Of a DNA stretch of 64,000 bases, positions 1 to 64,000 are shown in pieces; within the stretch, counting starts at the first letter, position 1, and the number at the start of each line of letters is the position of its first letter. The stretch spans positions 64,001 through 128,000 of the forward strand of contig JBGPQV010000004.1 of NCBI GenBank assembly GCA_041489255.1, in the 5' to 3' direction. A model generated the notes under the pieces. The model saw only the letters and a program-made list of their open reading frames with translations, did no database searches and was not told the DNA's origin. This DNA comes from Thermoplasmata archaeon (lineage in GTDB: Archaea > Thermoplasmatota > Thermoplasmata > RBG-16-68-12 > JAFNFQ01). Both the position numbers and the translations under genes were made by a program.

Positions 1-2488
1 AGGAGCCGTGAGATATGGAGATGATGTCTGTCTCCGTCCCGTAGTTCCTCACACTGAAGGGGAGGCTCGCAGCTCCGTCAGGGGAGACGCTCAAGACGGT
101 TGGGTACCTCGTCTCCATGTGGACCTGGTAGGTCTTCTTGGGGCCCACATCCGCCGAGAATATCACGGCAAACTTGGCGGTGGATGGCACCTGTGTTCCG
201 CGCACGATGACAGTCCAGAGCCCTGTCGCGGGATACTGCACCTCGACCTGCTCAACATTGTTGATGTTGTCGAACCCGGGGTCGCCCGAGTCGGTCCAGC
301 CCTTCAGAGCTCCAGATGTCCCGTACTGGTTCCCATGATACTCGATCGTGCCGGATGGATCGCGGACTATGAGGTCCAGGTTCCTCACCAGAGCCCCGCC
401 GACCGCAGGCGGGTCGACCCAGACCAGAGTGATTTTCAGCGGGACGTCGGCGGTCTCCACGTTCTTGTTGATCGTCGCAGGTTGCCATGTGCCTGTCGTC
501 GTGAGGACGCCTTCCTCGAACTGGTTCGTCCGTGGCGCAGGCGGGAAGAGCGACTGCTCCAGGTCTATCCTGCCCCACCCTTGGTCAATGCCAGGATACT
601 GGTAGAGGTTCGGGTCCATCCTCACAGCGCCGTTAATCAACATCGCCTTCGCGAGCTGCGAGTTGACGTTGTCGATGCCCCAGACCTCCCGGAAATATTC
701 TCTCGTGAGCATGTAGAGTCCCGCCGCCATGGGAGTGGCCGCCGAAGTGCCCGGCATGTACCTGTAGTCGCCCATGCCGTCGGCCTGTATCGCGCCGGGG
801 TTGTTGCAGCTGTAGACATCTACTTTCTGTATCCAGTCGGGCTGCACTGCTTGGCTCCAGTATCCCCACTCGCCGCATCCGAGCGGTGCGATGACCGACG
901 TGCCTATTGCCAATAGGTCCGGCTTGAACCTCTCGGCTGGGTCGCTGCGGGAGCTGAAGTCGGCTATCAGGTTTGAGTTGTCAGAGTCGAACCACTCGGG
1001 CCTATAGTTCTCCGACGCGCCTATCGTGAGGCCGTTCTTCGCTTTCGCCTCGGTGCTCGTCGTTGCGGGGTCCGGTCCGTCATTGCCCGCAGCGAAGAGT
1101 ATCATCTTATCGTTTGATGCTTCGATCCTTGTGTCGACCGAGACGGCTGTCGGCCCATATGGTCCCGGCGAGCTACCGTAGCTGTTGCTCATGGTCTTCG
1201 CGCCGTCCGCGTATTCATCGTCCCAATATGTCGGGCTAGACTGCAGCGTCCCGCTCGCGGTTATGACGCAGTCGAATGAGAGCTTGCCCTCCGGGACGAC
1301 GCCCGCTTCGGACTGGTCCCATACGAAGTCATCGTTGGGGATCCCGAACTGCTGCTCCCACGCCCATCCATTGGAGATGACGGTGCCAGAAACGTGCGTG
1401 CCGTGCGCCGTTCCTCTCACCCTCCCATCGTACTGGCTACACGGCGCGGTTCTCTTCCTCACCGCAATTACCCTGTCGCCGAGTGGCCCCTTGAAGAAAT
1501 CGTGATGACCCGCATCGGCTCGCTGGAGGTCCAGTCCTGTGTCCTGGATCCCGACAATCTCGAAGACATCATCAGCGTTGCCTTGAATTCCGTCAGGTCC
1601 GGGAGAATGGCCAGTCAGGTTTGTCGGCAGTCCGCTTCGCGCGGGTGTCCAAGCCTGGTGGAATTTGTGGATCTCGCCCGCCTCCCAGTCGAGCGTCTTC
1701 ACTTCCTGATATAGGAAGATCTGACTGACCGCCGAAGACTTCGCGATAGCGGGAATGAGAGACGTGTCGACCAGGGCAACAGCCGTTGTCGGATCAGGCC
1801 AAGTCAGCAGGACATATGCGCCTAGATTTCCGAGGGTAGTGATCAATTGCGCTTCATCGACATCCTCGTAGGCAGTCAAGCTGATTTCGACCGCCCCGCT
1901 CATCTGCAATAGCCGCGACTCGATCTTGTACGCGGGTTGGTACTGCCCGACCCAGCCAACAAATGGAAGCGATCTGACGGCGGCGGCCTGCTCGTCATTC
2001 ATTTTTCCAATGTAAGCGTAATTTTCGACATAGTCGCGGAGAGGCACTCCGCGACTTTCCACTGCCGCAATCCATTCGGACTTGATGGGACCGAGGAACT
2101 GGACTATCCTCTCGGCGGAATCGACGGCGGTGAGGTATGGTGGGATCGTAGGAGCCGCCACGTTTGTGTCGAAGGTTATCCCCGCCGCAGGGAATCGCAG
2201 CATGTTCCGGTCAGGGAGCGCATTCATCTTGATTCCGAAATCCGCGAGGAACGAGTTCTCATAGAGCGGTCCTTCCGCCAAATAATAATCGTTATTGTAG
2301 TCGTCGACAATGACCATGCCCAGGTCCGTCAGGAAGGACTTCGATTCGGGAGATTCGAAGCTGAGCAGGTAGACACTCTGGGGGCCGGCATTGTCCGAAA
2401 CCGCATCGCCTCCACCCAACATGCTCACCGGCACGGCAGACCACGACATGACCAACACTAGCGTAGCCACTTTCGTCTTTGCCCACAT
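1..2488 (-). CDS. Secreted S8 subtilase (KP-43-like), 3' end runs out of the window
   Basis: Absent from the ORF track because there is no stop in the window. Manual translation from ATG 2488 (GGAGGAGG upstream) gives signal-like MWAKTKVATLVLVMSW, then QDTG, HGTHVSG, AAGND, FSSR..KPD, GTSAATP, QGWGR and LKITLVWVD; the frame stays open to the window edge. Confidence 0.9.
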   Translation of the reverse strand, partial: MWAKTKVATLVLVMSWSAVPVSMLGGGDAVSDNAGPQSVYLLSFESPESKSFLTDLGMVIVDDYNNDYYLAEGPLYENSFLADFGIKMNALPDRNMLRFPAAGITFDTNVAAPTIPPYLTAVDSAERIVQFLGPIKSEWIAAVESRGVPLRDYVENYAYIGKMNDEQAAAVRSLPFVGWVGQYQPAYKIESRLLQMSGAVEISLTAYEDVDEAQLITTLGNLGAYVLLTWPDPTTAVALVDTSLIPAIAKSSAVSQIFLYQEVKTLDWEAGEIHKFHQAWTPARSGLPTNLTGHSPGPDGIQGNADDVFEIVGIQDTGLDLQRADAGHHDFFKGPLGDRVIAVRKRTAPCSQYDGRVRGTAHGTHVSGTVISNGWAWEQQFGIPNDDFVWDQSEAGVVPEGKLSFDCVITASGTLQSSPTYWDDEYADGAKTMSNSYGSSPGPYGPTAVSVDTRIEASNDKMILFAAGNDGPDPATTSTEAKAKNGLTIGASENYRPEWFDSDNSNLIADFSSRSDPAERFKPDLLAIGTSVIAPLGCGEWGYWSQAVQPDWIQKVDVYSCNNPGAIQADGMGDYRYMPGTSAATPMAAGLYMLTREYFREVWGIDNVNSQLAKAMLINGAVRMDPNLYQYPGIDQGWGRIDLEQSLFPPAPRTNQFEEGVLTTTGTWQPATINKNVETADVPLKITLVWVDPPAVGGALVRNLDLIVRDPSGTIEYHGNQYGTSGALKGWTDSGDPGFDNINNVEQVEVQYPATGLWTVIVRGTQVPSTAKFAVIFSADVGPKKTYQVHMETRYPTVLSVSPDGAASLPFSVRNYGTETDIISISHGS

Positions 2489-2951
2489 TTGATCATTCCT
2501 CCTCCGTTGCCAGAGGAACCAGCGCGAGCGAAAAAAAGGAGGCACGTGCTGATTGAAGGCGAATCGGTGCCTTGTGGTATAGGTTTTGCGGTAGGGTCCT
2601 TTTACTGACGTATAGGACTTGCGGTATTCTTGAGGATTTTCAAACACGGTTCAGGTTTGAACTTTCACGGGGATTCCAGCGATATGCCCATCACTTTAGG
2701 CCAATTGCGTAGCGGTCTGGCACGACTTGATGACCAGAGATACATCCCAGCAATAATCGCAATGCGAAAGGATGATTCTCTGCAAAGAAGGACTGTTTCG
2801 AAATTGAGGAAGGGGATATGTCCGATTCGATTGCACCGCGAATCCTTTCAGAGGATGCTCATGTCGACGATGGAGTTGCACCCCAACAACATATAAATAG
2901 CGGGGTATCGATTCAAAACTCTGTCCACCCATCGGATAGGGGACTACTGAA

Positions 2952-5900
2952 TTGACCGGGAGGAGGCAGTCTCTCTGTGTATTGCTGCTGCTAGTCATGC
3001 TGTCGTCTGCCATGTATGTCTCGACTCCAGGGCAGAAACCGAACCAGCCCGATCAAGCGGGCACCGCGCCCGCGCTATCGAGCGAAGGAACGGGCACGAA
3101 CCCTGAGAAGCAGGTCGACATGGGCGCATCCGTATCATCGATACCGATGGCGACTTACCCGAGCTCGAGTGTCGGATGGCCGACCGCAAGTTCGGAGCCG
3201 ACTCCGGATGTAAACAGCCCGACGATCTTCGACTATCATCACATAGCCGAGGCTCAAGCCCTTGGGACGCCGGCGTACACGGGCTCCGATGTCCGGGTTT
3301 CGGTACTCGACTACGGTCTGGATATGGGCCAGCCAGACCTGAACGGCTCTCAATTCGTACAGCCATCTGGCCCTTATGCCGGGTGGCCCGTGGCCTTTGA
3401 CCCGATGTCGATGGGCAAATGGCTCAGGGACGAGAAGTACGAGGGGACCTGGTACGCGAACACGACTCGGGAAGGTCAGCCACCTTTCGAGGTGACCCAC
3501 TACATCCTCGTGGATGGTCGAAGAGACTTCGGAGATTCCGAGTTGCTGAAGGAGGATCCCTTGGGAACCAGCACATCTTCCACGGATGGACCAAAGATGG
3601 ACTATGACCTTACGCAACTCTATGTGACTCACGATGAGAAATTCTGGTACTTCGGATGGCCTGTCACGCAATACCTGAACACGAACCTTACCTATGGCCT
3701 TATGATAGATGTGAATAACGAGACAGGGGGAACAACGTCAGTCCCTGAAGGGAAGCTCGTAAGCACGAACACGACTCATTCGGGGAGCCCCCCCACAGAT
3801 CTAGCGGTCAACGATGTCACCGTGAGCCCTGACGGCACTCTGATAGCGACAACCTCGAGCGATAAACATGTCAAGGTCTGGAGACTCGATGGCAGCCGAT
3901 TGTACGACTTCGCTCCAGATCCCTTGAATCCAAGCAGTCACACTTCGAATCCTTACAGTCTCGCTTGGTCCCCAGACAGCAGGTTCCTGGCCAGCAGAGA
4001 CAAGAGCAAGCTCATAGTATGGGACGTTGTCAGCGGGCGTCAGGCATGGTGGACCACCATCAAGGACTCGACAATGGATATCACGCCTCCTGACGATCGC
4101 TTTTCATCATCGATTGCGTTCTCGCCCAATGGGCAGTGGATTGCGGTTGGTGCCGACTCCAGGGTGAGCGTCTTCAATGCTGCAACAGGCAGGTACGTCG
4201 GCAACGTCTCCGCCGCGACGGGTGGCATCATCAGGAGCGTGGCATTCAATCCGACAAACCCAACGCCGCCCCAGATTGCGATTGGGGCTGATATCTATGG
4301 GACGAGTTCCAATACCGTTCGAATTTACTCACTGGATGCGACGAACCTGCAGAACGTCAGAAATCCTCCAGTCGCCGTTGCTACCTGGAACAGCACGACA
4401 GCAGCCCCGGGCGCGCACACCGGTCAGATATTCAGCGTCGCATGGTCGCCTGATGGTCTGAGGATAGCATCCACAGCGAAGGATAACAGCGTCAGACTGT
4501 GGAACCCGCCTTCCACGTCACCTCTCAGGTATTCGACGCTTCATGGGAATTGGGTTTATGACGTCGCATGGGAACGGAGCGCTCCATACAGGTTCGCGAC
4601 TGTCTCGCGTTCTCCCACGTTGCCCAAAGCCCCGCTTAGGCTCTGGGGCTATAATGGCAGCTCGCTCGGATACTTCGAGCTCAACAAGTCGACTTATGCG
4701 GTCGACTGGACGAATAGCGGTGAACTGGTCACTGCGTCACTTGACCTATCCGCAAGGATTACAAGCACCTCTGGGAACCTTCAGAGAATCCTCGTTGCCA
4801 ACAAACCCGACTATGCGGTGATGATTGACGCAGGCATGAACTACAGCATGAAGGACCTGAAGTGGGAAAAAGTCGTCTACAACGGGACGTTCTATTCATG
4901 GAACGATACCACGTCGAGCTGGAGCCAGGGCAACGAAGTGACAAAACCGCCAATCAACGGCACTCAAGCATTCTTCGGAGTCGACGAGCTGTTCGTCGAA
5001 CTCGGAGTACCCACCGCCCTCTTGGGCAATCCCTCAGGCATTTCCGTCGAGATGTTCTCCGTGGCGAGAGACAAGAGTCATGCTCAGGACTCGGTGCCGA
5101 TCGACGGTACGGTTTTCGACGTGGACGGCAACGGGAAGTCCGATGGAGGGACCGCGGATCCATCACGTCCTGCCATTGACTTCACTCCTGTCGAGACACC
5201 GCTGAGTGCCTTCCAGTACGTTCCGGTCACATACTACAAGGTCAACACTACCGAAATCAACTCGGTGAGTAGGGATTACCATTTCGGGTATCACCCATCC
5301 CAGAAACTTGCTCAGCTATTCGGTTCTCTGGGCTTGCTCGTGGTAGATCCCGATCGGAACGGCACCTATGAGCGAGTCTATCTGGACATGGATAGGAACA
5401 CTTGTGAATCCAACCATGAATTCGATTCCCGGGATGTCTGGGTGGACAAGAGCCATCCCGTTGCGACATGCAACAAAGCGGGCACAGTCGATTCCACGCC
5501 CGATATCTCCGCAGGCATGATCTACTTTGTTTCAGACGGCGTCAATAATATCCCGTACTCCGAACGATTCAGGGAGCTGAATGGCATTACGAATCTCAAG
5601 AAACCGGGGAACGGCGAACTCGTTGCTTTCGCCGGCGAGTTCAGGATGGATCCCGACACGAACTACCCGCTGACTCATGGCACCGAAATCGCCTCGATAA
5701 TCGCTTCCAGAGGCCGGATCGATTCCGCTAGAATGAAAGGGATTGCGCCCGGAGTGAAACTCATACCCATCGTGAACGCCCTCGATGACATCATCTCCTC
5801 CTGGTACTTTGCAGTTGAGGGATACGACAAGTCGCCCGCAACCGGCGACGAGGCTCAGATAGTCCTCAATCCATTCGAGTATCCCAGAACGAAGGACGAC

Positions 5901-8900
5901 GGATACGACGTCTACTCGAGGACTGCGGACTACCTCTCGACCAGCTACGCACAGGGCCGGACAGTCTTCTTCGGTCCTGCCGGCGAGGAGGGCTTCGGCT
6001 ACGGATCGGTCGCATCACCGGCAGCGAGTCCAGGGATCATCACCGTCGGAAGAACCGTCGACGGCTCGATGACGGCGTTTCCGAATGGCGTTGAAGGCAC
6101 CAGCATTCACTACAACAACATCGCTTTCAGATCTTCACGTGGCCCGACTGTCTCGGGTTTTCCGAAACCTGACTTCGTGGCGATAGGCAATACCGCTTAT
6201 GACGAGCCCATAATATTCGGCTCTGACGGCACGGAAGCGTTGACCGATAGAGGTAACTCAGGATCCGAGATATCCGCGGCAGTTGCGGCGGGCGTGGCGG
6301 CCCTATTGATGGACGCCGCTGAGAGAATCGGCCGCAATCTGACGGCGAGCGACATCAGGAACTATTTGATGTCCGGCGCTGAGAATCTGGGTTATGACAT
6401 CCTGCTCCAGGGCGCAGGTTTCCTCAACGCGAGCAGATCCATGCAACTGCTGCTTGGCAGCAAGGATAAGGCGAGTGTGTTCGTTTCCCCGCCAAGTTGG
6501 GTCCCAGGGCTCTACAAGTCGTCCAAGCCGGACTCTTTCACGAAGCTCCTGTTCCCCGGCGATGGCGACCAGACCACCTTCACGGTTGAGAACAGAGACA
6601 CTAAGATTGTCAGTCTCAGCCTCAGCGGAGAGATGCTCACGAAGTGGGATGGATATGTCTTCACCAACAAGACCACGTTGAGGAACTTGAATGACATCTT
6701 CTTGTGGGTGAATAGGTCTGGCGTTTTTGTCGAAGACTTGAGCACTTTCCCGCCAGGCTTCACGATGATCGCGCCGGCGCTGCCCCAGCAAATTTGGGAC
6801 GACTCCGAGAACGTCCAAGTCACGGCGTACGGACCCTTCAACAATCTCATAGTGCCCTCCGGCGTCGATGGCTTCACGAATCTGTACTGCTACGATATGA
6901 CCCTCATGGATTGGACGATGGATCCGTTCGGTTACGGGCATCCCAGCCTGACTTGGGTGAACGAACTGAATACCATAGACATGTTGGATCACACCGCCAA
7001 TGTACTCGAGGCGCGAGTGCACAGGCCCGGTACTGAGCTGCACGACGCGCTGGTGATCCAGCTGAAACGCCACCTTGAGAACGATGCTTGCGGGAGATCG
7101 AACCTGGAGTGGACGTTCAACGTCGACTTCTTCCAAAGGGTGCCGTGGAGCATCCTGTCGCTGGACAAGACGAGCATCAGCCTGAACGCGGGAGGCAGCA
7201 CGACAGTCACCGCATCTATCCAGACGCCCGCAGACATGGCGATGGGATCCTATGAGGGTGCGGTCTATGTCTACGACTCGACGAACAAGCACGAGATTAC
7301 GATCCCGATTCTCGTGAACGTGGGGGCCCGCACTCCCAACTTCAAATTCGGAGGCAACCTACCTGCCACCGGTCTCAACGATGTCAGCAGGCTCTATGGC
7401 GGGAGAGACCTCACGCTATTAGGTTCGAACGTCAGGTATCCTTACACAGGTGATTGGCGGTACTTCTATGTCTGGCTACCCGACGACGGCATCAATGTGG
7501 CTGGGGCGAGCATCAAGATGGTCATCCAGCTCAACTGGACCGTCAAGCCGAGCGATATCGACATGGTCGCGCTCACGCCCGCCACGGCCGCAGATGTGGC
7601 ATCACAGTTCGCCTCCACGCGCTTCGGCCCGAAGTCCGTAAGGGAAGTGGTATCATCAGAGGCCGAATCGAGACCGAAATTCAAGACTCTCAGCAACAGC
7701 TCCCAGGACTATATCTCCTTCCAGCTGTCCGGCGGCCTGAACGTCATCGCACTCCATCAGATGATTCTCAACGGCGACAAACCCTACGAGATATTCAGCG
7801 GGAGCGGGATGTGGTGGCGCGTGCCAAGAGAGGTGCGGAAGGCGACGCAGAGTCTATCCGGCTTTGTCGGCGGCAATGCGATGCTGAGCGACACGCTGTT
7901 CGGCGGTCTCAGGGTTGACGCGGTCGGCCCCGCCATAGGCTCGAAGAACTCGTCGGAGCTGATCAAGCAGGACTGGCAGGAATGGATGAGTTCTCTGCCC
8001 TTCGGTTCCGCGCTGGCCAAGGGCAGTTACACGCTGTGCCTCCTTATCGAGAGCGTCATAATCCTAGACATAAAGCTGACAGGGCTATCCGACGTCGAAG
8101 ATCTTGACATGGGCCTTTTCAAGGACCCCAACGCCGACTGCAAGCTGGAAGAAGCCAATACGAACGGTCAGCCGTGCTCCGGCGTCAACTGCGTAGGAGG
8201 CGGGCCTCCATGGGCGATATCTGCTGGCTCCACCGCCACCGAGGAGATAAAATGGACGAGTCCGGACGATGGCCGCTATATTATCAAGATACTTGGCTAC
8301 ACCGTGCCTGGCGGTGCCGGGCATTTCGACCTCGAAGTGCAGCAGACTCTTGCGACTGGTTCCGGCTACATGATTCCGGAGGCGCCCCCGCCGGAGCAAT
8401 TGCTCATAGGCACGAAGCCAGTGCTGCCCCCGTTCAGTATCGTCTCCTATTCGATGACCTGGGACTTCAGTGGAAGCCAGAAGGATGGAAACTACAGTGG
8501 CGCTGTGCGCTTCGGGACAGCGACGGCAGGGGGAATCGTCGTGGTGCCTGCCATGATAGTCCTGGATCGTCAGGCGCCCGCGATATCGTCGTTCGTGGTG
8601 AAATCGCAGACCCTGCTCGTAAACACGACCGACCCGACGCTCACGAATGACCCGCGACCTACGCTCGTGGTCAGCCTGGCGGACAGGCAGATGGGGAGCC
8701 TGGCTAGGGACACGTTCAAGATGGTGCTCAACGACGTGGATATAACCGCACTCATGAGCGTGTCCGTGACACTGGAAACCAATCCCTACGTGACTCCCGC
8801 AGGACCCTATGGCCGCTGGCGCGGCGACATGAAGTTCAGCGCCATCAATCCGCTGGCGAACGGGATTCACACGCTCTACGTGGCTGCAGGCGACGAAGCC

Positions 8901-10370
8901 AGGAACTTCGTACACGCCAACTACACGTTCACAATCGACATGGAGTCGCCGCCTTTGGCCTTGGCGGGACTTCCGGTGGAGTACTTGCGTCAGAACACAG
9001 TGATGCTCCAAGGCAGCTCGGATCCCAATGCGTATGTCTTGATTGGCGGGACATGGCGTCAGCTCGACGCGACAGGCCAATTCTCCGTTCCTCTGACGCT
9101 TGAAGAGGGGAACAACGTCATCGACGTCACGGCGACACGCTGGTTCCAGGTGCAAAAGTCGGGCAGTATTCCCGCCAACACGGTCACTCTGCAGAAGAGG
9201 TACGTCTATGACATCACTCCACCGTCGATTCTTGGCGTGACCACCGATCCTTCTATTCTGCCGATAAACACGGAGACCTTGCGGCTATCCGGCCGATTGG
9301 CCGACAACATAGCACTAGACACTCCGCTGGCGAATTACTCAATGCTGAAGTTCACGATCAATGGCGCGCCGGTGAGCGTCTTCCCGGACGGCAGCTTCTC
9401 GGTGGTCGTTCCGACGTTGGAAGAACAGAACAGCTACGTGCTCTACGTGGAGGATCCAGCGGGCAACAATGTCACGAGCGCGCCCCTGATAATCACCAGA
9501 GACACCGTGGCGCCGGTCATAGAAGTCTCGGGGGTTCCTGAGCGCGTGGAGGCGGACAGGGTCACGGTGACCGTGACTTCCGAGTCAGGCTTGAGGGTAA
9601 CCGTGAATGGCTTCGACGCCCCGGAGGGTCCGACAGGCACTTACACCAAGTTGATTGGCCTGAGCGGAGGCTCGAACACGATAGTCATCACCGCGCAGGA
9701 CAGCGCGAAGAACACCGTCGAGCGCAGGGTCGCCGTGGAGTACGCCGCCCCTGCGGGCCTTGGGAGCCAGCTGTTCGGGCCGGCCGGAGGGGCCGGGTCG
9801 ATAGCATTCATCGCGATCCTGGTGATCATAGTCGTCATCATCGTCTTCCTGGTCATTCGCTGGATGCGCGGACGGGGCGGCGTGGAGGAAGAAGGTGAGG
9901 TCGGCGCGGTCGAAACGGAGGTTCCAGCCGAAGAACCGGTTGGAGCGCCCGAGGAGGAAGAGCTGGAGACCGAGGAGATCGCGAAGCCGTCGAAGCCTGC
10001 TGAGGGACCACCTGAAGAAGTAAAGGCTCCACCAGCCGCACCGCAGAAGCCATCGGAGGAAGCGACAAAGCCGGCTTCCACGCTCGTCGTGTTCCGCGTG
10101 ACGAGGGCGAAGCTTGCGCTCGATCAGGGCAAGATATCCCAGAAGGTGTACGAGCAGAACCTCGCCTCGATGGGCCTCACTGTCACGGATGCGGACAAGA
10201 CAATCAAGGAGGCTGAGAAAGCCGAACAGCTCCAGGCTAGAGCCTCGCCCGCCGAGAAGAAGGCTCCGACGAAGGAGGACAAGATCAAGGCGCTCCGCAA
10301 GGCTCTGGACGAAGGACGCATAACCCAGGAAGTGTACGAGGCGAACATCAAGAGAATCCAGCAGAGCTAG
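2952..10370 (+). CDS. Giant membrane-anchored S8-fold surface protein with WD40 insert, Ig-like repeats, TM helix and two SHOCT-like domains
   Basis: 2472-aa ORF: N-terminal hydrophobic segment, VLDYG, WD40 repeats (VSPDG..SDKHVKVW, AWSPDG..KDNSVRLW), THGTEIAS, SSRGP..KPD, QGAG, C-terminal TM helix, Pro/Glu-rich linker, LDQGKISQKVYE and LDEGRITQEVYE. Confidence 0.85.
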   Translation: MTGRRQSLCVLLLLVMLSSAMYVSTPGQKPNQPDQAGTAPALSSEGTGTNPEKQVDMGASVSSIPMATYPSSSVGWPTASSEPTPDVNSPTIFDYHHIAEAQALGTPAYTGSDVRVSVLDYGLDMGQPDLNGSQFVQPSGPYAGWPVAFDPMSMGKWLRDEKYEGTWYANTTREGQPPFEVTHYILVDGRRDFGDSELLKEDPLGTSTSSTDGPKMDYDLTQLYVTHDEKFWYFGWPVTQYLNTNLTYGLMIDVNNETGGTTSVPEGKLVSTNTTHSGSPPTDLAVNDVTVSPDGTLIATTSSDKHVKVWRLDGSRLYDFAPDPLNPSSHTSNPYSLAWSPDSRFLASRDKSKLIVWDVVSGRQAWWTTIKDSTMDITPPDDRFSSSIAFSPNGQWIAVGADSRVSVFNAATGRYVGNVSAATGGIIRSVAFNPTNPTPPQIAIGADIYGTSSNTVRIYSLDATNLQNVRNPPVAVATWNSTTAAPGAHTGQIFSVAWSPDGLRIASTAKDNSVRLWNPPSTSPLRYSTLHGNWVYDVAWERSAPYRFATVSRSPTLPKAPLRLWGYNGSSLGYFELNKSTYAVDWTNSGELVTASLDLSARITSTSGNLQRILVANKPDYAVMIDAGMNYSMKDLKWEKVVYNGTFYSWNDTTSSWSQGNEVTKPPINGTQAFFGVDELFVELGVPTALLGNPSGISVEMFSVARDKSHAQDSVPIDGTVFDVDGNGKSDGGTADPSRPAIDFTPVETPLSAFQYVPVTYYKVNTTEINSVSRDYHFGYHPSQKLAQLFGSLGLLVVDPDRNGTYERVYLDMDRNTCESNHEFDSRDVWVDKSHPVATCNKAGTVDSTPDISAGMIYFVSDGVNNIPYSERFRELNGITNLKKPGNGELVAFAGEFRMDPDTNYPLTHGTEIASIIASRGRIDSARMKGIAPGVKLIPIVNALDDIISSWYFAVEGYDKSPATGDEAQIVLNPFEYPRTKDDGYDVYSRTADYLSTSYAQGRTVFFGPAGEEGFGYGSVASPAASPGIITVGRTVDGSMTAFPNGVEGTSIHYNNIAFRSSRGPTVSGFPKPDFVAIGNTAYDEPIIFGSDGTEALTDRGNSGSEISAAVAAGVAALLMDAAERIGRNLTASDIRNYLMSGAENLGYDILLQGAGFLNASRSMQLLLGSKDKASVFVSPPSWVPGLYKSSKPDSFTKLLFPGDGDQTTFTVENRDTKIVSLSLSGEMLTKWDGYVFTNKTTLRNLNDIFLWVNRSGVFVEDLSTFPPGFTMIAPALPQQIWDDSENVQVTAYGPFNNLIVPSGVDGFTNLYCYDMTLMDWTMDPFGYGHPSLTWVNELNTIDMLDHTANVLEARVHRPGTELHDALVIQLKRHLENDACGRSNLEWTFNVDFFQRVPWSILSLDKTSISLNAGGSTTVTASIQTPADMAMGSYEGAVYVYDSTNKHEITIPILVNVGARTPNFKFGGNLPATGLNDVSRLYGGRDLTLLGSNVRYPYTGDWRYFYVWLPDDGINVAGASIKMVIQLNWTVKPSDIDMVALTPATAADVASQFASTRFGPKSVREVVSSEAESRPKFKTLSNSSQDYISFQLSGGLNVIALHQMILNGDKPYEIFSGSGMWWRVPREVRKATQSLSGFVGGNAMLSDTLFGGLRVDAVGPAIGSKNSSELIKQDWQEWMSSLPFGSALAKGSYTLCLLIESVIILDIKLTGLSDVEDLDMGLFKDPNADCKLEEANTNGQPCSGVNCVGGGPPWAISAGSTATEEIKWTSPDDGRYIIKILGYTVPGGAGHFDLEVQQTLATGSGYMIPEAPPPEQLLIGTKPVLPPFSIVSYSMTWDFSGSQKDGNYSGAVRFGTATAGGIVVVPAMIVLDRQAPAISSFVVKSQTLLVNTTDPTLTNDPRPTLVVSLADRQMGSLARDTFKMVLNDVDITALMSVSVTLETNPYVTPAGPYGRWRGDMKFSAINPLANGIHTLYVAAGDEARNFVHANYTFTIDMESPPLALAGLPVEYLRQNTVMLQGSSDPNAYVLIGGTWRQLDATGQFSVPLTLEEGNNVIDVTATRWFQVQKSGSIPANTVTLQKRYVYDITPPSILGVTTDPSILPINTETLRLSGRLADNIALDTPLANYSMLKFTINGAPVSVFPDGSFSVVVPTLEEQNSYVLYVEDPAGNNVTSAPLIITRDTVAPVIEVSGVPERVEADRVTVTVTSESGLRVTVNGFDAPEGPTGTYTKLIGLSGGSNTIVITAQDSAKNTVERRVAVEYAAPAGLGSQLFGPAGGAGSIAFIAILVIIVVIIVFLVIRWMRGRGGVEEEGEVGAVETEVPAEEPVGAPEEEELETEEIAKPSKPAEGPPEEVKAPPAAPQKPSEEATKPASTLVVFRVTRAKLALDQGKISQKVYEQNLASMGLTVTDADKTIKEAEKAEQLQARASPAEKKAPTKEDKIKALRKALDEGRITQEVYEANIKRIQQS

Positions 10371-10524
10371 TGGACACTGAAACGGCAAGAGCCGCTAAGT
10401 CCCCGATCGGCAAGGGTCGCGAAACCCGGGCTATTTCAGGTGCACCTTCCTCCCGGCTCTTTGCAGACTCTCGGCTCGGCGGTAGATATTTATGCCCGGA
10501 TATAATCTCGGCCTCAGTGAATCT

Positions 10525-11085
10525 ATGAGCACGCCTCCACAACAGCCTATGAAAGTATGCATGTCGTGTGGCCGTCAGATAGGGGCGACCTACAACGCCT
10601 GTCCCTACTGCGGTGCCCCACAACAGGCCGCGGCTCCGATGGGAGCGCCCATGGAGCAGTCGCGCGTGTGCATGGGATGCGGAAGAACGATAGCGACAAC
10701 GTATTTTGCTTGCCCCTACTGCGGGAGACCGGCGGGTGCGATGGGGGTGCAAATGGGCCACAAGGAGACCGCGTACCCGATCGTCGCGGGCATCTTCGAG
10801 ATACTCGCGGGGATAATCGGTCTGGGATTTGGCGGGTTGACCATAGTTGGGGCCGGGGCGGCATCCACTATCCCATACGTCGATGTTGCCGGGATCATTA
10901 TGGTCTGCGGCGCGATTTTGGTCGTGTTCGGACTGATTAGCCTGCTCGGCGGCATATTCGCCTTGCAGAGGAAAAACTACGGGATGGCCTTGGTCGGCGC
11001 CATCTTCGCCCTATTCTGCGGATTCCTCATATTCGGAATACTGGCGCTGATATTCGTCATACTCGCGAAGGACGAGTTCCACTAG
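10525..11085 (+). CDS. Double zinc-ribbon membrane protein
   Basis: Two CxxC-x10-CPYC repeats followed by 3 hydrophobic helices; TATA-like TATTTAT near 10487. Confidence 0.8.
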   Translation: MSTPPQQPMKVCMSCGRQIGATYNACPYCGAPQQAAAPMGAPMEQSRVCMGCGRTIATTYFACPYCGRPAGAMGVQMGHKETAYPIVAGIFEILAGIIGLGFGGLTIVGAGAASTIPYVDVAGIIMVCGAILVVFGLISLLGGIFALQRKNYGMALVGAIFALFCGFLIFGILALIFVILAKDEFH

Positions 11086-11118
11086 CCATCAATGAACCGA
11101 CTTGGGTCCCATGCAAGA

Positions 11119-11158
11119 GGTGCCCGTCTGAGGGCGGGCACCGTCAATCCTTTTCTTC
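11119..11158 (+). terminator. Putative terminator hairpin
   Basis: GGTGCCCG-N8-CGGGCACC followed by a pyrimidine run CCTTTTCTT. Confidence 0.4.
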
Positions 11159-11262
11159 ATACGGAAATTATCACTACGAATCCTCGCCTTGAAACCCGGA
11201 CCGCCTCCTGATATTGGCAAAGGGCTTTAGAGGGAATCGTGATACGTCGCCAGGTTGTCACG

Positions 11263-12531
11263 ATGAAGACATCGGAAATATCCGGCTTCTACAAGCTGAG
11301 CCCCGCGGAGCGCCTCGCACTCGTCAGGGAGTATGCCGCCTTGTCCGAAGATGAGGCCAAGGCCCTGTCTGCCGAGGGTTCTCTCAAGCTCGCCGACGCG
11401 AACAGGATGATCGAGAATGTTGTGGGGACGATGCCGGTGCCGCTGGGCATGGCGGTGAACTTCAAAGTAAACGACCGCGACTATCTAGTGCCTATGGCGC
11501 TCGAGGAGCCGAGCGTCGTCGCGGCGGCATCCAACGCCGCGAAGATGGCCAGGGCGAAGGGGGGTTTCACCGCGACGACAACAGGCCCGGTCATGATCGG
11601 GCAGATACAGGTCACTCACGTGCCGGACCCGGACGGAGCCGCTCAAACGATCATGCGGAACAAGGACAAGATACTCAAGATGTGCAACGCCAAGGATCCC
11701 GTGCTCGTCAAGTTCGGCGGGGGCGCGAAGGATGTGGAGTGCAGGATCGTCCAGAGCATGAGAGGACCGATGCTCATCGTGCACCTGCTCGTCGACTGCA
11801 GGGATGCGATGGGCGCGAACGCGGTCAATACGATGGCGGAAGCCGTGGCGCCATACCTGGAGGAGCTTAGCGGCGGGAGAGTCTTTCTCAGGATAATCTC
11901 GAATCTCGCAGTCAAGAGACTCGCCCGATCGACCGCAATCTTCGATAAGGAATCCATCGGCGGACCTGATGTGGTCGAGGGAATCCTGGAGGCATACGCA
12001 TTCGCGGAAGCTGACCCTTACAGATGCGCGACTCACAACAAGGGCGTGATGAACGGGATTGACGCGGTGGTGCTAGCCACGGGCAACGACTTCAGGGCGG
12101 TCGAGGCTGGCGCGCACGCATACGCGGCGATGGGCGGGAAATATCACTCGCTGACCACCTGGGAGAAGAATGCCGACGGCGACCTCGTCGGTTCAATCGA
12201 GCTTCCCTTGGCAGTTGGCCTCATCGGCGGAGCGACCGCGTCTCACCCCGTCGCGAAAGCAAATGTGCGGATCCTTGGCGTGAAGACTGCGCAGGAACTC
12301 GCGGAGGTCATGGCGTCTGTCGGTCTGGCGCAGAACTTCGCCGCACTCAGGGCGCTCACCACGGAAGGAATCCAGCGGGGACATATGTCACTCCACGCGA
12401 GGAACATCGCGATTGCGGCTGGCGCCATTGACGATGAAATCGACCGGGTCGCCGCGCTGATGGCCTCCGAGAAAAGGGTCCGGATGGACAGAGCGAAAGA
12501 GATTTTGGACCAAATGCGAAAGGGCAAGTGA
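11263..12531 (+). CDS. mvaA: Class II hydroxymethylglutaryl-CoA reductase
   Basis: SGFYKLS..ER, IENVVG, EEPSVVAA, DAMGANAVN, ATHNKG and EGIQRGHM motifs. Confidence 0.95.
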   Translation: MKTSEISGFYKLSPAERLALVREYAALSEDEAKALSAEGSLKLADANRMIENVVGTMPVPLGMAVNFKVNDRDYLVPMALEEPSVVAAASNAAKMARAKGGFTATTTGPVMIGQIQVTHVPDPDGAAQTIMRNKDKILKMCNAKDPVLVKFGGGAKDVECRIVQSMRGPMLIVHLLVDCRDAMGANAVNTMAEAVAPYLEELSGGRVFLRIISNLAVKRLARSTAIFDKESIGGPDVVEGILEAYAFAEADPYRCATHNKGVMNGIDAVVLATGNDFRAVEAGAHAYAAMGGKYHSLTTWEKNADGDLVGSIELPLAVGLIGGATASHPVAKANVRILGVKTAQELAEVMASVGLAQNFAALRALTTEGIQRGHMSLHARNIAIAAGAIDDEIDRVAALMASEKRVRMDRAKEILDQMRKGK

Positions 12532-12687
12532 AGCCCCGACATCGTTCTCCGGCGGGTCTATAATAGTTGATGTGATAACGAGATTATAGACATAAATTCG
12601 CCATAATGGTTGATATGGGGTCTGGGCCGCTCTCGTGGCGGGAATCTCCAAATCCTAGAATCTACATCCACATGCAGGAGCGCTGGA

Positions 12688-13227
12688 ATGCGTAGTCAGT
12701 ACGATGATGGGCAGCGATTCCAATACTCCATTCCTTCAGTGCAGACGCAGTACCAGACCGACTACACTCCGCCGATCTCCAGACCGACGGCAGGGTTGGT
12801 TCTCTCCGTCCTTGGCGGCGTCTTCGTTATCTTCGGAGGCTTGGCACTCCTTCTGGTTCAGGGCACATTCGGCTACTATCTATCCGGGATTGCCGCCGAG
12901 GCGATATGCGCCCCGATAGGAGTCATCATGATACTCGGAGCTATCGATGCATATTCACGTCCCCAGAGAAAGGTGGCCTGGGGCACGACGATAATCATCC
13001 TATCGCTCGTGAGCTGGGCATTCGCGCAGGGCGGCATGATATTCGGCTCCATACTCGGCTTGGCGGGAGGCATTCTCATCGTCGCGCATAAGACGTCGAT
13101 GCTTCCAGCACCGCCGCAAGTGATCATTCGCGAAAGGGATGTGGTCAAGATCGCGTGCCGCAACTGCGGTGCGATTGTGGACTTCGAGATGATGACTTGT
13201 CCGTATTGCGGGCGCTCACCAAGGTGA
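12688..13227 (+). CDS. Membrane protein with C-terminal zinc ribbon
   Basis: About 4 TM helices, then CRNC..CPYC; AGGAG upstream of ATG 12688. Confidence 0.75.
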   Translation: MRSQYDDGQRFQYSIPSVQTQYQTDYTPPISRPTAGLVLSVLGGVFVIFGGLALLLVQGTFGYYLSGIAAEAICAPIGVIMILGAIDAYSRPQRKVAWGTTIIILSLVSWAFAQGGMIFGSILGLAGGILIVAHKTSMLPAPPQVIIRERDVVKIACRNCGAIVDFEMMTCPYCGRSPR

Positions 13228-13477
13228 GAGACCGTCTCATTGGTCGATTATGCTGACCACTATAATAGAATCATAAGTTACGCAATCAGATATAAAATGA
13301 AACGTCATGCTTTTCTGCTGCATTTCTTGGCAAATTCGCCACGAAAGCTGAACGTAGCTCGCCCCACGCACGATGCCGTGAACTCGGCGTGATTGGCGGG
13401 ACCGAACATCGCGCAGTCGACGTTGCCGACAGTCTTTTGTAGTCCAAGCTAGATACGCGCTCGCGGGATGGGAACCG

Positions 13478-14344
13478 TTGACAGCGGTCGCGCTCTACAC
13501 CAGAGTTTCTACTGAGGATCAGGCCAAGGAGGGCTTCTCCCTCGATGCGCAGCAAGACAGGCTGCTGGCCTACTGCAAAGCCCGAGGCTGGGATGTTGCC
13601 GACAAGTACGTCGATGACGGCCATTCGGGCAGGAGCGTGAAGCGGCCGGCGTACCAGAGGATGATGGCGGAGAAGGACAGGTGGGACGCCCTCCTCGTGA
13701 TCAAGATGGACCGCATACACAGGAACGCGCGCAACTTCATGGAGATGATGGACAACCTCCAGAAGTGGGGCAAGGATTTCGTCTCTGCCACCGAGTCGCT
13801 CGACACCAGCACCGCAATGGGCCGGTTCGTGATGGACATCATCCAGAGGATCGCGCAGCTGGAGAGCGAACAGATTGGAGAGCGCGTCTACATGGGGATG
13901 AGCCAGAAAGCGAAGAAAGGAGAGGGGATACTCGGTTCACCGATCCCATACGGCTATCGTCTCGTCGATGGCAAGTTCTCTGTTGTCGAACCGGAGGCGG
14001 ACGTCGTACGCGAGATCTTCCGAAGGTACTGCGGCGGGGATTCCCTGGAGGACCTGCGGCGACACCTCAGGAGAAAAGGCATTCTCACTAGGATCGGGAA
14101 AGAATGGTCCAAGATGAGTCTGGCTCACATTCTGCATAATCCAATCTATGTCGGGAACCTTCGGTGGGACGGCATCATCAGGGAGGGCGATCACTCCGCC
14201 ATCGTAGACTCGGAGACATTCGACGAGGTTCAGAGAACCAGCTCGAGTAAACTGAGAAATCGTCCGCACGCGAGGGGACAAGGCGCGAACGGACTCGGTC
14301 ACGTAACGACAACCCGCCAAGCCGCGACACCACAGGAAGGATGA
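13478..14344 (+). CDS. Serine recombinase (resolvase catalytic domain plus recombinase domain, no zinc-ribbon tail)
   Basis: YTRVSTEDQ (catalytic Ser), DDGHSG, RPAYQRM, KMDRIHR, DTSTAMGR, PYGY, NPIYVG, HSAIV. Confidence 0.93.
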   Translation: MTAVALYTRVSTEDQAKEGFSLDAQQDRLLAYCKARGWDVADKYVDDGHSGRSVKRPAYQRMMAEKDRWDALLVIKMDRIHRNARNFMEMMDNLQKWGKDFVSATESLDTSTAMGRFVMDIIQRIAQLESEQIGERVYMGMSQKAKKGEGILGSPIPYGYRLVDGKFSVVEPEADVVREIFRRYCGGDSLEDLRRHLRRKGILTRIGKEWSKMSLAHILHNPIYVGNLRWDGIIREGDHSAIVDSETFDEVQRTSSSKLRNRPHARGQGANGLGHVTTTRQAATPQEG

Positions 14345-14348
14345 ACAC

Positions 14349-15131
14349 ATGGCTGACGCCGCACGCGAATCGGTGAGGAACTCGCTCCCGAGATGCGAAA
14401 GATGCTGGTCGACCGCCGATGTTCAGCTCTTCAGATTCATGGCGACCGGGGAGATGACCAGGAACGACGACGAAACCGGCATCCCCCTCTGCAATGAATG
14501 TAGAAAGAAGGCGCCTCGAGATCCATTGGTCTTCAAAGAGATATTCTTGCGTTTCGGCTCACCGAAAGAACTGCTGTCCGCGTACTCCGCGCATTCAGAG
14601 GAGGAAGCCATCGGGAAGCTCTGCGCCGAGAAGCGCTTGGACTATGCGAACATGATGGCGCGGTTGAGTGGCTCCGCCGCAGCTGCGCGGATCGGGGCCG
14701 AGCTTGCGGGGGAGAAGACCGGCGGCAAGATGGCCCACCTCATGGGGCCGTTCGGATACCACTACGACGATTCCGGCTTGGCGGTGAACGAGACGGAGGC
14801 GAAGGTCGTCCTCGAGATCTTCAACTTGTACATGAACGGGCTCGGCATCGCAAAGATCTGTCGAGAGCTGAACAGGCGGGGTCACCGGACGAGGACGGGG
14901 AAGGCGTGGGCGAGTCAGACGGTCGCGAACATTCTGAGCAACCCAATCTATTGCGGGTTCATGCGAGTCAACGGCGACCTCAAGGCCGGGAAGCATAGGC
15001 ACCTGGTCCAGGTCGGCGTCTTCAACCGAGTACAGGAGGAAATGCAGCGCCGCATAAGGCGGCCGGACCAAAAGAGCGATAACTGCCTGACTTTGCCGCA
15101 AAAAGAGGCGCAACTAGGGGAATCTCAGTAA
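14349..15131 (+). CDS. Non-catalytic recombinase-domain protein with N-terminal degenerate HNH-like Zn finger
   Basis: CERC..LCNEC at the N-terminus; PFGY..EAKVVLEIF..LNRRG..W..NILSNPIYCG..H..LV at the C-terminus; no YxRVS motif. Confidence 0.8.
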   Translation: MADAARESVRNSLPRCERCWSTADVQLFRFMATGEMTRNDDETGIPLCNECRKKAPRDPLVFKEIFLRFGSPKELLSAYSAHSEEEAIGKLCAEKRLDYANMMARLSGSAAAARIGAELAGEKTGGKMAHLMGPFGYHYDDSGLAVNETEAKVVLEIFNLYMNGLGIAKICRELNRRGHRTRTGKAWASQTVANILSNPIYCGFMRVNGDLKAGKHRHLVQVGVFNRVQEEMQRRIRRPDQKSDNCLTLPQKEAQLGESQ

Positions 15132-15153
15132 AACACGGTTCACCGTGTTTTAC
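15128..15153. repeat. Perfect 12-bp inverted repeat with 2-nt centre
   Basis: GTAAAACACGGT-TC-ACCGTGTTTTAC, overlapping the stop codon of the upstream gene. Confidence 0.9.
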
Positions 15154-15182
15154 GGACAAGGGGGAAAATGGGCTTGACAAAA

Positions 15183-15295
15183 CATAGTGACCATAGCACT
15201 ATGGAAGGCGATACGCCTATTGGTGCTATAGAAAGGTTTAATGCTAAGCATACTATATAGCACAATAGAATTATGGTAAAGCATAAAACTATGGG
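15183..15295 (+). promoter_or_regulatory. AT-rich promoter with repeated ATAGCAC operator-like motifs
   Basis: CATAGTG-N7-CACTATG; CTATTGGTGCTATA and TATAGCACAATAG flank AAAGGTTTAAT (BRE/TATA-like). Confidence 0.55.
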
Positions 15296-15304
15296 AGATG
15301 GACA

Positions 15305-15451
15305 ATGCCCGCTCGGAAAGTTTCGGTGACGACGATACAAGTATCCGCCGCGACGAGGGACCGACTGTACAAGCTCAAGTTCCGGAAGACCTATGATGAC
15401 TTCCTGCAGCAGTTGTGCGATCTCTACGAGCAAGCACAGGGCGAAAAGTGA
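15305..15451 (+). CDS. Small ribbon-helix-helix-like DNA-binding protein (48 aa)
   Basis: Manual translation MPARKVSVTTIQVSAATRDRLYKLKFRKTYDDFLQQLCDLYEQAQGEK; the TTIxVS..RL..LK..TYDD.L pattern is typical of archaeal RHH/antitoxin-like proteins; GGAGATGG upstream. Confidence 0.75.
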   Translation: MPARKVSVTTIQVSAATRDRLYKLKFRKTYDDFLQQLCDLYEQAQGEK

Positions 15452-15569
15452 GATTCGCGGTCTTTGATTATAATATTCCATCATTATAGCAACAAGCTAA
15501 ACTAATGGCGTATAAGCGTAAACAAGGCGTTTAGAACCCTTTTTGACCGCACATGCGTTGGTGGTTGCG

Positions 15570-16946
15570 ATGCAGAGTTGGGTTGAGAAGTATCGCCCGC
15601 AGACGCTCTCGGACGTGGCGGGGAATGCCGCCGCGCTGAGCGAGCTGAGGTTGTGGGCCGAGTCTTGGGACAAAGGCAAGCCTCAGAAGAACGCTGTGAT
15701 CCTGGCGGGCAAGGCGGGGACGGGCAAGACGAGCGCAGCCCTCGCATTGGCTCAGGATATGCACTGGCAGGTCATTGAGATGAACGCGTCTGATGCCAGG
15801 AACGCCGATGCGGTGCGCAGGATTGCCACACGCGGTGCGAGATTCGAGACGTTCCTCTCGGACGGCAGCTACGTCCGCGCGAGCGAGGGCGGGAGGAAGC
15901 TGATAGTCCTCGACGAGGCGGACAACCTCTTCGGCACCGAAGACAGGGGAGGGATAGGGGCAATCGTGGAGACAATAGAGAAGAGCGGTCATCCGATCGT
16001 GCTCATCGTCAACGACCTCTACGAGCTCACTCGGAGATCCTCGTCCCTGAAACGCCTTTGCAAGACCATCAAGTTCCAGCGCATCCACGCAGCGACCGTG
16101 AAATCGGTCCTGAAGAAGGTCTGCAAGGCCGAGGGAGTCACGGTGTCCGAGGACATGCTGGAACATATGGCGACAAAATCGCAGGGAGATCTGAGGTCAG
16201 CGGTCAACGACCTGCAACTGGTCAGCGCAGGCAAGACCGATGTGGGGATCGAAGATGCCTCGGCGATAGGGTCGAGGGACACCGAAGGCAACGTCTATGA
16301 TGCGCTCCTCGAGATCTTCAGGTCGGGCAGTGTGGAGAAGGCGAGGAAGAGCACGACGAATCTCGATGAGTCGCCGGAAACCTTGATCCTTTGGATAGAC
16401 GAGAACATGCCGGTCGAATACAGGAGGCCAGACGACCTCTCGCGGGGCTACTCGGCTCTCTCGAAATCCGATGTGTACTTGGGGCGAGTGAGGCGCCGTC
16501 AGAACTACGGCCTCTGGTCATACGCCAAAGACATGATGACCGGTGGTGTGGCTGCCGCGCGGCAGGGCTCCTATGCCGGAGGTGTGTACAGATTCCCTAC
16601 GTGGCTCATGAAGATGTCTCGTTCGAGCAGCTTGCGGAAGACGATCGACTCTCTGGCGGGGAAGCTCGGATCCTGCATGCACACTTCAAAGAGAGTGATA
16701 GTCAACGATGTCATCGGGCCGTTCCGCCAACTGTTCCGCAATGATAGCGAGCTGAGGTTGAACGCAGCCATCGAACTGAACCTCGATGCGAAGGAGATTG
16801 CGTTCTTGCTTGGAGAAGAAGAAGACTCACACCCGGTGAAGCATCTCATGGAGGCGGTTGGCAAGCTCAAGAGCGCAGAATCGGAGGGTTCGACGGGGTT
16901 CGAGAGGTTCGCAGGGAGCGAGAACCAAAGCGAGCGCGACGAGTGA
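15570..16946 (+). CDS. rfcL: Replication factor C large subunit
   Basis: WVEKYRP, GKAGTGKT, EMNASD, DEAD, GDLRSAVNDLQ, WIDEN. Confidence 0.95.
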   Translation: MQSWVEKYRPQTLSDVAGNAAALSELRLWAESWDKGKPQKNAVILAGKAGTGKTSAALALAQDMHWQVIEMNASDARNADAVRRIATRGARFETFLSDGSYVRASEGGRKLIVLDEADNLFGTEDRGGIGAIVETIEKSGHPIVLIVNDLYELTRRSSSLKRLCKTIKFQRIHAATVKSVLKKVCKAEGVTVSEDMLEHMATKSQGDLRSAVNDLQLVSAGKTDVGIEDASAIGSRDTEGNVYDALLEIFRSGSVEKARKSTTNLDESPETLILWIDENMPVEYRRPDDLSRGYSALSKSDVYLGRVRRRQNYGLWSYAKDMMTGGVAAARQGSYAGGVYRFPTWLMKMSRSSSLRKTIDSLAGKLGSCMHTSKRVIVNDVIGPFRQLFRNDSELRLNAAIELNLDAKEIAFLLGEEEDSHPVKHLMEAVGKLKSAESEGSTGFERFAGSENQSERDE

Positions 16947-17051
16947 AGGAGTGAATCCGCCTATTGCGATGGCGTCCTGAAATGGCCATGGACACACGAC
17001 ATGGGCTCGCAAGGTGGGCAGATTGTCCGATTCACCAAACCGCTATAACCC

Positions 17052-17999
17052 ATGGCGGTATTCGTCGGTCCCGACATGGAAAAGGACAAGCGCGAATTGC
17101 TCGAGAGACAAGGATACAGAATCGTGGGCGAGCATAGCGCGGTCAAGCTGTGCCATTGGCTCAAGAGCGAGATTGCCGGTGGCCCGGGCTGCTACAAGGA
17201 GACATTCTACGGGATACGCAGCCATCGTTGCCTGCAGATGACCCCCACGGCGGATGCATGCAACCTGAATTGCCTCTTCTGTTGGAGGGCGCAGGATTGG
17301 GGCACTGACAGCCTCATCCACGCCGATGATCCCGGACGGATAATCGAAGACTCGATCAAGGCCCAAAGGGTCCTGATCTCGGGGTTCAAAGGCAATCCGC
17401 GCGTCTCGAAAGATATGTTCGCCGAGAGCAGCAATCCGAATCAGGTGGCGATTTCGCTGACGGGTGAGCCAACTTTGTATAGGCGCTTGGGGGAGCTCAT
17501 CGAGGATTTCCATGAGCGCGGAATGACAACCTTCCTGGTCACGAACGGCACGAATCCGAAAACACTTGAGAAGCTCGACCCGTTGCCGAGACAACTCTAT
17601 GTGTCAATCGTCGCGCCGACAGAGGAGATCTACCGGAAGCTGGCGTTCCCGAAGAGCGGCAACGAATGGCGCCATCTCAGGGAGACCCTCGAGCTCCTTC
17701 CCAGTCTGGACACCAGACGGGTCATCCGCCATACGCTTGTGGACAAGTGGAATCTGGGTTTCGCCGAAGACTACGCGAAATTGGACGCGGCTGCCGATCC
17801 GGATTTCATCGAGTGCAAGGCGTACATGTTCGTCGGGCGCTCCCGCGAAAGGCTGCTCATGGAGAACATGCCCTCCCATGCGGCCATCAGGGAATTCTCG
17901 GCGCAGCTCGCAGACGCCACAGGCTATGGTGTGGCCGGTGAGAGGGAGGACAGCAGGGTGGCGCTTCTGACGCGCGACGGCGCCCTGCACCCCCTCTAA
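17052..17999 (+). CDS. taw1: 4-demethylwyosine synthase TYW1 (radical SAM)
   Basis: HSAVKLCHW, CYKETFYGI.SHRCLQMTP, CNLNCLFCWR, ISLTGEPTLY. Confidence 0.95.
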   Translation: MAVFVGPDMEKDKRELLERQGYRIVGEHSAVKLCHWLKSEIAGGPGCYKETFYGIRSHRCLQMTPTADACNLNCLFCWRAQDWGTDSLIHADDPGRIIEDSIKAQRVLISGFKGNPRVSKDMFAESSNPNQVAISLTGEPTLYRRLGELIEDFHERGMTTFLVTNGTNPKTLEKLDPLPRQLYVSIVAPTEEIYRKLAFPKSGNEWRHLRETLELLPSLDTRRVIRHTLVDKWNLGFAEDYAKLDAAADPDFIECKAYMFVGRSRERLLMENMPSHAAIREFSAQLADATGYGVAGEREDSRVALLTRDGALHPL

Positions 18000-18012
18000 G
18001 CTGCATCCCGTC

Positions 18013-18582
18013 ATGCGAGGCAACTCTTTTAGTCCCGCCAAGCTTGTGGGGTTGACAGGTACAGCCTTGCCTGATCTAGTAGGCATGTTGGAAAGCTTCC
18101 TCGGAGATCCAGCCGTCTACCTGTTCCTCGTCTTCGGATACTCGATTCTTGTCGCGGTAATCCTCCCAATCCCCATAGAGGTCGCTCTCATTTGGCCGCT
18201 CTTGAAAGGCGAACTTCCGTACTTCGCGGCCGTGGTACTGGTCATGGCAATCGGCAAAACCCTGGGAGCGCTCTTCGTGCTCTTCCTGGGCATCAAGGTC
18301 GAGAAGACGGTCTACTATTGGAGCCGCAAGTCTGAATGGTTCGGCAAGCTGGTACATTACCTCGGTCTATTTGTGAAGAAGACCGGCTACATTGGGCTCT
18401 ACATTATCCTGAGCATCCCCTTGATGACGGACACGTTCCCAATCTACATATACTCCATTTTCCACGAGGAGGGTAAGAAGCCAAGCAGGTTCAAGTTCAG
18501 CATGAGCAACTTCTTCGCCGCGATTACCAGAGCGATCATCATCGCTGTCATCGTCACGCTGTTCGGCGTGCAACTCATCTAG
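18013..18582 (+). CDS. Membrane protein, DedA/VTT(YqaA)-like; start uncertain (ATG 18085 possible)
   Basis: LPIPIE motif, GKTLGA, LSIPLM.D, several TM helices. Confidence 0.65.
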   Translation: MRGNSFSPAKLVGLTGTALPDLVGMLESFLGDPAVYLFLVFGYSILVAVILPIPIEVALIWPLLKGELPYFAAVVLVMAIGKTLGALFVLFLGIKVEKTVYYWSRKSEWFGKLVHYLGLFVKKTGYIGLYIILSIPLMTDTFPIYIYSIFHEEGKKPSRFKFSMSNFFAAITRAIIIAVIVTLFGVQLI

Positions 18583-18590
18583 GAGGAGAA

Positions 18591-19607
18591 ATGCCCGCTC
18601 CCGAGGTAGACTGGATTCGGTGGGACGACCTGCCGCCGATACTCAACTCCGCGGCGATCTTGGACAAGGCTTTCAAAAGGGCTGCAAAAGCGCACGGCCG
18701 CGGAAGAACGAGAGCGGAGAGAGCCAAGTCAGGGAGCGTGGCGAGAGTGCATTCGTTGGGTGACACGATCTCCTCGACACTCGAGAGGTATGTCAAGGCG
18801 TTTCCAAGCATCGGGAGGCTGCCCCCGTTCTATCGAGACCTCATGCACATACTCGTGAACGTCGAGACGGTCAGGCACGATCTGGGGACCGTCGACTGGT
18901 GCAGGAAGAAGGTGCTGGCGTTCTCCAAGGCGTACTCGCGCGAGATAGGCCGTTCCAGCGATGCCGGGCTGGTCGAGGTAAGGAGGAAGGAGGCGTATGG
19001 CCGGATAAGCTCTCTCGTCCATCAGGTGGCGGAGAGCTTGGAGCGCCTTGAGGCTGCGAGGAAGAGGCTGTCCAGCGTCCCGTTGATCGACCTCGAGGCA
19101 CCGACGGTCGTCGTCGCCGGGATGGCCAATGTCGGCAAGAGCCAGTTCGTAGCCGCCGTGTCCACGGCCAAACCCAAAGTGGCCCAGTACCCATTCACGA
19201 CCAAGGAGATCAGTTTGGGCCACACGGAGAGGGGCCATCTGCGGATTCAGGTGATAGACACCCCGGGCCTGCTGGACCGCCCAGCCGAGAGAAGGAACCC
19301 CATAGAGCAGCAGGCCGCCAGCGCGCTGAAAAACCTGGCGAAGCTGGTCGTATTCCTGTACGACCCGACAGAGACATGCGGCTTCACCATGCCAGAACAG
19401 ATTCACTTGTTCGAAAGGCTCAGAGAGGAATTCCCCGACGTGCGTTTCGTCGAAGTGGAGAACAAGGTCGACCTGAAGAATTCCGGTTCCGGCAGGATGA
19501 AAGTCTCGGCCCTTACAGGGAAAGGAGTGGACAAGGTTCTGGATCATATGGCGGCTCTACTCACCAACCGCGCTCCTGGAGCCTCTCCTCCTCAGAGAGC
19601 TGACTGA
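18591..19607 (+). CDS. NOG1-family GTP-binding protein
   Basis: [42 protein letters not shown]. Confidence 0.92.
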
Positions 19608-20580
19608 TGTCCATGCCCTTCATAGGCGCACCTATGCCTTTCGACACCTCGACGACCACCTGAGGGTCATCATAGTGGAGGACCGCCTCGACTATCGCTT
19701 TCGCGCGGATCTCGGGGTTGTCGGACTTGAATATCCCTGAACCGACGAAGATGCCGTCGCAGCCGTGCATCATCATCATTGCCGCGTCCGCAGGAGTCGC
19801 AATCCCACCCGCCGCGAAGTTGACGACCGACAACCTTTTCAGCTTCTTCACATCGAGCAGCACATGATAGAGCGCCTCGACGACTTCATCTAGCGTCTCA
19901 TCGGCGAAGACGACATCGAGCTCGTTGACCTTCGTCGACTCGCCGTTTTCCTCCCTGACGCTCTTGAGCAGGACCGTGTAGCTCTCAGCGTACTTCTTCG
20001 CGATCGGGAGCATCTCATCATTATCCTTCTTCTCGATCTCGATAATCGCCTGATTTATGAGGCGGGCGTGTCTCACCGCCTCGACGACATTCCCTGTGCC
20101 GGCCTCGCCCTTCGTCCTCATCATCGCTGCGCCCTCATGGATCCTCCGGACGGCTTCTCCGAGGTTCCTCGCGCCGCAAACGAAAGGCACGCTGAACATC
20201 CTCTTCGGTATATGGAAGAAAGGATCGGCTGGAGTGAGCACCTCGGACTCGTCGATCATGTCCACGCCCATCGACTCCAGTGCCCTGGCCTCGGCGATGT
20301 GACCTATGCGGACCTTCGCCATCACGGGAATCGTGACCGCATTCATTATCTCTTGAATCCTCTGCGGGTCGGCCATCCTCGCTACGCCTCCCGCCGCCCG
20401 GATGTCCGCGGGCACCCTCTCCAAGGCCATGACGGCGACAGCTCCTGCCTCCTCCGCGATGGCGGCTTGGTCCGCCGTCGTGACGTCCATTATGACTCCG
20501 CCCTTCTGCATCTTGGCGAAGCCACGCTTGAGCAGCTCTGTCCCGTATTTCAGCTTCTTCAGGTCGAGTTCCAAGGGCAT
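19561..20580 (-). CDS. pdxS: Pyridoxal 5'-phosphate synthase lyase subunit
   Basis: [48 protein letters not shown], ends LQERGW. Confidence 0.97.
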
Positions 20581-20724
20581 TACCGGCGCCCCCGTGGATT
20601 GCTAGTTGAGGTTTCTATATCTATGTTTCGGTAACCTTTGCGCTTTCCTGACAGTGCGCAAGGGGATTGGCGCCCCATAGCCGCTCCTCCCTTCCTATTG
20701 CACAAATCTAAACCGCACCTCTGC

Positions 20725-20943
20725 ATGTTTCCGGACGTGGACAATGCGCCTAGATCGGCATTCATACCCAACAGAGTCGTTGTCTTCCGCCCGCCGGGAG
20801 AAAAGCAGGAAATAGCGGAGATGGTCGATTTCGTCAAGGAAATGGATAGCATTGATGGCAAGGCGACTGCATACGTCTGCACCCGCCGAACCTGCAAGCT
20901 TCCGACAACAGACCCTGTCGAAATGATGAAGCTGCTGGGTTAG
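20725..20943 (+). pseudogene. C-terminal fragment of a YyaL/SPATA20-like thioredoxin-domain protein
   Basis: FIPNRVVV..DGKATAYVC...TCKLPTTDP..M.KLL matches the extreme C-terminus of that family; the rest of the gene is absent. Confidence 0.7.
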
Positions 20944-21059
20944 GTCCGCCAGTTTGACCCCGAATCATGGAATCCGAGAGGTCGTCCCCAATGCTGGCCG
21001 CTCGGTTGGAGCGAGAATGCTTATATACACGTCCGAAATCGCACGCAGGTTGATTTTTT

Positions 21060-21773
21060 ATGCAGGGCGAGACAAGTGAAACAACAACCAAAGTGAAAGA
21101 CACGACGGCCAATCCAGCACCGCTCGGTCTCCTGGGTTTCGGCATGACGACCGTTCTGCTGAACATACACAACGCGGGTTACTACGGGATCGGCTCCATG
21201 ATACTCGCGATGGGCATATTCTATGGAGGAATGGCCCAGATATTCGCGGGCATAATGGAGTGGAAGAAAGGCAATACCTTTGGCACCGTCGCCTTTACGA
21301 GCTACGGCCTATTCTGGCTGACGCTCGTCGGGCTGCTGACGATACCATACATATTCCCAGGACCGACGGGACCGGCCTCATCCGCATTCGCGACGGATAA
21401 TACTGCCTTCGGCTGGTACCTGGTGATGTGGGGCGTGTTCACGTTCGTAATGTTCCTGGGCACCCTGAAGCTAAACAGGGCCCTGCAGTTCGTGTTCATT
21501 ACCCTCGCGATACTCTTCTGGCTGCTCGCGGCCGGCAAATTTACCGGCAACGCGGACATCACTAAGGTCGCTGGTTTCGAGGGAATCGTCTGCGGTTTCT
21601 CCGCGATCTACACTGGCCTCGCGCAAGTGCTGAATGACGTATACGGCAGGACGGTGGCTCCCATCTTCCCCATGAAGCCGAAGCAGGCTCCGCAGCCTGT
21701 AGCGACCCCGCCGTCCTATACGCCACCGCAGCAGCAGTACCCACCGCCCCCTGGCATGCCGCCGCGCAGCTAG
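21060..21773 (+). CDS. satP: Acetate uptake transporter (GPR1/FUN34/SatP family)
   Basis: [33 protein letters not shown]; TATA-like TTATATA at 21021. Confidence 0.93.
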
Positions 21774-21891
21774 GTCATCGCCCAAAGTAGGCTGGTAGAC
21801 GGGGCGCGTCTCTAACACGACCCCGTCCTTCCAGCCTCCAGTCTGGGAGTAAGTCCTTAATAGCGAGGGCCTTTGCTGATGCGGGATACCA

Positions 21892-22437
21892 TTGAAGGTC
21901 GTCTGCGTAACAGGCATGCCCGCCTGCGGCAAAGAGGAATTCCTGAAGATAGCACGGTCGAAGGGCTTCGCAGTCGTCCGGATGGGCGATGTCGTCCGAG
22001 AGGAGGCAGCCAAGGCAGGGATACCTGCCAAGGATCCTGATGTGGGCAACTTCGCCAATGAAGAGAGGAAGAAGCACGGGTTCGATATCTGGGCGAAGCG
22101 GACGTTGCCCAGGATATCAAGCGGACTAAGTCTGGTGGACGGTGTGAGAGGGCCCACGGAGTTAGATGTCTATCGTGCGGCGTTCCCGAACGGATTATGC
22201 GTCGTCGCGGTGCACTCGTCATCTGGGACTAGAATGCGCCGGATGATGAAGAGGAAGAGGAAAGACGACCCCGCTAACGAGAAGGAGTTCCGAGCGAGGG
22301 ACGCGAGGGAGCTAAGCTGGGGCCTGGGCGATGTCATTGCCCTCGCTGACCATGTGATAGTGAATGAGGGGGACCTGACGGCCTACATGACCCAGGCCAC
22401 CGCCACCATCGAGAAGATACTCTCCGAAGGGAAATGA
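21892..22437 (+). CDS. UPF0200 P-loop nucleotide kinase (dephospho-CoA-kinase-like)
   Basis: TGMPACGK, MGDVVREE, DGVR, RDARELSWG, AD.VIVNEG. Confidence 0.85.
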   Translation: MKVVCVTGMPACGKEEFLKIARSKGFAVVRMGDVVREEAAKAGIPAKDPDVGNFANEERKKHGFDIWAKRTLPRISSGLSLVDGVRGPTELDVYRAAFPNGLCVVAVHSSSGTRMRRMMKRKRKDDPANEKEFRARDARELSWGLGDVIALADHVIVNEGDLTAYMTQATATIEKILSEGK

Positions 22438-22438
22438 G

Positions 22439-22882
22439 ATGTTCGCCTGGCTCGAGCTCAGGACGTACTGCCACGCCACGGAGGATCAGGAGAAGGTCGC
22501 GAAGGCGCTGGGATTCATCTGCCCTCAAGCGAAATTGACGGTCGCGCGGACCGAGGGTTACAATAGGAACCCCATTCTCGTCATGACTGCACGGACCGAC
22601 AGTTCGAGGGCGATCAAGGATTTCTGGCGGCAATTGTGCCGCGAGAGCCTCGTTGACACCATCCTGGAATCTGGCGGGAAGATGGTCGATGACAACGGTG
22701 TCCTGCATCTAAGGCTGGGAAAGCAAGAGGCCTACATGGGGCGGGCAGTCTTGACCGAGCGTGAGGACGTCGTGTCCGTGCGGATCAAGATTGCGAGGCA
22801 TTCACCGCAGAAACAGGACCCGTTCGAAATCGCCAGAGAAACCATAGAGGAGCTCACGAAGGTCGATGTATCTCACACCTGA
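22439..22882 (+). CDS. DUF54/COG1325 RNA-binding protein
   Basis: HATEDQEKV.KAL, GYNRNPI, LHLRLGKQEAY. Confidence 0.85.
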   Translation: MFAWLELRTYCHATEDQEKVAKALGFICPQAKLTVARTEGYNRNPILVMTARTDSSRAIKDFWRQLCRESLVDTILESGGKMVDDNGVLHLRLGKQEAYMGRAVLTEREDVVSVRIKIARHSPQKQDPFEIARETIEELTKVDVSHT

Positions 22883-24029
22883 GCAGGAAAAGCTGCTGCA
22901 AGATGGCAGACCATCCGAGCAGACGGCGATGAAGCTCCTGCTCACGCTTGGCGAGGTCCATGGCGCGGGAAGGCTAATTCCGGTGACTTGGGCCCACATC
23001 TCCGGTGCGTCGTATCTCACGATAGGCGACACCGGTCTGGAATTCTTGGAGGATTTCTGTCACGATGTTTCGGTGAGAGTGAAGACCACGGTGAACCCGA
23101 TATCCATTGACCTCGAGAGATGGCGCGAGATGGGTGTGCCGAAGGAATATGCGGAGAAACAGATGAAGATAGTCGAGGCGTACAGGGGAATTGGCGTGGA
23201 GGAGACGTACTCCTGCACCCCTTATCTCATAGGTCAACCACCATCCAAAGGAGAGCACCTGGCCTGGGCCGAATCCTCGGCGGCCATCTACGCCAACGCG
23301 GTCCTGGGCGCGCGCACGAACCGCGAGGGCGGCCCTTCCGCGCTTTCATCCGCCGTTACCGGGTTCACTCCAGAGTTTGGACTCCATCTCGATGGGAATC
23401 GCAAAGCAGGCGTGAAAGTCAATGTTGAGGCGAAACTCGGCGGCATGCGCTATTCCTTGTTGGGGCTCGCGCTGGGACCGATGCTCGATGGCGAGATACC
23501 ATACTTCCAGAAGCTACCAGGGTCGGACGAGGATCTCAAATGGTTCGGGGCAGCCCTGGCGTCAACGAGTGACGCGACGCTGTTCCACGTCGAGAAGAGG
23601 ACACCTGAGTGGCGAAATTCCCTCCACGGACGGCTGAGGACAATCAGAGTCACCGAGAAGGACCTGAAGGATGCACAGAGGTCATTTTCCACAGGAGAGG
23701 AGGCGGACGCGATCGGCATCGGCTCTCCTCAATTGTCAGCGAAAGAACTCGAAGCAATCGCCGTCCTCATGAAACGATACCGCCCGAAATTACCGGTTTG
23801 GGTCTTCTCGAGCAGGGATGCGAAGTCACGAGCCGGGGACGCGGTCAAGACAATCGAGAGATACGGCGGGAGAGTCTGGGCAGACACATGCCTGGAAGTC
23901 TCTCCGCTCTACTACATGTTCAAGACGATGGCGACGCCATCAGGGAAAGGCGCATACTACCTCCCGGCGCTGTGCAAGCAGAAGGTGATCCTCGAGGATC
24001 TGGCGAAGTTGCTGAGGAGGTACTCATGA
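22866..24029 (+). CDS. Aconitase X large subunit (likely phosphomevalonate dehydratase L)
   Basis: MYLT.EQE, HISGASY, SCTPY, AWAESSA, NREGGPSAL, DTC, SGKGAYYLP. Confidence 0.9.
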   Translation: MYLTPEQEKLLQDGRPSEQTAMKLLLTLGEVHGAGRLIPVTWAHISGASYLTIGDTGLEFLEDFCHDVSVRVKTTVNPISIDLERWREMGVPKEYAEKQMKIVEAYRGIGVEETYSCTPYLIGQPPSKGEHLAWAESSAAIYANAVLGARTNREGGPSALSSAVTGFTPEFGLHLDGNRKAGVKVNVEAKLGGMRYSLLGLALGPMLDGEIPYFQKLPGSDEDLKWFGAALASTSDATLFHVEKRTPEWRNSLHGRLRTIRVTEKDLKDAQRSFSTGEEADAIGIGSPQLSAKELEAIAVLMKRYRPKLPVWVFSSRDAKSRAGDAVKTIERYGGRVWADTCLEVSPLYYMFKTMATPSGKGAYYLPALCKQKVILEDLAKLLRRYS

Positions 24030-24853
24030 GGATCCAAGCGAAGAGGCTCTTTGGCGGGAGGGGACAAGGCCCTGCTATGGTCTCTTCAAATCCCATTTCA
24101 TTCCTTGGCGGTGTCGCCCCGACAACCGGTGAGATCATAGACACGCACAGCCCCCTCTCCGGACGGAATGTGAGCGGGCGAATTCTTGCGTTCCCTGGCG
24201 GGAAAGGAAGTACGGTGGGCTCCTATGTTCTCTACGGATTGGCGCGGCGAGGAAGGGCCCCGGCGGCAATCATTGTCGAGAAGCCCGACACAATAGTCAC
24301 AGTCGGCGCCGTCATCGGCAAGATTCCGGCCGTATACGGGATACCGCCGGACGTGCTCCACGACGGCGAGTGGGTTGAGGTGGACGCGGATAAGGCCACC
24401 GTGCGCGTCAGGGACGTGACATCGTACGATGTCGTGACATGCTTTCTCCGGAATCGAGGCAGGATACTCCTTCTGAGGAGGAGCGCGAAGGTTGGCACTT
24501 TCCGGGGGACTTGGGCGGGGGTCTCGGGATATGTCGAGGGAGACGAGGTCTTTCTGGAGAGGGCATTGAAGGAGATTAGCGAGGAGGTCGGAATAGCCGA
24601 CCCCGTGTTGGCCGCAACGGGCGAGCCCGTCTATGCCCGAAACGGAGATCGCCTATTCATCGTTCATCCTTACATCTTCGAAGTCGACACTCGCAATGTG
24701 CGTCTCGATTGGGAACACGCGGAGTACAGGTGGGTGAAGCCCGCGGAGATATCCGCTTTCAAGGGCGTCCCGAAGCTCGCGGAAGCCTACCAATCCGCCG
24801 CCAATGGCGTGCCCGCCAGAATGGCGAATAGGAGGCGAGGTCCGCCGCCATAG
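24026..24853 (+). CDS. Aconitase X small subunit (DUF126) fused to a Nudix hydrolase
   Basis: ATGA overlap with the upstream gene; ISFLGGV, GKGSTVGSY; then ILLLRRS.KV, GYVE..ALKEISEEVG, LDWEH.EY.W. Confidence 0.88.
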   Translation: MRIQAKRLFGGRGQGPAMVSSNPISFLGGVAPTTGEIIDTHSPLSGRNVSGRILAFPGGKGSTVGSYVLYGLARRGRAPAAIIVEKPDTIVTVGAVIGKIPAVYGIPPDVLHDGEWVEVDADKATVRVRDVTSYDVVTCFLRNRGRILLLRRSAKVGTFRGTWAGVSGYVEGDEVFLERALKEISEEVGIADPVLAATGEPVYARNGDRLFIVHPYIFEVDTRNVRLDWEHAEYRWVKPAEISAFKGVPKLAEAYQSAANGVPARMANRRRGPPP

Positions 24854-24860
24854 TGCGATG

Positions 24861-27800
24861 TCAGCCGACCGGCGCGGTCAGGTCGATGACGCCGTCAACC
24901 TCTCTCTCGAGCAGATTGAGCTGGTGGCTGTCGAGGGTCGACGGGTTCACCGACAGAAGGAGAGTGGCCTTGTTCACCGCAATCTGGTCCCTCAAGGACT
25001 GAACCAGCCTCAGGACCGTCAGGAAGTTGTTGTTCGTGATCAGGTATTCTATGCCGTCGAGCAAGACCAGCCCGCTTTCCTTCGTCAGGAACTGTTCGAG
25101 CAGCAAGGATAGCTTCTCGAGGTCCTTTGGCCTCACGGAATCTTCCTTTCCGATGTTGGAGAGCCAAATGATCGGCAATTCGGACAGTTCGTACTGCTCT
25201 CTGACTTTCTGCGGGAAGACGCGCGTGACGCACATGCCTTTCTTCCCGCCAACAAGCCCTGATTTGAACAGCACATACGCTTCTCCAGGCTGGGCCTCCT
25301 TCACCAGATACGTTGAGGACTCCTTCAGCGGAGGCAGACGCCTGGCCTCGACAGGCGGTCGTGGCGGGGGAGGGGGCGGCGGCTCCGGTGTATTCTGCTT
25401 TAGGGCTCCCCTAATGGGCACGGAACAGGTTGGGCACAGTTCCAATCCCTTCTTCACAGGGCTCTTGCAGTTCGGACATGCCACCAGCTCTTCTGCTGGC
25501 ACCGATACTCCTTCAAGCGACTCGGCACACCGCCAGCAATGCCCCTTTAGCACCTTGACTGCCGCACCGCAGGTGGAGCAAGCGTGCATCGTGGGAGCGG
25601 GCGCCCTCGTCGAGTACTCCTTGATTCTCTTGACGTCGACTTCTCCGATTCCCTCGATTGCGACTAGTTCCTGTGGTGTTGCCTGGCTCAATGCCGTCAA
25701 AGTCTTGTATCCAGCGTCGAAGAGGGTCATCGCTTTGTTCTGTGTAATGCCCTCAATCTTCGTGAACTGCGCGATTGCCTCGCCCATGTGCAGCGGCGTG
25801 ATGCCTATGAGCATGGTCTCGCCCTCAACGTTCCATTCGACGCCGTATTCCTCGTTCACATCCGCTTGATCCACTCGAAGAACGCGGGAGCGGGTCTCAG
25901 TCGCTATGTGGCCCTTCTGACTCTTGATCATCTCCGCCAGTTCGGCCCGGACCCTGATTGCGGTTCTGACGAAATCCTCCACCGGCAGATCGATGTCCTT
26001 CCTCATCTGCTGTATCCGGCGGATGATCTCCCTCGAGAAGCCCTCCGCCTTGACCTCGGGCGTGATCCGCATGTCCACGAACAACGTGCCGTGAGGAGTC
26101 TGGATCATCTTCACGCCCTCTGGCACTTGCCTGTCGAAGGATATCATGTAGGGCTGGACTTTCACTATCTGTCCATCGATTCCCAGTTTGTATTCACCCT
26201 TGTCGATCGCCCTCTTCACCTCGGATGGCTCTCGCGTCATGAGCATCGTGACTATCTTGCTCCAGGAAGCCTTGTAGACCTTGCTTATGGCTTCTCCGTC
26301 CGGCTTGAGCTTCAGCTTCAAACCCTCGAATTCCTGATCCTGCTCGAGTATCACCAGCGACCTCGCGTTCGCCTGTTGTAGGAGGATGTCCTTCAGCATG
26401 TTCACAGCGTGACGGGCACCTTCGCTGGGATCCTTGATAGCTATCTGGGCTATCGGCCACCTCAACTTCATTTTAGCTTCCTGTCTCGCTTGCGACACGA
26501 GCTCGACCAGCTCCTGCACGGTTGCCATCGAGACCTCCAAATCGCCGTTGATGAGGTCCTCATTCACGTTCGGCCAAGCGCACATATGCACGGTCAGGAA
26601 GCGCCCGTCCAGATTCTGGTACATCGTCTCGGCGACATGCGGGGTCAATGGGGCAAGAAGCTTGCATAGGCTCGTGAGGGACTCGTGCAACGTCTTGTAC
26701 GCGGCCAGCTTGCCCTTGTCGCCACCCTCCACCCAGGTCCTGTCCCTGACCAGCCTCACATACCATCTGGAAAGGTCGTTTAGTGTGAAATCCTCTAGTG
26801 CCCGGCAGGCCTTGTGCAGATTGTAGGCCTCAATCTCAGCACCGACCGTCATCTTCAACCGCTCGATCTTGGAAAGGAGCCACTTGTCCTCAGGCTTCAT
26901 GTACTTCATGAGGCTGTCCAAGCTGTGCGCCTGAGGGTCGAAACTGTCCATCGCCATGTAGAGCGTCGCGAACTTGTAGACGTTCCAAAGTATGTTGAGC
27001 GACCTGTGGGTGTTCTTCACTTCCTCCCAGTTGAACGTGAGATCCTCCCACGGGGGCTTCGTCTTCAGGAGATATAGACGCAGGGAGTCGACGCCGTACT
27101 TCTGGATGACCTCACTTGGCTCGACGTAATTGCCGAGGCTCTTGGACATCGCTTGGCCGTCCGAGCCAAGCATCCAGCCATGCATCAGCACGGATTCGTA
27201 TGGCGCGCGGTCGAACGCGACGACGCTCGCAGCGAGCTGCGAATTGAACCAGCCCCTGGTTTGGTCGTGCGCCTCGGAAATCCAGTCGGTAGGCCACCAA
27301 CGCTTGAATTCTCCTTCGACCTGCGGATAGTTGAGTTGCGCCCAGGAACAGATGCCTGCGTCGAACCAAACGTCGACGATATCCCTGACCCTGTTCTGTG
27401 TGTCCCCGCACTTGGGGCACTTGAACAAAACTTTGTCGATCCAGGGTCGGTGCGGGTCCATGCCAGGAGTGTAATTGACCCCTTCGCGCAGTTCAGCTTC
27501 CGACCCGATGACCCTCAGTGTGCCGCACTTCGCGCACCGCCAAACCGGCAGGGGAGTGCCCCAGTACCGCTGTCTGGTGATGCACCAGTCCCTGAGGTTC
27601 GTGGTCCATTCCTTCTGTCTGGACGATCCCGCCCAGTCCGGCGTCCATTTTATCCTGTCTACTTCCTCCAGCATCCTGTTTCTCACATCGCTGACCTTGA
27701 TGAACCACTGAGTCGTCAATCTGTACAGGACCGGCTGATGGCATCGCCAGCAATGCCCGTATCTGTGGGTCACTTGGCCAGAGGCGATGAGATGTCCTGA

Positions 27801-28949
27801 GGCAGCGAGATCGCTCAGTATCGTGGCGTTCGCTTCCTTGACATGCTTGCCCGCATAGGCGCCTGCCTCGGCGGTGAATATCCCTCCTTCGTTGACCGGA
27901 GAGAAGAGCGGTATCTGGTGGGCTTGGCCGATCTCGAAGTCTTCAGGCCCATGGCCCGGGGCGATGTGAACGACACCCGTATTCTCCGCCGTCACTGTTT
28001 CTGAGAGGAGAACGCGATGTACCCACTGACCGCTGACGCTCTTCTGATAAGGGATGCTGGATTCGAACGGATGAGTATAAACCCAGCCGGCGAGCTTGTC
28101 GCCCTGGAGGCGTTCGCCAATCTCGTACTTCTGGACGTCCGCGTCTGCCATGACCTTCTCGACGTTGCTCTCGAGCATCCAGGCTTGGTGCGACCTTCCC
28201 TCTTTTTGGAAGCTGACCCTCGCATAGGTGAGCTTCGGATGGACCGCGACAGCTAAATTGGCGGGTATCGTCCAAGGCGTCGTCGTCCAGATGAGCACGC
28301 TCTCCCCAGCTCTAGATCGGAACGGGAAGAGCACATAGATCGAAGGATCTGTCTCGTCCCAGTACTCGATCTCGGCCTCGGCTAGGGCGGTCTCGCACCT
28401 TGCGCACCAGGTGAGCGTGCGCATCGCCTCGTACAACAGCCCCCTTTCGTGGGCCCTCTTGATCGTCCACCAGTTCGATTCTATGTAGTAATTGTCTATC
28501 GTTCTGTAGGGATGCTCCCAGTCGAACCATATCCCCAGAGAGGAGAACTGCTCGGTCATCCGCTTCAGCAAACCGGTGGCGAAATCCTTGCATGTCGTTA
28601 CGAACTTCTCGATTCCGAACTCCTCAATTTCCTTCTTGTTCGTGATGCCCAGGCTTTTCTCGACCTGCACCTCGATCGGCAGACCGTGCATGTCGAACCC
28701 GGGCTGGTCCCGGACGTTGTACCCCTTCATGCGCCGCCAGCGAACCACCGTGTCCTTGATCGTCTTGTTCAGGGCGGTCCCCAGATGGATTGAACCGGTC
28801 GTGTACGGCGGTCCGTCGACGAAATAGTAATCCTGACCAGACGCCCTCAATTGCCGCGTCTTCTCATACGACTTCGTCTTCTTCCAAAATTCCCTGACCC
28901 TTCGTTCCTGTTCCACAGGCGAGTAGTCCTTCTCCGCTTGCTTTATCAT
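24861..28949 (-). CDS. ileS: Isoleucine-tRNA ligase with HhH, zinc-ribbon and DUF835 C-terminal extension
   Basis: DGPPY..HLGT, GFDMHGLPIE, WTTTPWT, DQTRGWF, AMSKSLGN; the tail carries LLDGIEYLI..N.F (DUF835). Confidence 0.95.
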   Translation of the reverse strand: MIKQAEKDYSPVEQERRVREFWKKTKSYEKTRQLRASGQDYYFVDGPPYTTGSIHLGTALNKTIKDTVVRWRRMKGYNVRDQPGFDMHGLPIEVQVEKSLGITNKKEIEEFGIEKFVTTCKDFATGLLKRMTEQFSSLGIWFDWEHPYRTIDNYYIESNWWTIKRAHERGLLYEAMRTLTWCARCETALAEAEIEYWDETDPSIYVLFPFRSRAGESVLIWTTTPWTIPANLAVAVHPKLTYARVSFQKEGRSHQAWMLESNVEKVMADADVQKYEIGERLQGDKLAGWVYTHPFESSIPYQKSVSGQWVHRVLLSETVTAENTGVVHIAPGHGPEDFEIGQAHQIPLFSPVNEGGIFTAEAGAYAGKHVKEANATILSDLAASGHLIASGQVTHRYGHCWRCHQPVLYRLTTQWFIKVSDVRNRMLEEVDRIKWTPDWAGSSRQKEWTTNLRDWCITRQRYWGTPLPVWRCAKCGTLRVIGSEAELREGVNYTPGMDPHRPWIDKVLFKCPKCGDTQNRVRDIVDVWFDAGICSWAQLNYPQVEGEFKRWWPTDWISEAHDQTRGWFNSQLAASVVAFDRAPYESVLMHGWMLGSDGQAMSKSLGNYVEPSEVIQKYGVDSLRLYLLKTKPPWEDLTFNWEEVKNTHRSLNILWNVYKFATLYMAMDSFDPQAHSLDSLMKYMKPEDKWLLSKIERLKMTVGAEIEAYNLHKACRALEDFTLNDLSRWYVRLVRDRTWVEGGDKGKLAAYKTLHESLTSLCKLLAPLTPHVAETMYQNLDGRFLTVHMCAWPNVNEDLINGDLEVSMATVQELVELVSQARQEAKMKLRWPIAQIAIKDPSEGARHAVNMLKDILLQQANARSLVILEQDQEFEGLKLKLKPDGEAISKVYKASWSKIVTMLMTREPSEVKRAIDKGEYKLGIDGQIVKVQPYMISFDRQVPEGVKMIQTPHGTLFVDMRITPEVKAEGFSREIIRRIQQMRKDIDLPVEDFVRTAIRVRAELAEMIKSQKGHIATETRSRVLRVDQADVNEEYGVEWNVEGETMLIGITPLHMGEAIAQFTKIEGITQNKAMTLFDAGYKTLTALSQATPQELVAIEGIGEVDVKRIKEYSTRAPAPTMHACSTCGAAVKVLKGHCWRCAESLEGVSVPAEELVACPNCKSPVKKGLELCPTCSVPIRGALKQNTPEPPPPPPPRPPVEARRLPPLKESSTYLVKEAQPGEAYVLFKSGLVGGKKGMCVTRVFPQKVREQYELSELPIIWLSNIGKEDSVRPKDLEKLSLLLEQFLTKESGLVLLDGIEYLITNNNFLTVLRLVQSLRDQIAVNKATLLLSVNPSTLDSHQLNLLEREVDGVIDLTAPVG

Positions 28950-29116
28950 CGCAAACGCCTCGGAGTGCAATTCGCAAGACTCCGGCTTTGTCCTCGCCTT
29001 CGAGCCCTGCGGAGTCACTCATCGAGGCGGGTCTATTAAAGCCTATGCACCTGAAATCTCGGGGTCGAAAACGTTCAGAGGTTCGTTGGCGTGGGCGTCA
29101 CCGATGATGTCGGGAG

Positions 29117-29190
29117 GGCCGGGACCGAGATTTGAACTCGGGTTCAGGGATCCACAGTCCCCGAGGATGACCAGACTACCCCATCCCGGC
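29117..29190 (-). tRNA. tRNA-His (GTG)
   Basis: GCCGGGATGGGGTAGTCTGGTCATCCTCGGGGACTGTGGATCCCTGAACCCGAGTTCAAATCTCGGTCCCGGCC folds as a cloverleaf with GTG anticodon, TTCAAAT T-loop and C discriminator. Confidence 0.95.
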
Positions 29191-29280
29191 CGCGATGCGC
29201 CGAAGGTGCCCGGCGATAAAGAACTTTCGCAGCGCGAAATCACGGACTGCCGTCAAGGGCGCGAAGAAGGAAGGCAACAC

Positions 29281-29505
29281 TCATTCTCTACGCCGCGGCG
29301 GTATTTCACGCTCGAGCAGAACTAGCTCTGCCCGCCGCAGCTGCAAATACCCCGCCACAATGAGAGCAAAGCCTGCCGCCAGCGGAATCAGCAACCATAC
29401 CAAGACGTCCGCCGGCGTGAGGATTATCGCGATTGCCGAAATGAAAAGAAGGACCATGCCGAACGAGCCAAGGACTATTCCCTGCATGCGAAGCTTGTCA
29501 TCCAT
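29281..29505 (-). CDS. Small two-TM membrane protein
   Basis: Two hydrophobic helices; TATA-like sequence upstream near 29566. Confidence 0.6.
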   Translation of the reverse strand: MDDKLRMQGIVLGSFGMVLLFISAIAIILTPADVLVWLLIPLAAGFALIVAGYLQLRRAELVLLEREIPPRRRE

Positions 29506-29646
29506 CGGCGCGGGGGGTCTCAGTCTGCTCCTCACAGTGGTCGGGACCCTCAGAGTTCCAAGGTTTATTAATGTACTCCGCTGAATGCAGGGATTTGGCG
29601 GGCGAGAAGCTTAAGACCGAGTGCACACTCCCTGTGCCCGGTCAGC

Positions 29647-30570
29647 ATGAAGCGTGATTTGATTTCGATCGTGGATGTGGAGAAGGATCTCATCGCCCTC
29701 CTCGAGCTCAGTCAGAGCCTCAAGAACAGGAGCATGGCCGGACAGATTTCCGAGCCATTGAAGGGGCGGAGCCTGGCGATGATCTTCGAGAAGCCCAGCA
29801 CCAGAACAAGGGTCTCCTTCGAAGTCGCGATGACGGAACTCGGCGGACATGCCCTATACCTCAGTACCGCGGACCTCCAGCTGGGCAGGGGGGAGACAAT
29901 CGCCGACACGGCGCGCGTGCTGAGCAGATATGTGGACGGCATAGTGTACAGGGCGTTCAAGCATCAGGACATGCTCGAATTGGCACGTCATTCCACGGTC
30001 CCTGTGATCAACGCCCTCGACGATCTGGAGCACCCCTGCCAGATACTCGCAGACCTGTTGACGGTGAAGGAGAAGAAAGGTGAAATGAAAGGGCTCAAGC
30101 TCGCCTATGTCGGCGATGGAAATAACGTCTGCAACTCGCTACTTCTTGGGAGCGCTCTCCTGGGAATGAATATGACGGCGGGCTGCCCCGAAGACTACAG
30201 TCCGGACGAGCACATACTCGAGATGGCGAAACGCATCGCGGCGCAGTATGGCGGTGGGGTGGAGATTGTCGAGGATCCGATGCTCGCCGTTAAGGGCGCA
30301 GATGTGGTCTATACCGATGTCTGGGTGTCGATGGGTGCTGAGAAGGAAAGAAGGCGACGGGAGAAGGCTTTCAGGGACTACCAGGTCAATTCGCAGCTCG
30401 TATCTGTTGCGAAGGACGACTGCATCGTGATGCACTGCCTCCCAGCGCACCGAGGCAAGGAAATCACGGACGATGTGATTGACGGTCCACATTCTGTCGT
30501 CCTCGATGAGGCAGAGAATCGATTGCACGCGCAGAAGGCGGTGCTCGTGCACCTCCTTGGCGGGGCATGA
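29647..30570 (+). CDS. argF: Ornithine carbamoyltransferase
   Basis: FEKPSTRTR, HPCQ, GDGNNV, DVWVSMG, HCLPAHRG. Confidence 0.97.
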   Translation: MKRDLISIVDVEKDLIALLELSQSLKNRSMAGQISEPLKGRSLAMIFEKPSTRTRVSFEVAMTELGGHALYLSTADLQLGRGETIADTARVLSRYVDGIVYRAFKHQDMLELARHSTVPVINALDDLEHPCQILADLLTVKEKKGEMKGLKLAYVGDGNNVCNSLLLGSALLGMNMTAGCPEDYSPDEHILEMAKRIAAQYGGGVEIVEDPMLAVKGADVVYTDVWVSMGAEKERRRREKAFRDYQVNSQLVSVAKDDCIVMHCLPAHRGKEITDDVIDGPHSVVLDEAENRLHAQKAVLVHLLGGA

Positions 30571-30645
30571 GGCTTGCCGCAGAGAGTGTAGGCGCCAACT
30601 CCTTGTCGGTCACTGCTGCAATGCGTCTGCGAGAGGTTGCCTAGA

Positions 30646-31193
30646 ATGCCCCTGACGCCTCTCCATCTTGCCCCCGCCCGGAGCGTTTTCCTCACCGCGC
30701 GGAGGAAGTGGAGCTTCGCGGGGTTGAGCATTGGGCGCGTTATTCTGGACGCGGAAATCCTAATCCTTTACGCAGCGGATATTGAGACGCAGACGGGACA
30801 TGGAATCATGCGTCACTCTTGGGTGCTCTGACATTCGACGCCACGGTGACGGTCCTGGCCGTATGCCTGTTGTAACCTGCATTGGCGGGATGGTGGGAAG
30901 GACGATTCGGAACGAAATGGGTTCACTTCGGCGGGGTCGATGTTGGCGACATCGACAAGCTGCCGCGCGAGATTGCAGGCGTCCATGCTGGGATTGTATT
31001 ACATGTCGGCGTGGACTTCCTGACCCACACCTCGATGCCGTACCTCTGGCCCTTCGCTGAACCTGTGAGCACCTTCAGCTTTGCGAGGGACTTCTGGTGG
31101 CTCATCTTGATCAACATGATCCTGTTGGCAGCTCTCCTCCCCCTGCTGCGCATCCACCTCGGGAGGGTGGAGGACACCGCGCCAGGGAAATGA
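30646..31193 (+). pseudogene. Frameshifted membrane metal-dependent hydrolase (YdjM/DUF4184-like)
   Basis: MPLTPLHL..D.E..H..RHS is in one frame (stop 30831); LHVGVDFLTH.SMPYLWPF is in another. Confidence 0.6.
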
Positions 31194-31200
31194 CGGAGCC

Positions 31201-32769
31201 CTAGGCGCTCGAGAAGAACTGCCTCAGCACCGGGTGCATTTCCATCATCTGCTCTCTTCCTATCGCCTCGTACATCTGGATGATGATGCCTACGGCCAGC
31301 AATACCCCTGTGCCGCTCGCATTGCCGACAGTCCCTATCATATCAGCCACGGCCGCCAGCGCCCCCACGCCAGCTCCGCTAATCACCGTCACGACAGGAA
31401 TGTACCTTTCCAAGACACGTTTGAGCACCCTTGGGTCTCGGCGGAACCCCGGGATTTGCATGCCGCTGCTCTCTATTTGCTTCGCGACTGCTTCGGGGCC
31501 CATATTCGTCGTCTCAATCCAGAACTTCGCGAACATGACAGACCCGCCGACCATCACGGCCAGCCAGACGCCCAGATGCAATGCGACCTGCCAATAGGCG
31601 TGTCCCCTTAGGTAGACGTCATACCTCTGCGGGTTCAGCAACGGCAGCAGCCAGTCAGAAAGCCCGCTGATCGAGGAAAGATAGTAGGCGGCACCCGAGA
31701 TAGGCGTCGTCTGCTGTATCAGGCCGCCCGTTACTAAAGGATCGCTCGCGGATGGATAGCCGCCTAACCACCATTGCCTGCCGACAAGCGGCCACTCCGG
31801 ATGTTGCCAGAAAAGCAGCGTGAACATGCTCACGTTGGCAAGGACCGCCGCGACCAGTATGATGGGGATGTTGGACGCATACATGAGGCGTATGGGATAA
31901 CGTCCTCGCGCACCTCGGGCAGCGCCGTGCGCGAGGGGCAGTTCTATGCGCGTCGATTCAACATAGGCCACCGCGAGGAATATGATGACGGTTCCGACAA
32001 GCGCGACCACTGGGTTGGGATTCGAGAGGAGGATATTCTCATAGCCTCCGCTGGCCAGCTGATCCGCCCTGAAGTTCCCTAGGTAGAAGAGCGTCTTCGG
32101 GATTGTGCCGGTCGGAACGCCTTGGCTCACCTCCCAGTTGAACGTCCCCGTGAATATCTGCTGCGCCACGCCGGCCGCGATGAATAGGGAAATTCCGCTC
32201 CCTATGCCCCATTTCGACACGACTTCATCCATGAGAAAAACGAGGTAGCTGCCCGCAAATAGCTGGAAGATTATGATGAACTGCGCCAAGAGATGTCCGT
32301 TGCCCGGAGAGAACCTCTCGAGACCTCCGGTGAAGCTGGCAGATGGCGTCAGAAAGCCGAACACCTGCGGGATCGCCTCGACGAAGATCATGATGATGAC
32401 CAGTAGCTTCTGAGTGCCCTGGTAGACTGACTTGTCCTCGTCGTCCTTCAGATCCAGCTTGATGATCTTCGCGCCGGCGAAGAGCTGCATGATGATCGAG
32501 CCGGTGACTATGGGGCCTATGCCCAGATGCATCAGGGACCCCTGGGCCCCCGCCATGATCGCGCGCAGGCTCGAGAAGAAGTCTATGGTCTGCGTTTTAT
32601 CCAAACCGTAGATGAAGATGTTCGTCATGACGAAGTACAGGACTAGAATCAGTAGAACCCACATCATCTTCGTCCGGAAGTGGACGTGGCCCTCAGGCCT
32701 AGTCACAGCCGGCAGCCTGTCGGTCACCGGCTTCAGCTTGTAGAGCAGGCTCTTCCTTTCTTCTGCCAT
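31201..32769 (-). CDS. secY: Preprotein translocase SecY
   Basis: LGIGPIVT, KWGIGSGISLFI, YASNIP, IPGFRRD, GTGVLL. Confidence 0.98.
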   Translation of the reverse strand: MAEERKSLLYKLKPVTDRLPAVTRPEGHVHFRTKMMWVLLILVLYFVMTNIFIYGLDKTQTIDFFSSLRAIMAGAQGSLMHLGIGPIVTGSIIMQLFAGAKIIKLDLKDDEDKSVYQGTQKLLVIIMIFVEAIPQVFGFLTPSASFTGGLERFSPGNGHLLAQFIIIFQLFAGSYLVFLMDEVVSKWGIGSGISLFIAAGVAQQIFTGTFNWEVSQGVPTGTIPKTLFYLGNFRADQLASGGYENILLSNPNPVVALVGTVIIFLAVAYVESTRIELPLAHGAARGARGRYPIRLMYASNIPIILVAAVLANVSMFTLLFWQHPEWPLVGRQWWLGGYPSASDPLVTGGLIQQTTPISGAAYYLSSISGLSDWLLPLLNPQRYDVYLRGHAYWQVALHLGVWLAVMVGGSVMFAKFWIETTNMGPEAVAKQIESSGMQIPGFRRDPRVLKRVLERYIPVVTVISGAGVGALAAVADMIGTVGNASGTGVLLAVGIIIQMYEAIGREQMMEMHPVLRQFFSSA

Positions 32770-32781
32770 CTACTCTCCCTT

Positions 32782-33222
32782 TTAGGTCTCCTGAACCGTC
32801 GTTATGACCTTGCCTCCAGCTGCCTCAACCTTACTCTTCGCGGATTCGGTCGCCTCGGCGACAATCACCTCGAGAGGCATGTTCGCCCTCCCGGCGCCGA
32901 GCAACTTGTCGATGCCGACCATTGCCAGGTCCACTTTATAGCCAGCATCCGTCTTGTGCACCGCGCCCTTCAATCCGAACTCCGCGAGCCTGTCTTCTAT
33001 GTCTCCGACATTGACGGACAGCTTCGCTTTCTTAGTCGCCGCATGGCGGACGAAACCGTGGGCGCCGAAGTGATCCGGGTCGTACTTGATCATCCACTTG
33101 AACTTGTGTTTGTGCAGTCCGGCGTTTCCACGGCCTCCCCTGTCGCCAGCGCCCCTGCCATGCTTCTTCCCCCTGCCGTGCGTCCTGCTCCCCCTCAGCT
33201 TCTTTGTCCTGGACACCATCAC
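32782..33222 (-). CDS. rpl15: 50S ribosomal protein uL15
   Basis: RGSRTHGRG, GGRGNAG, KLLG.G. Confidence 0.96.
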   Translation of the reverse strand: MMVSRTKKLRGSRTHGRGKKHGRGAGDRGGRGNAGLHKHKFKWMIKYDPDHFGAHGFVRHAATKKAKLSVNVGDIEDRLAEFGLKGAVHKTDAGYKVDLAMVGIDKLLGAGRANMPLEVIVAEATESAKSKVEAAGGKVITTVQET

Positions 33223-33698
33223 TTCTCAACCCCGAGCATCCTGGTCAGCAAGTTGTCTATCTCCTTCCCTCTGTAGCCGAGGTCACCGCCTGCGCCGTAA
33301 GGGCGCTTGACACTCTTGTATCCCTTCAGTGGCGGATGGAGGCGGAGGACGGGCTTCAGTCCCTCAACATCCCGGGGGCTGGCCTCGCCTTTGGACAGCG
33401 CCTGCGTGAAATCCCAAATTGAAGAGTATTTGGAATGTGCCTTGACATATGCGTCGTTGAGACCCTCGTCCCCTTCGACATGTCCTCTCCTCAGAAGCAC
33501 CCTTGCTATGATTTGGGGCGTGACCTCACCCCATGTAACATAGTCCTTGACCTTCCTGAGCATGCCGCGCGTCGACGGCGTGTCTGCCAGAATGACACAA
33601 TGGTTTGCCCTCGTGAGGCGCAACATCTTGAGAGTGTCGACGACCGTCTGCCGGGCAAGGACGGTTCCCCTGATGCGTACGGCAGCGATCGCCATCAC
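33219..33698 (-). CDS. rpl30: 50S ribosomal protein uL30
   Basis: VRIRG, VKDYVTWGE, LRLHPP. Confidence 0.95.
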   Translation of the reverse strand: MMAIAAVRIRGTVLARQTVVDTLKMLRLTRANHCVILADTPSTRGMLRKVKDYVTWGEVTPQIIARVLLRRGHVEGDEGLNDAYVKAHSKYSSIWDFTQALSKGEASPRDVEGLKPVLRLHPPLKGYKSVKRPYGAGGDLGYRGKEIDNLLTRMLGVEK

Positions 33699-34504
33699 TT
33701 CTCACTTCCATTCTTGGTGCTTTCGGGGGGTGCCTCGCTGGCAACGTTCTCCGCGGGCGGAGGCGCTTCTCCTTCCGGAGCAACACCGGCGGGGACGCCC
33801 ACTCCGGCTTGGGAGTAGACGAACACCTTTTCGGCTCCTGACCTTATTCGGAGCCTCGACGCCTGATCGTCGCTCACCCTCATGAGTGACGTTTGTTTGA
33901 GGGCGTCGAATGCGGCGAGAGCGAAGTTGACCGTGGTCTTGGTATGCCCTCTGGCGAAAGCCCATGCGTCTCTTATGCCCGCAAGTCGCATGATGCTCTT
34001 GGCGACATCGCCGACGGCAATGCCTACGCCCTGGGGTGCCGGCTTGAGGACGACTTCGACAGAACCGGACCTGCCAATGACCTTGAACGGGAACGAATGG
34101 GAGCGGTAGCACCCGCATTCCCAGGAGCCACAACCCCTCTTGACCTCGATGATGCTCAGTTTTGCCATGTCGATTGCCTTGCGGATGGCGGGCCCGACCT
34201 CCTTTCCCCTCGCCCTTCCGACCCCGACGAAGCCGTCGCTATTACCCGCGACGCATGTTATGGCGAAGTTGACTCTGCGGCCGGAGTCGGTCATCCTCTG
34301 CACCATGTTGACATCGAGAACCTCGTCCTCGATCTCGGGCAGCAATATGTCCACTATCTCGGGCTCGCGGAGGGGCAGTCCGCTCCGGAACGCTTCGCTC
34401 ATTGTGGTGATTTCCCCTCTGAAGACCATTTGCCCTAGCTTCGTCTTCGGGACCCACTGGCGGGTTCGGTCTTCTCTTGCTCTCCCAGAGCCTCGGCCTT
34501 GCAT
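33695..34504 (-). CDS. rps5: 30S ribosomal protein uS5
   Basis: WVPKTKLG, VQRMTDSGRR, RGCGSWEC. Confidence 0.97.
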   Translation of the reverse strand: MQGRGSGRAREDRTRQWVPKTKLGQMVFRGEITTMSEAFRSGLPLREPEIVDILLPEIEDEVLDVNMVQRMTDSGRRVNFAITCVAGNSDGFVGVGRARGKEVGPAIRKAIDMAKLSIIEVKRGCGSWECGCYRSHSFPFKVIGRSGSVEVVLKPAPQGVGIAVGDVAKSIMRLAGIRDAWAFARGHTKTTVNFALAAFDALKQTSLMRVSDDQASRLRIRSGAEKVFVYSQAGVGVPAGVAPEGEAPPPAENVASEAPPESTKNGSEK

Positions 34505-35004
34505 TACAGAGCCTCCAACTTTGCCTTCACGTCTTTAAAGGCTTTCATCACATTCTCACCAAGGTGTTTACCCTCAAGCCTGTCCGCCGACGGCAGCACC
34601 TCTTCGTCGTGCGGGATTTCGATGCCGGCGTCCAGGAGTCCTTTGAGACATGCAAAGACCCGTGAGCCCTTCGTGGGAGCGTTGAGACCGATATCGAGCA
34701 CGGCCGACTCAATCCCTCGCGCTTTTGCCCTCTTGCCAGCAAGAAGACCAGTAAGGTATGCCGCCGGCAGGTTGCCCGTCGCGGAACCCCATCCGTAACG
34801 CACGAGTTCCCTGCTGAACGCGGACGCGACGGTCCTATCGCCATCGGGATTATAGACGACTATCTGCACGATTGCGTTCTGAAGGCTTTTCCGGAACACC
34901 GCCCTGGGTGCATTTCCCTTCAAGAGACCCAGCCTCTTGCGGTAGTCCGTCTTGCCATCCCTTCTTCTCCGGAAGGGCACCTTCGTCCTCGGCCCCTGCG
35001 TCAC
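34504..35004 (-). CDS. rpl18: 50S ribosomal protein uL18
   Basis: GTG start overlaps the eL19 stop; FRRRRDGKTDY, NLPAAYLTG, LDIG. Confidence 0.96.
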   Translation of the reverse strand: MTQGPRTKVPFRRRRDGKTDYRKRLGLLKGNAPRAVFRKSLQNAIVQIVVYNPDGDRTVASAFSRELVRYGWGSATGNLPAAYLTGLLAGKRAKARGIESAVLDIGLNAPTKGSRVFACLKGLLDAGIEIPHDEEVLPSADRLEGKHLGENVMKAFKDVKAKLEAL

Positions 35005-35459
35005 TTCTTCGCCTCCTTGAGGTGGCCCGCGGCCCTGAGCTGTTGCTCGAGGTGCGCCTTGTTCTTGAACATCCCGCCCTTCGCCTGCATGTAGAGAATG
35101 CGGTAGGTGCTCTTGTCCACCCTGCCCTGCTCCTTCAGTTCCCGCAGTCTCTGTCTGAGAGGCCGGATCGTCCTGATCCATGCATCCTTCTTGGGCATCC
35201 GGGCTCGGGCCGCGCCCTGGCGTGTTCCGTGCCCCCTTCTGCGGCCTTTCGCCTTCTGCGCCGTTATGTAGTGCTTCCTTGCGCTCGAGATGCCCTTGAC
35301 GGGAAGCTTGGCTATCGTGCCCGATCGAATTGCCGTCCTTATGTCCGCCCTTGTGATTGCATCCTCAAGATCCTCGACCTTGTCAGGGTTGATCCAGACG
35401 CGGTGAATTCCGCACTTGAGCAGTTTTGCCGCCATTCGCCTCTGATTCTTAAGATCCAC
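35001..35459 (-). CDS. rpl19e: 50S ribosomal protein eL19
   Basis: QRRMAA.LLKCG..RVW, AITR.DIR, Y..AKGG.F. Confidence 0.96.
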   Translation of the reverse strand: MDLKNQRRMAAKLLKCGIHRVWINPDKVEDLEDAITRADIRTAIRSGTIAKLPVKGISSARKHYITAQKAKGRRRGHGTRQGAARARMPKKDAWIRTIRPLRQRLRELKEQGRVDKSTYRILYMQAKGGMFKNKAHLEQQLRAAGHLKEAKK

Positions 35460-36192
35460 TCGAACCACTCCTGTTCAGCACCCTGATGCCCTTTTCGGCG
35501 GCGGCTTCCTCGATCAGCTTCCTCTTTCTCATCCCGACCGCGTGCGCGATCCTGACCGCCTCCTTGGCTGGATCGACGCCCTCCAGCTGCGCGGGGTTGT
35601 GTACGAGGACCTCCTTGAAGCCCGAGGGGTGCAGCCCTCTAGTCACCTTGGGTCCCCTGAATCCGATTGAGACGACGTTGATCCTGTAATTGAAGTGCCT
35701 CCTCAGCTTCGATTGGCCGCCCTGCGGCCTACGCCATTTCAGACCGAGCTTCTTGTACCTGAACCACTCCTGTCTGAGGAAGGTCGGGCGCTTCCTCGCG
35801 ATCTTGTCTCGCAGGGCGAGCTGCCGACTCCTCTCCTCGCTCGCGGCGGGCTTGATTTTCGGCACATAGGCTCCCTCCTCTTTGATCTCGACCGCGCCTT
35901 CTTCCTTCTCACCCTTCGCCTTCTCCTTCTTCTGCGCTTTGGGCGGATGCTTATCCAGATGCTCGAGAAGACGGTGACGGAGCTCATCGACCTTGCCCTC
36001 CGCGTCCAAACCGAGCTCCTTGCAGAACCCGACCAGCTCTGCCTTCTTCGCTTTCTTCACGGCCTCGAGGGTTATGACGGCGCGCGCGGGTTTTTCGGTC
36101 TCGCGCTTCGCGGTCGTGGGTGTCTTCTCATGGTCCGTCTTCTTGGCGGCAATGCCCTTATCGCGCGCCGGCGCCTTTTTCTCTTCGGCCAT
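35449..36192 (-). CDS. rpl32e: 50S ribosomal protein eL32 with N-terminal SAP-like extension
   Basis: F.RQEW.RY, WRRPQG, RGLHPSG, VLN. Confidence 0.95.
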   Translation of the reverse strand: MAEEKKAPARDKGIAAKKTDHEKTPTTAKRETEKPARAVITLEAVKKAKKAELVGFCKELGLDAEGKVDELRHRLLEHLDKHPPKAQKKEKAKGEKEEGAVEIKEEGAYVPKIKPAASEERSRQLALRDKIARKRPTFLRQEWFRYKKLGLKWRRPQGGQSKLRRHFNYRINVVSIGFRGPKVTRGLHPSGFKEVLVHNPAQLEGVDPAKEAVRIAHAVGMRKRKLIEEAAAEKGIRVLNRSGSSGS

Positions 36193-36740
36193 CAGGGCAC
36201 CTCCCCTGGCTTGACGACTATGTAGACTCCATCTTGGAAGACCCGTGGGTCGAAGTTCTTGATCTTGGTCGCCCGCTCGATGTTCGCAGCTGATTGGCCA
36301 ACATCCTCAATGTCGTGGCCGGTGAGAATGACCTGATCCCCTTTTACCTCGACCTGCGTTTCGCCCATGATCCGCGCCCTGCGCGGGAATTTTTCCCCCA
36401 AGAAATTCTCTATGACGAATCCCCTATCCTTGACGATCAGCTTCATCGGGAAGTGGCTGTAGACCATCTTCATCTCACATCTGAAGCCATCTGTGACTCC
36501 GACGATCATGTTCCTGATGTGCGCAGAGAACGTGCCGACCAACGCTTTCTCGCGCCTGCTTGGCATCTCGCTACTGACCGTGATGTGGTTTCCAGAGACG
36601 GCGATCTTCACACGCGGGTGCCAGAGCCTCCTGGATAGCTTGGCGCCTTTGGCCGAGACCGTGATGACATGCCCTTGGATGCTCGCCTTCATCCCCGAAG
36701 GGACCTCGATTGTTTCTTCCACTTTCCCGGCGACTGTCAT
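36192..36740 (-). CDS. rpl6: 50S ribosomal protein uL6
   Basis: YSHFP, NFLGE, DPRVFQDGVY. Confidence 0.97.
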   Translation of the reverse strand: MTVAGKVEETIEVPSGMKASIQGHVITVSAKGAKLSRRLWHPRVKIAVSGNHITVSSEMPSRREKALVGTFSAHIRNMIVGVTDGFRCEMKMVYSHFPMKLIVKDRGFVIENFLGEKFPRRARIMGETQVEVKGDQVILTGHDIEDVGQSAANIERATKIKNFDPRVFQDGVYIVVKPGEVP

Positions 36741-36748
36741 GTTATCCC

Positions 36749-37138
36749 TCAGTAAACGAAGGCGAGTAGTTTCCCGCCAATCCCCTTCTCCTTTGCGATG
36801 GCCTGCGATATCACTCCCTGCGTAGTGGTCAGAATCAACAGCCCGAAATCCTGGGCAGGCAGGTACCTGGCCTCCCACTTTTCCAGCTCGGTCCTGCGCA
36901 CCGCGAATCGCGGCTTGATCACGCCACAGTTGTTGATGCTGCCTTTGAGTGCTACCAGATAACGGCCGCCCTTCCCGTCCTCGACGAACTCGAAGCCCGT
37001 GATGTAGCCGTGTTCCTGCATGACCTTCAGCACTCTGCCTACAAGCTTCGAGGCCGGCCGTAGGACGCACTTGCCCTTCCCGGTCGTCTCGGCGTTCTTC
37101 ATCGTCACCATTGCGTCGTTAAGCGGGTCCTGCAGCAA
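36749..37138 (-). CDS. rps8: 30S ribosomal protein uS8
   Basis: TTG start with AGGTGA RBS; DPLNDA, INNCGVIKPRF, GGKLLAFVY. Confidence 0.96.
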   Translation of the reverse strand: MLQDPLNDAMVTMKNAETTGKGKCVLRPASKLVGRVLKVMQEHGYITGFEFVEDGKGGRYLVALKGSINNCGVIKPRFAVRRTELEKWEARYLPAQDFGLLILTTTQGVISQAIAKEKGIGGKLLAFVY

Positions 37139-37146
37139 TCTATCAC

Positions 37147-37293
37147 CTAGGAGTATTTCCTGAATCCAAGCTCGAATGCAATCTCTCTGAAACACTGGCG
37201 GCACAGATGCATGCCGTAACGTCTCACTATTCCCCTCTTGCGCCCGCACCTGTTGCAGCCAATCTTCCTGCCGAATTGCTTCCTCGGCTTCAC
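37147..37293 (-). CDS. rps14: 30S ribosomal protein uS14 (48 aa, not in the ORF track)
   Basis: Manual translation [48 protein letters not shown]. Confidence 0.96.
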
Positions 37294-37799
37294 TCGACCA
37301 CCTCCAGGCCCAGCTTCTCTCGCGCGAAGGCGATCCCGTCATCCTTGTTTAGGCGGTGGCTCGTCGACACGCGCTTGGGCGCGATGCGCCGTCTCATGAC
37401 GCGATACCCAGGCCTTGCGAGTGCCACGTTGACGTCCATGCCGACGACGCCGATCTCGGGGTCGTACTTCATGCCTTCGAACTCCGTGTAGTCCGTGATG
37501 CCGAAGCTGAAGTTACCTTGAGGGTCGAAAGAGTAAGCGGGAAGCGAGTTGTTCTTGATGGAGAGTGCCTTGCGCACGAACGTCTCCGCATCCTTCCCTC
37601 TGATCGTGACCTTCGCGCCTATCGGCATGTTCAGCCTTATGCCCCAATCCCTGATCGTGCTCCTGCTCAGGGTCTGCACAGACTTCCTCCTCGTCACGAG
37701 GCCGAGAACCTTCTGCGCCTTGACGAGCTTCTCGCCTGCAGCGCCGACGCCGATGTTGATTACGACCTTTTCAATCCTCACGTCGCGCATCTTGTTCAT
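37290..37799 (-). CDS. rpl5: 50S ribosomal protein uL5
   Basis: [28 protein letters not shown]. Confidence 0.97.
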
Positions 37800-37807
37800 T
37801 CCAACAC

Positions 37808-38518
37808 CTACAGCGCCGCCCCTTCAGGTAGCGTGACTTCGCTTCTCTCGCCCCCTATGACGAAAACGTGGTCGATTATCGTCGAGAACCCTTCCTTGAA
37901 GTAGACCAAGTTGGCCTTCGGGTTCCTGGTGAGCTCGAGCCGGTCGATATGCGCGACTTCGCCGGCGTGGCGACCGCCTATCAAGAGGACAGTGTTCCCT
38001 CGTTCCAGCGGATATGACTCGAGGATCTTCTGGTCGGGGAGCTGTATCTTGAGCGTGGTCCTCGTCTTGTACTGATCCTTCTCCAGCAGGACATTTCTGC
38101 CGTCGTGCAGGTTCAGCTGAGTCACGCCCCCTCTGACGGTGTGCTTGTCCTCTATCCTCGCCAGCTTCCACTTCGCTTCGGATTCCCCGATCCTGACGAG
38201 TGCCAGTCTACCCTTCCTGTCCAGGAGCATCCTGTGGGTTTCCTTGGTCTCTTCCAGGGCGAGGACATCCATCAGACCCACAGGGAACTTGAGATTCGAG
38301 ACGATTCTGCCGTCCACCCGGACCTTCCTGCCGTTCAATATCGCGCTGGCCTCCCGCCAGTTGTCCGCATAGTGGAGGTAGGTCCTCAGCACGGATACGA
38401 TGGGTACCGAACGCTCAGTCGGATGAGGTCCCGGCGAGGGTTTCGCCGTCCAAACCTGTACCTTCCTCTCCACCCGCCAGGTTCTCGGCGCTGCCAGCCT
38501 CTTCATGTGCTTCTTCAT
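37808..38518 (-). CDS. rps4e: 30S ribosomal protein eS4
   Basis: HMKRLAAP..W, PSPGPH, FPVGLMDV, HDGRN. Confidence 0.97.
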   Translation of the reverse strand: MKKHMKRLAAPRTWRVERKVQVWTAKPSPGPHPTERSVPIVSVLRTYLHYADNWREASAILNGRKVRVDGRIVSNLKFPVGLMDVLALEETKETHRMLLDRKGRLALVRIGESEAKWKLARIEDKHTVRGGVTQLNLHDGRNVLLEKDQYKTRTTLKIQLPDQKILESYPLERGNTVLLIGGRHAGEVAHIDRLELTRNPKANLVYFKEGFSTIIDHVFVIGGERSEVTLPEGAAL

Positions 38519-38898
38519 TCTCTCTTCCCCAGGGACTCCAACTTGCCCTTTCTCCATGCGTCCGAATCGTCGATCTTCGTGATCATGACATTGGATGGAT
38601 GGATTTTCTTGGCGACCTGCTTCCCGTCCGCCTTCGCGTGGGTGATGCCCTCGACCGTGATTATGCCCCCGCGGTAGTCGACGGTCGCGACCTTCCCCTC
38701 CTTTCCCTTGTCGTCTCCCCTCATGATGTAGACCGTGTCGCCTTTCCTCACGGGAATTGCCCGCGGATAGACGGACTTCTCGTCCTCCAAGTACTTCGAT
38801 GCCAGGTGTGCCGAGAGCATCTTGCGCCTCACATGGAGCGGCGCGTTGAATGCCCTCTTCCTCTGCTTCCTCGCCTTTATCGTCGCCATTTCTGTCAC
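38515..38898 (-). CDS. rpl24: 50S ribosomal protein uL24
   Basis: KQRK..NAPLH, VRKGDTV..RG, HPSNV. Confidence 0.96.
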   Translation of the reverse strand: MTEMATIKARKQRKRAFNAPLHVRRKMLSAHLASKYLEDEKSVYPRAIPVRKGDTVYIMRGDDKGKEGKVATVDYRGGIITVEGITHAKADGKQVAKKIHPSNVMITKIDDSDAWRKGKLESLGKRE

Positions 38899-39297
38899 CT
38901 AGACAATCATTTCCGCCGTGGCGGCTATCCTCGGCCACCTCTCCGCCGCTTCTCTCGCGACCGGACCTTTGATGTCCGATCCTTTCGTCTCACCTTCAGG
39001 CGTGATGATCACGCACGCGTTGTCATCGAACTGCACCATTGTTCCGTCTGGGCGCCTCCACGGTCTCCTCTGCCGGACTATGACCGCGTTGAAAAGCTGC
39101 TTGCGGGTCTCGGGCGTCCCCTTCTTGACTGTCACCACGAGGATGTCCGCCACCGCCGCGCTCGGCAGGCGGCGTCTCGTCCCGTGGTACTTGGGCACCT
39201 CCACAATCTCGACGATCTTGGCACCGGTGTTGTCGATGCAATCGAGCCTTGCCCCCTTCGGCAGACCCCTCGTTCGCCTTCCAGGGAGTCCCTTCAT
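38899..39297 (-). CDS. rpl14: 50S ribosomal protein uL14
   Basis: [27 protein letters not shown]. Confidence 0.97.
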
Positions 39298-39644
39298 GCG
39301 GTCGTCCCCCTCTTCTCGATGACAACGAACGAGACTGTCTTGCTGAGCGGCCGACATTCCATCAGTGTCACCTTATCGCCTTCCGCGAGGCCGAGGCACG
39401 GAGGGCTGTGCGCGCGCAGGCGCCTCGTTCTCTTCTCGAACCTCTCGTACTTGGTGATAGTCTTCATGTATTCCCTCTTAACGACGACGGTCTTGCCCAT
39501 CTTCGTCGACACCACGACCCCACTCAGGATCTGGCCTCTCACGCTCAAGTTCCCATGGAATGGGCAGTGCTTGTCGTCGCAGGTCGCCTTGGGCGGGGCG
39601 ACGTCGATTCCTATGTCCCTTGCTTTGCTGGTCTTCTTTGGCAA
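39294..39644 (-). CDS. rps17: 30S ribosomal protein uS17
   Basis: [21 protein letters not shown]. Confidence 0.97.
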
Positions 39645-39648
39645 TTGC

Positions 39649-39900
39649 TCACCTCGCCCTCTTGATCCGCTCCTCTGGCCTGAATAGTATGTCCTCTCCG
39701 TGAACTTCGATTCCGCCGCGGATGTCGAACCGGAACAGTGCGCCCTTCTTCTGTACCATTTTCTCCTTTCCTTCCTTCTCTATGATTAGGGTCTTCATGG
39801 TCTCGTCCACCACGCGGCCCCTCAGCCCGGTTTGGCTGGGGTCCGTGGCCCCGATGACCTCGACATGAAGCCCGATCAGTTCTCCTTTTCGGATGCTCAC
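39649..39900 (-). CDS. rnp1: Ribonuclease P protein component 1 (Rpp29)
   Basis: ELIGL.V, G.VVDET, RPEERIK; conserved operon position. Confidence 0.92.
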   Translation of the reverse strand: MSIRKGELIGLHVEVIGATDPSQTGLRGRVVDETMKTLIIEKEGKEKMVQKKGALFRFDIRGGIEVHGEDILFRPEERIKRAR

Positions 39901-39901
39901 A

Positions 39902-40201
39902 TCACCTTACCTCGGCGGTGAAACCCATCTCTTCCAGGGTCTGCTTGACCTTCTTGCGGTGCTCGCCCTGGAGCTCTATTTTTCCATCTTTCGCAGTCCC
40001 GCCAGCGGCGCACTTAGTCTTCAGCACACGGGCTAGTTCCTGCAGATCGATGTCGCTCGAGTCTATGCCCGCGACTATCGTCACCGTCTTCCCGTACCGC
40101 CTCCTGTCGCTGTAAATCTTGATATGCTGCTGCTCGCGGGCGATCTCTTCACACATGCACAGCTCCTCTGGCAAACCGCAGACGGAGCAAATGCCGGGCA
40201 T
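39902..40201 (-). CDS. Translation initiation factor SUI1/aIF1
   Basis: [26 protein letters not shown]. Confidence 0.95.
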
Positions 40202-40443
40202 TATTTCGCTGCCTCCTTTGGCACTTTCTTCTCACCTCTGGTTCTCTTCTCCTCTTCCTTCATGATAGTGATCAGGCGGTTGATGCTCTTTCTGAGCGCG
40301 CGGATCCTTCCCGGGCTCGGCGGTGCGCCGCCCATCGCCGCCACGCCGCGCTCGTGCATCAGGTCGGTCCTCAGTTCCTTCAGCTTGGCGACTCTCGCCT
40401 CGGGGTCCATCTCCCGTATCTCGCGCGGCCTGATCAGAGTCAT
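40201..40443 (-). CDS. rpl29: 50S ribosomal protein uL29
   Basis: EIREM..KLKEL, PGRIR.L.K.I.R..T. Confidence 0.93.
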
Positions 40444-41318
40444 TACTTTGTCTCCTTCTTCTTCGTCTCGACATCCACGTTCATTTCTGCGCCGAGCTCC
40501 TTTGCTTCCCTGAGGACCTTCTTGAGCCTCTTCTCCGCGACTTTTCCGGTCTTGACCTTCTCCCCCTTCTCGTTCTTCCCTTCCTCCACCGTAGCGGAGG
40601 CGGGTTCGGTCGGGGGCTCAACCGGCTCGGGCATCTCGCCCGGAACCGGAGAGATTGGCGCGCCCTTGGCGGGCGGCGGTGCTTCCGTGGCGGCTGCCGT
40701 TTCCGCGGGTTGCGTGGGCAATTTCATCTCGAGCACTTCGATTTCGTCGGGGAGTTTCGCATTCGGGTCCATTATCTCCACGGTGACGCCGATTACTCCC
40801 GGCTTCAGCTTGGCGATCGTGAAACCCTTTCTCATGAACAGGTTCCTCGGTTCCCCGCAGTATTTTATGTGGCCGGCCTTGAACTTCTGAGTCCTGTGGC
40901 GCTGGCTGGTGAGCTTGCCTGCGATGATGATCAAGCAGCCCTTCGCCCCTGCGTCCATTATCCGCCTGACTGTCGAGTGGCCAGCGCGGCGGAAATGCCA
41001 ACCCCTCTCAAGGGCGTTCGCGAGCTTCTCCGCCATGACCTGGGCGTTCAGCGAAGGGTTCTCGGTCTCCTGGACCTCTATCTGGGGGTTGTTGAACTGG
41101 AACTTCGAGGAAACGGCCTCAGTCAAGGCCTTGATGGCCTCTCCCTTGCGGCCGATGATGAGACCCGGGCGCTCCGCTATGAGGGTAACCCTTGTCCCCA
41201 TGGGTGTCCTCTGGATGTCCACGCCGCCGAAGCCGGCCCTCTGTGTCTCCTTCATGAGGTATTCCTTCAGCAGAACGCGCTTGATTTTATCGGCCACGAT
41301 CTTCCTTTCGCTCGCCAC
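40443..41318 (-). CDS. rps3: 30S ribosomal protein uS3
   Basis: RPGLIIG.KG, LERGWHFRRAG, GVIGV.V; Pro/Glu/Lys-rich tail. Confidence 0.97.
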   Translation of the reverse strand: MASERKIVADKIKRVLLKEYLMKETQRAGFGGVDIQRTPMGTRVTLIAERPGLIIGRKGEAIKALTEAVSSKFQFNNPQIEVQETENPSLNAQVMAEKLANALERGWHFRRAGHSTVRRIMDAGAKGCLIIIAGKLTSQRHRTQKFKAGHIKYCGEPRNLFMRKGFTIAKLKPGVIGVTVEIMDPNAKLPDEIEVLEMKLPTQPAETAAATEAPPPAKGAPISPVPGEMPEPVEPPTEPASATVEEGKNEKGEKVKTGKVAEKRLKKVLREAKELGAEMNVDVETKKKETK

Positions 41319-41773
41319 TACTTCACCTCTTCCAGAACCAACTCTATGTTGACGGTCTCGTGGTACCACCGCGTTGATCGCCCCATGGCCCTCGGCATCA
41401 TGGCCTTGTTGGGCGAACCTTTGTGTGCCGCGATGACCTTGATTCTCATATTGTCCGATGTCAGTCCCTTGTACTCTGCGTTCTCCTGGGCGTTCTCGAT
41501 GACCTTGAGCACCGCGCGCGCGGATTTCACCGGGTACCTGCCGGGTCCGATGCCCTTCTTGTGGCCGACCCAGCGCCTGTATGTCTTGAAAGGGACGGGC
41601 TGCTTCAGGGCGATGACATTCTCGAGATACTCCTTCGCCCTCTCCACGTTCATGCCCCTTATGGCCCTGCAGAGCTCGAACGTCTTCTTGGTGGGGATGA
41701 AGAGCTCGCGCCCCATGGCTTTCGCTGTCGTCTCGGGGTCGACGTCCTGTGCCGAATATCCCGCTTTCTTCAT
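41318..41773 (-). CDS. rpl22: 50S ribosomal protein uL22
   Basis: VPF, GRYPVK, PRAMGR. Confidence 0.96.
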   Translation of the reverse strand: MKKAGYSAQDVDPETTAKAMGRELFIPTKKTFELCRAIRGMNVERAKEYLENVIALKQPVPFKTYRRWVGHKKGIGPGRYPVKSARAVLKVIENAQENAEYKGLTSDNMRIKVIAAHKGSPNKAMMPRAMGRSTRWYHETVNIELVLEEVK

Positions 41774-41781
41774 CTGTTCAC

Positions 41782-42249
41782 CTATTTCAACGGCATGAAC
41801 TTTGACGATCTGGTCGCACCGACTCCCGGGCCAGAATGCTTGACTGTCTTCCGCGTCATCGCGAACTCTCCGAGATAGTGCCCTATCATCTCCGGCTTGA
41901 TCTCCACTTTGACGAATTCCTTGCCGTTGTAGATTGCCACGGTCTTTCCTACGAAGTCAGGCAGGACGGGCACGTCCCTGCAGTGAGTCCGGAGTGGGTC
42001 CTCGCTGGCGCCATCGGATCTGAGCCTTTGAACGAAAATCGCCTGCGCTTCGTCCAGGCCGCGCTTGTAGGTCCTCCTTGCCCTCGAAGGCAACAGCTGG
42101 ACTATCTCGTCCAATGTCATCGCCTTCATCTCTTCGAGGGTGTAGCCGCGGTAGGTAAACTCCTTCTTACGGCGGACTTCGGTGCCCGCTGCCTTCTTCC
42201 TGAGCCTTCTGCGCGCTGCCTTGGCGAAACCGCCCTTCTTCCTGACCAC
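41782..42249 (-). CDS. rps19: 30S ribosomal protein uS19
   Basis: [30 protein letters not shown]. Confidence 0.97.
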
Positions 42250-42959
42250 TACTTCACCTTCTTCTTCTTCTTCTTCTTCTTCTGCGGTGACAGCCTACCT
42301 ACCTTGCGCCCCGGCGGCGCTCCGGACGACACGGTGCTGGGCTTTCCTACATGCTGGTGCGCACCACCACCGTGAGGATGATCCACCGGATTCATCGCCA
42401 CGCCGCTGACCTTGAAGTACGCCTTGGCGAGCGATCTGTATGCGAAGAACTTCCTTCCGGCCTTGTAGAACGGCTTGTCGCCGCGGCCTGCGCCGGACAC
42501 GACTCCGACTGTCGCCCTGCAGTGCCTATCGAAGTCCTTCATCTGCCCTGAAGGGAGCTGCAGGATCGTCTTCGCGCCCTGGCTGACGATTAGCGCGGTG
42601 GTGCCAGCGGCACGGACCAGTTTCCCTCCATCGCCGGGCTGCATCTCGATGTTGTAGACCAGAGTGCCCTCGGGAATCTCACCCAGGGGCAGCGTGCAGC
42701 CTCTCTCGATGACCGGTTTGCCGGTCGTGACTGTTTGTCCGACCTCGAGGCCGTCGGGTGCGATCAGCATCGTCTTCTTCTCGCCGTAGCGCACAAGCGC
42801 GACAGGTGCGGAACGGCCTGGAGCCTGGATTATGTCTTCCACGACGCCTTCACCCTCGCCCTTGAAGTGCTTGACGGCGCCGAAGTGCCTGTGGCTAGGA
42901 GAGCGATAGGTCGGCGACGTTCCGCGACCCCTTCTCTGAGTCCTCAGGTTCTTTCCCAT
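42249..42959 (-). CDS. rpl2: 50S ribosomal protein uL2
   Basis: [30 protein letters not shown]. Confidence 0.98.
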
Positions 42960-42967
42960 GGCCTCAC

Positions 42968-43258
42968 CTAGAACACTCCTATTCTCATGCCGATGTCCTC
43001 GGCGGAGAATTCCGGCTTCAACTTGATGATCGCGTGCTTCCCGTCCTTTCTGATGAACGTGTGCACGCTGTCCACCTTGACTTCGAACATCTGCTCGAAT
43101 GCCTTCTTGACGTCGTATTTCGTCGCCGTCCTCTTGACGATGAACTCGATCCTGTTGCCATCCTTCAGGTCCTGAGTCGGAGTGCCCGAGAGCATGTTCA
43201 GAGACTTCTCCGTCACATATGGATGCATCAATATCTCGTGCGGGTCCGTGATCACCAC
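42968..43258 (-). CDS. rpl23: 50S ribosomal protein uL23
   Basis: P.VTEKS, F.V...ATK, A..I..RIG.F. Confidence 0.94.
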   Translation of the reverse strand: MVITDPHEILMHPYVTEKSLNMLSGTPTQDLKDGNRIEFIVKRTATKYDVKKAFEQMFEVKVDSVHTFIRKDGKHAIIKLKPEFSAEDIGMRIGVF

Positions 43259-44106
43259 CCCCTCAGCTTCTCGAAGGCGCCAGCGCTGAAGATTGTCAGC
43301 CGGCCGACGTCTCCACCTGGCGCCAGGAATTCCGCGTTTAGGCCTGATGGCGTGGTCACGTCCACGCCTGGCATATTCCCGAAACCCTTCCGCACTCTGC
43401 TCGTGTCGTTCACGACGAGGAGGAAGCTCTTCGGAGACCTGTAGCGCCTTCCCCGCATCTTGCCTTTGCCGGGGCGGAGTGACGTCTTCTCCTTCGAGCG
43501 GGCGACATCCTCTGTGACGCCGAGTGAGTCGAGCACTTTGAGCGCATCCTTGGCGGTGGCCGTGTTCTCGATCTCATCCACCGCCACGAGCGGGAGCGTC
43601 ATTATCGGGCTGAAGCGGTGGCCTCTCCCCCGGACATTCTCTGCGACGCATAACGCGGACAGCGCCGAGTTGCGGGCCAGAGTCCTCTCCTTATGGTTCA
43701 TCTTCTTCGCCCAGATGGTCTCCGGGCGTGGAGGATGCGCCCTGCGGCCACCTCTCGTTCCCGGTGCCTGCGCGCCAATCATCGTGCCCCTTATCCTTGG
43801 GACTCTGGAGACGCCCTGTCCTTTCCCGGACCACCGGACTGAGTGTCGCATGCCCGATCTTCGGCCTGGGCCGTACGCTTGGCGGCGGTTTGCCCGGGAA
43901 GCCGTCACTGCGCGCCTGACCAGATCGAGCCTGAATTCCGACATGAACACGGCGGGCAACTCGACGGAATGATCGACCTTCCCTTCGAGGTTGTAGACGT
44001 TGACATTGCGAGTTGGCGGCGCCTGAGTCTCCGGGATGGGGTGCTTCTTCGCGTGGATCGGTTTCTTCACCACGCGCGTCGCCTCCTTTTTCTCCACCAT
44101 CTGCAT
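43252..44106 (-). CDS. rpl4: 50S ribosomal protein uL4
   Basis: GGRRAHPP, GKGKMRGRRY, LAPGG..GRLT. Confidence 0.97.
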   Translation of the reverse strand: MQMVEKKEATRVVKKPIHAKKHPIPETQAPPTRNVNVYNLEGKVDHSVELPAVFMSEFRLDLVRRAVTASRANRRQAYGPGRRSGMRHSVRWSGKGQGVSRVPRIRGTMIGAQAPGTRGGRRAHPPRPETIWAKKMNHKERTLARNSALSALCVAENVRGRGHRFSPIMTLPLVAVDEIENTATAKDALKVLDSLGVTEDVARSKEKTSLRPGKGKMRGRRYRSPKSFLLVVNDTSRVRKGFGNMPGVDVTTPSGLNAEFLAPGGDVGRLTIFSAGAFEKLRGW

Positions 44107-45110
44107 CAGCCCCCCTGCTTCGATTCTTTTGAAATATAGGTCATTTCAGGCGCCTTCTCTAGTGTGACATGCTTCGCGACCCTCGCGGCGTCTCGAAGGC
44201 GAACGAGCCTCTTCGTCGGCCCAGGTATGGAACCGTGCAGAAGCACGTAGTGATTCCTCACGACGCCGTAGTGCAGGAAGCCGCCGTCGGGCGTGATGTC
44301 CGCGCCGTTCTCCCCGATTTTGAGCACGCGCTTGTTATGCTCTGTCCTCTGGTGGTAGCCAACCTGCCCGCCCTGCGGCACTGTTGGTCTGATGTAGCCC
44401 GGGTTGAAATTTCCCCTGGTTCCGATCATCCGCCTGTGCTTGCTGTTCTTGTGCGACAGGAGCTTTACGCCGAATCTCTTGACGAAACCCTGCCAACCTT
44501 TGCCCTTCGTCACCGCGGCGACGTCGAGCATCGCCCCTTCCTTCGTGAAGTCGGTGATCTTGATTTCTTTGCCGAGGAGGTCGACGGCATACTTGAGTCG
44601 CGCCTCGACGGTACCTCCGCCGATTCGGTTCTCCATGATCTCGGGTTCCTTTTTCGGGATGCCCGTCACTAGGCTGGGCTGAGTGTACATGATGACGCGG
44701 ACTTCGTCGATTCTCGAGATGTCGACCTCGACCTCACCGCTCTTAGACTTCTTGTTCTTCGGGATGGGGAAGGCGCGGGCGAGCTCTTTATCGAGCTTGT
44801 CTGCCCAGATTTCCTGCGCGACCTCGTGACCGTCGTGCGTCCTCTCGTACAGCCTGACGGCCGCGACCCTCATGGGCGGCACCTCGATCACGGTGACTGG
44901 GACCTGGACCTCTTGCCCGGTGGTCGTGCTCGTGGGCCTAAAGTCGACCATCAAGGCGTGCGTCATGCCCGCCTTGTAACCCGCGAACCCCTGGAGTCTT
45001 GGCCCGTCCTGTATCTCGGGCCATCCGGAGAAATGCGGAATCTGGCTTTCGCTCCTCTTCCGCGGCGAGTACGCCATCGAGCCCTTTCGTGGCCTGTGCT
45101 CCTTCGGCAT
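44106..45110 (-). CDS. rpl3: 50S ribosomal protein uL3
   Basis: RPRKGS..PRKR, GYKAGMT, TKGKG.QG, GQ.GYHQRTE.NK. Confidence 0.98.
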   Translation of the reverse strand: MPKEHRPRKGSMAYSPRKRSESQIPHFSGWPEIQDGPRLQGFAGYKAGMTHALMVDFRPTSTTTGQEVQVPVTVIEVPPMRVAAVRLYERTHDGHEVAQEIWADKLDKELARAFPIPKNKKSKSGEVEVDISRIDEVRVIMYTQPSLVTGIPKKEPEIMENRIGGGTVEARLKYAVDLLGKEIKITDFTKEGAMLDVAAVTKGKGWQGFVKRFGVKLLSHKNSKHRRMIGTRGNFNPGYIRPTVPQGGQVGYHQRTEHNKRVLKIGENGADITPDGGFLHYGVVRNHYVLLHGSIPGPTKRLVRLRDAARVAKHVTLEKAPEMTYISKESKQGG

Positions 45111-45290
45111 GTTCAGCCTCGAAGATGCCCTCTGCTGGGACAAGGCCGTCAGAGAGCCTTCTTTTCGCGTCGACCGTGACGCTTCCTACGCCCTAGAAAG
45201 GGCTAGGCGTGTTGTTGGGTTCCGTGAGGGATAACCCACTCACGTCTGGTTCGACGCTGTCTGTCGTCAAAACATGCGGCTGTATTTAAC
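45111..45290 (-). promoter_or_regulatory. Promoter and structured 5' leader of the L3 operon
   Basis: TTAAATA box near 45283-45289, followed by about 150 nt with nested complementary segments before the ATG. Confidence 0.55.
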
Positions 45291-45522
45291 GCTTGCTATC
45301 TGCAGACCCCCGTCATCATGGGGCGTGGCTGCTGGCCGAAGGCGATCAGAAAGGCTGTTGCGGCGAACGGATTTTGCAGACTGGAGCCTTCTCATCTCGC
45401 CATGACTAGAGCCCGAGCTTGGGCTCCGGCGCAGACAACGTTGCGCATTTGATGTTCACGTCGTAGCCACCAAATACAGGAAACGCCTTGCCTTCTTCCG
45501 GCCACGCCGGCAGGTGTAAGCC

Positions 45523-46737
45523 TTGGAATTCATCGCGGCTCTGCTGATTGTGCTTGTCACCGCTCTTGCACTCGGTGAAGGATTCCGCCGCCTTGGTCAC
45601 GCCCCGCTCATCGGCGAAGTTCTCGCCGGTCTCATCCTCGGTCCGAGCCTTCTCGCATTGGTAGATACGAACCCTGCAACGAGCGCGGGGGCCGGGCTCG
45701 GGACTGTGGCGACGCTCGGTGTCTTTTTCGTCGTTCTGGCGGCGGGAATCGAGGTCGGTCGTAGCGGATTGCGACAGGCGGTGCGGGAGGGAACCGCAAT
45801 CGTCGCCGTGGTCGAGTTCATCTTCCCATTCTATCTGGGGACGCTCCTTGCCCAAGCGCTCCACCTCGATCCGCTCCCTTCGTTGCTCCTTGCGACCGGC
45901 ATGGCCGTAACGGCACTTCCTGTGAGTGTCCGAATACTGATCGACTTCGACCTCCTTCAGACCCGTCTGGGCCGCGCGATTGTCTCAGTGGCAATTGTGA
46001 ATGACATAATCGCATTTGCCATGCTTGGCGTCATCTTGACTCTGCAAAGTTCGATAACAGGGGGCGACCCGTATGGCGGCATCGCGATTGGCGTGGGGAA
46101 GATCCTCCTGTTCGTCCTGCTCGTCTCGATCATCGGATGGCTTTTCCTTCTGAAACGCGCAGACGGGCGACCACATCTGGCAGCGTTCACTGCGAAATTG
46201 AGGCGACCGGAGGCCGCGTTCGGCATCGCCGTCGCTCTCGCGCTGGGAATGGGCGCGCTGGCGGAGATGCTCGGCATACACTTCGTGGTCGGCGTGTTTT
46301 ATGCGGGGGTCTTTCTCACCTCGGAGGCGGTCGGGATGTCTCAGTTCGCCCTCGTCCGCAACACGACTCAAAGCGTTGGACTCGGTTTCCTAGCGCCCGT
46401 TTTCTTTGCGTATGTCGGTCTCCGCATATCGATAACGCAGGTAGATTGGCTCCTGGTGGCGGTGGTGACCGCCGTCGCTTTCCTGGGCAAGATCATCGGG
46501 GGAGCGATTGGCGGGTACGCTGCGGGATTCAGGGGTCGCGAGCTAGCCGCACTCGGAATCGGTTTGAACGCGCGCGGCATGATGGAACTCCTGCTGGCTG
46601 ACATAGGTCTCCAGGCCGGAATCATCACTCAGAGCCTGTACGCCGCAATCGTTTTCATGACGCTGGTGACCACTGTGTGCGCGCCGATTCTGCTGAAGCT
46701 CCTGACAAAGGGCCCGAACGCGAACTTGACTGTATGA
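45523..46737 (+). CDS. Cation:proton antiporter (CPA2/Kef-type)
   Basis: GEVLAGLILGPS, TALPV..RIL.D, NDI, PVFFA..G, GK, ARG; about 12 TM helices. Confidence 0.92.
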   Translation: MEFIAALLIVLVTALALGEGFRRLGHAPLIGEVLAGLILGPSLLALVDTNPATSAGAGLGTVATLGVFFVVLAAGIEVGRSGLRQAVREGTAIVAVVEFIFPFYLGTLLAQALHLDPLPSLLLATGMAVTALPVSVRILIDFDLLQTRLGRAIVSVAIVNDIIAFAMLGVILTLQSSITGGDPYGGIAIGVGKILLFVLLVSIIGWLFLLKRADGRPHLAAFTAKLRRPEAAFGIAVALALGMGALAEMLGIHFVVGVFYAGVFLTSEAVGMSQFALVRNTTQSVGLGFLAPVFFAYVGLRISITQVDWLLVAVVTAVAFLGKIIGGAIGGYAAGFRGRELAALGIGLNARGMMELLLADIGLQAGIITQSLYAAIVFMTLVTTVCAPILLKLLTKGPNANLTV

Positions 46738-46812
46738 CCCCGGACCTGTGCGCGACAATTCTACGAGCGCGGGAAGTCCCCCCTTTCTTGAGACACCTCA
46801 GAGACGGCGCCA

Positions 46813-47826
46813 CTAGTCCCTGAGCTCCTTGCGGAGCCACGGAGCTTGCTTCTCCCCTCCTCTGAAGCCCAGCTCCCTCATGGCGGGCAGGAAATGCTTC
46901 GGAACGAAGACCCTCAGCAGCCCCGCACCCAGTCTCTCCGCTGTGGCGGCGGCGCATTTCACGATTGTCTGGACCGAATCGGTCCTTCTTGCCTCGGCTG
47001 AACCGGACCACACGTCAATCTCGGTGACAGTCTCCGCGAAGAAGTCGCATCTCGATGCGAGGAGTAGGAATCCCAGTTGAAGCTGGTCGACCTTGACACG
47101 GACCAGCAGGTGCTTGTTGTGGCGGTCAACGCCTGCGATCTTGAACGGAGGCCAAGCGGCCAGGGCAATCTCGAACCTGAGTTGCGGCGGCTCTCTGTGG
47201 TTCCACGCTTGGAGGAAGCCGGTTATCCTGTAGTCCTCCGCCACCGGCGTCACCTTGAAATCGACATCGGGTTCCTCCATCGCTCTTAGGTCGACCTCGC
47301 ACTCTCTCGTGTCCCAGAGTTCCTTGAATCCTAGGCGCCTGAAATCCAGCGAATCCCCGCCATGCTTCGGACCCACGTCCAAATTCTTGATGCTCATCTT
47401 CCTGCAGCGTTCCTCACTCTTCTCCAAGAGCAGTCTCTCGACGGACTCCTTCCCCGCGTCCTTGCTCGCCATCAGCATTTCTATGGCAGCATACTTCTTG
47501 AACGGCGGTCCTTCATCGGCAAGCCAGAGCTCACACTCGCCCACAACCTTCCCGCCCTCCTCCGCCACCATTATCGGGAAGCCCCTCGTGATGTACTCGT
47601 GGATGTGGCGCCTGCACAGGCTGTCGTCCATCCAGTCCCCGCCATGCAGGAGCCGCTGGAACGGAGTCAGGTCCTCATAGCTGCACGGGCTGTCGCGTGT
47701 GATCGGGTTGCGGAACCAAGACCCGAATGGGTTCTCCGCGACGTGCAGCTTCACTATGGCGGTCGCATCGTTGACGGTGGCGCTTCGGACTTGCAAGTCG
47801 CCCTCCTCTGCGGTGCATGCCCTCAT
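46813..47826 (-). CDS. GNAT-fold protein
   Basis: VRSAT.ND..AI, MVAEEGGKVVG, F.RLGF and a second ELGF. Confidence 0.7.
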   Translation of the reverse strand: MRACTAEEGDLQVRSATVNDATAIVKLHVAENPFGSWFRNPITRDSPCSYEDLTPFQRLLHGGDWMDDSLCRRHIHEYITRGFPIMVAEEGGKVVGECELWLADEGPPFKKYAAIEMLMASKDAGKESVERLLLEKSEERCRKMSIKNLDVGPKHGGDSLDFRRLGFKELWDTRECEVDLRAMEEPDVDFKVTPVAEDYRITGFLQAWNHREPPQLRFEIALAAWPPFKIAGVDRHNKHLLVRVKVDQLQLGFLLLASRCDFFAETVTEIDVWSGSAEARRTDSVQTIVKCAAATAERLGAGLLRVFVPKHFLPAMRELGFRGGEKQAPWLRKELRD

Positions 47827-47987
47827 GCTCTACAAATAAGTAATGAAGCAGGGGGTTCAACGGGGACGCTTGCATGTTCCGCAATGCATCCCCTCGCCCG
47901 CTGGATGGAGAGTATCGAGTGTGGTAACGTCGTGGAAACGTTTATATCAAAACCTCTGGCTACTGAATAGCAAGGCCGGGGTTATCA

Positions 47988-48551
47988 ATGGACTCCAAGC
48001 GAATGAAGATGAAAATCTGTCTCGTCGGGGAGGCGGCGGTGGGAAAAACAAGCCTCATTCGGCGCTTCGTCCTGGATGATTTTGACGACAAGTACATTCA
48101 GACTCTGGGTACGAAGGTTTCGAAGAAGGAGCTCAAGACGAACCACCCCGACCTGGATCTCGAGCTGAAGGTCGACATGACCATATGGGACATCATGGGA
48201 CAGAAGGGATTCCGCGAACTGCTCAAAGAGGCGTATTTCTACGGAGCCAAGGGCATAGTCGCGGTCTGCGACTCGACGCGAAGGAGCACGCTCGACGACC
48301 TGGACGACTGGATCGAAGGGGTCTACAGCGTAACAGGTAAGATTCCGATCGTCTTCATAGCGAACAAGTGCGACATAAGGGAGAAGATGGAGTTCGCCGA
48401 GGCCGAGATGGTCCAGGCCACGAAGGCCTACGACTCGCCGTTCTATTTCTCCAGCGCGAAGACCGGGGAGAACGTGGAGACGGCGTTCCAATCCCTCGCC
48501 GAGCGGGTGGCCAAAGAGCGCTTGGCAAGGCGTGAACCAGTCGAGGAATAG
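47988..48551 (+). CDS. Rab/Ras-like small GTPase 1
   Basis: G1 GEAAVGKT, G2 YIQTLG, G3 WDIMGQ, G4 NKCD, G5 SAK; TTTATA at 47941. Confidence 0.93.
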   Translation: MDSKRMKMKICLVGEAAVGKTSLIRRFVLDDFDDKYIQTLGTKVSKKELKTNHPDLDLELKVDMTIWDIMGQKGFRELLKEAYFYGAKGIVAVCDSTRRSTLDDLDDWIEGVYSVTGKIPIVFIANKCDIREKMEFAEAEMVQATKAYDSPFYFSSAKTGENVETAFQSLAERVAKERLARREPVEE

Positions 48552-48602
48552 CCCTCTTGCGTCGGAGATGAACCGGCGGGCTGTCTTTTTCTCAATGAAT
48601 GA

Positions 48603-48938
48603 TTAGCCATGCCTTTGCGGAAAGATGCTGCCGCAGTATGGGCCTAGCAGTGCATCTGCCGGGGCGCGGCGGCCACATGCCGGACAGGTTCGCATCCTCG
48701 ACATCTTTGCCGCCGTGGACGCGACAGACACAATGATGGCGAGTATCATCCCGAGGAACATTGGCATCGGATTGAATGTCGGCGGCGAATGGTTCCAGTC
48801 AAAGGCTGGGAGGATCGAGATGGCGATGATGAAGAGCATCAGGGTGAGCAGCATCGACCCCTCTTGCCTATTCATTGCGGATGAATCAGACACCTCTTGT
48901 GGATTTGGCTTTCCCTGCATGGCCCGCACCCAAAGCAC
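48603..48938 (-). CDS. Small two-TM protein with degenerate zinc ribbon (start uncertain)
   Basis: Two TM helices, then CPACG..GPYCG. Confidence 0.55.
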   Translation of the reverse strand: MLWVRAMQGKPNPQEVSDSSAMNRQEGSMLLTLMLFIIAISILPAFDWNHSPPTFNPMPMFLGMILAIIVSVASTAAKMSRMRTCPACGRRAPADALLGPYCGSIFPQRHG

Positions 48939-49127
48939 AATTGAACACGACCGATGAGCAAAGTTCGCTTGGCCATCGGTAGCACGGAGATGGCCGTCCA
49001 GAGACTAGACCCCATTCACCCCTGTCATTCTCTGGTATTCGAATTGATACGCGTAATCAAGCGTGAGAAGCAGATTTGATACGTGCAGAGGAGTTTATAA
49101 CATCACGGGACTCATTTCGTATTCTTC

Positions 49128-49691
49128 ATGCAGACTGAGACTCTTCTCACACAGAAGCATGTGAAGGCGAAGCTGTGCCTCGTCGGCGAGACCGGCGTTG
49201 GCAAGACATCGTTGATCCGGAAGTTCGTGACTGACAGATTCGATGACAGGTACATCGCGACTGTCGGCACGAAGATCATGAAGAAGAGCACAGATGTCGT
49301 GTGGCGTGACGAACCGAGGACGCTCGACATGACGATCTGGGACATAATGGGAGAGAAGGGTTTCCGGACACTGCTCAAGGAGGCGTACTTCCACGGTTCA
49401 CAGGGCATCATCGCGGTCTGCGACCTCACCAGGCCCGATACGCTGTTTGACCTGAACGGATGGGTGAATCTCGCGCTAAAGCAGGTCGGAGATGTGCCGT
49501 TCGTTTTCTTGGGGAACAAGGCTGACCTGTCGAAGGAGAAGGCGGTGGACGAGGAAGACCTCGCGAAGCTGTCCGCGATTCACAAGTCCCCTTACTATCT
49601 CACAAGCGCGAAGACCGGCGAGAACATCGACAACGCGTTCAAGTCGATTTCGAAGGCCATGGTCGCAGCATGTTCAGACGAGACTGGATGA
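49128..49691 (+). CDS. Rab/Ras-like small GTPase 2
   Basis: GETGVGKT, YIATVG, WDIMGE, NKAD, SAK; TTTATAA at 49094. Confidence 0.93.
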   Translation: MQTETLLTQKHVKAKLCLVGETGVGKTSLIRKFVTDRFDDRYIATVGTKIMKKSTDVVWRDEPRTLDMTIWDIMGEKGFRTLLKEAYFHGSQGIIAVCDLTRPDTLFDLNGWVNLALKQVGDVPFVFLGNKADLSKEKAVDEEDLAKLSAIHKSPYYLTSAKTGENIDNAFKSISKAMVAACSDETG

Positions 49692-49754
49692 GGATATCAC
49701 TTGAGATAACCACGAAGGAACTGATTTATAAGCGCGGGAACGTGGATTCTCTCG

Positions 49755-50321
49755 ATGTCGACAGTTGGAGCGGTCACCGCAACTAAGCAGAGGATGAAGG
49801 TCAAGATCTGTCTGGTCGGAGAGGGGGCGGTGGGCAAGACCTGCCTCATCCGCCGCTTCATTCACGATCAGTTCGACGACAAGTACATCTCGACTTTGGG
49901 GGCGAAGGTCTCCAAGAAGGAGATCAGTATGCCCGACCCCAAGGGCGGGCCAGACCTCGAGATAGACATGACAGTCTGGGACATCATGGGAGAGAAAGGC
50001 TTCCGTGAGCTGCTCAAAGAGGCATATTTCCATGGAGCGCAGGGCATCCTGGCGCTGTGCGATGTCACACGCAAGGATACGCTCCTGGAGCTGCCCGAGT
50101 GGGTCAACGCGGTGAACAAGGTTGCCGGCGCGGTCCCGATGACGCTGCTGGCAAACAAGATCGACCTTGTCAACCAGCGCGTTGTCACCGACGAGGAGAT
50201 CACGAAGGTCGCCGAGAGCTACAAGGCGCCCTGGATGAAAACGAGCGCCAAGACAGGCGAGAACGTCGAGTCCGGGTTCCAGAAGCTCGCGTGGCTCATC
50301 GCGAACAAGACTCTCCAGTGA
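49755..50321 (+). CDS. Rab/Ras-like small GTPase 3
   Basis: GEGAVGKT, YISTLG, WDIMGE, NKID, SAK; TTTATAA at 49725. Confidence 0.93.
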   Translation: MSTVGAVTATKQRMKVKICLVGEGAVGKTCLIRRFIHDQFDDKYISTLGAKVSKKEISMPDPKGGPDLEIDMTVWDIMGEKGFRELLKEAYFHGAQGILALCDVTRKDTLLELPEWVNAVNKVAGAVPMTLLANKIDLVNQRVVTDEEITKVAESYKAPWMKTSAKTGENVESGFQKLAWLIANKTLQ

Positions 50322-50400
50322 GTCTCCGACGCAATCCTGGTGCTGCAAGCTCTGTCAGCCTGAGCGCTGTACGCGATCGCCAGGCAAATCGACGAGATGC

Positions 50401-51726
50401 CTAGGGAATCAGCCTATTCCTGTCCCTTGGGAAAAGCACGGCTTCGCGGATGTTCGGCAGGTCCAGCATCTTCTGCACGAACCTGTCGATGCCGAACCCC
50501 CAACCGCCGTGCGGCGGCATGCCGAACCTGAACGGTTTGAGGTAGAAATCGAAGTTCACAAGGTCCAGTCCGAAAGCCTTCATTCTCTCAACGAGCTTGT
50601 CGTACCTGTGCTCCCTCTGCCCGCCAGAGGCCATCTCCATGCCCTTGTACTCCATGTCGAACGAGTTGCTGTACTCCGGGTCGTCTTCCTTCGGCATGAC
50701 GTAGAACGCCTTGATCGCTGAGGGATAGTCGCGTATGTAGTACAGCTCGTGACCCTTTTCCTGCATCGCTCTCCCGATGATCTTCTCGCCCTCTGTGTCG
50801 ATGTCGTCGCCTTCTTTGACTTTCTTCCCGTACTCTTGCAGGATCCCGATTGCGTCGACATACAGCAGCCGGGGAATCGGGAGGCTCGGGACCTTCGGGT
50901 CAAGCCCGAGGATCTCCAGATGCTCCTTGCCATGCTCCTTCACGTAAGCAATGCTACCGACGACGCACTCCTCGAGCATCTTGAGGAAATCCTCCTGATG
51001 CCTGATGAACGCGACCTCCGCGTCGAAGGAGATGAATTCGGTGATGTGGCGGACGGTGTCGGACGGCTCCGCGCGGAACGCGGGACTTATCTCGAAGACG
51101 CGGTCGAACCCGGTGGCCATGAGCATCTGCTTGTAGAGCTGCGGGCTCTGAGAGAGGAATGCACGCTTCCCGAAATAGTCGGTCTCGAAGAGTGACGCGC
51201 CGCCCTCCGCGCCCGCGCCGGCGAGCTTGGGCGTGTGGACTTCTACGAAACCCTTCGCGTACATGTAGTCCCTGATCGACCTGAGTGCAAGCGAACGGAT
51301 TGCGAACAGCGCTCTGTGCTCGGGCTTCCTCAGATCCATGAACCTGTTGTCAAGACGTGTGTCGAGTTCCGCGCCGACCTTGTCGACGACGCCAAGGGGC
51401 AGTGGCGCCTCCGCGGGACTCAGCACCTCCAGCTTGGCGGGCAGAATCTCGAAGCCATTCCTCGCCTGCTTGTTCGCGACCACCTTTCCAGTTGCGGCGA
51501 TTACCGACTCGCGGTTCACCGCCATGGCCTGTCCAAAGATTGCCGGTTCGTCTTTCTTCTTGAATGTGAGCTGGAGAGTCCCCTCTCTCTGCCTTAAAAT
51601 GATGAACGCGACCCCGCCAAGATTGCGGATGTCTTCCACCCAGCCCGCCACGCTGACGATTCTTCCATCATCCGAGGGGCTGATGTCCTTGAGTCTCGCG
51701 TATGGAGGCTGCTGTGCGCCTGACAT
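50401..51726 (-). CDS. aspS: Aspartate-tRNA ligase (archaeal type)
   Basis: RLDNR..DLR, EGG, SQSPQLYKQ, FRAE, GMPPHGG.G.G.DR, FPRD. Confidence 0.96.
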   Translation of the reverse strand: MSGAQQPPYARLKDISPSDDGRIVSVAGWVEDIRNLGGVAFIILRQREGTLQLTFKKKDEPAIFGQAMAVNRESVIAATGKVVANKQARNGFEILPAKLEVLSPAEAPLPLGVVDKVGAELDTRLDNRFMDLRKPEHRALFAIRSLALRSIRDYMYAKGFVEVHTPKLAGAGAEGGASLFETDYFGKRAFLSQSPQLYKQMLMATGFDRVFEISPAFRAEPSDTVRHITEFISFDAEVAFIRHQEDFLKMLEECVVGSIAYVKEHGKEHLEILGLDPKVPSLPIPRLLYVDAIGILQEYGKKVKEGDDIDTEGEKIIGRAMQEKGHELYYIRDYPSAIKAFYVMPKEDDPEYSNSFDMEYKGMEMASGGQREHRYDKLVERMKAFGLDLVNFDFYLKPFRFGMPPHGGWGFGIDRFVQKMLDLPNIREAVLFPRDRNRLIP

Positions 51727-51830
51727 TGGATCACGCTGAAAGAATGCCACGCTATAAAGGTGTTTGCGAGGGCCGTGACTTGCGATTCACTCAGCGGAGT
51801 CGGTCGCCTCCCGCCAATGAGTGCGCATTC

Positions 51831-53021
51831 TCAGATGAGGTCCAGGAACTTCTCGACGAGTTGCGGGTGTCTCTCCTTGATCACTTTCAGGATGCGATGT
51901 ATCGACAGCTTCTCGACCCCGACCTCGGCGAGAGTCCCTATGATCAGGTCGAACTCCTCGTCGGTGAGCGTGACCAGCTTGTTCTTCGCCATCCAGTTGC
52001 GGTAGAGGCCCTCTTCCAGGATCGCCCGCCATCCTTTCTCGTATTTCATGAGCTGGTTCAGCGACCAATCGCCCGTCTTCGCTGCTTCGCCGAGCACTTC
52101 CCCGAGGATCATCCCCGCCCTACAGCCATTCCCGATTCCACCGCCAGTGATCGGATCGACCATCCTCGCCGCGTCCCCGACGAGGGCGACACCGTCCCTC
52201 ACAGTCTCGTCTATCGGCGCGCATGTTGAGACCGCGCCAGTGACCATGTCGAGCATCTGCGCCTTCTTCATTCGCGGTTCCTTGGCTATCCATCTATCCA
52301 GGTAGCCTTTGATCTCGTTGGGGGCGTTCAACCTATCGAGCGAGAGCCCGATGCCGACGTTGGCGGTGCACTCGTCCTTGGGGAAGACCCAGATGTACCC
52401 GCCAGGCGCGATGCTCCCGAGGAGGAACTCGCAGTAGTTCGGGAAGTCTTCGTCTGGCTGGATGTTCGTCAGCCTGTATTGCAGTGCACCGGTGATGTCT
52501 TCCGCCTTTAGGATCGTCTTGATCCCCGCCCACCGCCCCACCTGCGACTCGTAGCCGTCCGCGCCGACGACGACCTTCGCCTTGATGTCCATGTTCTCGC
52601 TGAGGCGCCCGACCCGCACGCCAGTCACCTTGCCATTCTCCTTCAGCAGCCCGAAGGCGGTCGTCTTGACCCATATCTCCGCACCTGCCTTGGCAGCATG
52701 CTTGGCGAGCGTTTTGTCGAACATGTCCCTTTCGACAACTATCCCCACCTCATTCCCTGCGTGCCTCTCGTCTATCTTGAAGACCTTGCCGCCAGGGGAG
52801 ATGACCTTGGCGCCCTTCACCTCGATGGCCACCCACCTCCTGTCATATGGGATGTTGCATTCTTCCAGGAAATGTCTCGCGATGCCCTCGCCACACCTGA
52901 CAGGCGAGCCTATCTCCTGGCGCTTCTCGATCATCAGGACCTTCGCACCGCCTTCTGCGGCATACCTGGCGGTCAAGCTCCCGGCAGGTCCAGCGCCGAC
53001 AACAACGACATCGTATTCCAT
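51831..53021 (-). CDS. Digeranylgeranylglycerophospholipid reductase (GGR)
   Basis: GAGPAGS, EIGSPVRCGEG, PGGYIWVFPK, GDAA..P.TGGGI; GGAGGTGA RBS. Confidence 0.94.
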   Translation of the reverse strand: MEYDVVVVGAGPAGSLTARYAAEGGAKVLMIEKRQEIGSPVRCGEGIARHFLEECNIPYDRRWVAIEVKGAKVISPGGKVFKIDERHAGNEVGIVVERDMFDKTLAKHAAKAGAEIWVKTTAFGLLKENGKVTGVRVGRLSENMDIKAKVVVGADGYESQVGRWAGIKTILKAEDITGALQYRLTNIQPDEDFPNYCEFLLGSIAPGGYIWVFPKDECTANVGIGLSLDRLNAPNEIKGYLDRWIAKEPRMKKAQMLDMVTGAVSTCAPIDETVRDGVALVGDAARMVDPITGGGIGNGCRAGMILGEVLGEAAKTGDWSLNQLMKYEKGWRAILEEGLYRNWMAKNKLVTLTDEEFDLIIGTLAEVGVEKLSIHRILKVIKERHPQLVEKFLDLI

Positions 53022-53025
53022 GTCC

Positions 53026-53259
53026 TCACCTCCGCCTGGACTGCTTGTGCCCCTGCGGGTAGTCGATCGCGCCGACCGCGCAGACACGCACGCACATGCC
53101 GCACTGCGAGCACTTCTCGTCGAAGGAGAGAAAAGTCTCGTAGAGGAAGATCGAGTTCATCGGACACGTGCCGACGCACGCTCCGCAGTGCATGCAGAGA
53201 GTGCCGTCAACGTTCATCCGGCCGCTGTCGTCGCCACTCGTGTAGCCCCTAGGCTTCAT
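53026..53259 (-). CDS. 2[4Fe-4S] ferredoxin
   Basis: CMHCGACVGTCP and CSQCGMCVRVCA. Confidence 0.9.
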   Translation of the reverse strand: MKPRGYTSGDDSGRMNVDGTLCMHCGACVGTCPMNSIFLYETFLSFDEKCSQCGMCVRVCAVGAIDYPQGHKQSRRR

Positions 53260-54862
53260 GCTTCTTCCTCCATTCCTCGAGGGGAACCGAGAACTTCTTC
53301 TCGGTCTGCTCACGGAAGACAGGCCCTGTGTTGTAGGCGCAGAACGGGATTATCCTGCCGTCAGGCGTGGCGTAGTGCACGCCGCACCTCTTCACCCGCT
53401 CTATGTCGTAGTTGTAGAGGTCCATGAAGTGCATCGCGCCGACGTACATCGTCGCCCAGGAGAACTCCGATATCCCCTGCTTGTCTCCCCTGGTGAGCAT
53501 CGAGCCGAGTATCTTCCTCATCTTGACGAGGCTCATCTGGTCGGGCGACTTCGTCTGGTCGAAGTGCCTGCTCAGGATCCTGAAGGCCTTGACCTTCGTG
53601 AGGAGCAGCATCCTCTTGCCCCTCGCCTCCTGCGTCAGGGCCCACAGCGCCTCCATCAGTCCCTCGACGTCGACGAACCTGGTGATCGGCAGGGGGGGCT
53701 TCCCCTTCTGGAGGAAGAAGTACGAAGCGAGGCCGCATCCCGGGTGAGTCGTGAAGGAGGTCTTCGGGGTGCCCGCGAAGATCGATAACAGCTCGGACAG
53801 CGGGGACACGAACGGCGGCGGATACCAGTCGTCCTTCGTCAGGTATCCCGTCTGCTTCTCGACGTCGTGAACGAGGTCGCTCAGGGTGTATCTGAGCTTC
53901 CTCCTGTCCTCGTCGGGGATCCTGCCCGAGAGGCTCACCGGCTGGAAGTTGATTCCCTTGATCACGTCTCCGTTCTCGATGGCGTACTTGATGATCTCGC
54001 CGACCTGGTCGTCGTTGAACGTCTTGACTATCGTCGGCACGAGGACAACGGAGGGGCGCTTCTCCCTGGGCAGCGCCCGCACGTTTGCGATGACCTTCTT
54101 CTTGGTCTCGAGCAAGGCGACACCGCGAGTCTTCTTGTAGTTCTCGTCGCGGAGGCCGTCGAACTGCAGGTATATCGTGTGCAGGCCTGCCTTGGCGGCA
54201 TCATCCAAGAACTTCGGTTCGTTCGCCATCCTGATCCCGTTCGTGGCTACCTGGATCTGCGTGAAGCCGAGCCTGTTCGCTTCTCTGAGCACTTCGTGGA
54301 ACTTCGGATAGATCGTCGGCTCGCCGCCTGACAACTGAATCGCGTTGACTGGAATCGGCCTCTGCTCCCTCAGCATCTTCAGCTCCCCCGCAATCTGTTC
54401 GTAGCTCGGTTCGAACACGTACCCCGCCGCGTTCGCGTTCGCGAAGCACACGGGGCACTTGAGGTTGCAACGGTTCGTCAGGTCGATGTTGGCGAGACAG
54501 GTGTTGGTGTAATGGAGGTTGCACAGGCCGCAGTCTGTCGGGCAGGTCGTCGCATTGCTGACTTGCGGGTTCTCGATGCCGACGCCGTCGAACGCCCACC
54601 TTTCCGCCTTCAGGTAGAGCTCGACGTCGGACCACAGGACATCCTCGAAGTGGCCGTGCTCGTCGCAGTCCTTCTTCATCATCAGGGCGCCCTTGTCCGC
54701 GTAGATCGTGGCGGGAATGATCTTGACGCACTCGGGGCAGAGTGACTCTGTCTGCCGCGGCAGGCCTCTCTCGAGCTTCGAGGGCGTGGTCACCATCCCC
54801 TCGTCCCGCGACTCCTCGTAGACCTTCTTCAGCACAGTCCCGTTGGCACCGCACAGAGCCAT
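53249..54862 (-). CDS. tes: Tetraether lipid synthase (radical SAM)
   Basis: TESLCPEC..C.EHG, CP.DCGLC.LH, CNLKCPVC, HPGCG, RVKRC.VHY..PDGRIIPFCAYN; clustered with GGR. Confidence 0.9.
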   Translation of the reverse strand: MALCGANGTVLKKVYEESRDEGMVTTPSKLERGLPRQTESLCPECVKIIPATIYADKGALMMKKDCDEHGHFEDVLWSDVELYLKAERWAFDGVGIENPQVSNATTCPTDCGLCNLHYTNTCLANIDLTNRCNLKCPVCFANANAAGYVFEPSYEQIAGELKMLREQRPIPVNAIQLSGGEPTIYPKFHEVLREANRLGFTQIQVATNGIRMANEPKFLDDAAKAGLHTIYLQFDGLRDENYKKTRGVALLETKKKVIANVRALPREKRPSVVLVPTIVKTFNDDQVGEIIKYAIENGDVIKGINFQPVSLSGRIPDEDRRKLRYTLSDLVHDVEKQTGYLTKDDWYPPPFVSPLSELLSIFAGTPKTSFTTHPGCGLASYFFLQKGKPPLPITRFVDVEGLMEALWALTQEARGKRMLLLTKVKAFRILSRHFDQTKSPDQMSLVKMRKILGSMLTRGDKQGISEFSWATMYVGAMHFMDLYNYDIERVKRCGVHYATPDGRIIPFCAYNTGPVFREQTEKKFSVPLEEWRKKHEA

Positions 54863-55045
54863 CTTGGATCACTTGACCGGAATGAAGAAACGGCCTGCAA
54901 ATAAACATTTTGTAGCGATGCCTACTACGAGACGGGGAAAGGGGCGAGATTGGCTATGTCTTTCGTGGCGGGGGTGTTGCCTGAGCGCGGTGTTTCTCTC
55001 CTGAACTCTTTATCATTGCTTCCGGATTCCTTGGAGAATGTGGAA

Positions 55046-55111
55046 TATCATCTACGTATCATCTACGTATCAACTACGGACCAACTACGCTTCAACTACG
55101 GTCTAAAAACG
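55046..55111 (+). repeat. Tandem 11-bp repeat array (5 units plus 1 degenerate)
   Basis: TATCATCTACG TATCATCTACG TATCAACTACG GACCAACTACG CTTCAACTACG GTCTAAAAACG. Confidence 0.9.
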
Positions 55112-55215
55112 CCCCAAAGACATTTGATGCCCGAAATATTCTTATCTTCAGGTGGGCTTCACGCTCAGGTCAGACTGGGGCGACGCATTCAGTCGCCCTG
55201 ACGCGAGGTGCTGAC

Positions 55216-55782
55216 ATGGCAAAGATCTCCAACGTCTTCGGCACGACTTTCAGCGGCAGGATAGGGAAGAAGATGATCGCCTCATCGTGGAAGGGGCACG
55301 AGTACATCCGCACTTACGTGAAGCCGCACAACCCGAACACCAGGAACCAGCAGAGGGCGAGGGGGCGGTTCGCCGCGGCCGTCGATGCGTGGCAGGGGTT
55401 CTCCGGCGTGCAGCAGGAGTTCTACGACAGGATCGCCGAAAGGATGAGCGGGTTCAACCTGTTCATCAGCAGGTACGTGAAGGCGGTGCGGGATGGAGAG
55501 GAGCCGGAGACGCCGGTGGAGATGAGGTGGAAGACCGCTGGCGGGGAGCTCATCGAGGACGGCGACCTGATAGTCATGGCGGGGAAGCGCGAGGTGTTCA
55601 GGGTCGGCCTGGGTGAGGGCAGGGCGGAGGTCGCGCTCACACAGTCGGACTCGCCCTACTTCTTCATCCTCAAGAATGATGCGGCGAGGGAGGAGGTCCT
55701 GGAGATCAGGGATTTGGTCAAGGCTGGGGTCCCGAGGGTGCTTGAAAGCAGGAAGCTGGGCATAAGGCTGGTGGCGTTCTAG
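55216..55782 (+). CDS. Hypothetical protein with basic, DUF6266-like N-terminus
   Basis: FSGRIG..SSWKG..YIR...P.NPNT..QQ..R.RF; GAGGTG RBS; family assignment is from pattern recall only. Confidence 0.7.
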   Translation: MAKISNVFGTTFSGRIGKKMIASSWKGHEYIRTYVKPHNPNTRNQQRARGRFAAAVDAWQGFSGVQQEFYDRIAERMSGFNLFISRYVKAVRDGEEPETPVEMRWKTAGGELIEDGDLIVMAGKREVFRVGLGEGRAEVALTQSDSPYFFILKNDAAREEVLEIRDLVKAGVPRVLESRKLGIRLVAF

Positions 55783-55791
55783 CTGAGGTCA

Positions 55792-56082
55792 ATTGCACTG
55801 CGCGCGTTCGCTCTCATCCTGCTCGTGGCGGGAGTCTGGTCTTCGAAGAGTAGACCGTGGAAGGGCGGGAAGGACAGGACGGCGGTGGTGAAGGCTTTTG
55901 CGTTTACCTCTTTGCCATTTGTCATCGCGGAGGCGGGAACCGGAGTCATTTCGTTCGCGACAGGAATGCTGATGATACCGCCATTGGTTGGGATTGGCAC
56001 GGGCATCGACCTGGTCATCCTTCTGGCGGGAGTGGTAGTCGCCGTGCTGAGACTGCGCGGAAAGAACTTGACGCCGGTGTGA
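55792..56082 (+). pseudogene. Orphan C-terminal 3-TM anchor fragment, paralogous to the end of 57017..61381
   Basis: FALILLVAGVWSSKSRPWKGGK..PFVIAEAGTG..IPP aligns with FAIILLVTGVWSSKRRPWKGGK..PFVLAEAATG..IPP at DNA and protein level. Confidence 0.8.
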
Positions 56083-56088
56083 GTCCCT

Positions 56089-56265
56089 TCAGCACTCAGA
56101 GTACCCGCACGTGTGGCACTTGACGCAGCCCTCCTCGTACACGAGGGCGTTGCCGCACTCCGGGCACTCCAGGTTGAGGCCCTTCCTGACTATGACCTCG
56201 TAGTCCTCGCGGTGCTCCTTGTCCATCTCGTCGTCCGCGTGGATCGAGCCGTGCTCCTCGATTGT
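56089..56265 (-). pseudogene. 3' remnant of a class II ribonucleotide reductase (NrdJ-type C-terminal Zn ribbon)
   Basis: Manual translation ..EHREDYEVIVRKGLNLECPECGNALVYEEGCVKCHTCGYSEC*; in-frame stop upstream near 56355. Confidence 0.72.
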
Positions 56266-56453
56266 GCCAAATCCGATGAATGGACTGTTCCTGGATCTTG
56301 ATGAAGCTTCTCTCCGACGGTATTTGTCATGGGGGGGCCGTATGAAGCGTAATTAGGATGGTTTCATAGGCTTGGATGCTATCAATATTGATAGCCAGAA
56401 GCGCAAAAGCCGGAGGATGCATGAGGGCCCTTGCGTCTGGAGGTGAGAAGACG

Positions 56454-56870
56454 ATGAAAGTGGGATTTGGGAACATGAGTGGAATAAGGAAGGTTGGAAT
56501 GGGAATTGGAACCATGCTGATCTCCCTGCTTTTCATGACAGGGATAGTGAGCGCAGGTAGCTATAACTGGGTCTACGTTGATGGCAATAGCATTCCTAAC
56601 GGGGGCAAATGCAGCACCCTCAGCAGCGGATCGGGCGTATTCGGGTCATATAGCCCTACTGCGCCTTGGCAAGCCACTCTCGATTGGCGGCTCGACAGTG
56701 TGGGCACATGGCATGCAATCACGACATTTAACGGAGCGAACGGCGCATTGGGATTCAGATTCACAGTGACTGATACGCCCTCAGGCAGCGACACTTTGAG
56801 AATTCGGGCATATGATACGGACATCAGCCCGCCCTCGGGTCCATACTATTGGACCTGCACCCAGCAATAG
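56454..56870 (+). CDS. Small secreted beta-rich protein
   Basis: GGAGGTGA RBS, signal-peptide-like N-terminus, Ser/Thr/Gly/aromatic-rich body. Confidence 0.7.
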   Translation: MKVGFGNMSGIRKVGMGIGTMLISLLFMTGIVSAGSYNWVYVDGNSIPNGGKCSTLSSGSGVFGSYSPTAPWQATLDWRLDSVGTWHAITTFNGANGALGFRFTVTDTPSGSDTLRIRAYDTDISPPSGPYYWTCTQQ

Positions 56871-57016
56871 CCGCGGCAGTGCAACCTAATGCCTAGGGCG
56901 TCGTACCGTTTATGGATTCACAACGGGGACCGCGATTCCATCCCTTGTCTCCCTCTGTCCACGAAGACTAGAAATACTTTGGAGTCATAAAAGATACTCG
57001 CATACGAGGGGTTCGA

Positions 57017-60000
57017 ATGTCACGGTTTCGAAAATGCTTGCTTATTTCAGCAATCTTGCAACTCTCGCTCCTAGCTGTCATGCCCTCCGTGCCGTTACCA
57101 TCGCCCATCGAACACGAAAGAGATCCGGGCGTCCCCACAGAACGTCAGGACGGTCACGATGTTTCAGACGCGCTTCAGTCCCTCGGCGGTTACTTCATAG
57201 AGAACCGGGGGCAGGTCTTGGATGGAATACGTTATTATTCGACGGGTAATCCTTCTGTAGCTTTCGGGGACGACGCCGTCATATTCGTGGTCAGGGCGGT
57301 GGACAGCGGAGATCATAGGGATATATTGCCTGAGCAAATCGACCGTTCTTCTGGAACCTATAAGACCACCACGGTAGAGACGGTGGCTTACATGCTCCGC
57401 TTTGAAGGGGCCAACAAAGTCATGCCAATCGGCATCGACCGCCTCCCATTCAGCAGTAACTTCTTCATCGGGAACAATCCACACAAGTGGAAGACCATTG
57501 TGCCAAACTACGGAGAAGTGGTCTACCGCAACCTATACAACGGCATCGATTTGGTTTACCGTCAAAATGCGAAGGGAATCAAGTATGAGTTCATAGTTGG
57601 TCCGGGAGCGAATCTGAGGGCCATGAGAATGAACTACGAAGGAATCGATTCGTTGCGGCTTGAAGACGGAGAGATGGTTATCCAATCGGCCGCAGGGGAT
57701 GTCCGGGATATTCTTCCTTACGCCTTTGAAGGAAAGGGGGAGAGAATCGAATGCAGATTTATCCTCTATGGTCCTGTTTCATATGGATTTGACTGCGACG
57801 GGCGGGACGTGTCGAAGCAACTGGTGATAGATCCTCTGGTCTACTCGACCTTTCTTGGTGGAGGTGGTGAAGATAGAGGATGGTCAATCGCCGTTGATTC
57901 CTCTGGCAATGCGTATGCGACTGGATTGACCTTATCTGTCGATTTTCCTGCCAAGCCCGGCTCTTTCGACACCTCATACAATGGCAGCGGGAGAGACGCA
58001 TTCGTGGCCAAATTAGATCCTGCCGGGAGCAATCTCATGTATTGCACTTATTTGGGAGGGAGTCTTGACGAAGACTTTTCCGCCATAGCGATTGATTCAC
58101 TCGGGAGCGCCTATCTGACAGGTTCGACCCAATCATCCGACTTTCCTACAACGGCGGGCGCTTTCGACACCGTTTTCAATGGAGGTTACGATTCCTACGT
58201 CACTAAGCTAAACGGTACTGGTAGCGGACTCGTCTACTCGACCTTCTTGGGCGGCCGCGACTTCGACGCCGGACGGGCTATTGCACTGGACTCCGCCGGC
58301 AATGCGTACGTGGCTGGCGACACCAATTCGACTGATTTCCCGGTCACCGCTGGTGCATTCAGCCCTACCCTCAGAGGTAGCGACAATGCTTTCATCACGG
58401 AACTGGATTCCCTTGGGAGAACACTCGTCTACTCAACCTATCTTGGCAGCACGTCCAGAGATTATGCACTTTCGATCGCCTTGGACTCAGGAGGCGATGC
58501 ATATGTGGTGGGCCAAACAGATTCGCCTGATTTCCCGACGACATCTGCTGCATTCGACACATCATACAATGGCGGGCCACCCGCCAGCCCGTATGACGTA
58601 TTCGTGACAAAACTGAATGCCACAGGAACAGGTCTCGTATATTCCACTTTCCTTGGGGGTGACGGTACGGACTTCGGATATTCTGTCAAAGTAGACTCTA
58701 TGGGAAACGCCTATGTCACCGGTGGGACCAGCTCAATCAATTTCCCCATCACTTCGGGATCATATAGTACCAGTCTGAGCGGGACTCGTGATGCATTCGT
58801 ATCGGAATTAAATGCCGCGGGAAGTAGCCTTGTCTATTCGACATATCTAGGTGGTGGCGGGTATGATCTGGCAACATCTTTGGCTCTTAATTCGGTGAAC
58901 GAAGCCTATGTGACTGGGGTGACATTCTCGGCCAACTTTCCAGTCACGCCAGACGCCGCGGACGGTTTCTACAATGGATTTGAAGATGTGTTCGTGGCAG
59001 GGTTGAACTTCACTGGAAGTAAACTTGTGTACTCCACTTTCCTCGGCGGTCTCGACAACGAAAATACCGGCTCCATCGCTATGGACACAGCCGACTGCGC
59101 CTACATTATGGGAGAGACATACTCAGTCGACTTCCCGACGACCCCCGGAGCTCTTAGCACGACCTACCGAGGCAACGGAGATACCTTCGTCACCAAGATA
59201 CGAACTCCCACTCTAGTTGACCTACCGGACCTGACAATCTCTCCGTCTGACATCTCATTTGCCCCGCCTGGACCTGCGGTCGTCGGATCTTCTGTGTTGA
59301 TCGACGTGACAGTCCACAACATTGGGAGTGCAAATGCCTCCCAGGTCGCGGCCAGATTCTATGACGGCACTCCCCCGAGCTCCCCAATAATAGGTACAGA
59401 TCAGACTATACCTTTTCTCCAGCGTCTTGGAGGCGCGGGCACTGCCTCGGTCACTTGGCTGGCCGGAAACCTGGGCGTCCACGAGATATGCATCGTCGCC
59501 GACCCCGAAAGCAGCATAGCTGAGCTCGACGAGAGCAACAATCAGGCATGCGCGCCAATCGAAGTAGTCGCACCTCCGATGCCAGACCTCACCCTCGCGT
59601 CATCTGACATTCTGCTCTCGCCTTCCCCGCCATACGCCGAAAGCGTCCTGGTGAAGGTGAACGCCACTGTCCACAACATTGGCACAAACGTCTCGTCAAC
59701 GACAGTAGCAAGATTCTACGATGGCATGCCCCCGTCTCTGCAAATAGGCACGGACCAGCCGCTCCCGCCAATCCCCGTGAGCGGCTCCGCGAACGTTTCG
59801 GTCACGTGGACCGCTTCCCCTCTTGGGAGTCACGACATCTGCGTCTTCGCGGATCCCGACAACCTCGTGACGGAGATAGACGAGACCAACAACGTGGCGT
59901 GCATCGATGTACTCGTCCAACCAGGTCCGATCTTGAGGCCCGATTATGTTCCCATCTCTCCCCTCCCGCTCCCGCCAATCAGGGTCGGGATGTCATCACA

Positions 60001-61381
60001 AGTCTCGCTCTCCAGCCAGGTACTCAACCAGGGCAACGGCACCGCCACGGACAACGCGATAGTCGCTTTCTACGAGCAGTCTTCCCCGCCATTCTCCACC
60101 TTCGTCCTGAGTCCTCTCGCTCCCGCCACTGTGTCATCTCGATTCACCGCTATATGGACATCTCCCGCCATCCCGGGCACGTACTCGGTCTCGGTTGACG
60201 TCGATTACGACAACAATGTGAGCGAGTGGGACGAGACCAACAACGTTTACACTTGGATGATAGAGGTGGTTTCGGGTCCCCTCACCTCCCTCGTCATCGG
60301 TTCTCCCAACTACACCTCCCCCGCCATGATCACATACGTCAAGTCGTCAACTCCCCTCTCCCTCTTCGTCCTCGACCAGAGCGGTCTCGGGATAAGGAAC
60401 ACCACGTACAGGATAGATGGCGGGAGTCCTGTCAACTACACCGCCACTGGCCCGTTCTTCCTGGCGGGGGAAGGAGTGCACACAGTGGAGTGGCGGTCCC
60501 TCGACTGGGCGGGGAACCTGGAAGATGTGAACTCGATCGAACTGACAGTGGACGACACTCCTCCCGCCACCGCCATCGCGATCGGTGAACCCAAGTACCT
60601 GACTGGCGGCAGTTACGTCAAGTCCACCACTCCCCTCGCCCTCTCGGCGACCGACGGCGGCGTCGGGTCCAACTCTACCTTCTACCGCCTCTGGGACGGG
60701 ACATGGTCTCAATGGCGGGACTACTCCGCATCGTTCACTCTGGCGGGAAGGGACGGCACATGGTACGTCGAGTACCTCTCCTACGACTACCTCGGGAACA
60801 TGGAAGTCGTCCGGAATGAGACCCTCATCCTCGACAACACACCGCCAGTCACGACGATATCCCCCGTCGCCCCATTCACTCTCACTGCAGTGGACTCCGG
60901 CTGCGGCGTGAATGTCACGATGTACAGGATCGATGGCGGGAGCTGGACGGTCTACACAGACGGCTTCACCCTAACCGAGGGGGAGCACACCATATACTAC
61001 TACTCAATCGACAACCTGGGCAATGTCGAGCAAGAGAAGTCGCTGACCATCAAGCCGACGATCGAAGTGGCGGTGAATTACAAGCCTATCATCGCACTCA
61101 TCTTCGCAATCATCCTGCTCGTGACGGGAGTCTGGTCTTCGAAGAGGAGGCCGTGGAAGGGCGGGAAGGGCAGGATGGCGCTGGCGAAGGCGTTCATGTT
61201 CACATCGATGCCCTTCGTGCTTGCTGAGGCAGCGACTGGCGTGGTGTCTCTCCTCACCGGACTGCTGTCGATACCGCCAGTAATCGAGTTGGGGATGCTG
61301 GTTGACGCGGCGATCCTCGTGGCGGGTGTCGGAGTTGCGATCATGCGGCTCATAGAGTCGAAACCTGGATCCTCTCGATGA
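57017..61381 (+). CDS. Surface protein: SBBP beta-propeller repeats, CARDB domains, Ig-like repeats and 3-TM anchor
   Basis: FIENRGQ; about seven YSTxLGG..IA.DS.G.AY.TG.T.S.DFP repeats; three PDL..N.G..D..N.V.E.DE.NN; DxTPP repeats; NYKP..WSSKRRPWKGGK. Confidence 0.9.
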   Translation: MSRFRKCLLISAILQLSLLAVMPSVPLPSPIEHERDPGVPTERQDGHDVSDALQSLGGYFIENRGQVLDGIRYYSTGNPSVAFGDDAVIFVVRAVDSGDHRDILPEQIDRSSGTYKTTTVETVAYMLRFEGANKVMPIGIDRLPFSSNFFIGNNPHKWKTIVPNYGEVVYRNLYNGIDLVYRQNAKGIKYEFIVGPGANLRAMRMNYEGIDSLRLEDGEMVIQSAAGDVRDILPYAFEGKGERIECRFILYGPVSYGFDCDGRDVSKQLVIDPLVYSTFLGGGGEDRGWSIAVDSSGNAYATGLTLSVDFPAKPGSFDTSYNGSGRDAFVAKLDPAGSNLMYCTYLGGSLDEDFSAIAIDSLGSAYLTGSTQSSDFPTTAGAFDTVFNGGYDSYVTKLNGTGSGLVYSTFLGGRDFDAGRAIALDSAGNAYVAGDTNSTDFPVTAGAFSPTLRGSDNAFITELDSLGRTLVYSTYLGSTSRDYALSIALDSGGDAYVVGQTDSPDFPTTSAAFDTSYNGGPPASPYDVFVTKLNATGTGLVYSTFLGGDGTDFGYSVKVDSMGNAYVTGGTSSINFPITSGSYSTSLSGTRDAFVSELNAAGSSLVYSTYLGGGGYDLATSLALNSVNEAYVTGVTFSANFPVTPDAADGFYNGFEDVFVAGLNFTGSKLVYSTFLGGLDNENTGSIAMDTADCAYIMGETYSVDFPTTPGALSTTYRGNGDTFVTKIRTPTLVDLPDLTISPSDISFAPPGPAVVGSSVLIDVTVHNIGSANASQVAARFYDGTPPSSPIIGTDQTIPFLQRLGGAGTASVTWLAGNLGVHEICIVADPESSIAELDESNNQACAPIEVVAPPMPDLTLASSDILLSPSPPYAESVLVKVNATVHNIGTNVSSTTVARFYDGMPPSLQIGTDQPLPPIPVSGSANVSVTWTASPLGSHDICVFADPDNLVTEIDETNNVACIDVLVQPGPILRPDYVPISPLPLPPIRVGMSSQVSLSSQVLNQGNGTATDNAIVAFYEQSSPPFSTFVLSPLAPATVSSRFTAIWTSPAIPGTYSVSVDVDYDNNVSEWDETNNVYTWMIEVVSGPLTSLVIGSPNYTSPAMITYVKSSTPLSLFVLDQSGLGIRNTTYRIDGGSPVNYTATGPFFLAGEGVHTVEWRSLDWAGNLEDVNSIELTVDDTPPATAIAIGEPKYLTGGSYVKSTTPLALSATDGGVGSNSTFYRLWDGTWSQWRDYSASFTLAGRDGTWYVEYLSYDYLGNMEVVRNETLILDNTPPVTTISPVAPFTLTAVDSGCGVNVTMYRIDGGSWTVYTDGFTLTEGEHTIYYYSIDNLGNVEQEKSLTIKPTIEVAVNYKPIIALIFAIILLVTGVWSSKRRPWKGGKGRMALAKAFMFTSMPFVLAEAATGVVSLLTGLLSIPPVIELGMLVDAAILVAGVGVAIMRLIESKPGSSR

Positions 61382-61412
61382 AGATGGGGTCGGATTCCTC
61401 GCGGGTCCCATG

Positions 61413-61445
61413 CCAATTCGGCTCCAATTCCGCTTCAATTCCAAT
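61413..61445 (+). repeat. Three-unit 11-bp-period repeat
   Basis: CCAATTCGGCT CCAATTCCGCT TCAATTCCAAT. Confidence 0.6.
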
Positions 61446-61567
61446 ATGGACAGTCGCGCAAGAGCGAACAGCAAGGCATCATTCCCCGCGAAGCCGCTCG
61501 TCGAACTGTTCGCCACAGAAACGTTATTAGCGGTTCAGGCGTTCGGCCGATGGAAAGTGGTGTCTTC

Positions 61568-63118
61568 ATGTCCTCTGACAAGAGGGTCTCCGAACTGAGG
61601 AGGAAGAAGGAAGAGGCGAAGCTCGGCGGCGGTGCTGACAGGATCGTGGCGCAGCACCAGAAGGGCAAGCTCACCGCAAGGGAGCGAATCGACCTGCTGC
61701 TCGACCAGGGGAGCTTCGTCGAGACCGATATGTTCGTGGAACACCGGACGACGGATTTTGGGATGGAAAGGAAGAAGTTCCCTGGCGATGGGGTTGTGAC
61801 CGGCTACGGTCGCGTCAACGGACGCCTGGTCTATGTCTTCTCGCAGGACTTCACGGTCTTTGGCGGGAGCCTGGGGGAGATGTTCGCCTCGAAGATCATC
61901 AAGATCATGGACATGGCGATGAAGACGGGAGCTCCGTTCATAGGGTTGAACGATTCTGGAGGGGCGAGGATACAGGAAGGAGTCGCGAGCCTTGGCGGGT
62001 ACGCCGAGATATTCTACAGGAATGTCACGTCGTCGGGGGTCATCCCGCAAATAAGCGCGATACTAGGGCCCTGCGCGGGCGGTGCGGTCTACTCTCCCGC
62101 CATGACCGACTTCATCATCATGACGAAGAACACCAGTCACATGTTCATCACGGGCCCGGAGGTCATCAAGACCGTGACGGGGGAGGAGGTCACCTTCGAG
62201 GAACTGGGCGGTGCGATGACGCACAATGTAAAGAGCGGAGTTGCGCACTTCGCAGCCGAGGACGAGAGAGACTGCATCGCGACCATCAGGAGACTCCTCT
62301 CCTTCATGCCGCAGAACAACCTCGAGGAACCGCCACGGTCTCAGCCGACTGACATGCCTAACCGCATGGATCAGGAGCTCGGCAGCATCGTCCCAGAGGA
62401 TCCGCAGAGACCCTACGACATGAGGGACATCATCCGCCATGTCGTCGATAATGAGGACTTCTTCGAGGTCCACCAGCACTGGGCCAGGAACATCGTCGTC
62501 GGTTTCGCGCGGCTGGACGGGTACCCAATAGGCGTGGTCGGCAACCAGCCCGCGGTGTTGGCGGGATGCCTCGACATCAATGCCTCGACGAAGGGCGGGA
62601 GGTTCGTGCGGTTCTGCGACGCGTTCAACATCCCCCTGCTGACGTTCGTCGATGTGCCCGGCTTTCTGCCAGGGGCGGACCAAGAATACGGCGGGATCAT
62701 ACGAAATGGGGCGAAGCTGCTCTACGCGTTCTGCGAGGCGACAGTCCCCAAGATCACGGTCATCACGCGCAAAGCGTATGGCGGTGCCTACGACGTCATG
62801 TGCTCCAAGCACATCCGCGGCGACTTCAACTTCGCGTGGCCTTCCTCGGAATTGGCGGTGATGGGGCCTGACGGCGCGGTCAACATCATCTTCAGAAAGG
62901 ACATCGAAGAGGCGGCGGACGCCAAGGCGAAGAGGGACGAACTCGTCGCGGATTACCGCGCAAAGTTCGCCAACCCGTACATCGCCGCCCAGCGCGGTTA
63001 CATAGATGACGTGATCGAACCTCAGGAGACAAGGCCGCGGGTCATAAGCGCCCTCGAGGTGCTGCAGACGAAGCGCGAATCCATGCCGCCGAAGAAGCAC
63101 GGCAACATACCGCTCTGA
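61568..63118 (+). CDS. Acyl-CoA carboxyltransferase subunit (PccB/MmdA/12S family)
   Basis: [53 protein letters not shown]. Confidence 0.95.
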
Positions 63119-63132
63119 GTGATGGGTCAACT

Positions 63133-64000
63133 ATGGCAAAGAAGATAGGAATCACGGACACGGTCCTTCGAGACGCGCACCAGTCGCTGCTCGCGACGCG
63201 GATGAAGACCGAGGACATGCTGCCCATCGCAGAGAAGCTCGACAAGGTGGGCTACTGGTCGGTCGAGATGTGGGGCGGGGCCACGTTCGACTCGTGCCTG
63301 AGGTACCTGAAGGAGGATCCTTGGGAGCGCCTCAGGAAGCTGAAACAGTCGATGCCGCACACCAGGATGCAGATGCTCCTGAGAGGGCAGAACGTCGTCG
63401 GCTACCGCCATTACCCGGACGACGTGGTCGAGGCGTTCGTCGATCATGCGCACAGCAACGGCATCGACGTATTCCGCATCTTCGACGCTCTCAACGACAT
63501 CAGGAACATGGAGACCGCGATCAAGGCGGCGAAGAATACAGGAGCGCATGTCGAGGGCTCATTCTGCTTCACCACTAGCCCGGTCCACACCATTCAGATG
63601 TTCGTGAAGCTCGCGAAGGACTTGGAGGCACTCGACTGCGACTCGATCTGCATCAAGGACATGGCGGGGATCCTTCCACCAGATGTCGCGTACCACATGG
63701 TAAGGGAGCTGAAGGAGAACATTTCGATCCCAATCCATCTTCACACGCACTGCACGAGCGGCATGGCGGTGGCGACCACCCTGAAGGCTGTCGAGGCGGG
63801 AGTCGACCTCGTCGACACCGCCATCTCCTCACTCTCCATGGGCACCTCACACCCGCCAACGGAGACGATCGTCGCGATGCTCAAGCAGCCCGGCGAGTCC
63901 GCCATGCTCGACCTCGCCCTCCTCACCCAGATCGCCGACTACTTCCGCGATGTCAGGCGCAAGTACAGGGAGTTCGAGATGGACTATTTCGTCGTCGACA
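63133..64000 (+). CDS. Pyruvate/oxaloacetate carboxyltransferase (PycB/OadA/5S family), truncated by the window
   Basis: Manual translation MAKKIGITDTVLRDAHQSLLATRM..WGGATFD..EDPWERL..QMLLRGQN..IKDMAG..HTHCTSG. Confidence 0.95.
   Translation, partial: MAKKIGITDTVLRDAHQSLLATRMKTEDMLPIAEKLDKVGYWSVEMWGGATFDSCLRYLKEDPWERLRKLKQSMPHTRMQMLLRGQNVVGYRHYPDDVVEAFVDHAHSNGIDVFRIFDALNDIRNMETAIKAAKNTGAHVEGSFCFTTSPVHTIQMFVKLAKDLEALDCDSICIKDMAGILPPDVAYHMVRELKENISIPIHLHTHCTSGMAVATTLKAVEAGVDLVDTAISSLSMGTSHPPTETIVAMLKQPGESAMLDLALLTQIADYFRDVRRKYREFEMDYFVVD

Follow-up and report, generated by a model that had tools for sequence, protein, structure and literature searches.

A vertically inherited serine recombinase module with its own candidate crossover site, proposed to act in place of XerA/dif in Thermoplasmata

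Introduction

To our knowledge, every system for the resolution of chromosome dimers that has been described to date depends on tyrosine recombinases (XerCD, XerS, XerH, and XerA), and we know of no FtsK in archaea. Serine recombinases such as Tn3/γδ resolvase acting at res, Sin, β recombinase, and ParA of RK2 resolve dimers or cointegrates of replicons. Small resolvases and invertases consist of a catalytic domain and a short C-terminal helix-turn-helix, approximately 180–200 aa in total, and in large serine integrases site architecture and directionality come from the zinc-ribbon and coiled-coil domains. Several serine recombinases have also been recruited by their hosts, as exemplified by SpoIVCA and by XisF, the latter of which needs two small accessory proteins, XisH and XisI. 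Among archaea, the Methanomassiliicoccales include methanogens of the human gut and rumen, with cultured members. The section of PMC8371274 that deals with archaeal serine recombinases describes them as seen only in transposons and never studied. In the passages of Cortez et al. (2010, PMC2958812) on archaea that lack xerA, these organisms are expected to have recruited "another tyrosine recombinase", and the same source notes that the XerS gene adjoins its own site at the terminus. Our literature searches found no publication that combines Methanomassiliicoccales, a recombinase, and Xer, nor one describing the serine system reported here.

We analyzed a 64,000-nt stretch of DNA (hereafter, the window) from a Thermoplasmata archaeon (GCA_041489255.1, contig JBGPQV010000004.1, positions 64,001–128,000, forward strand), which carries two adjacent genes of the serine recombinase family, A and B, a palindromic site, X, and a small DUF7557 gene. 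Sequence comparison makes it rather probable, in our judgment, that A, B, the DUF7557 protein, and X constitute a site-specific recombination system that resolves chromosome dimers instead of XerA/dif.

Organization of the Locus

The features of the locus are as follows (window coordinates).

13430–13472, + strand: conserved region 5′ of A, with a T-rich TATA-like box, CAGTCTTTTGTAG, at 13430–13442 and the motif GGGATGGG at 13465–13472
13478–14344, + strand: gene A, catalytic serine recombinase, 288 aa, TTG start (ORF list, Pfam)
14349–15131, + strand: gene B, non-catalytic paralogue, 260 aa, ATG start (ORF list, Pfam)
15130–15151: site X, candidate crossover site, AAAACACGGT-TC-ACCGTGTTTT, centre at 15140–15141
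15174–15294: Y region, candidate accessory sites or operator; TTGACAA at 15174–15180, then palindromes of the CATAG-NN-CTATG type
15191–15204: Y palindrome CCATAGCACTATGG, CATAG-NN-CTATG type
15217–15231 and 15253–15268: Y inverted pair, CATAG-NN-CTATG type
15282–15294: Y palindrome CATAAAACTATGG, CATAG-NN-CTATG type
15305–15451, + strand: small DUF7557 gene, 48 aa (Pfam, orthologues)
15543–16946: rfcL, the gene for the RFC large subunit (RFC-L; ORF list)

HMG-CoA reductase lies upstream of A, and TYW1 follows rfcL, so that the module sits among housekeeping genes, as a preliminary description of this DNA had stated. The start codon of B lies 4 nt past the stop of A, and GGGATGGG ends 5 nt ahead of the start codon of A. 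A CTTTTTTAC-like box, followed after approximately 25–30 nt by GGGATGGG, was found 5′ of A in nearly all of about 50 unique loci, among them loci of other orders, namely of family f9 and, in a variant form, of f26.

Gene A comprises a resolvase catalytic domain (PF00239 at 4–149, E 8.5e-39), an αE helix, a recombinase domain (PF07508 at 173–255, E 4.4e-19), and a variable C-terminal tail. The zinc-ribbon domain PF13408 (Zn_ribbon_recom) was not matched by Pfam at E ≤ 0.1 and no coiled-coil domain was found; the Pfam results thus agree with the preliminary account of an enzyme with intact catalytic and recombinase domains and neither of these two additions. An alignment of 16 orthologues showed no variation in the nucleophile-bearing motif YxRVSTEDQ (S11) or in the MDRIHRN block (R79, R82), and R9 is nearly invariant; with its catalytic domain, serine, and arginines, A belongs to the serine recombinase superfamily. 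Approximately 80 columns, including the whole αE helix, are invariant among 16 sequences from three orders, a pattern indicating at the sequence level that A is under strong constraint. A was ruled out as a large serine integrase, having 288 aa as opposed to about 450 or more and neither zinc-ribbon nor coiled coil, and also as a small resolvase or invertase, its C-terminal part being the PF07508 recombinase domain of approximately 85–100 residues.

In gene B, Pfam matched the Recombinase domain alone (148–235, E 5.6e-21), and the catalytic domain PF00239 was not matched. B consists of a degenerate HNH/Cys4 finger (approximately 11–57), a helical region (59–94), a long αE-like helix (99–119), and a recombinase domain (126–236). 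Residues 73–239 align with A 99–263 at 32% identity, and the alignment begins at residue 99 of A. The AF2 model of B (mean pLDDT 80.4) matched SprA (9dxd_A; VIA-align Z 15.0, model 72–240 against chain 100–304) and the complex of the A118 integrase recombinase domain with DNA (4kis; VIA-align Z 14.0, rmsd 1.9 over 104 residues; Foldseek E 2e-6). A fold search with the N-terminal domain alone returned nothing at E ≤ 0.001, and its weak matches were mostly HNH nucleases (best 4h9d, E 1.1). Cysteines C16, C19, C48, and C51 are invariant in 15/15 orthologues. The finger of the window's B has four Cys and no His, as proposed earlier for an HNH-like finger without His residues, with a predicted ββα pattern (E26–28, E45–47, H49–54); it had no Pfam HNH match. 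Two orthologues, from genome G002 and from one f26 genome, pass Pfam HNH PF01844 with 33.9 and 26.2 bits (cut-off 21.4). Since two orthologues pass this profile and the window's B lacks the His residues, HNH ancestry of the finger is supported, and activity is not.

B is single-copy in the window's genome and monophyletic (SH-aLRT 99), nested among A-like sequences on a long branch, with only two thirds of B aligned; given this branch and alignment, B may derive from either the first or the second gene of a recombinase tandem. An ESM Atlas search with B returned only the cluster of B itself and clusters of stand-alone recombinase domains from DPANN archaea and Bacillota (score 0.89), which are no more than leads. 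B is a separate paralogue in which the catalytic core (A residues 1–98) has been swapped for an HNH domain; its ancestry is an HNH endonuclease fused to an αE helix and a recombinase domain. The possibility that a large serine integrase had been split in two, as the preliminary description suggested, was rejected: B does not continue the domain order of A, and the second gene of sister orders is fully catalytic. We infer that B is an accessory subunit of the module. Seven genomes lack B and keep A and the small gene, and family f14 has A alone, so B is not essential everywhere.

The window's small ORF scored 22.2 bits against DUF7557, under the 25-bit cut-off, and 14/14 of its orthologues matched this family at E ≤ 0.1 (best E 2.6e-7). 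Against PDB profiles, the best match of the small protein was the antitoxin MazE7 (E 0.13). Its strand-helix-helix pattern suggests a ribbon-helix-helix fold, and it is probably a ribbon-helix-helix DNA-binding protein and part of the module. Of 301 genomes of the class, 45 have strong orthologues (E ≤ 1e-20), which in 43 cases are accompanied by the recombinase module.

Conservation and Inheritance of the Module

The order A-B-RFC-L-TYW1-membrane gene was found in all 16 fetched loci, which represent five families of the window's order, and 12 of the 16 also have the DUF7557 gene. A full-length B lies behind an A gene in 47/61 genomes of the order, a number that rises to 56/61 if any match is counted. 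When 15 loci of the order were compared with the window, identity averaged 62.7% for A, 61.5% for TYW1, and 54.1% for RFC-L; the identity of A tracks that of TYW1 (Spearman 0.65) and of B (0.78), and the A and B subtrees show the same family groupings. Sister orders have a complete catalytic recombinase as their second gene, and Methanomassiliicoccales have two catalytic paralogues in tandem (A+A′) in place of A-B. In at least three orders, the module is found at the same conserved position, with one copy per genome. These data indicate that the A-B module is host-owned, vertically inherited, and not mobile. The survey of A+B co-occurrence and rfcL synteny thus gave the outcome expected from the idea of a domesticated recombinase put forward in the preliminary description, and this idea is borne out by the vertical inheritance, the order-wide co-occurrence, and the synteny.

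A mobile element, whether IS607-like, a transposon, a provirus, or integrative, was ruled out: the location is fixed across orders, X has no second copy, and no tRNA was found in a search of positions 5000–25000. PADLOC gave no match. It is very improbable that the module is a relic of a minimal mobile element or that it represents integrase remnants in an integration hot spot bounded by HMG-CoA reductase and rfcL. Such an origin would fit the mobile-looking relatives in the window's genome (two serine recombinase trios, on contigs C25 and C28, plus a lone copy on C18 that is 73% identical to A), the best PHROG match of A (a family of phage integrases), and the use of the slot by two different recombinase types, as described below. 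It is countered by the single conserved position across orders with conservation at a housekeeping level, the invariant catalytic residues, the single copy per genome, and the failure to find flanking repeats, cargo, or a tRNA at the module.

The module could instead be a domesticated recombinase with another housekeeping task at this locus, such as control of the expression of the small gene or rfcL, processing of intermediates of replication termination, or decatenation-like unlinking, in which case XerA-less organisms would resolve dimers by some other route. RFC-L lies downstream in 62/69 loci, the remaining seven being four loci cut off by contig ends and three from other orders, and this tight linkage favors such a task, as do the overlap of X and Y with the small-gene promoter, the dispensability of B in seven genomes, and family f7, in which rfcL alone is inverted relative to the module. 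The linkage is lost in f9 and f26, however, yet A, B, and the small gene remain together there, the small gene adjoining B although rfcL is not adjacent; moreover, the lack of a second X copy leaves no partner site for inversion or excision. Together with the XerA data considered below, these observations make another task unlikely in our view, although it is the strongest competitor of dimer resolution.

Candidate Crossover Site and Accessory Region

X has the anatomy, to judge from its sequence, of a serine-recombinase crossover site: two perfectly inverted arms of 10 nt each flank an asymmetric 2-nt centre (10-2-10). The palindrome reported earlier as perfect is therefore so in its arms over 10 nt and not, strictly, at its centre. 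In the window's genome (assembly 96.5% complete, 41 contigs), X occurs once when up to 3 mismatches are allowed, and X alone among 69 CGGTNNACCG cores has 8/8 complementary flanks; one site per chromosome is what dimer resolution systems have. The core CGGT-NN-ACCG, with up to 1 mismatch, was present in 46/55 unique intergenic sequences downstream of B, and it also occurs in other orders (f9, f14, and f33, with one X-like site in f33). In five f12 loci, the sequence that follows the second gene contained no convincing candidate, either for an X-like site or for a conserved palindrome.

The centre of X was CT in 15 sequences, AG in 13, AA in 8, TT in 5, GA in 2, and TC, CA, and TG in 1 each. 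A palindromic centre was found in 0/46, for which the chance probability is approximately 0.04 with eight distinct states. In three strains at least 98% identical, the centre reads TC (window), AG (G001), and CT (contigs of runs X6 and X7), and thus both centre bases vary among strains this close. This flipping between paired states (CT/AG, AA/TT, GA/TC, and CA/TG) can also come from recombinase-free template switching at palindromes. No deletion or inversion joints at X were seen in the contigs compared, and such contigs cannot show rare events.

The Y region overlaps the promoter of the small DUF7557 gene, and its consensus is TTGACAAyMCATAGnnCTATnTGnnCACATAGnnCTATGG. In 28 loci, the first Y palindrome lies 48–50 bp from the start of the X core, mostly with a second one 18 bp further; the spacing in the window is 56 bp.

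X and Y could be nothing more than transcriptional elements, X being a terminator-like hairpin of A-B and Y the operator of a DUF7557 repressor, with the true site of A elsewhere or gone. In line with such roles, X begins within the stop codon of B in the window, overlapping it by 2 nt, and the Y palindromes occupy the expected position of a small-gene promoter or operator. Ribbon-helix-helix proteins typically bind repeats of this kind, and loop-flipping at hairpins occurs without recombinases. In family f4, however, X lies 60–900 nt from the stop of B and yet always 48–50 bp from Y, so that X is tied to Y and not to the end of B. Furthermore, the primary sequence of the X core is invariant across orders beyond mere complementarity, a 2-nt loop cannot close a hairpin unless the inner pair opens, no Rfam family was matched, and X vanishes along with the recombinase genes. 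Purely transcriptional roles for both elements accordingly seem improbable to us.

Relation to XerA and Chromosomal Position

The complementarity of the module and XerA, which agrees with the reading preferred in the preliminary description, was evident across the class. Module-type matches were found in 100/301 genomes and XerA, taken as NF040815 at E ≤ 1e-40, in 208/301; cross-tabulated by hand, 26 genomes had both, 74 the module only, 182 XerA only, and 19 neither (odds ratio 0.037), a table that overstates the support, since related genomes are not independent. By family, XerA was found in 0/17 genomes of f4, 0/3 of f6, 0/7 of f7, and 3/35 of f12, and in 31/39 of f10, 36/37 of f17, 40/41 of f21, and 33/33 of f24. 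Most XerA matches in the 26 genomes with both are weak or located elsewhere, and XerA exceeds the curated cut-off in only 6 module-bearing genomes, a coexistence that speaks for another housekeeping task of the module. The window's genome encodes four tyrosine recombinases, the best of which scored 108.9 bits for XerA (cut-off 220).

In all five module-less genomes of the order that were examined (four of one genus and one of another family), a XerA-like gene lies between HMG-CoA reductase and RFC-L, the place held elsewhere in the order by A, B, and the small gene. It encodes 185 aa comprising the catalytic domain only, and its best NCBIfam match is XerA (169.5 bits). Genome G009, of the same genus as the four, has A+B and no XerA-like gene in the slot. 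The layout of a T-rich box and GGGATG recurs 5′ of the XerA-like gene; X and the small gene are not present at these loci. A dif-like 11-6-11 palindrome beside the XerA-like gene was not found in three f3 loci, and the module-less genome of the other family had one 9/11 candidate, which is not conserved. In five genomes checked from other families, XerA lies 23–181 kb from RFC-L (three closed genomes) or on a different contig (two). Another housekeeping task would leave unexplained both the class-wide complementarity and the presence of a XerA-like gene in exactly this slot.

Among closed Methanomassiliicoccales genomes, 11 have the homologous pair at a distance of 0.30–0.50 of the chromosome (mean 0.43) from their best orc1/cdc6 gene. 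For G027, a closed genome from the window's order and one of the seven that lack B, the distance to both full-length orc1/cdc6 copies is 0.42–0.50. The second orc1/cdc6 copy, however, is only 0.02–0.16 of the chromosome away from the pair in 10 of these 11 Methanomassiliicoccales genomes; should it mark an active origin, the argument for a terminus position would fail. Two large f9 genomes have the module at distances of 0.10 and 0.14 from the best orc1/cdc6 copy. GC skew and gene orientation along the window's contig revealed no polarity switch or terminus.

Proposed Mechanism and Significance

Vertical inheritance, a palindromic site of its own, and a slot held by a XerA-type enzyme in relatives together suggest that the module probably separates joined sister chromosomes. 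Of the three functions named in the preliminary description, chromosome resolution is favored by the complementarity to XerA and the shared slot, and inversion and a minimal-element relic are disfavored by a single-copy X at which the compared contigs show no joints. Dimers of catalytic A would bind both arms of X on each sister copy and synapse into a tetramer, in which S11 would cut both strands at the asymmetric central dinucleotide (15140–15141) and subunit rotation would exchange the strands. B, which retains the αE-like helix and a recombinase domain of the DNA-binding kind, may, with or without the DUF7557 protein, bind the Y palindromes approximately 50 bp away, the outer arms of X, or both, building a res-like accessory complex that would limit the reaction to deletion between direct repeats on one molecule. 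Autoregulation would follow, because these sites and the small-gene promoter overlap. We infer every binding and catalytic step of this scheme, and the biological role of the module, from sequence.

A broader proposal, which we regard as about evenly balanced between right and wrong, is that a serine dimer-resolution system has displaced XerA/dif in Methanomassiliicoccales and in a related uncultured order of soil and sediment, and that the version in the window's order is heteromeric, with an inert-HNH B and the DUF7557 protein supplying site architecture and directionality in trans.

If dimer resolution is indeed the role of the module, the serine family would gain its first cellular system for chromosome resolution. 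Dimer resolution could then be achieved by concerted double-strand cleavage and a topological filter instead of FtsK-type control, which bears on how FtsK-less archaea bias Xer-type reactions towards resolution, and the missing XerA of Methanomassiliicoccales would be accounted for. The module would also provide a compact recombinase of 288 aa whose site is short and defined, and a natural pairing of a catalytic subunit with a pseudo-enzyme subunit in site-specific recombination.

Comparison with Known Recombination Systems

Like XerA/dif of archaea and the bacterial XerS/difSL and XerH/difH, which use a single recombinase, the module is chromosomal and vertically inherited, with one site per chromosome; its distribution is complementary to that of XerA, with which it shares the slot within the order. 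Xer enzymes belong to the tyrosine recombinases and exchange strands sequentially at 11-6-11 sites, whereas the module has a serine recombinase, a 2-bp centre, and two extra proteins.

The module resembles res systems in that the site lies beside the recombinase gene and the candidate crossover site is accompanied by further palindromes at fixed spacing, overlapping a promoter; a resolution-only outcome would likewise be expected. It differs from these systems, which belong to plasmids and transposons and use recombinases of approximately 185–200 aa with a simple helix-turn-helix, in that A has the recombinase domain of large serine integrases. The accessory sites of res are filled by the same protein or by a host bending protein, and the candidate for this part in the module is a dedicated non-catalytic paralogue, B. 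The recombinase domain of A and B is shared with the A118 and Bxb1 integrases and with SprA/SprB of SPβ, as is the proposed modulation by a second protein. Unlike large serine recombinases, however, A and B have no zinc-ribbon or coiled coil, and there is a single site instead of attP and attB; and unlike known directionality factors, B is homologous to the recombinase itself.

CcrA/CcrB of SCCmec likewise comprise two adjacent paralogous serine recombinase genes, whose products are thought to act together. The best NCBIfam matches were CcrB for A (171 bits) and CcrA for B (49.9 bits), both far under the cut-offs, and the A+A′ tandem of Methanomassiliicoccales has a CcrA/CcrB-like layout. The Ccr proteins are full-length, both catalytic, and part of a mobile cassette, whereas B is non-catalytic and the module is not mobile. 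Finally, the module is, like SpoIVCA and XisF with XisH/XisI, a serine recombinase recruited by its host; those enzymes excise an element between two sites in terminally differentiating cells, whereas the module has one site and no element.

Locus organization

The preliminary description had proposed a catalytic serine recombinase gene (A) next to a shorter, second recombinase-type gene (B), and these open reading frames and their domains were borne out by ORF calling and a domain search. Together with a small DUF7557 gene, A and B form what is called here the module; X denotes a candidate crossover site 3' of B, and Y denotes the further palindromes between X and the small gene.

Features of the locus (window coordinates)
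13478-14344: A, 288 aa, resolvase catalytic domain and recombinase domain, zinc-ribbon domain absent
14349-15131: B, 260 aa, starting 4 nt past the A stop, recombinase domain only
15130-15151: X, 22-bp palindrome with 10-nt arms and centre TC (15140-15141), sharing bases with the B stop codon
15305-15451: small DUF7557 gene, 48 aa
15543-16946: RFC large subunit gene (RFC-L, rfcL)

An AT-rich stretch bearing more palindromes comes after X, and the locus is flanked by the genes for HMG-CoA reductase upstream and TYW1 downstream. Rfam and defence-system searches at the locus returned no matches, and no tRNA was found near the module. The interval between HMG-CoA reductase and A holds the ORF of a DUF6114 membrane protein whose C-terminus is a zinc ribbon (12610-13227), a region that carries an internal deletion of approximately 440 nt in the sister genome G001; a relative of this gene is located on the opposite side of HMG-CoA reductase (10492-11085). 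The motif GGGATGGG at 13465-13472 has an equivalent place in approximately 50 loci, 5-10 nt upstream of the A start. Its conservation spans orders; the ATG within it is not in frame with A, and the motif is similar to ATGGG, the outer right-hand arm that X has in family f4.

The module as a host gene set

We conclude that the module belongs to the host's own genes and is not a mobile element. B is present in one copy in the window's genome and was matched in 56 of the 61 genomes of the order, with full-length B in 47 and recombinase-domain matches alone in 9 (hand count of the match table); the five genomes without a match were G003, G005, G024, G031 and G044, the last of which is 62% complete. 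A adjoined B, often with a 4-nt overlap, in each of 16 loci retrieved across five families, and all 16 carried RFC-L, TYW1 and then a membrane protein gene 3' of A-B. The small gene was visible in 12 of these loci, and HMG-CoA reductase was immediately upstream of the module in 6. When named records of uncultured Thermoplasmata from soil, sediment and groundwater were added, RFC-L was downstream of B in 62 of 69 loci; of the seven exceptions, four are contig ends and three belong to other orders. Measured against the window, mean identity was 62.7% for A, 61.5% for TYW1, 54.1% for RFC-L and 39.6% for B. The conservation of A thus matches that of TYW1, and its divergence follows the divergence of both TYW1 and B; the catalytic motif and the entire alpha-E helix of A are invariant. 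A and the small gene occur without B in seven genomes (L126, L142-L147), which belong to families f2 and f3; X is kept in two of them (G014 and G019) as CGGACTACCG and is degenerate or interrupted in five. As a separate observation, family f7 (L030, L031, L032, L034, L040, L041, L042) has a fixed inversion in which only rfcL is flipped with respect to A-B-small gene and TYW1.

Profile searching with B retrieved full-length B only from the window's order and families f9 and f26. Two adjacent complete A-like genes, each with the YxRVST motif, were found in f12 (35/35 genomes), f29, f31 and f33, families of the Methanomassiliicoccales that include the cultured Methanomassiliicoccus luminyensis; Methanomethylophilus alvi likewise has the tandem (A+A'). 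In f33 and f29 this tandem is accompanied by a DUF7557 gene, RFC-L and TYW1. Family f14 has one A-like gene adjoining RFC-L and TYW1. Phylogenetically, the B sequences make up one clade nested among A-like sequences, and the window's A clusters with the second tandem gene.

The window's genome also contains mobile-looking relatives, namely two trios and one solo copy. The trios (contig C25, 26733-29815; contig C28, 14907-17953; loci L003-L008) consist of genes of 290-411 aa. Every one has Resolvase and Recombinase domains, and one additionally carries a TFIIS-type zinc ribbon; two tandem genes of each cluster share a strand and the third is divergent. Identity to A is 46-54% for the short member, and the clusters look like the recombinase trios of integrated elements. 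The solo paralogue (L002; contig C18, 33011-33865) is 73% identical to A and is its sister in the tree (SH-aLRT 94). A DNA methyltransferase-like ORF lies close to it, its contig also bears two tyrosine recombinases, and no X-like site was found near it.

Protein B and site X

The alignment of B to A begins only at A residue 99; identity is 32% across the recombinase domain and the alpha-E helix region before it. An AF2 model of B (pLDDT 80.4) matched SprA with Z 15.0 (model residues 72-240 versus chain 100-304) and the DNA-bound recombinase domain of A118 integrase with Z 14.0 (rmsd 1.9, 104 residues). Residues 1-57 hold four invariant cysteines within a predicted beta-beta-alpha unit, which in two orthologues (G002 and one f26 genome) is a bona fide HNH motif over the Pfam threshold; the histidines of this unit have been lost in the other orthologues. 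Because of this alignment, these fold matches and a cysteine unit devoid of histidines, B is considered a non-catalytic protein in which an inert nuclease finger precedes an alpha-E-like helix and a domain for DNA binding, that is, a recombinase paralogue whose catalytic core has been swapped out. B may plausibly serve as an accessory subunit, architectural or for directionality. All 117 relatives retrieved from a large protein collection came from Thermoplasmata metagenomes and bore generic names only.

The core of X, CGGT-NN-ACCG, was detected with at most one mismatch 3' of B in 46 of 55 unique intergenic sequences, and most of the remaining nine contained near variants. This core sits within an imperfect palindrome of 30-38 bp, is found also in f9, f14 and f33, and X is unique in the window's genome. 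The outer arms of X in family f4 read CCCATT...AATGGG. In 28 loci, a first CATAG-NN-CTATG palindrome, preceded by TTGACAA, occurs 48-50 bp from the start of the X core, and in most of these a second lies 18 bp further on and ends just short of the small gene. The central dinucleotide of X was seen in eight states (CT 15, AG 13, AA 8, TT 5, GA 2, TC 1, CA 1, TG 1), none of them palindromic. Among three strains at least 98% identical, the centre differs at both bases: TC is read in the window and in contigs of sequencing runs X2 and X3, CT in those of runs X6 and X7, and AG in G001. An invariant core together with a free, always asymmetric 2-bp centre and neighbouring sites at fixed spacing gives X and Y the anatomy of a putative serine-recombinase crossover site in a res-like region. 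This reading carries two caveats: the paired states show that the X centre flips, and palindromes can flip without an enzyme; and the Y sites may be no more than an operator of the small gene.

Relation to XerA

XerA is an archaeal tyrosine recombinase; the window's genome encodes four enzymes of the tyrosine type, and none approaches the cut-off for XerA. Among 301 genomes of the class, which are related so that the figures are not independent, 100 had a module-type match and 208 a XerA-model match at E <= 1e-40; cross-tabulation by hand gave both in 26, module only in 74, XerA only in 182 and neither in 19. XerA was mostly absent from module families (f4 0/17, f6 0/3, f7 0/7, f12 3/35), and the reverse was seen in f10, f17, f21 and f24, XerA families mostly without the module. 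In many Thermoplasmata (e.g., f21), the XerA-model match spans only model positions ~89-263, in open frames of ~185-220 aa, which may mean that these genomes have a split XerA or a short one with the catalytic domain only.

The decisive observation is a local swap in the slot. A 185-aa tyrosine recombinase whose best family match is XerA (169.5 bits, catalytic domain only) occupies the space from HMG-CoA reductase to RFC-L in five genomes: G003, G024, G031 and G028, which share a genus, and G005, which belongs to another family. None of A, B, the small gene or X is present in this slot. G009, of the same genus as the first four, has A and B and lacks the 185-aa gene. The layout of a T-rich box and GGGATG 5' of A is also kept 5' of the XerA-like gene, where GGGATGGG recurs as GGGATG. 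In other families (five genomes checked), XerA was 23-181 kb from RFC-L in three closed genomes and on a separate contig in two. Two unrelated recombinases thus alternate in one slot behind one putative promoter layout, and this alternation has the look of non-orthologous displacement of one function.

Chromosomal position

Across 11 closed Methanomassiliicoccales genomes, the distance from the tandem to the best-scoring orc1/cdc6 gene was 0.30-0.50 of the chromosome (mean 0.43), and in the closed genome G027 of the window's order, with A and the small gene without B, the locus was 0.42 and 0.50 from two full-length copies. However, a second orc1/cdc6 copy was just 0.02-0.16 from the tandem in 10 of the 11, and in two large f9 genomes the module was 0.10-0.14 from the best copy. 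Because of these opposing distances, the position of the module is compatible with a terminus without establishing one.

Comparison with known systems

We consider the finding to be real. No account of a serine-recombinase chromosome dimer resolution system was found in the literature searched, and the module is best read, with somewhat better than even confidence, as such a system, in which the serine recombinase would have displaced XerA.

What the first reader, a model, noticed from the sequence alone, without database searches (positions are those of the whole stretch)
47988..50321. Cluster of three stand-alone Rab-like small GTPases in a non-Asgard archaeon
Seen: three paralogs of about 187 aa, each with its own TATA box, complete G1-G5 motifs, Rab-like K.CLVG, YI.T.G and SAKTGEN, and a shared atypical switch II WDIMG(Q/E)KGFR.LLKEAYF.G. 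Only paralog 1 keeps the catalytic Gln; 2 and 3 have Glu. There is no C-terminal prenylation motif and no adjacent roadblock/MglB gene; a small Zn-ribbon membrane gene is interspersed. Established: expansions of Rab-like GTPases are typical of eukaryotes and Asgard archaea. Inference: an independent GTPase signalling network with sub-functionalised switches.
Basis: partly seen in the sequence, partly recalled or inferred. Interest (0 to 1): 0.7.

Follow-up and report, generated by a model that had tools for sequence, protein, structure and literature searches.

The report
Conserved Rab-like GTPase trio, Thermoplasmata
Three neighbouring genes of an uncultured Thermoplasmata archaeon encode old, conserved Rab-like molecular switches that belong to a family of about 18 copies per genome, a gene expansion otherwise associated with eukaryotes and Asgard archaea, and the family appears to be linked to membrane receptors.

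Summary
Three intact Ras/Rab-type GTPase genes lie at 47988-48551, 49128-49691 and 49755-50321 (+). All have G1-G5 motifs and lack a prenylation motif. The residue after DxxG is Gln, Glu, Glu.

The organism is an uncultured Thermoplasmata archaeon, not Asgard, and the contig is not chimeric.
- The Q/E/E order is kept in 68 related loci.
- Each gene has a TATC-N6-7-GATA palindrome and an A/T box in front.
- The genome holds 18 paralogs, and 41 of 41 genomes of its order hold 7-20.
- A tree shows the paralogs predate the order's families. Other Thermoplasmatota lineages expanded the family separately.
- Among solved structures the nearest are eukaryotic Rabs and Thorarchaeota Rab.

The interspersed "Zn-ribbon membrane gene" is a fragment copied from lonB, not a partner.

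No TBC, longin, GDI or RapGAP gene was found, and no Roadblock gene lies beside the trio. The family does associate with an unnamed ~130-residue domain that looks weakly Roadblock-like. This domain forms the cytoplasmic tail of surface proteins next to other paralogs, and it is fused to close G1 relatives. The fold and the binding are not shown.

The scan reported this trio at least six times before on other genomes. Verdict: a real, uncharacterised variant of a known protein kind.

The parts
47988..48551 (+). G1: Rab-like small GTPase, 187 aa, Gln after DxxG (WDIMGQ)
   Evidence: ORF. Pfam Ras 115.2 bits. Motifs. Orthologs 66-100% identical in 69 loci, all with Q.
49128..49691 (+). G2: Rab-like small GTPase, 187 aa, Glu after DxxG (WDIMGE)
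   Evidence: The second gene of the array has E in 63 of 63 related loci.
49755..50321 (+). G3: Rab-like small GTPase, 188 aa, Glu after DxxG
   Evidence: (130.8 bits). The third gene has E in 55 of 60 related loci, with A in 1, D in 3 and G in 1. 2133 database homologs at E<=1e-3, several named 'Rab family GTPase [Thermoplasmata archaeon]'.
48603..48938 (-). 111-aa ORF (two TM helices plus a CxxC tail). It is a fragment copied from the membrane hairpin of lonB, probably not functional and not part of the GTPase system.
   Evidence: Residues 19-70 are 56% identical to the genome's own lonB at C2:61137-61298 (E 1.6e-16), and 31% identical to the LonB of relative L035. In relatives, lonB follows G3. 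In the near-identical relative L029 the ORF is split into two frames.
47913..47926 (.). Operator-like palindrome before G1, with one mismatch (TATCGAGTGTGGTA)
   Evidence: Relatives have an exact TATC-N6-7-GATA before G1 in 45 of 67 loci; background is 145 of 5000 windows.
47941..47947 (+). TATA box of G1 (TTTATAT), 41 nt before the ATG
   Evidence: Sequence read. Relatives.
49036..49049 (.). Degenerate palindrome before G2 (TATTCGAATTGATA, one mismatch)
   Evidence: Relatives have the exact palindrome before G2 in 40 of 62 loci.
49094..49100 (+). TATA box of G2 (TTTATAA), 28 nt before the ATG
49695..49708 (.). Exact palindrome before G3 (TATCACTTGAGATA)
   Evidence: Relatives have the exact palindrome before G3 in 45 of 59 loci.
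49725..49731 (+). TATA box of G3 (TTTATAA), 24 nt before the ATG
   Evidence: In relatives an A/T box follows the palindrome in 45 of 45 loci.

Best explanation
G1, G2 and G3 are three ancient, separately promoted but jointly regulated paralogs of a Thermoplasmatota-specific family of Rab-like small GTPases. Each is a guanine-nucleotide switch.

Shown: all nucleotide-binding motifs are intact. The order Q/E/E is fixed across the order. A common palindromic operator sits before each promoter. The family has 7-20 copies per genome, and these copies form orthogroups older than the order's families.

Inferred: G1 (Gln) cycles like a classical Rab, while G2 and G3 (Glu) hydrolyse by an altered mechanism or at an altered rate, so the three act as non-redundant switches with different timing.

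Inferred from gene neighbourhood and gene fusion: the family's cognate regulator or anchor is an unnamed ~130-residue domain, possibly Roadblock/longin-like. It forms the cytoplasmic tail of single-pass surface proteins and of small membrane proteins. On this reading the GTPases, which lack lipid anchors, are recruited to and switched at the membrane by receptor tails, giving outside-in signalling. The trio itself has no such gene beside it and would use tails encoded elsewhere.

Odds: real, selected GTP switches and an ancient co-regulated paralog set, about 0.9. The tail domain is a true partner of the family, about 0.55. The tail domain has a Roadblock/longin fold and acts as a GAP or GEF platform, about 0.35.
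For: Motifs and family:
-.
- A profile of the 18 paralogs finds Rab proteins in all of the best 60 PDB sequences (Rab1A 9e-41, Thorarchaeota Rab 1e-40).
- The AF2 model of a paralog has Rab1b, Rab4a, Rab8 and Thor-Rab as best Foldseek matches, with TM normalised to target of 0.75-0.8.

Conservation:
- The array rpl3 | G1 G2 G3 is found in about 50 loci.
- Q 68/68, E 63/63 and E 55/60.

Co-regulation:
- Exact TATC-N6-7-GATA is present in 45/67, 40/62 and 45/59 loci, against a background of 145/5000.
- An A/T box follows it within 40 nt in 36/45, 32/40 and 45/45 loci, against 536/5000.

Expansion:
- 18 paralogs in the genome.
- 41/41 genomes of the order have 7-20 matches.
- 41/251 genomes of a phylum sample have a match.
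- In the tree of 77 G domains, the rows of the three genomes of the order interleave. The label G000 needs 17 changes for 18 rows, against a shuffled mean of 16.2.

Partner domain:
- The tail of the 1545-aa surface protein after the E/E pair on C7 has 9 copies in the genome. Three are directly upstream of paralog L002, the nearest at 109 nt.
- Over 5 genomes, 9 of 75 copies lie within 1 kb of a Rab-like GTPase, where about 1.2 were expected.
- 4 of 5 E/E-pair loci in relatives have the giant tail-bearing protein right after the pair.
- 5 of 49 longer homologs of G1 are fusions carrying this domain. Three of these are 62-70% identical to G1.

Fold hints:
- hhalign against the genome's own Roadblock proteins gives probability 42% and E 2.6e-4 over 100 columns.
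- Pfam Robl_LC7 matches at E 0.027 in 2 of 7 copies.
Against: - No tail-domain gene lies beside the trio in the window, and only 1 of 69 trio loci in relatives has one (L059).
- Most tail copies (59 of 75) and most GTPases are not near each other.
- Related genomes are not independent, so the Poisson figures overstate the association.
- The Roadblock assignment is weak.
- No GTPase assay exists. The literature on Glu at this position in Ras is contradictory: a passage in PMC2987813 cites increased intrinsic activity of Q61E, while a passage in PMC6813200 reports one-eighth of the wild-type rate.
- No expression data could be obtained.
Confidence: 0.6

Rival explanations
1. The GTPases are cytosolic regulators of housekeeping processes such as translation or proteostasis, not membrane signalling. 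The trio sits between the rpl3 ribosomal operon and (ancestrally) lonB, and other paralogs sit beside aminoacyl-tRNA synthetase genes.
For: In about 50 loci rpl3 lies upstream, and in relatives lonB lies directly downstream of G3. Five of the 15 paralog sites in this genome lie near aaRS genes: AspRS, a class-I aaRS, PheRS, HisRS and GluRS. One fusion carries CDC48_N and GrpE-like domains.
Against: These neighbours are transcribed separately or divergently, and each GTPase has its own operator and promoter. In this genome lonB has moved away without loss of the trio. No fusion to ribosomal or aaRS domains was seen among the 49 longer homologs. The aaRS adjacency was not tested against a proper null.
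Confidence: 0.15
2. The system is an MglA/MglB-like polarity or motility module. The stand-alone Roadblock proteins of the genome act in trans as GAPs for the Rab-like paralogs.
For: There are eight Robl_LC7 matches in the genome. Several are orphan genes or lie beside response-regulator and V4R genes. According to Wuichet 2015, Roadblock proteins are the known GAPs of prokaryotic MglA (PMC4316618, passages seen).
Against: None of the canonical Roadblock genes is adjacent to a Rab-like paralog; the nearest is 3.6 kb from L014, in a KaiC cluster. In Wuichet's survey, 0 of 121 Rup-subclade GTPases were coupled to MglB (PMC4316618, Table 1, seen). The family retains the DxxG Asp and Rab-type motifs, unlike MglA.
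Confidence: 0.12
3. G2 and G3 (Glu) are hydrolysis-dead or permanently loaded pseudo-switches that pair with the Gln-type G1. This would resemble the unequal partners of Rag heterodimers or locked atypical GTPases.
For: The Q/E/E order is strictly conserved. The residue at this position is very variable across the 18 paralogs (Q, E, S, R, T, D, A). Der 1986, as quoted in PMC6813200, found reduced hydrolysis for Ras Q61E.
Against: All other nucleotide-binding motifs of G2 and G3 are intact and conserved. A passage in PMC2987813 cites increased intrinsic GTPase activity for Q61E. There is no dimerisation domain, and no test of pairing was run.
Confidence: 0.15
4. The cluster is foreign: a recent transfer from an Asgard archaeon or a eukaryote, or an assembly chimera.
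For: By profile the family is nearest to eukaryotic Rabs and Thorarchaeota Rab. The GC content of the 48-50 kb bin is 0.551, against 0.58-0.61 in the bins around it.
Against: The same array sits in the same genomic place in about 50 Thermoplasmata-labelled loci, down to 66% protein identity. 41/41 genomes of the order carry 7-20 copies. The best Asgard hit among longer homologs is only 35% identical (P0170).
Confidence: 0.03

Closest known systems
Eukaryotic Rab GTPases (Rab1, Rab8, Rab21, Rab7, Ypt1)
   Same: Best profile matches among solved structures and best fold matches. Shared features are W before DxxG, an FR...YY/YF.GA-type switch II, NKxD and SAK. The family has many paralogs per genome, with a conserved switch region and variable termini.
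   Different: There are no C-terminal Cys prenylation sites and no hypervariable tail. One extra residue lies in the switch II/helix 2 region relative to Rab1a (alignment). No TBC, GDI or longin (PF13774) genes were found. Glu replaces the catalytic Gln in two of the three. The host has no known endomembranes. Phylogenetic placement against Rab/Ras/Rho was not tested here.
Asgard Rab-like/RasL GTPases (Thorarchaeota Rab, PDB 7ezb/7ezd/7eze; Tran et al. 2024, PMC10933270; Surkont & Pereira-Leal 2016, PMC4915359)
   Same: They are archaeal, stand-alone, Rab-like by motif and structure, and have no prenylation site. Thor-Rab is the second-best PDB hit (1e-40). Roadblock-GTPase fusions exist in Asgard archaea (P0170).
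   Different: The host phylum is different (Thermoplasmatota). Surkont 2016 (passages seen) listed only single Rab-like copies in a 'Thermoplasmatales archaeon' and in Aciduliprofundum. Here there are 7-20 per genome, with a fixed Q/E/E trio.
Rup family (Wuichet & Sogaard-Andersen 2015, PMC4316618): Rup1 (bacteria) and Rup2 (Crenarchaeota)
   Same: They are prokaryotic Ras-superfamily GTPases with eukaryote-like G1-G5 motifs, of unknown function, not coupled to MglB. Rup1 also lacks the catalytic Gln. Rup2 is duplicated up to six times per genome (passages seen).
   Different: The conserved Rup1 neighbourhood (a coiled-coil protein, an OmpA-domain protein and a signalling protein) is not seen at any of the 15 sites. 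Rup2 is reported only from Thermoproteaceae (preprint 10.1101/2024.02.28.582541, passages seen). Membership was not tested by phylogeny because no reference sequences could be brought in.
MglA-MglB and the Roadblock/longin platforms of Ragulator, TRAPP and GATOR
   Same: If the tail domain is Roadblock-like, the logic is the same: a small alpha/beta platform domain next to or fused with a small GTPase, acting as GAP or GEF (Tran 2024, passage seen).
   Different: Here the candidate platform is the cytoplasmic tail of surface proteins of up to 1545 aa. Its fold is supported only weakly, and binding is not shown.

Membership tests
Ras superfamily small GTPase (Pfam PF00071 Ras) | G1 P-loop GxxxxGK[ST], G2 Thr, G3 DxxG, G4 NKxD, G5 SAK, in about 170-190 aa | tested here: met
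   All five motifs are present in G1, G2 and G3. PF00071 scores 115-131 bits against a cut-off of 21.6.
Rab family (eukaryotic sense) | Closest similarity to Rabs rather than to Ras, Rho, Ran or Arf | tested here: met
   The best 60 of 810 PDB sequences are all Rab, Ypt, Sec4 or Thor-Rab. Foldseek top hits are Rab1b, Rab4a and Rab8. This shows similarity only, not phylogeny.
Rab family (eukaryotic sense) | C-terminal Cys prenylation motif and hypervariable tail | tested here: not met
   The C-termini end REPVEE, ACSDETG and NKTLQ.
Rab family (eukaryotic sense) | Cognate machinery: GDI/REP, TBC GAPs, longin/DENN GEFs | tested here: not met
   PF00996, PF00566 and PF13774 give no match at E<=0.01 in a genome that is 96.5% complete. 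Controls were silent for TBC and Longin, so these two absences are weakly supported.
Rab family (eukaryotic sense) | Monophyly with eukaryotic Rabs in a tree with Ras, Rho, Ran, RasL and Rup | not testable with these tools
   No eukaryotic, Asgard or Rup reference sequences could be obtained as stored proteins.
Rup1 (Wuichet 2015) | Conserved four-gene neighbourhood; lack of the catalytic Gln | tested here: not met
   The neighbourhoods of all 15 sites are heterogeneous. G1 and 5 other paralogs keep Gln.
MglA family | Coupling to an adjacent MglB/Roadblock gene; altered G3 lacking the conserved Asp | tested here: not met
   No Robl_LC7 gene is adjacent to the trio. DxxG is intact. A separate KaiC-fused Arf/MglA-like GTPase with two Roadblock genes exists at C4:150878-152775.
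Roadblock/LC7-longin platform (for the tail domain, not the GTPases) | Alpha-beta-beta-alpha-beta-beta-beta fold detectable by profile or structure | tested here: inconclusive
   Pfam Robl_LC7 matches at E 0.027 in 2 of 7 copies. hhalign gives probability 42% and E 2.6e-4. The PDB profile search found no hit. The Atlas lead scores 0.76. No structure model was possible.

The most novel reading that the evidence does not exclude
An archaeal order unrelated to Asgard runs its own multi-paralog Rab-like GTPase system, with 7-20 switches per 1.5-3 Mb genome. The switches are wired to the cell surface. Giant glycosylated surface proteins and small membrane proteins carry a cytoplasmic Roadblock/longin-like tail that recruits and regulates the lipid-free GTPases. 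This would be an independent prokaryotic version of receptor-to-small-GTPase signalling. The Q/E/E trio would be its conserved, jointly regulated core, with built-in differences in hydrolysis chemistry.
Probability: 0.3. Interest if true: 0.8.

Novelty: new variant of a known kind. Interest (0 to 1): 0.55.

Why it matters
Large sets of Ras/Rab-like GTPase paralogs are used as a hallmark of eukaryote-like cell organisation and as an argument for the Asgard ancestry of membrane trafficking. Here a whole order of Thermoplasmata keeps 7-20 such genes per small genome. They sit in stable orthogroups with their own operator. Other Thermoplasmatota lineages expanded the family separately. Paralog expansion of Rab-like switches is therefore not unique to the Asgard-eukaryote line.

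The family also offers testable material:
- natural Gln/Glu variants of the catalytic residue, fixed over long evolutionary time;
- a candidate partner domain that appears both on receptor tails and in fusions.

I found no paper describing this expansion in four full-text searches. Supplements of the surveys cited were not read and may list some of these proteins.

Tried and rejected
- Complex prediction. The paralog L002 (full length, alignment A7) was run with two copies of the adjacent tail domain (alignment A8). The verdict was 'no answer': score 0.64, but a control with chain 1 replaced scored 0.60. This is no evidence either way.
- RNA evidence. No RNA holder was listed for window 47800-50400.
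- Atlas search of the C-terminal four-helix domain gave no usable hit.
- Fold search of that four-helix domain (model pLDDT 93.5) gave a best VIA Z of 8.2, within the range expected for helical bundles, and a best Foldseek E of 1.9. No assignment was made.
- Pfam on the ~90-aa C-terminal extensions of five paralogs gave only one weak winged-helix hit (DUF6293_C, E 0.0097, below cut-off). The impression that L015, L017 and L018 carry a wHTH remains unproven.
- Surface-protein adjacency judged by Pfam domain alone was rejected as evidence. PKD domains give 118 matches in roughly 45 large ORFs, and DUF11 occurs in 7 ORFs. Finding such genes within 5 kb of 6 of 15 sites is therefore near expectation.
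- The small 'Zn-ribbon membrane gene' as a conserved partner was rejected.
- My first reading that G1 and G2 are co-transcribed in relatives was withdrawn. It rested on TATA words found before G2 in only 5 of 63 loci. With a wider A/T-box criterion, G2 has its own box in 32 of 40 loci.
- The search for related loci with the 18-paralog alignment failed because the alignment had no conserved stretch. The three-paralog alignment was used instead.
- The search of protein representatives and the third homologous-protein search were not used.
Full report
**Observation**

The three ORFs are as described: 47988-48551 (187 aa), 49128-49691 (187 aa) and 49755-50321 (188 aa), all on the + strand. Each matches Pfam Ras (PF00071) at 115-131 bits. 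The matches to Roc (86-99 bits) and Arf (48-51 bits) are weaker. NCBIfam gives only the generic small_GTP domain.

The three proteins are 49-54% identical to each other. They share:
- the P-loop;
- the switch-I Thr in YI.T.G;
- WDIMG(Q/E)KGFR.LLKEAYF.G;
- NKxD;
- SAKTGEN.

The residue after DxxG is Gln in the first protein and Glu in the other two. None ends in a Cys motif. A TTTATA box lies 24-41 nt before each ATG.

**Organism and integrity of the contig**

The window is contig C4:64001-128000 of a 2.74-Mb assembly that is 96.5% complete.

A scan of species-representative genomes with the three-paralog alignment returned 74 loci. All carry archaeal labels: Thermoplasmata 31, 'Methanobacteriota archaeon' 27, Methanomassiliicoccales 13 and Thermoplasmatota 3.

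In about 50 of these loci the same array follows the divergently transcribed rpl3 gene. G1 identity falls from 100% to 66% across them. A near-identical relative (L029) has the whole 10.5-kb arrangement of the window. The cluster is therefore native to this lineage, and is neither Asgard nor chimeric.

**The small interspersed gene**

In relatives, G3 is followed by the membrane-bound protease gene lonB and then by an NMN adenylyltransferase gene. The tblastn 'hits' of the 111-aa window ORF in those loci fall in the transmembrane hairpin of LonB.

In this genome lonB lies elsewhere, at C2:59667-61652. Residues 19-70 of the small ORF are 56% identical to that gene's hairpin (E 1.6e-16). In L029 the ORF is split between two frames.

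The small ORF is thus a relic of the rearrangement that separated lonB from the array and inserted about 0.5 kb between G1 and G2. It is not a partner.

**Conservation of the trio**

In the related loci:
- the first gene always has Gln (68 of 68);
- the second always has Glu (63 of 63);
- the third mostly has Glu (55 of 60; A in 1, D in 3, G in 1);
- where a fourth gene exists (11 loci) it has E, N or D.

Exact TATC-N6-7-GATA lies upstream of G1 in 45 of 67 loci, of G2 in 40 of 62 and of G3 in 45 of 59. The background is 145 of 5000 random 120-nt windows.

The palindrome is followed within 40 nt by an A/T-rich box in 36/45, 32/40 and 45/45 loci, against a background of 536/5000. Each gene therefore has its own promoter and a common operator.

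In the window the palindrome is exact only before G3 (49695-49708). It has one mismatch before G1 and before G2.

**The family**

The genome has 19 Ras-family matches over the Pfam cut-off. They break down as follows:
- 18 belong to the WD(I/V)(M/L)G family;
- 1 is an Arf/MglA-like domain fused to KaiC;
- 1 further match is a fragment.

Across the 18 paralogs the residue after DxxG is Q, E, S, R, T, D or A.

With a profile of the 18 paralogs at E<=1e-20:
- all 41 genomes of the same order (7 families, 10 genera) have 7-20 matches;
- one genome of another class has 23 matches.

A maximum-likelihood tree was built from 77 G domains of five genomes (quick IQ-TREE, LG+G4).
- The paralogs of the three genomes of the order interleave as orthogroups. 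G000 needs 17 label changes for 18 rows, against a shuffled mean of 16.2.
- Sixteen of the 18 lie in an order-specific clade (SH-aLRT 98).
- The genomes of another order and another class cluster largely by genome, with 3 and 6 changes against shuffled means of 10.5 and 17.2.

The expansion in this order is therefore old, and other lineages expanded the family separately.

Two paralogs (L002, L013) group with those other lineages. They carry a ~90-residue C-terminal four-helix domain (AF2 pLDDT 82.4 for the whole protein and 93.5 for the domain alone). This domain has no specific structural match.

**Comparison with known families**

The 18-paralog profile finds only Rab-type proteins among its best 60 PDB sequences: Rab1A 9e-41, Thorarchaeota Rab 1e-40, then Rab8, Rab21, Rab10, Rab7, Rab6 and Ypt1. 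Foldseek on the model gives the same picture. NCBI already names homologs 'Rab family GTPase [Thermoplasmata archaeon]'.

From the literature:
- Surkont & Pereira-Leal 2016 (PMC4915359; passages read) listed one Rab-like protein each in a Thermoplasmatales archaeon and in Aciduliprofundum, as long unplaced branches.
- Wuichet & Sogaard-Andersen 2015 (PMC4316618; passages read) defined Rup1 (bacterial, no Gln, conserved four-gene neighbourhood) and Rup2 (Crenarchaeota, up to six copies).
- The preprint 10.1101/2024.02.28.582541 (passages read) restricts Rup2 to Thermoproteaceae and adds Rup3 for Heimdallarchaeia.

None of the passages I saw mentions a Thermoplasmata expansion. Four full-text searches found no paper on it. 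I did not read the supplementary tables of these surveys.

**Regulators**

The genome gave no match at E<=0.01 to RabGAP-TBC, Longin (PF13774), GDI or Rap_GAP. The control genomes were silent for three of these families, so those absences are weak.

There are eight Roadblock matches.
- Two flank the KaiC-fused GTPase.
- The rest are orphan genes or lie beside response-regulator and V4R genes.
- None is next to a Rab-like paralog.

The neighbourhoods of the other 15 paralog sites are heterogeneous housekeeping genes.

**A candidate partner domain**

This part followed a lead from earlier notes of this scan.

The 1545-aa glycoprotein-like gene right after the E/E tandem pair on contig C7 ends in a transmembrane helix plus a ~145-residue cytoplasmic tail.

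This tail has 9 copies in the genome:
- three in the cluster directly upstream of paralog L002, as tails of two DUF11 surface proteins and of a 210-aa membrane protein, the nearest 109 nt from the GTPase match;
- one on the C7 giant;
- two inside a 2426-aa coiled-coil protein;
- one in the C-terminal half of a 272-aa protein whose N-terminal half is a Pfam Roadblock domain;
- two others.

Over five genomes, 9 of 75 copies lie within 1 kb of a Rab-like GTPase, where about 1.2 were expected from genome fractions. Within 5.5 kb the count is 16 of 75, against about 4.0 expected. Related genomes are not independent.

In relatives, 4 of 5 loci of the E/E pair have the giant tail-bearing gene right after the pair. 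Only 1 of 69 trio loci has a tail-domain gene beside it.

Among 49 longer homologs of G1 (E<=1e-20), an HMM of the tail finds it in five:
- three [tail][GTPase] proteins that are 62-70% identical to G1 and have a Q-type switch II;
- one DUF835-tail-GTPase protein;
- one CDC48_N-GrpE-like-tail-GTPase protein.

Neighbourhood and fusion together make a functional link likely.

The fold of the tail is unresolved:
- Pfam Robl_LC7 matches at E 0.027 in 2 of 7 copies;
- hhalign against the genome's Roadblock proteins gives probability 42% and E 2.6e-4 over 100 columns;
- the PDB profile search found nothing;
- the Atlas lead is weak.

**Mechanism**

Shown: the three proteins have intact switch proteins' motifs and are under long-term selection. 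They have fixed catalytic-residue differences and a common operator.

Inferred: G1 behaves as a classical GTPase. G2 and G3 use Glu, for which the Ras literature gives opposite results (passages in PMC2987813 and PMC6813200). The family is recruited and regulated by tail domains of membrane proteins. The trio would use tails encoded elsewhere.

**Verdict**

This is a real and conserved variant of a known protein kind, not described in print as far as my searches reach. It is of moderate to good interest. The same trio was already reported at least six times by this scan on other genomes.

Noticed in passing
G000:C7:61998-66635 (L105:6399-11033): A 1545-aa protein lies right after the E/E GTPase pair. 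It has an N-terminal signal/TM segment, many NxS/T sites, cadherin-like 'VNDPPV' repeats, a C-terminal TM helix and a ~145-aa cytoplasmic tail domain with 9 copies in the genome. An earlier scan note on this genome (a giant receptor anchored at both ends) may describe the same gene.
   Followed up: partly
G000:C1:99397-106677 (L176:4398-11678, minus): A 2426-aa ORF has an N-terminal zinc ribbon, very long coiled-coil repeats and two internal copies of the same tail domain. Orthologs of 2000-2433 aa occur in two other genomes of the order.
   Followed up: no
G000:C7:61247-61846 (L004): This paralog has no ATG, GTG or TTG between the upstream stop and its P-loop, although it is conserved in relatives. 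It may use an unusual start codon or depend on read-through or coupling with the gene before it.
   Followed up: no
G000:C4:150878-152775 (outside the window, same contig): An Arf/MglA-like GTPase is fused to a KaiC domain (398-aa ORF). It is followed by two Roadblock genes and sits in a row of four KaiC-like genes.
   Followed up: partly
window 45523-47826: A Na+/H+ exchanger gene and a 337-aa GNAT-like gene lie between rpl3 and G1. In most relatives rpl3 and G1 are direct neighbours, so these two genes are an insertion in this genus.
   Followed up: partly
window 24900-25253 (minus), in a 1385-aa ORF: This is one of 7 DUF835 domains of the genome. DUF835 is fused to this GTPase family in about 20 of 49 longer homologs, but no copy lies next to a GTPase here.
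   Followed up: partly
G000: five paralog sites (window AspRS 50401-51750; L104, L112, L115, L116): Rab-like paralogs lie within a few kb of aminoacyl-tRNA synthetase genes at 5 of 15 sites. This was not tested against a null and may only reflect conserved housekeeping regions.
   Followed up: no
G000:C2:38861-39172 (L020): A 103-aa ORF holds only the G5 end of a Rab-like GTPase (TSAKTGANVENAF). It is a probable gene fragment.
   Followed up: no
P0124, P0125, P0126 (database proteins): The tail-GTPase fusions closest to G1 have Asp instead of the second P-loop Gly (GxxxxDKT). This might impair nucleotide binding.
   Followed up: no
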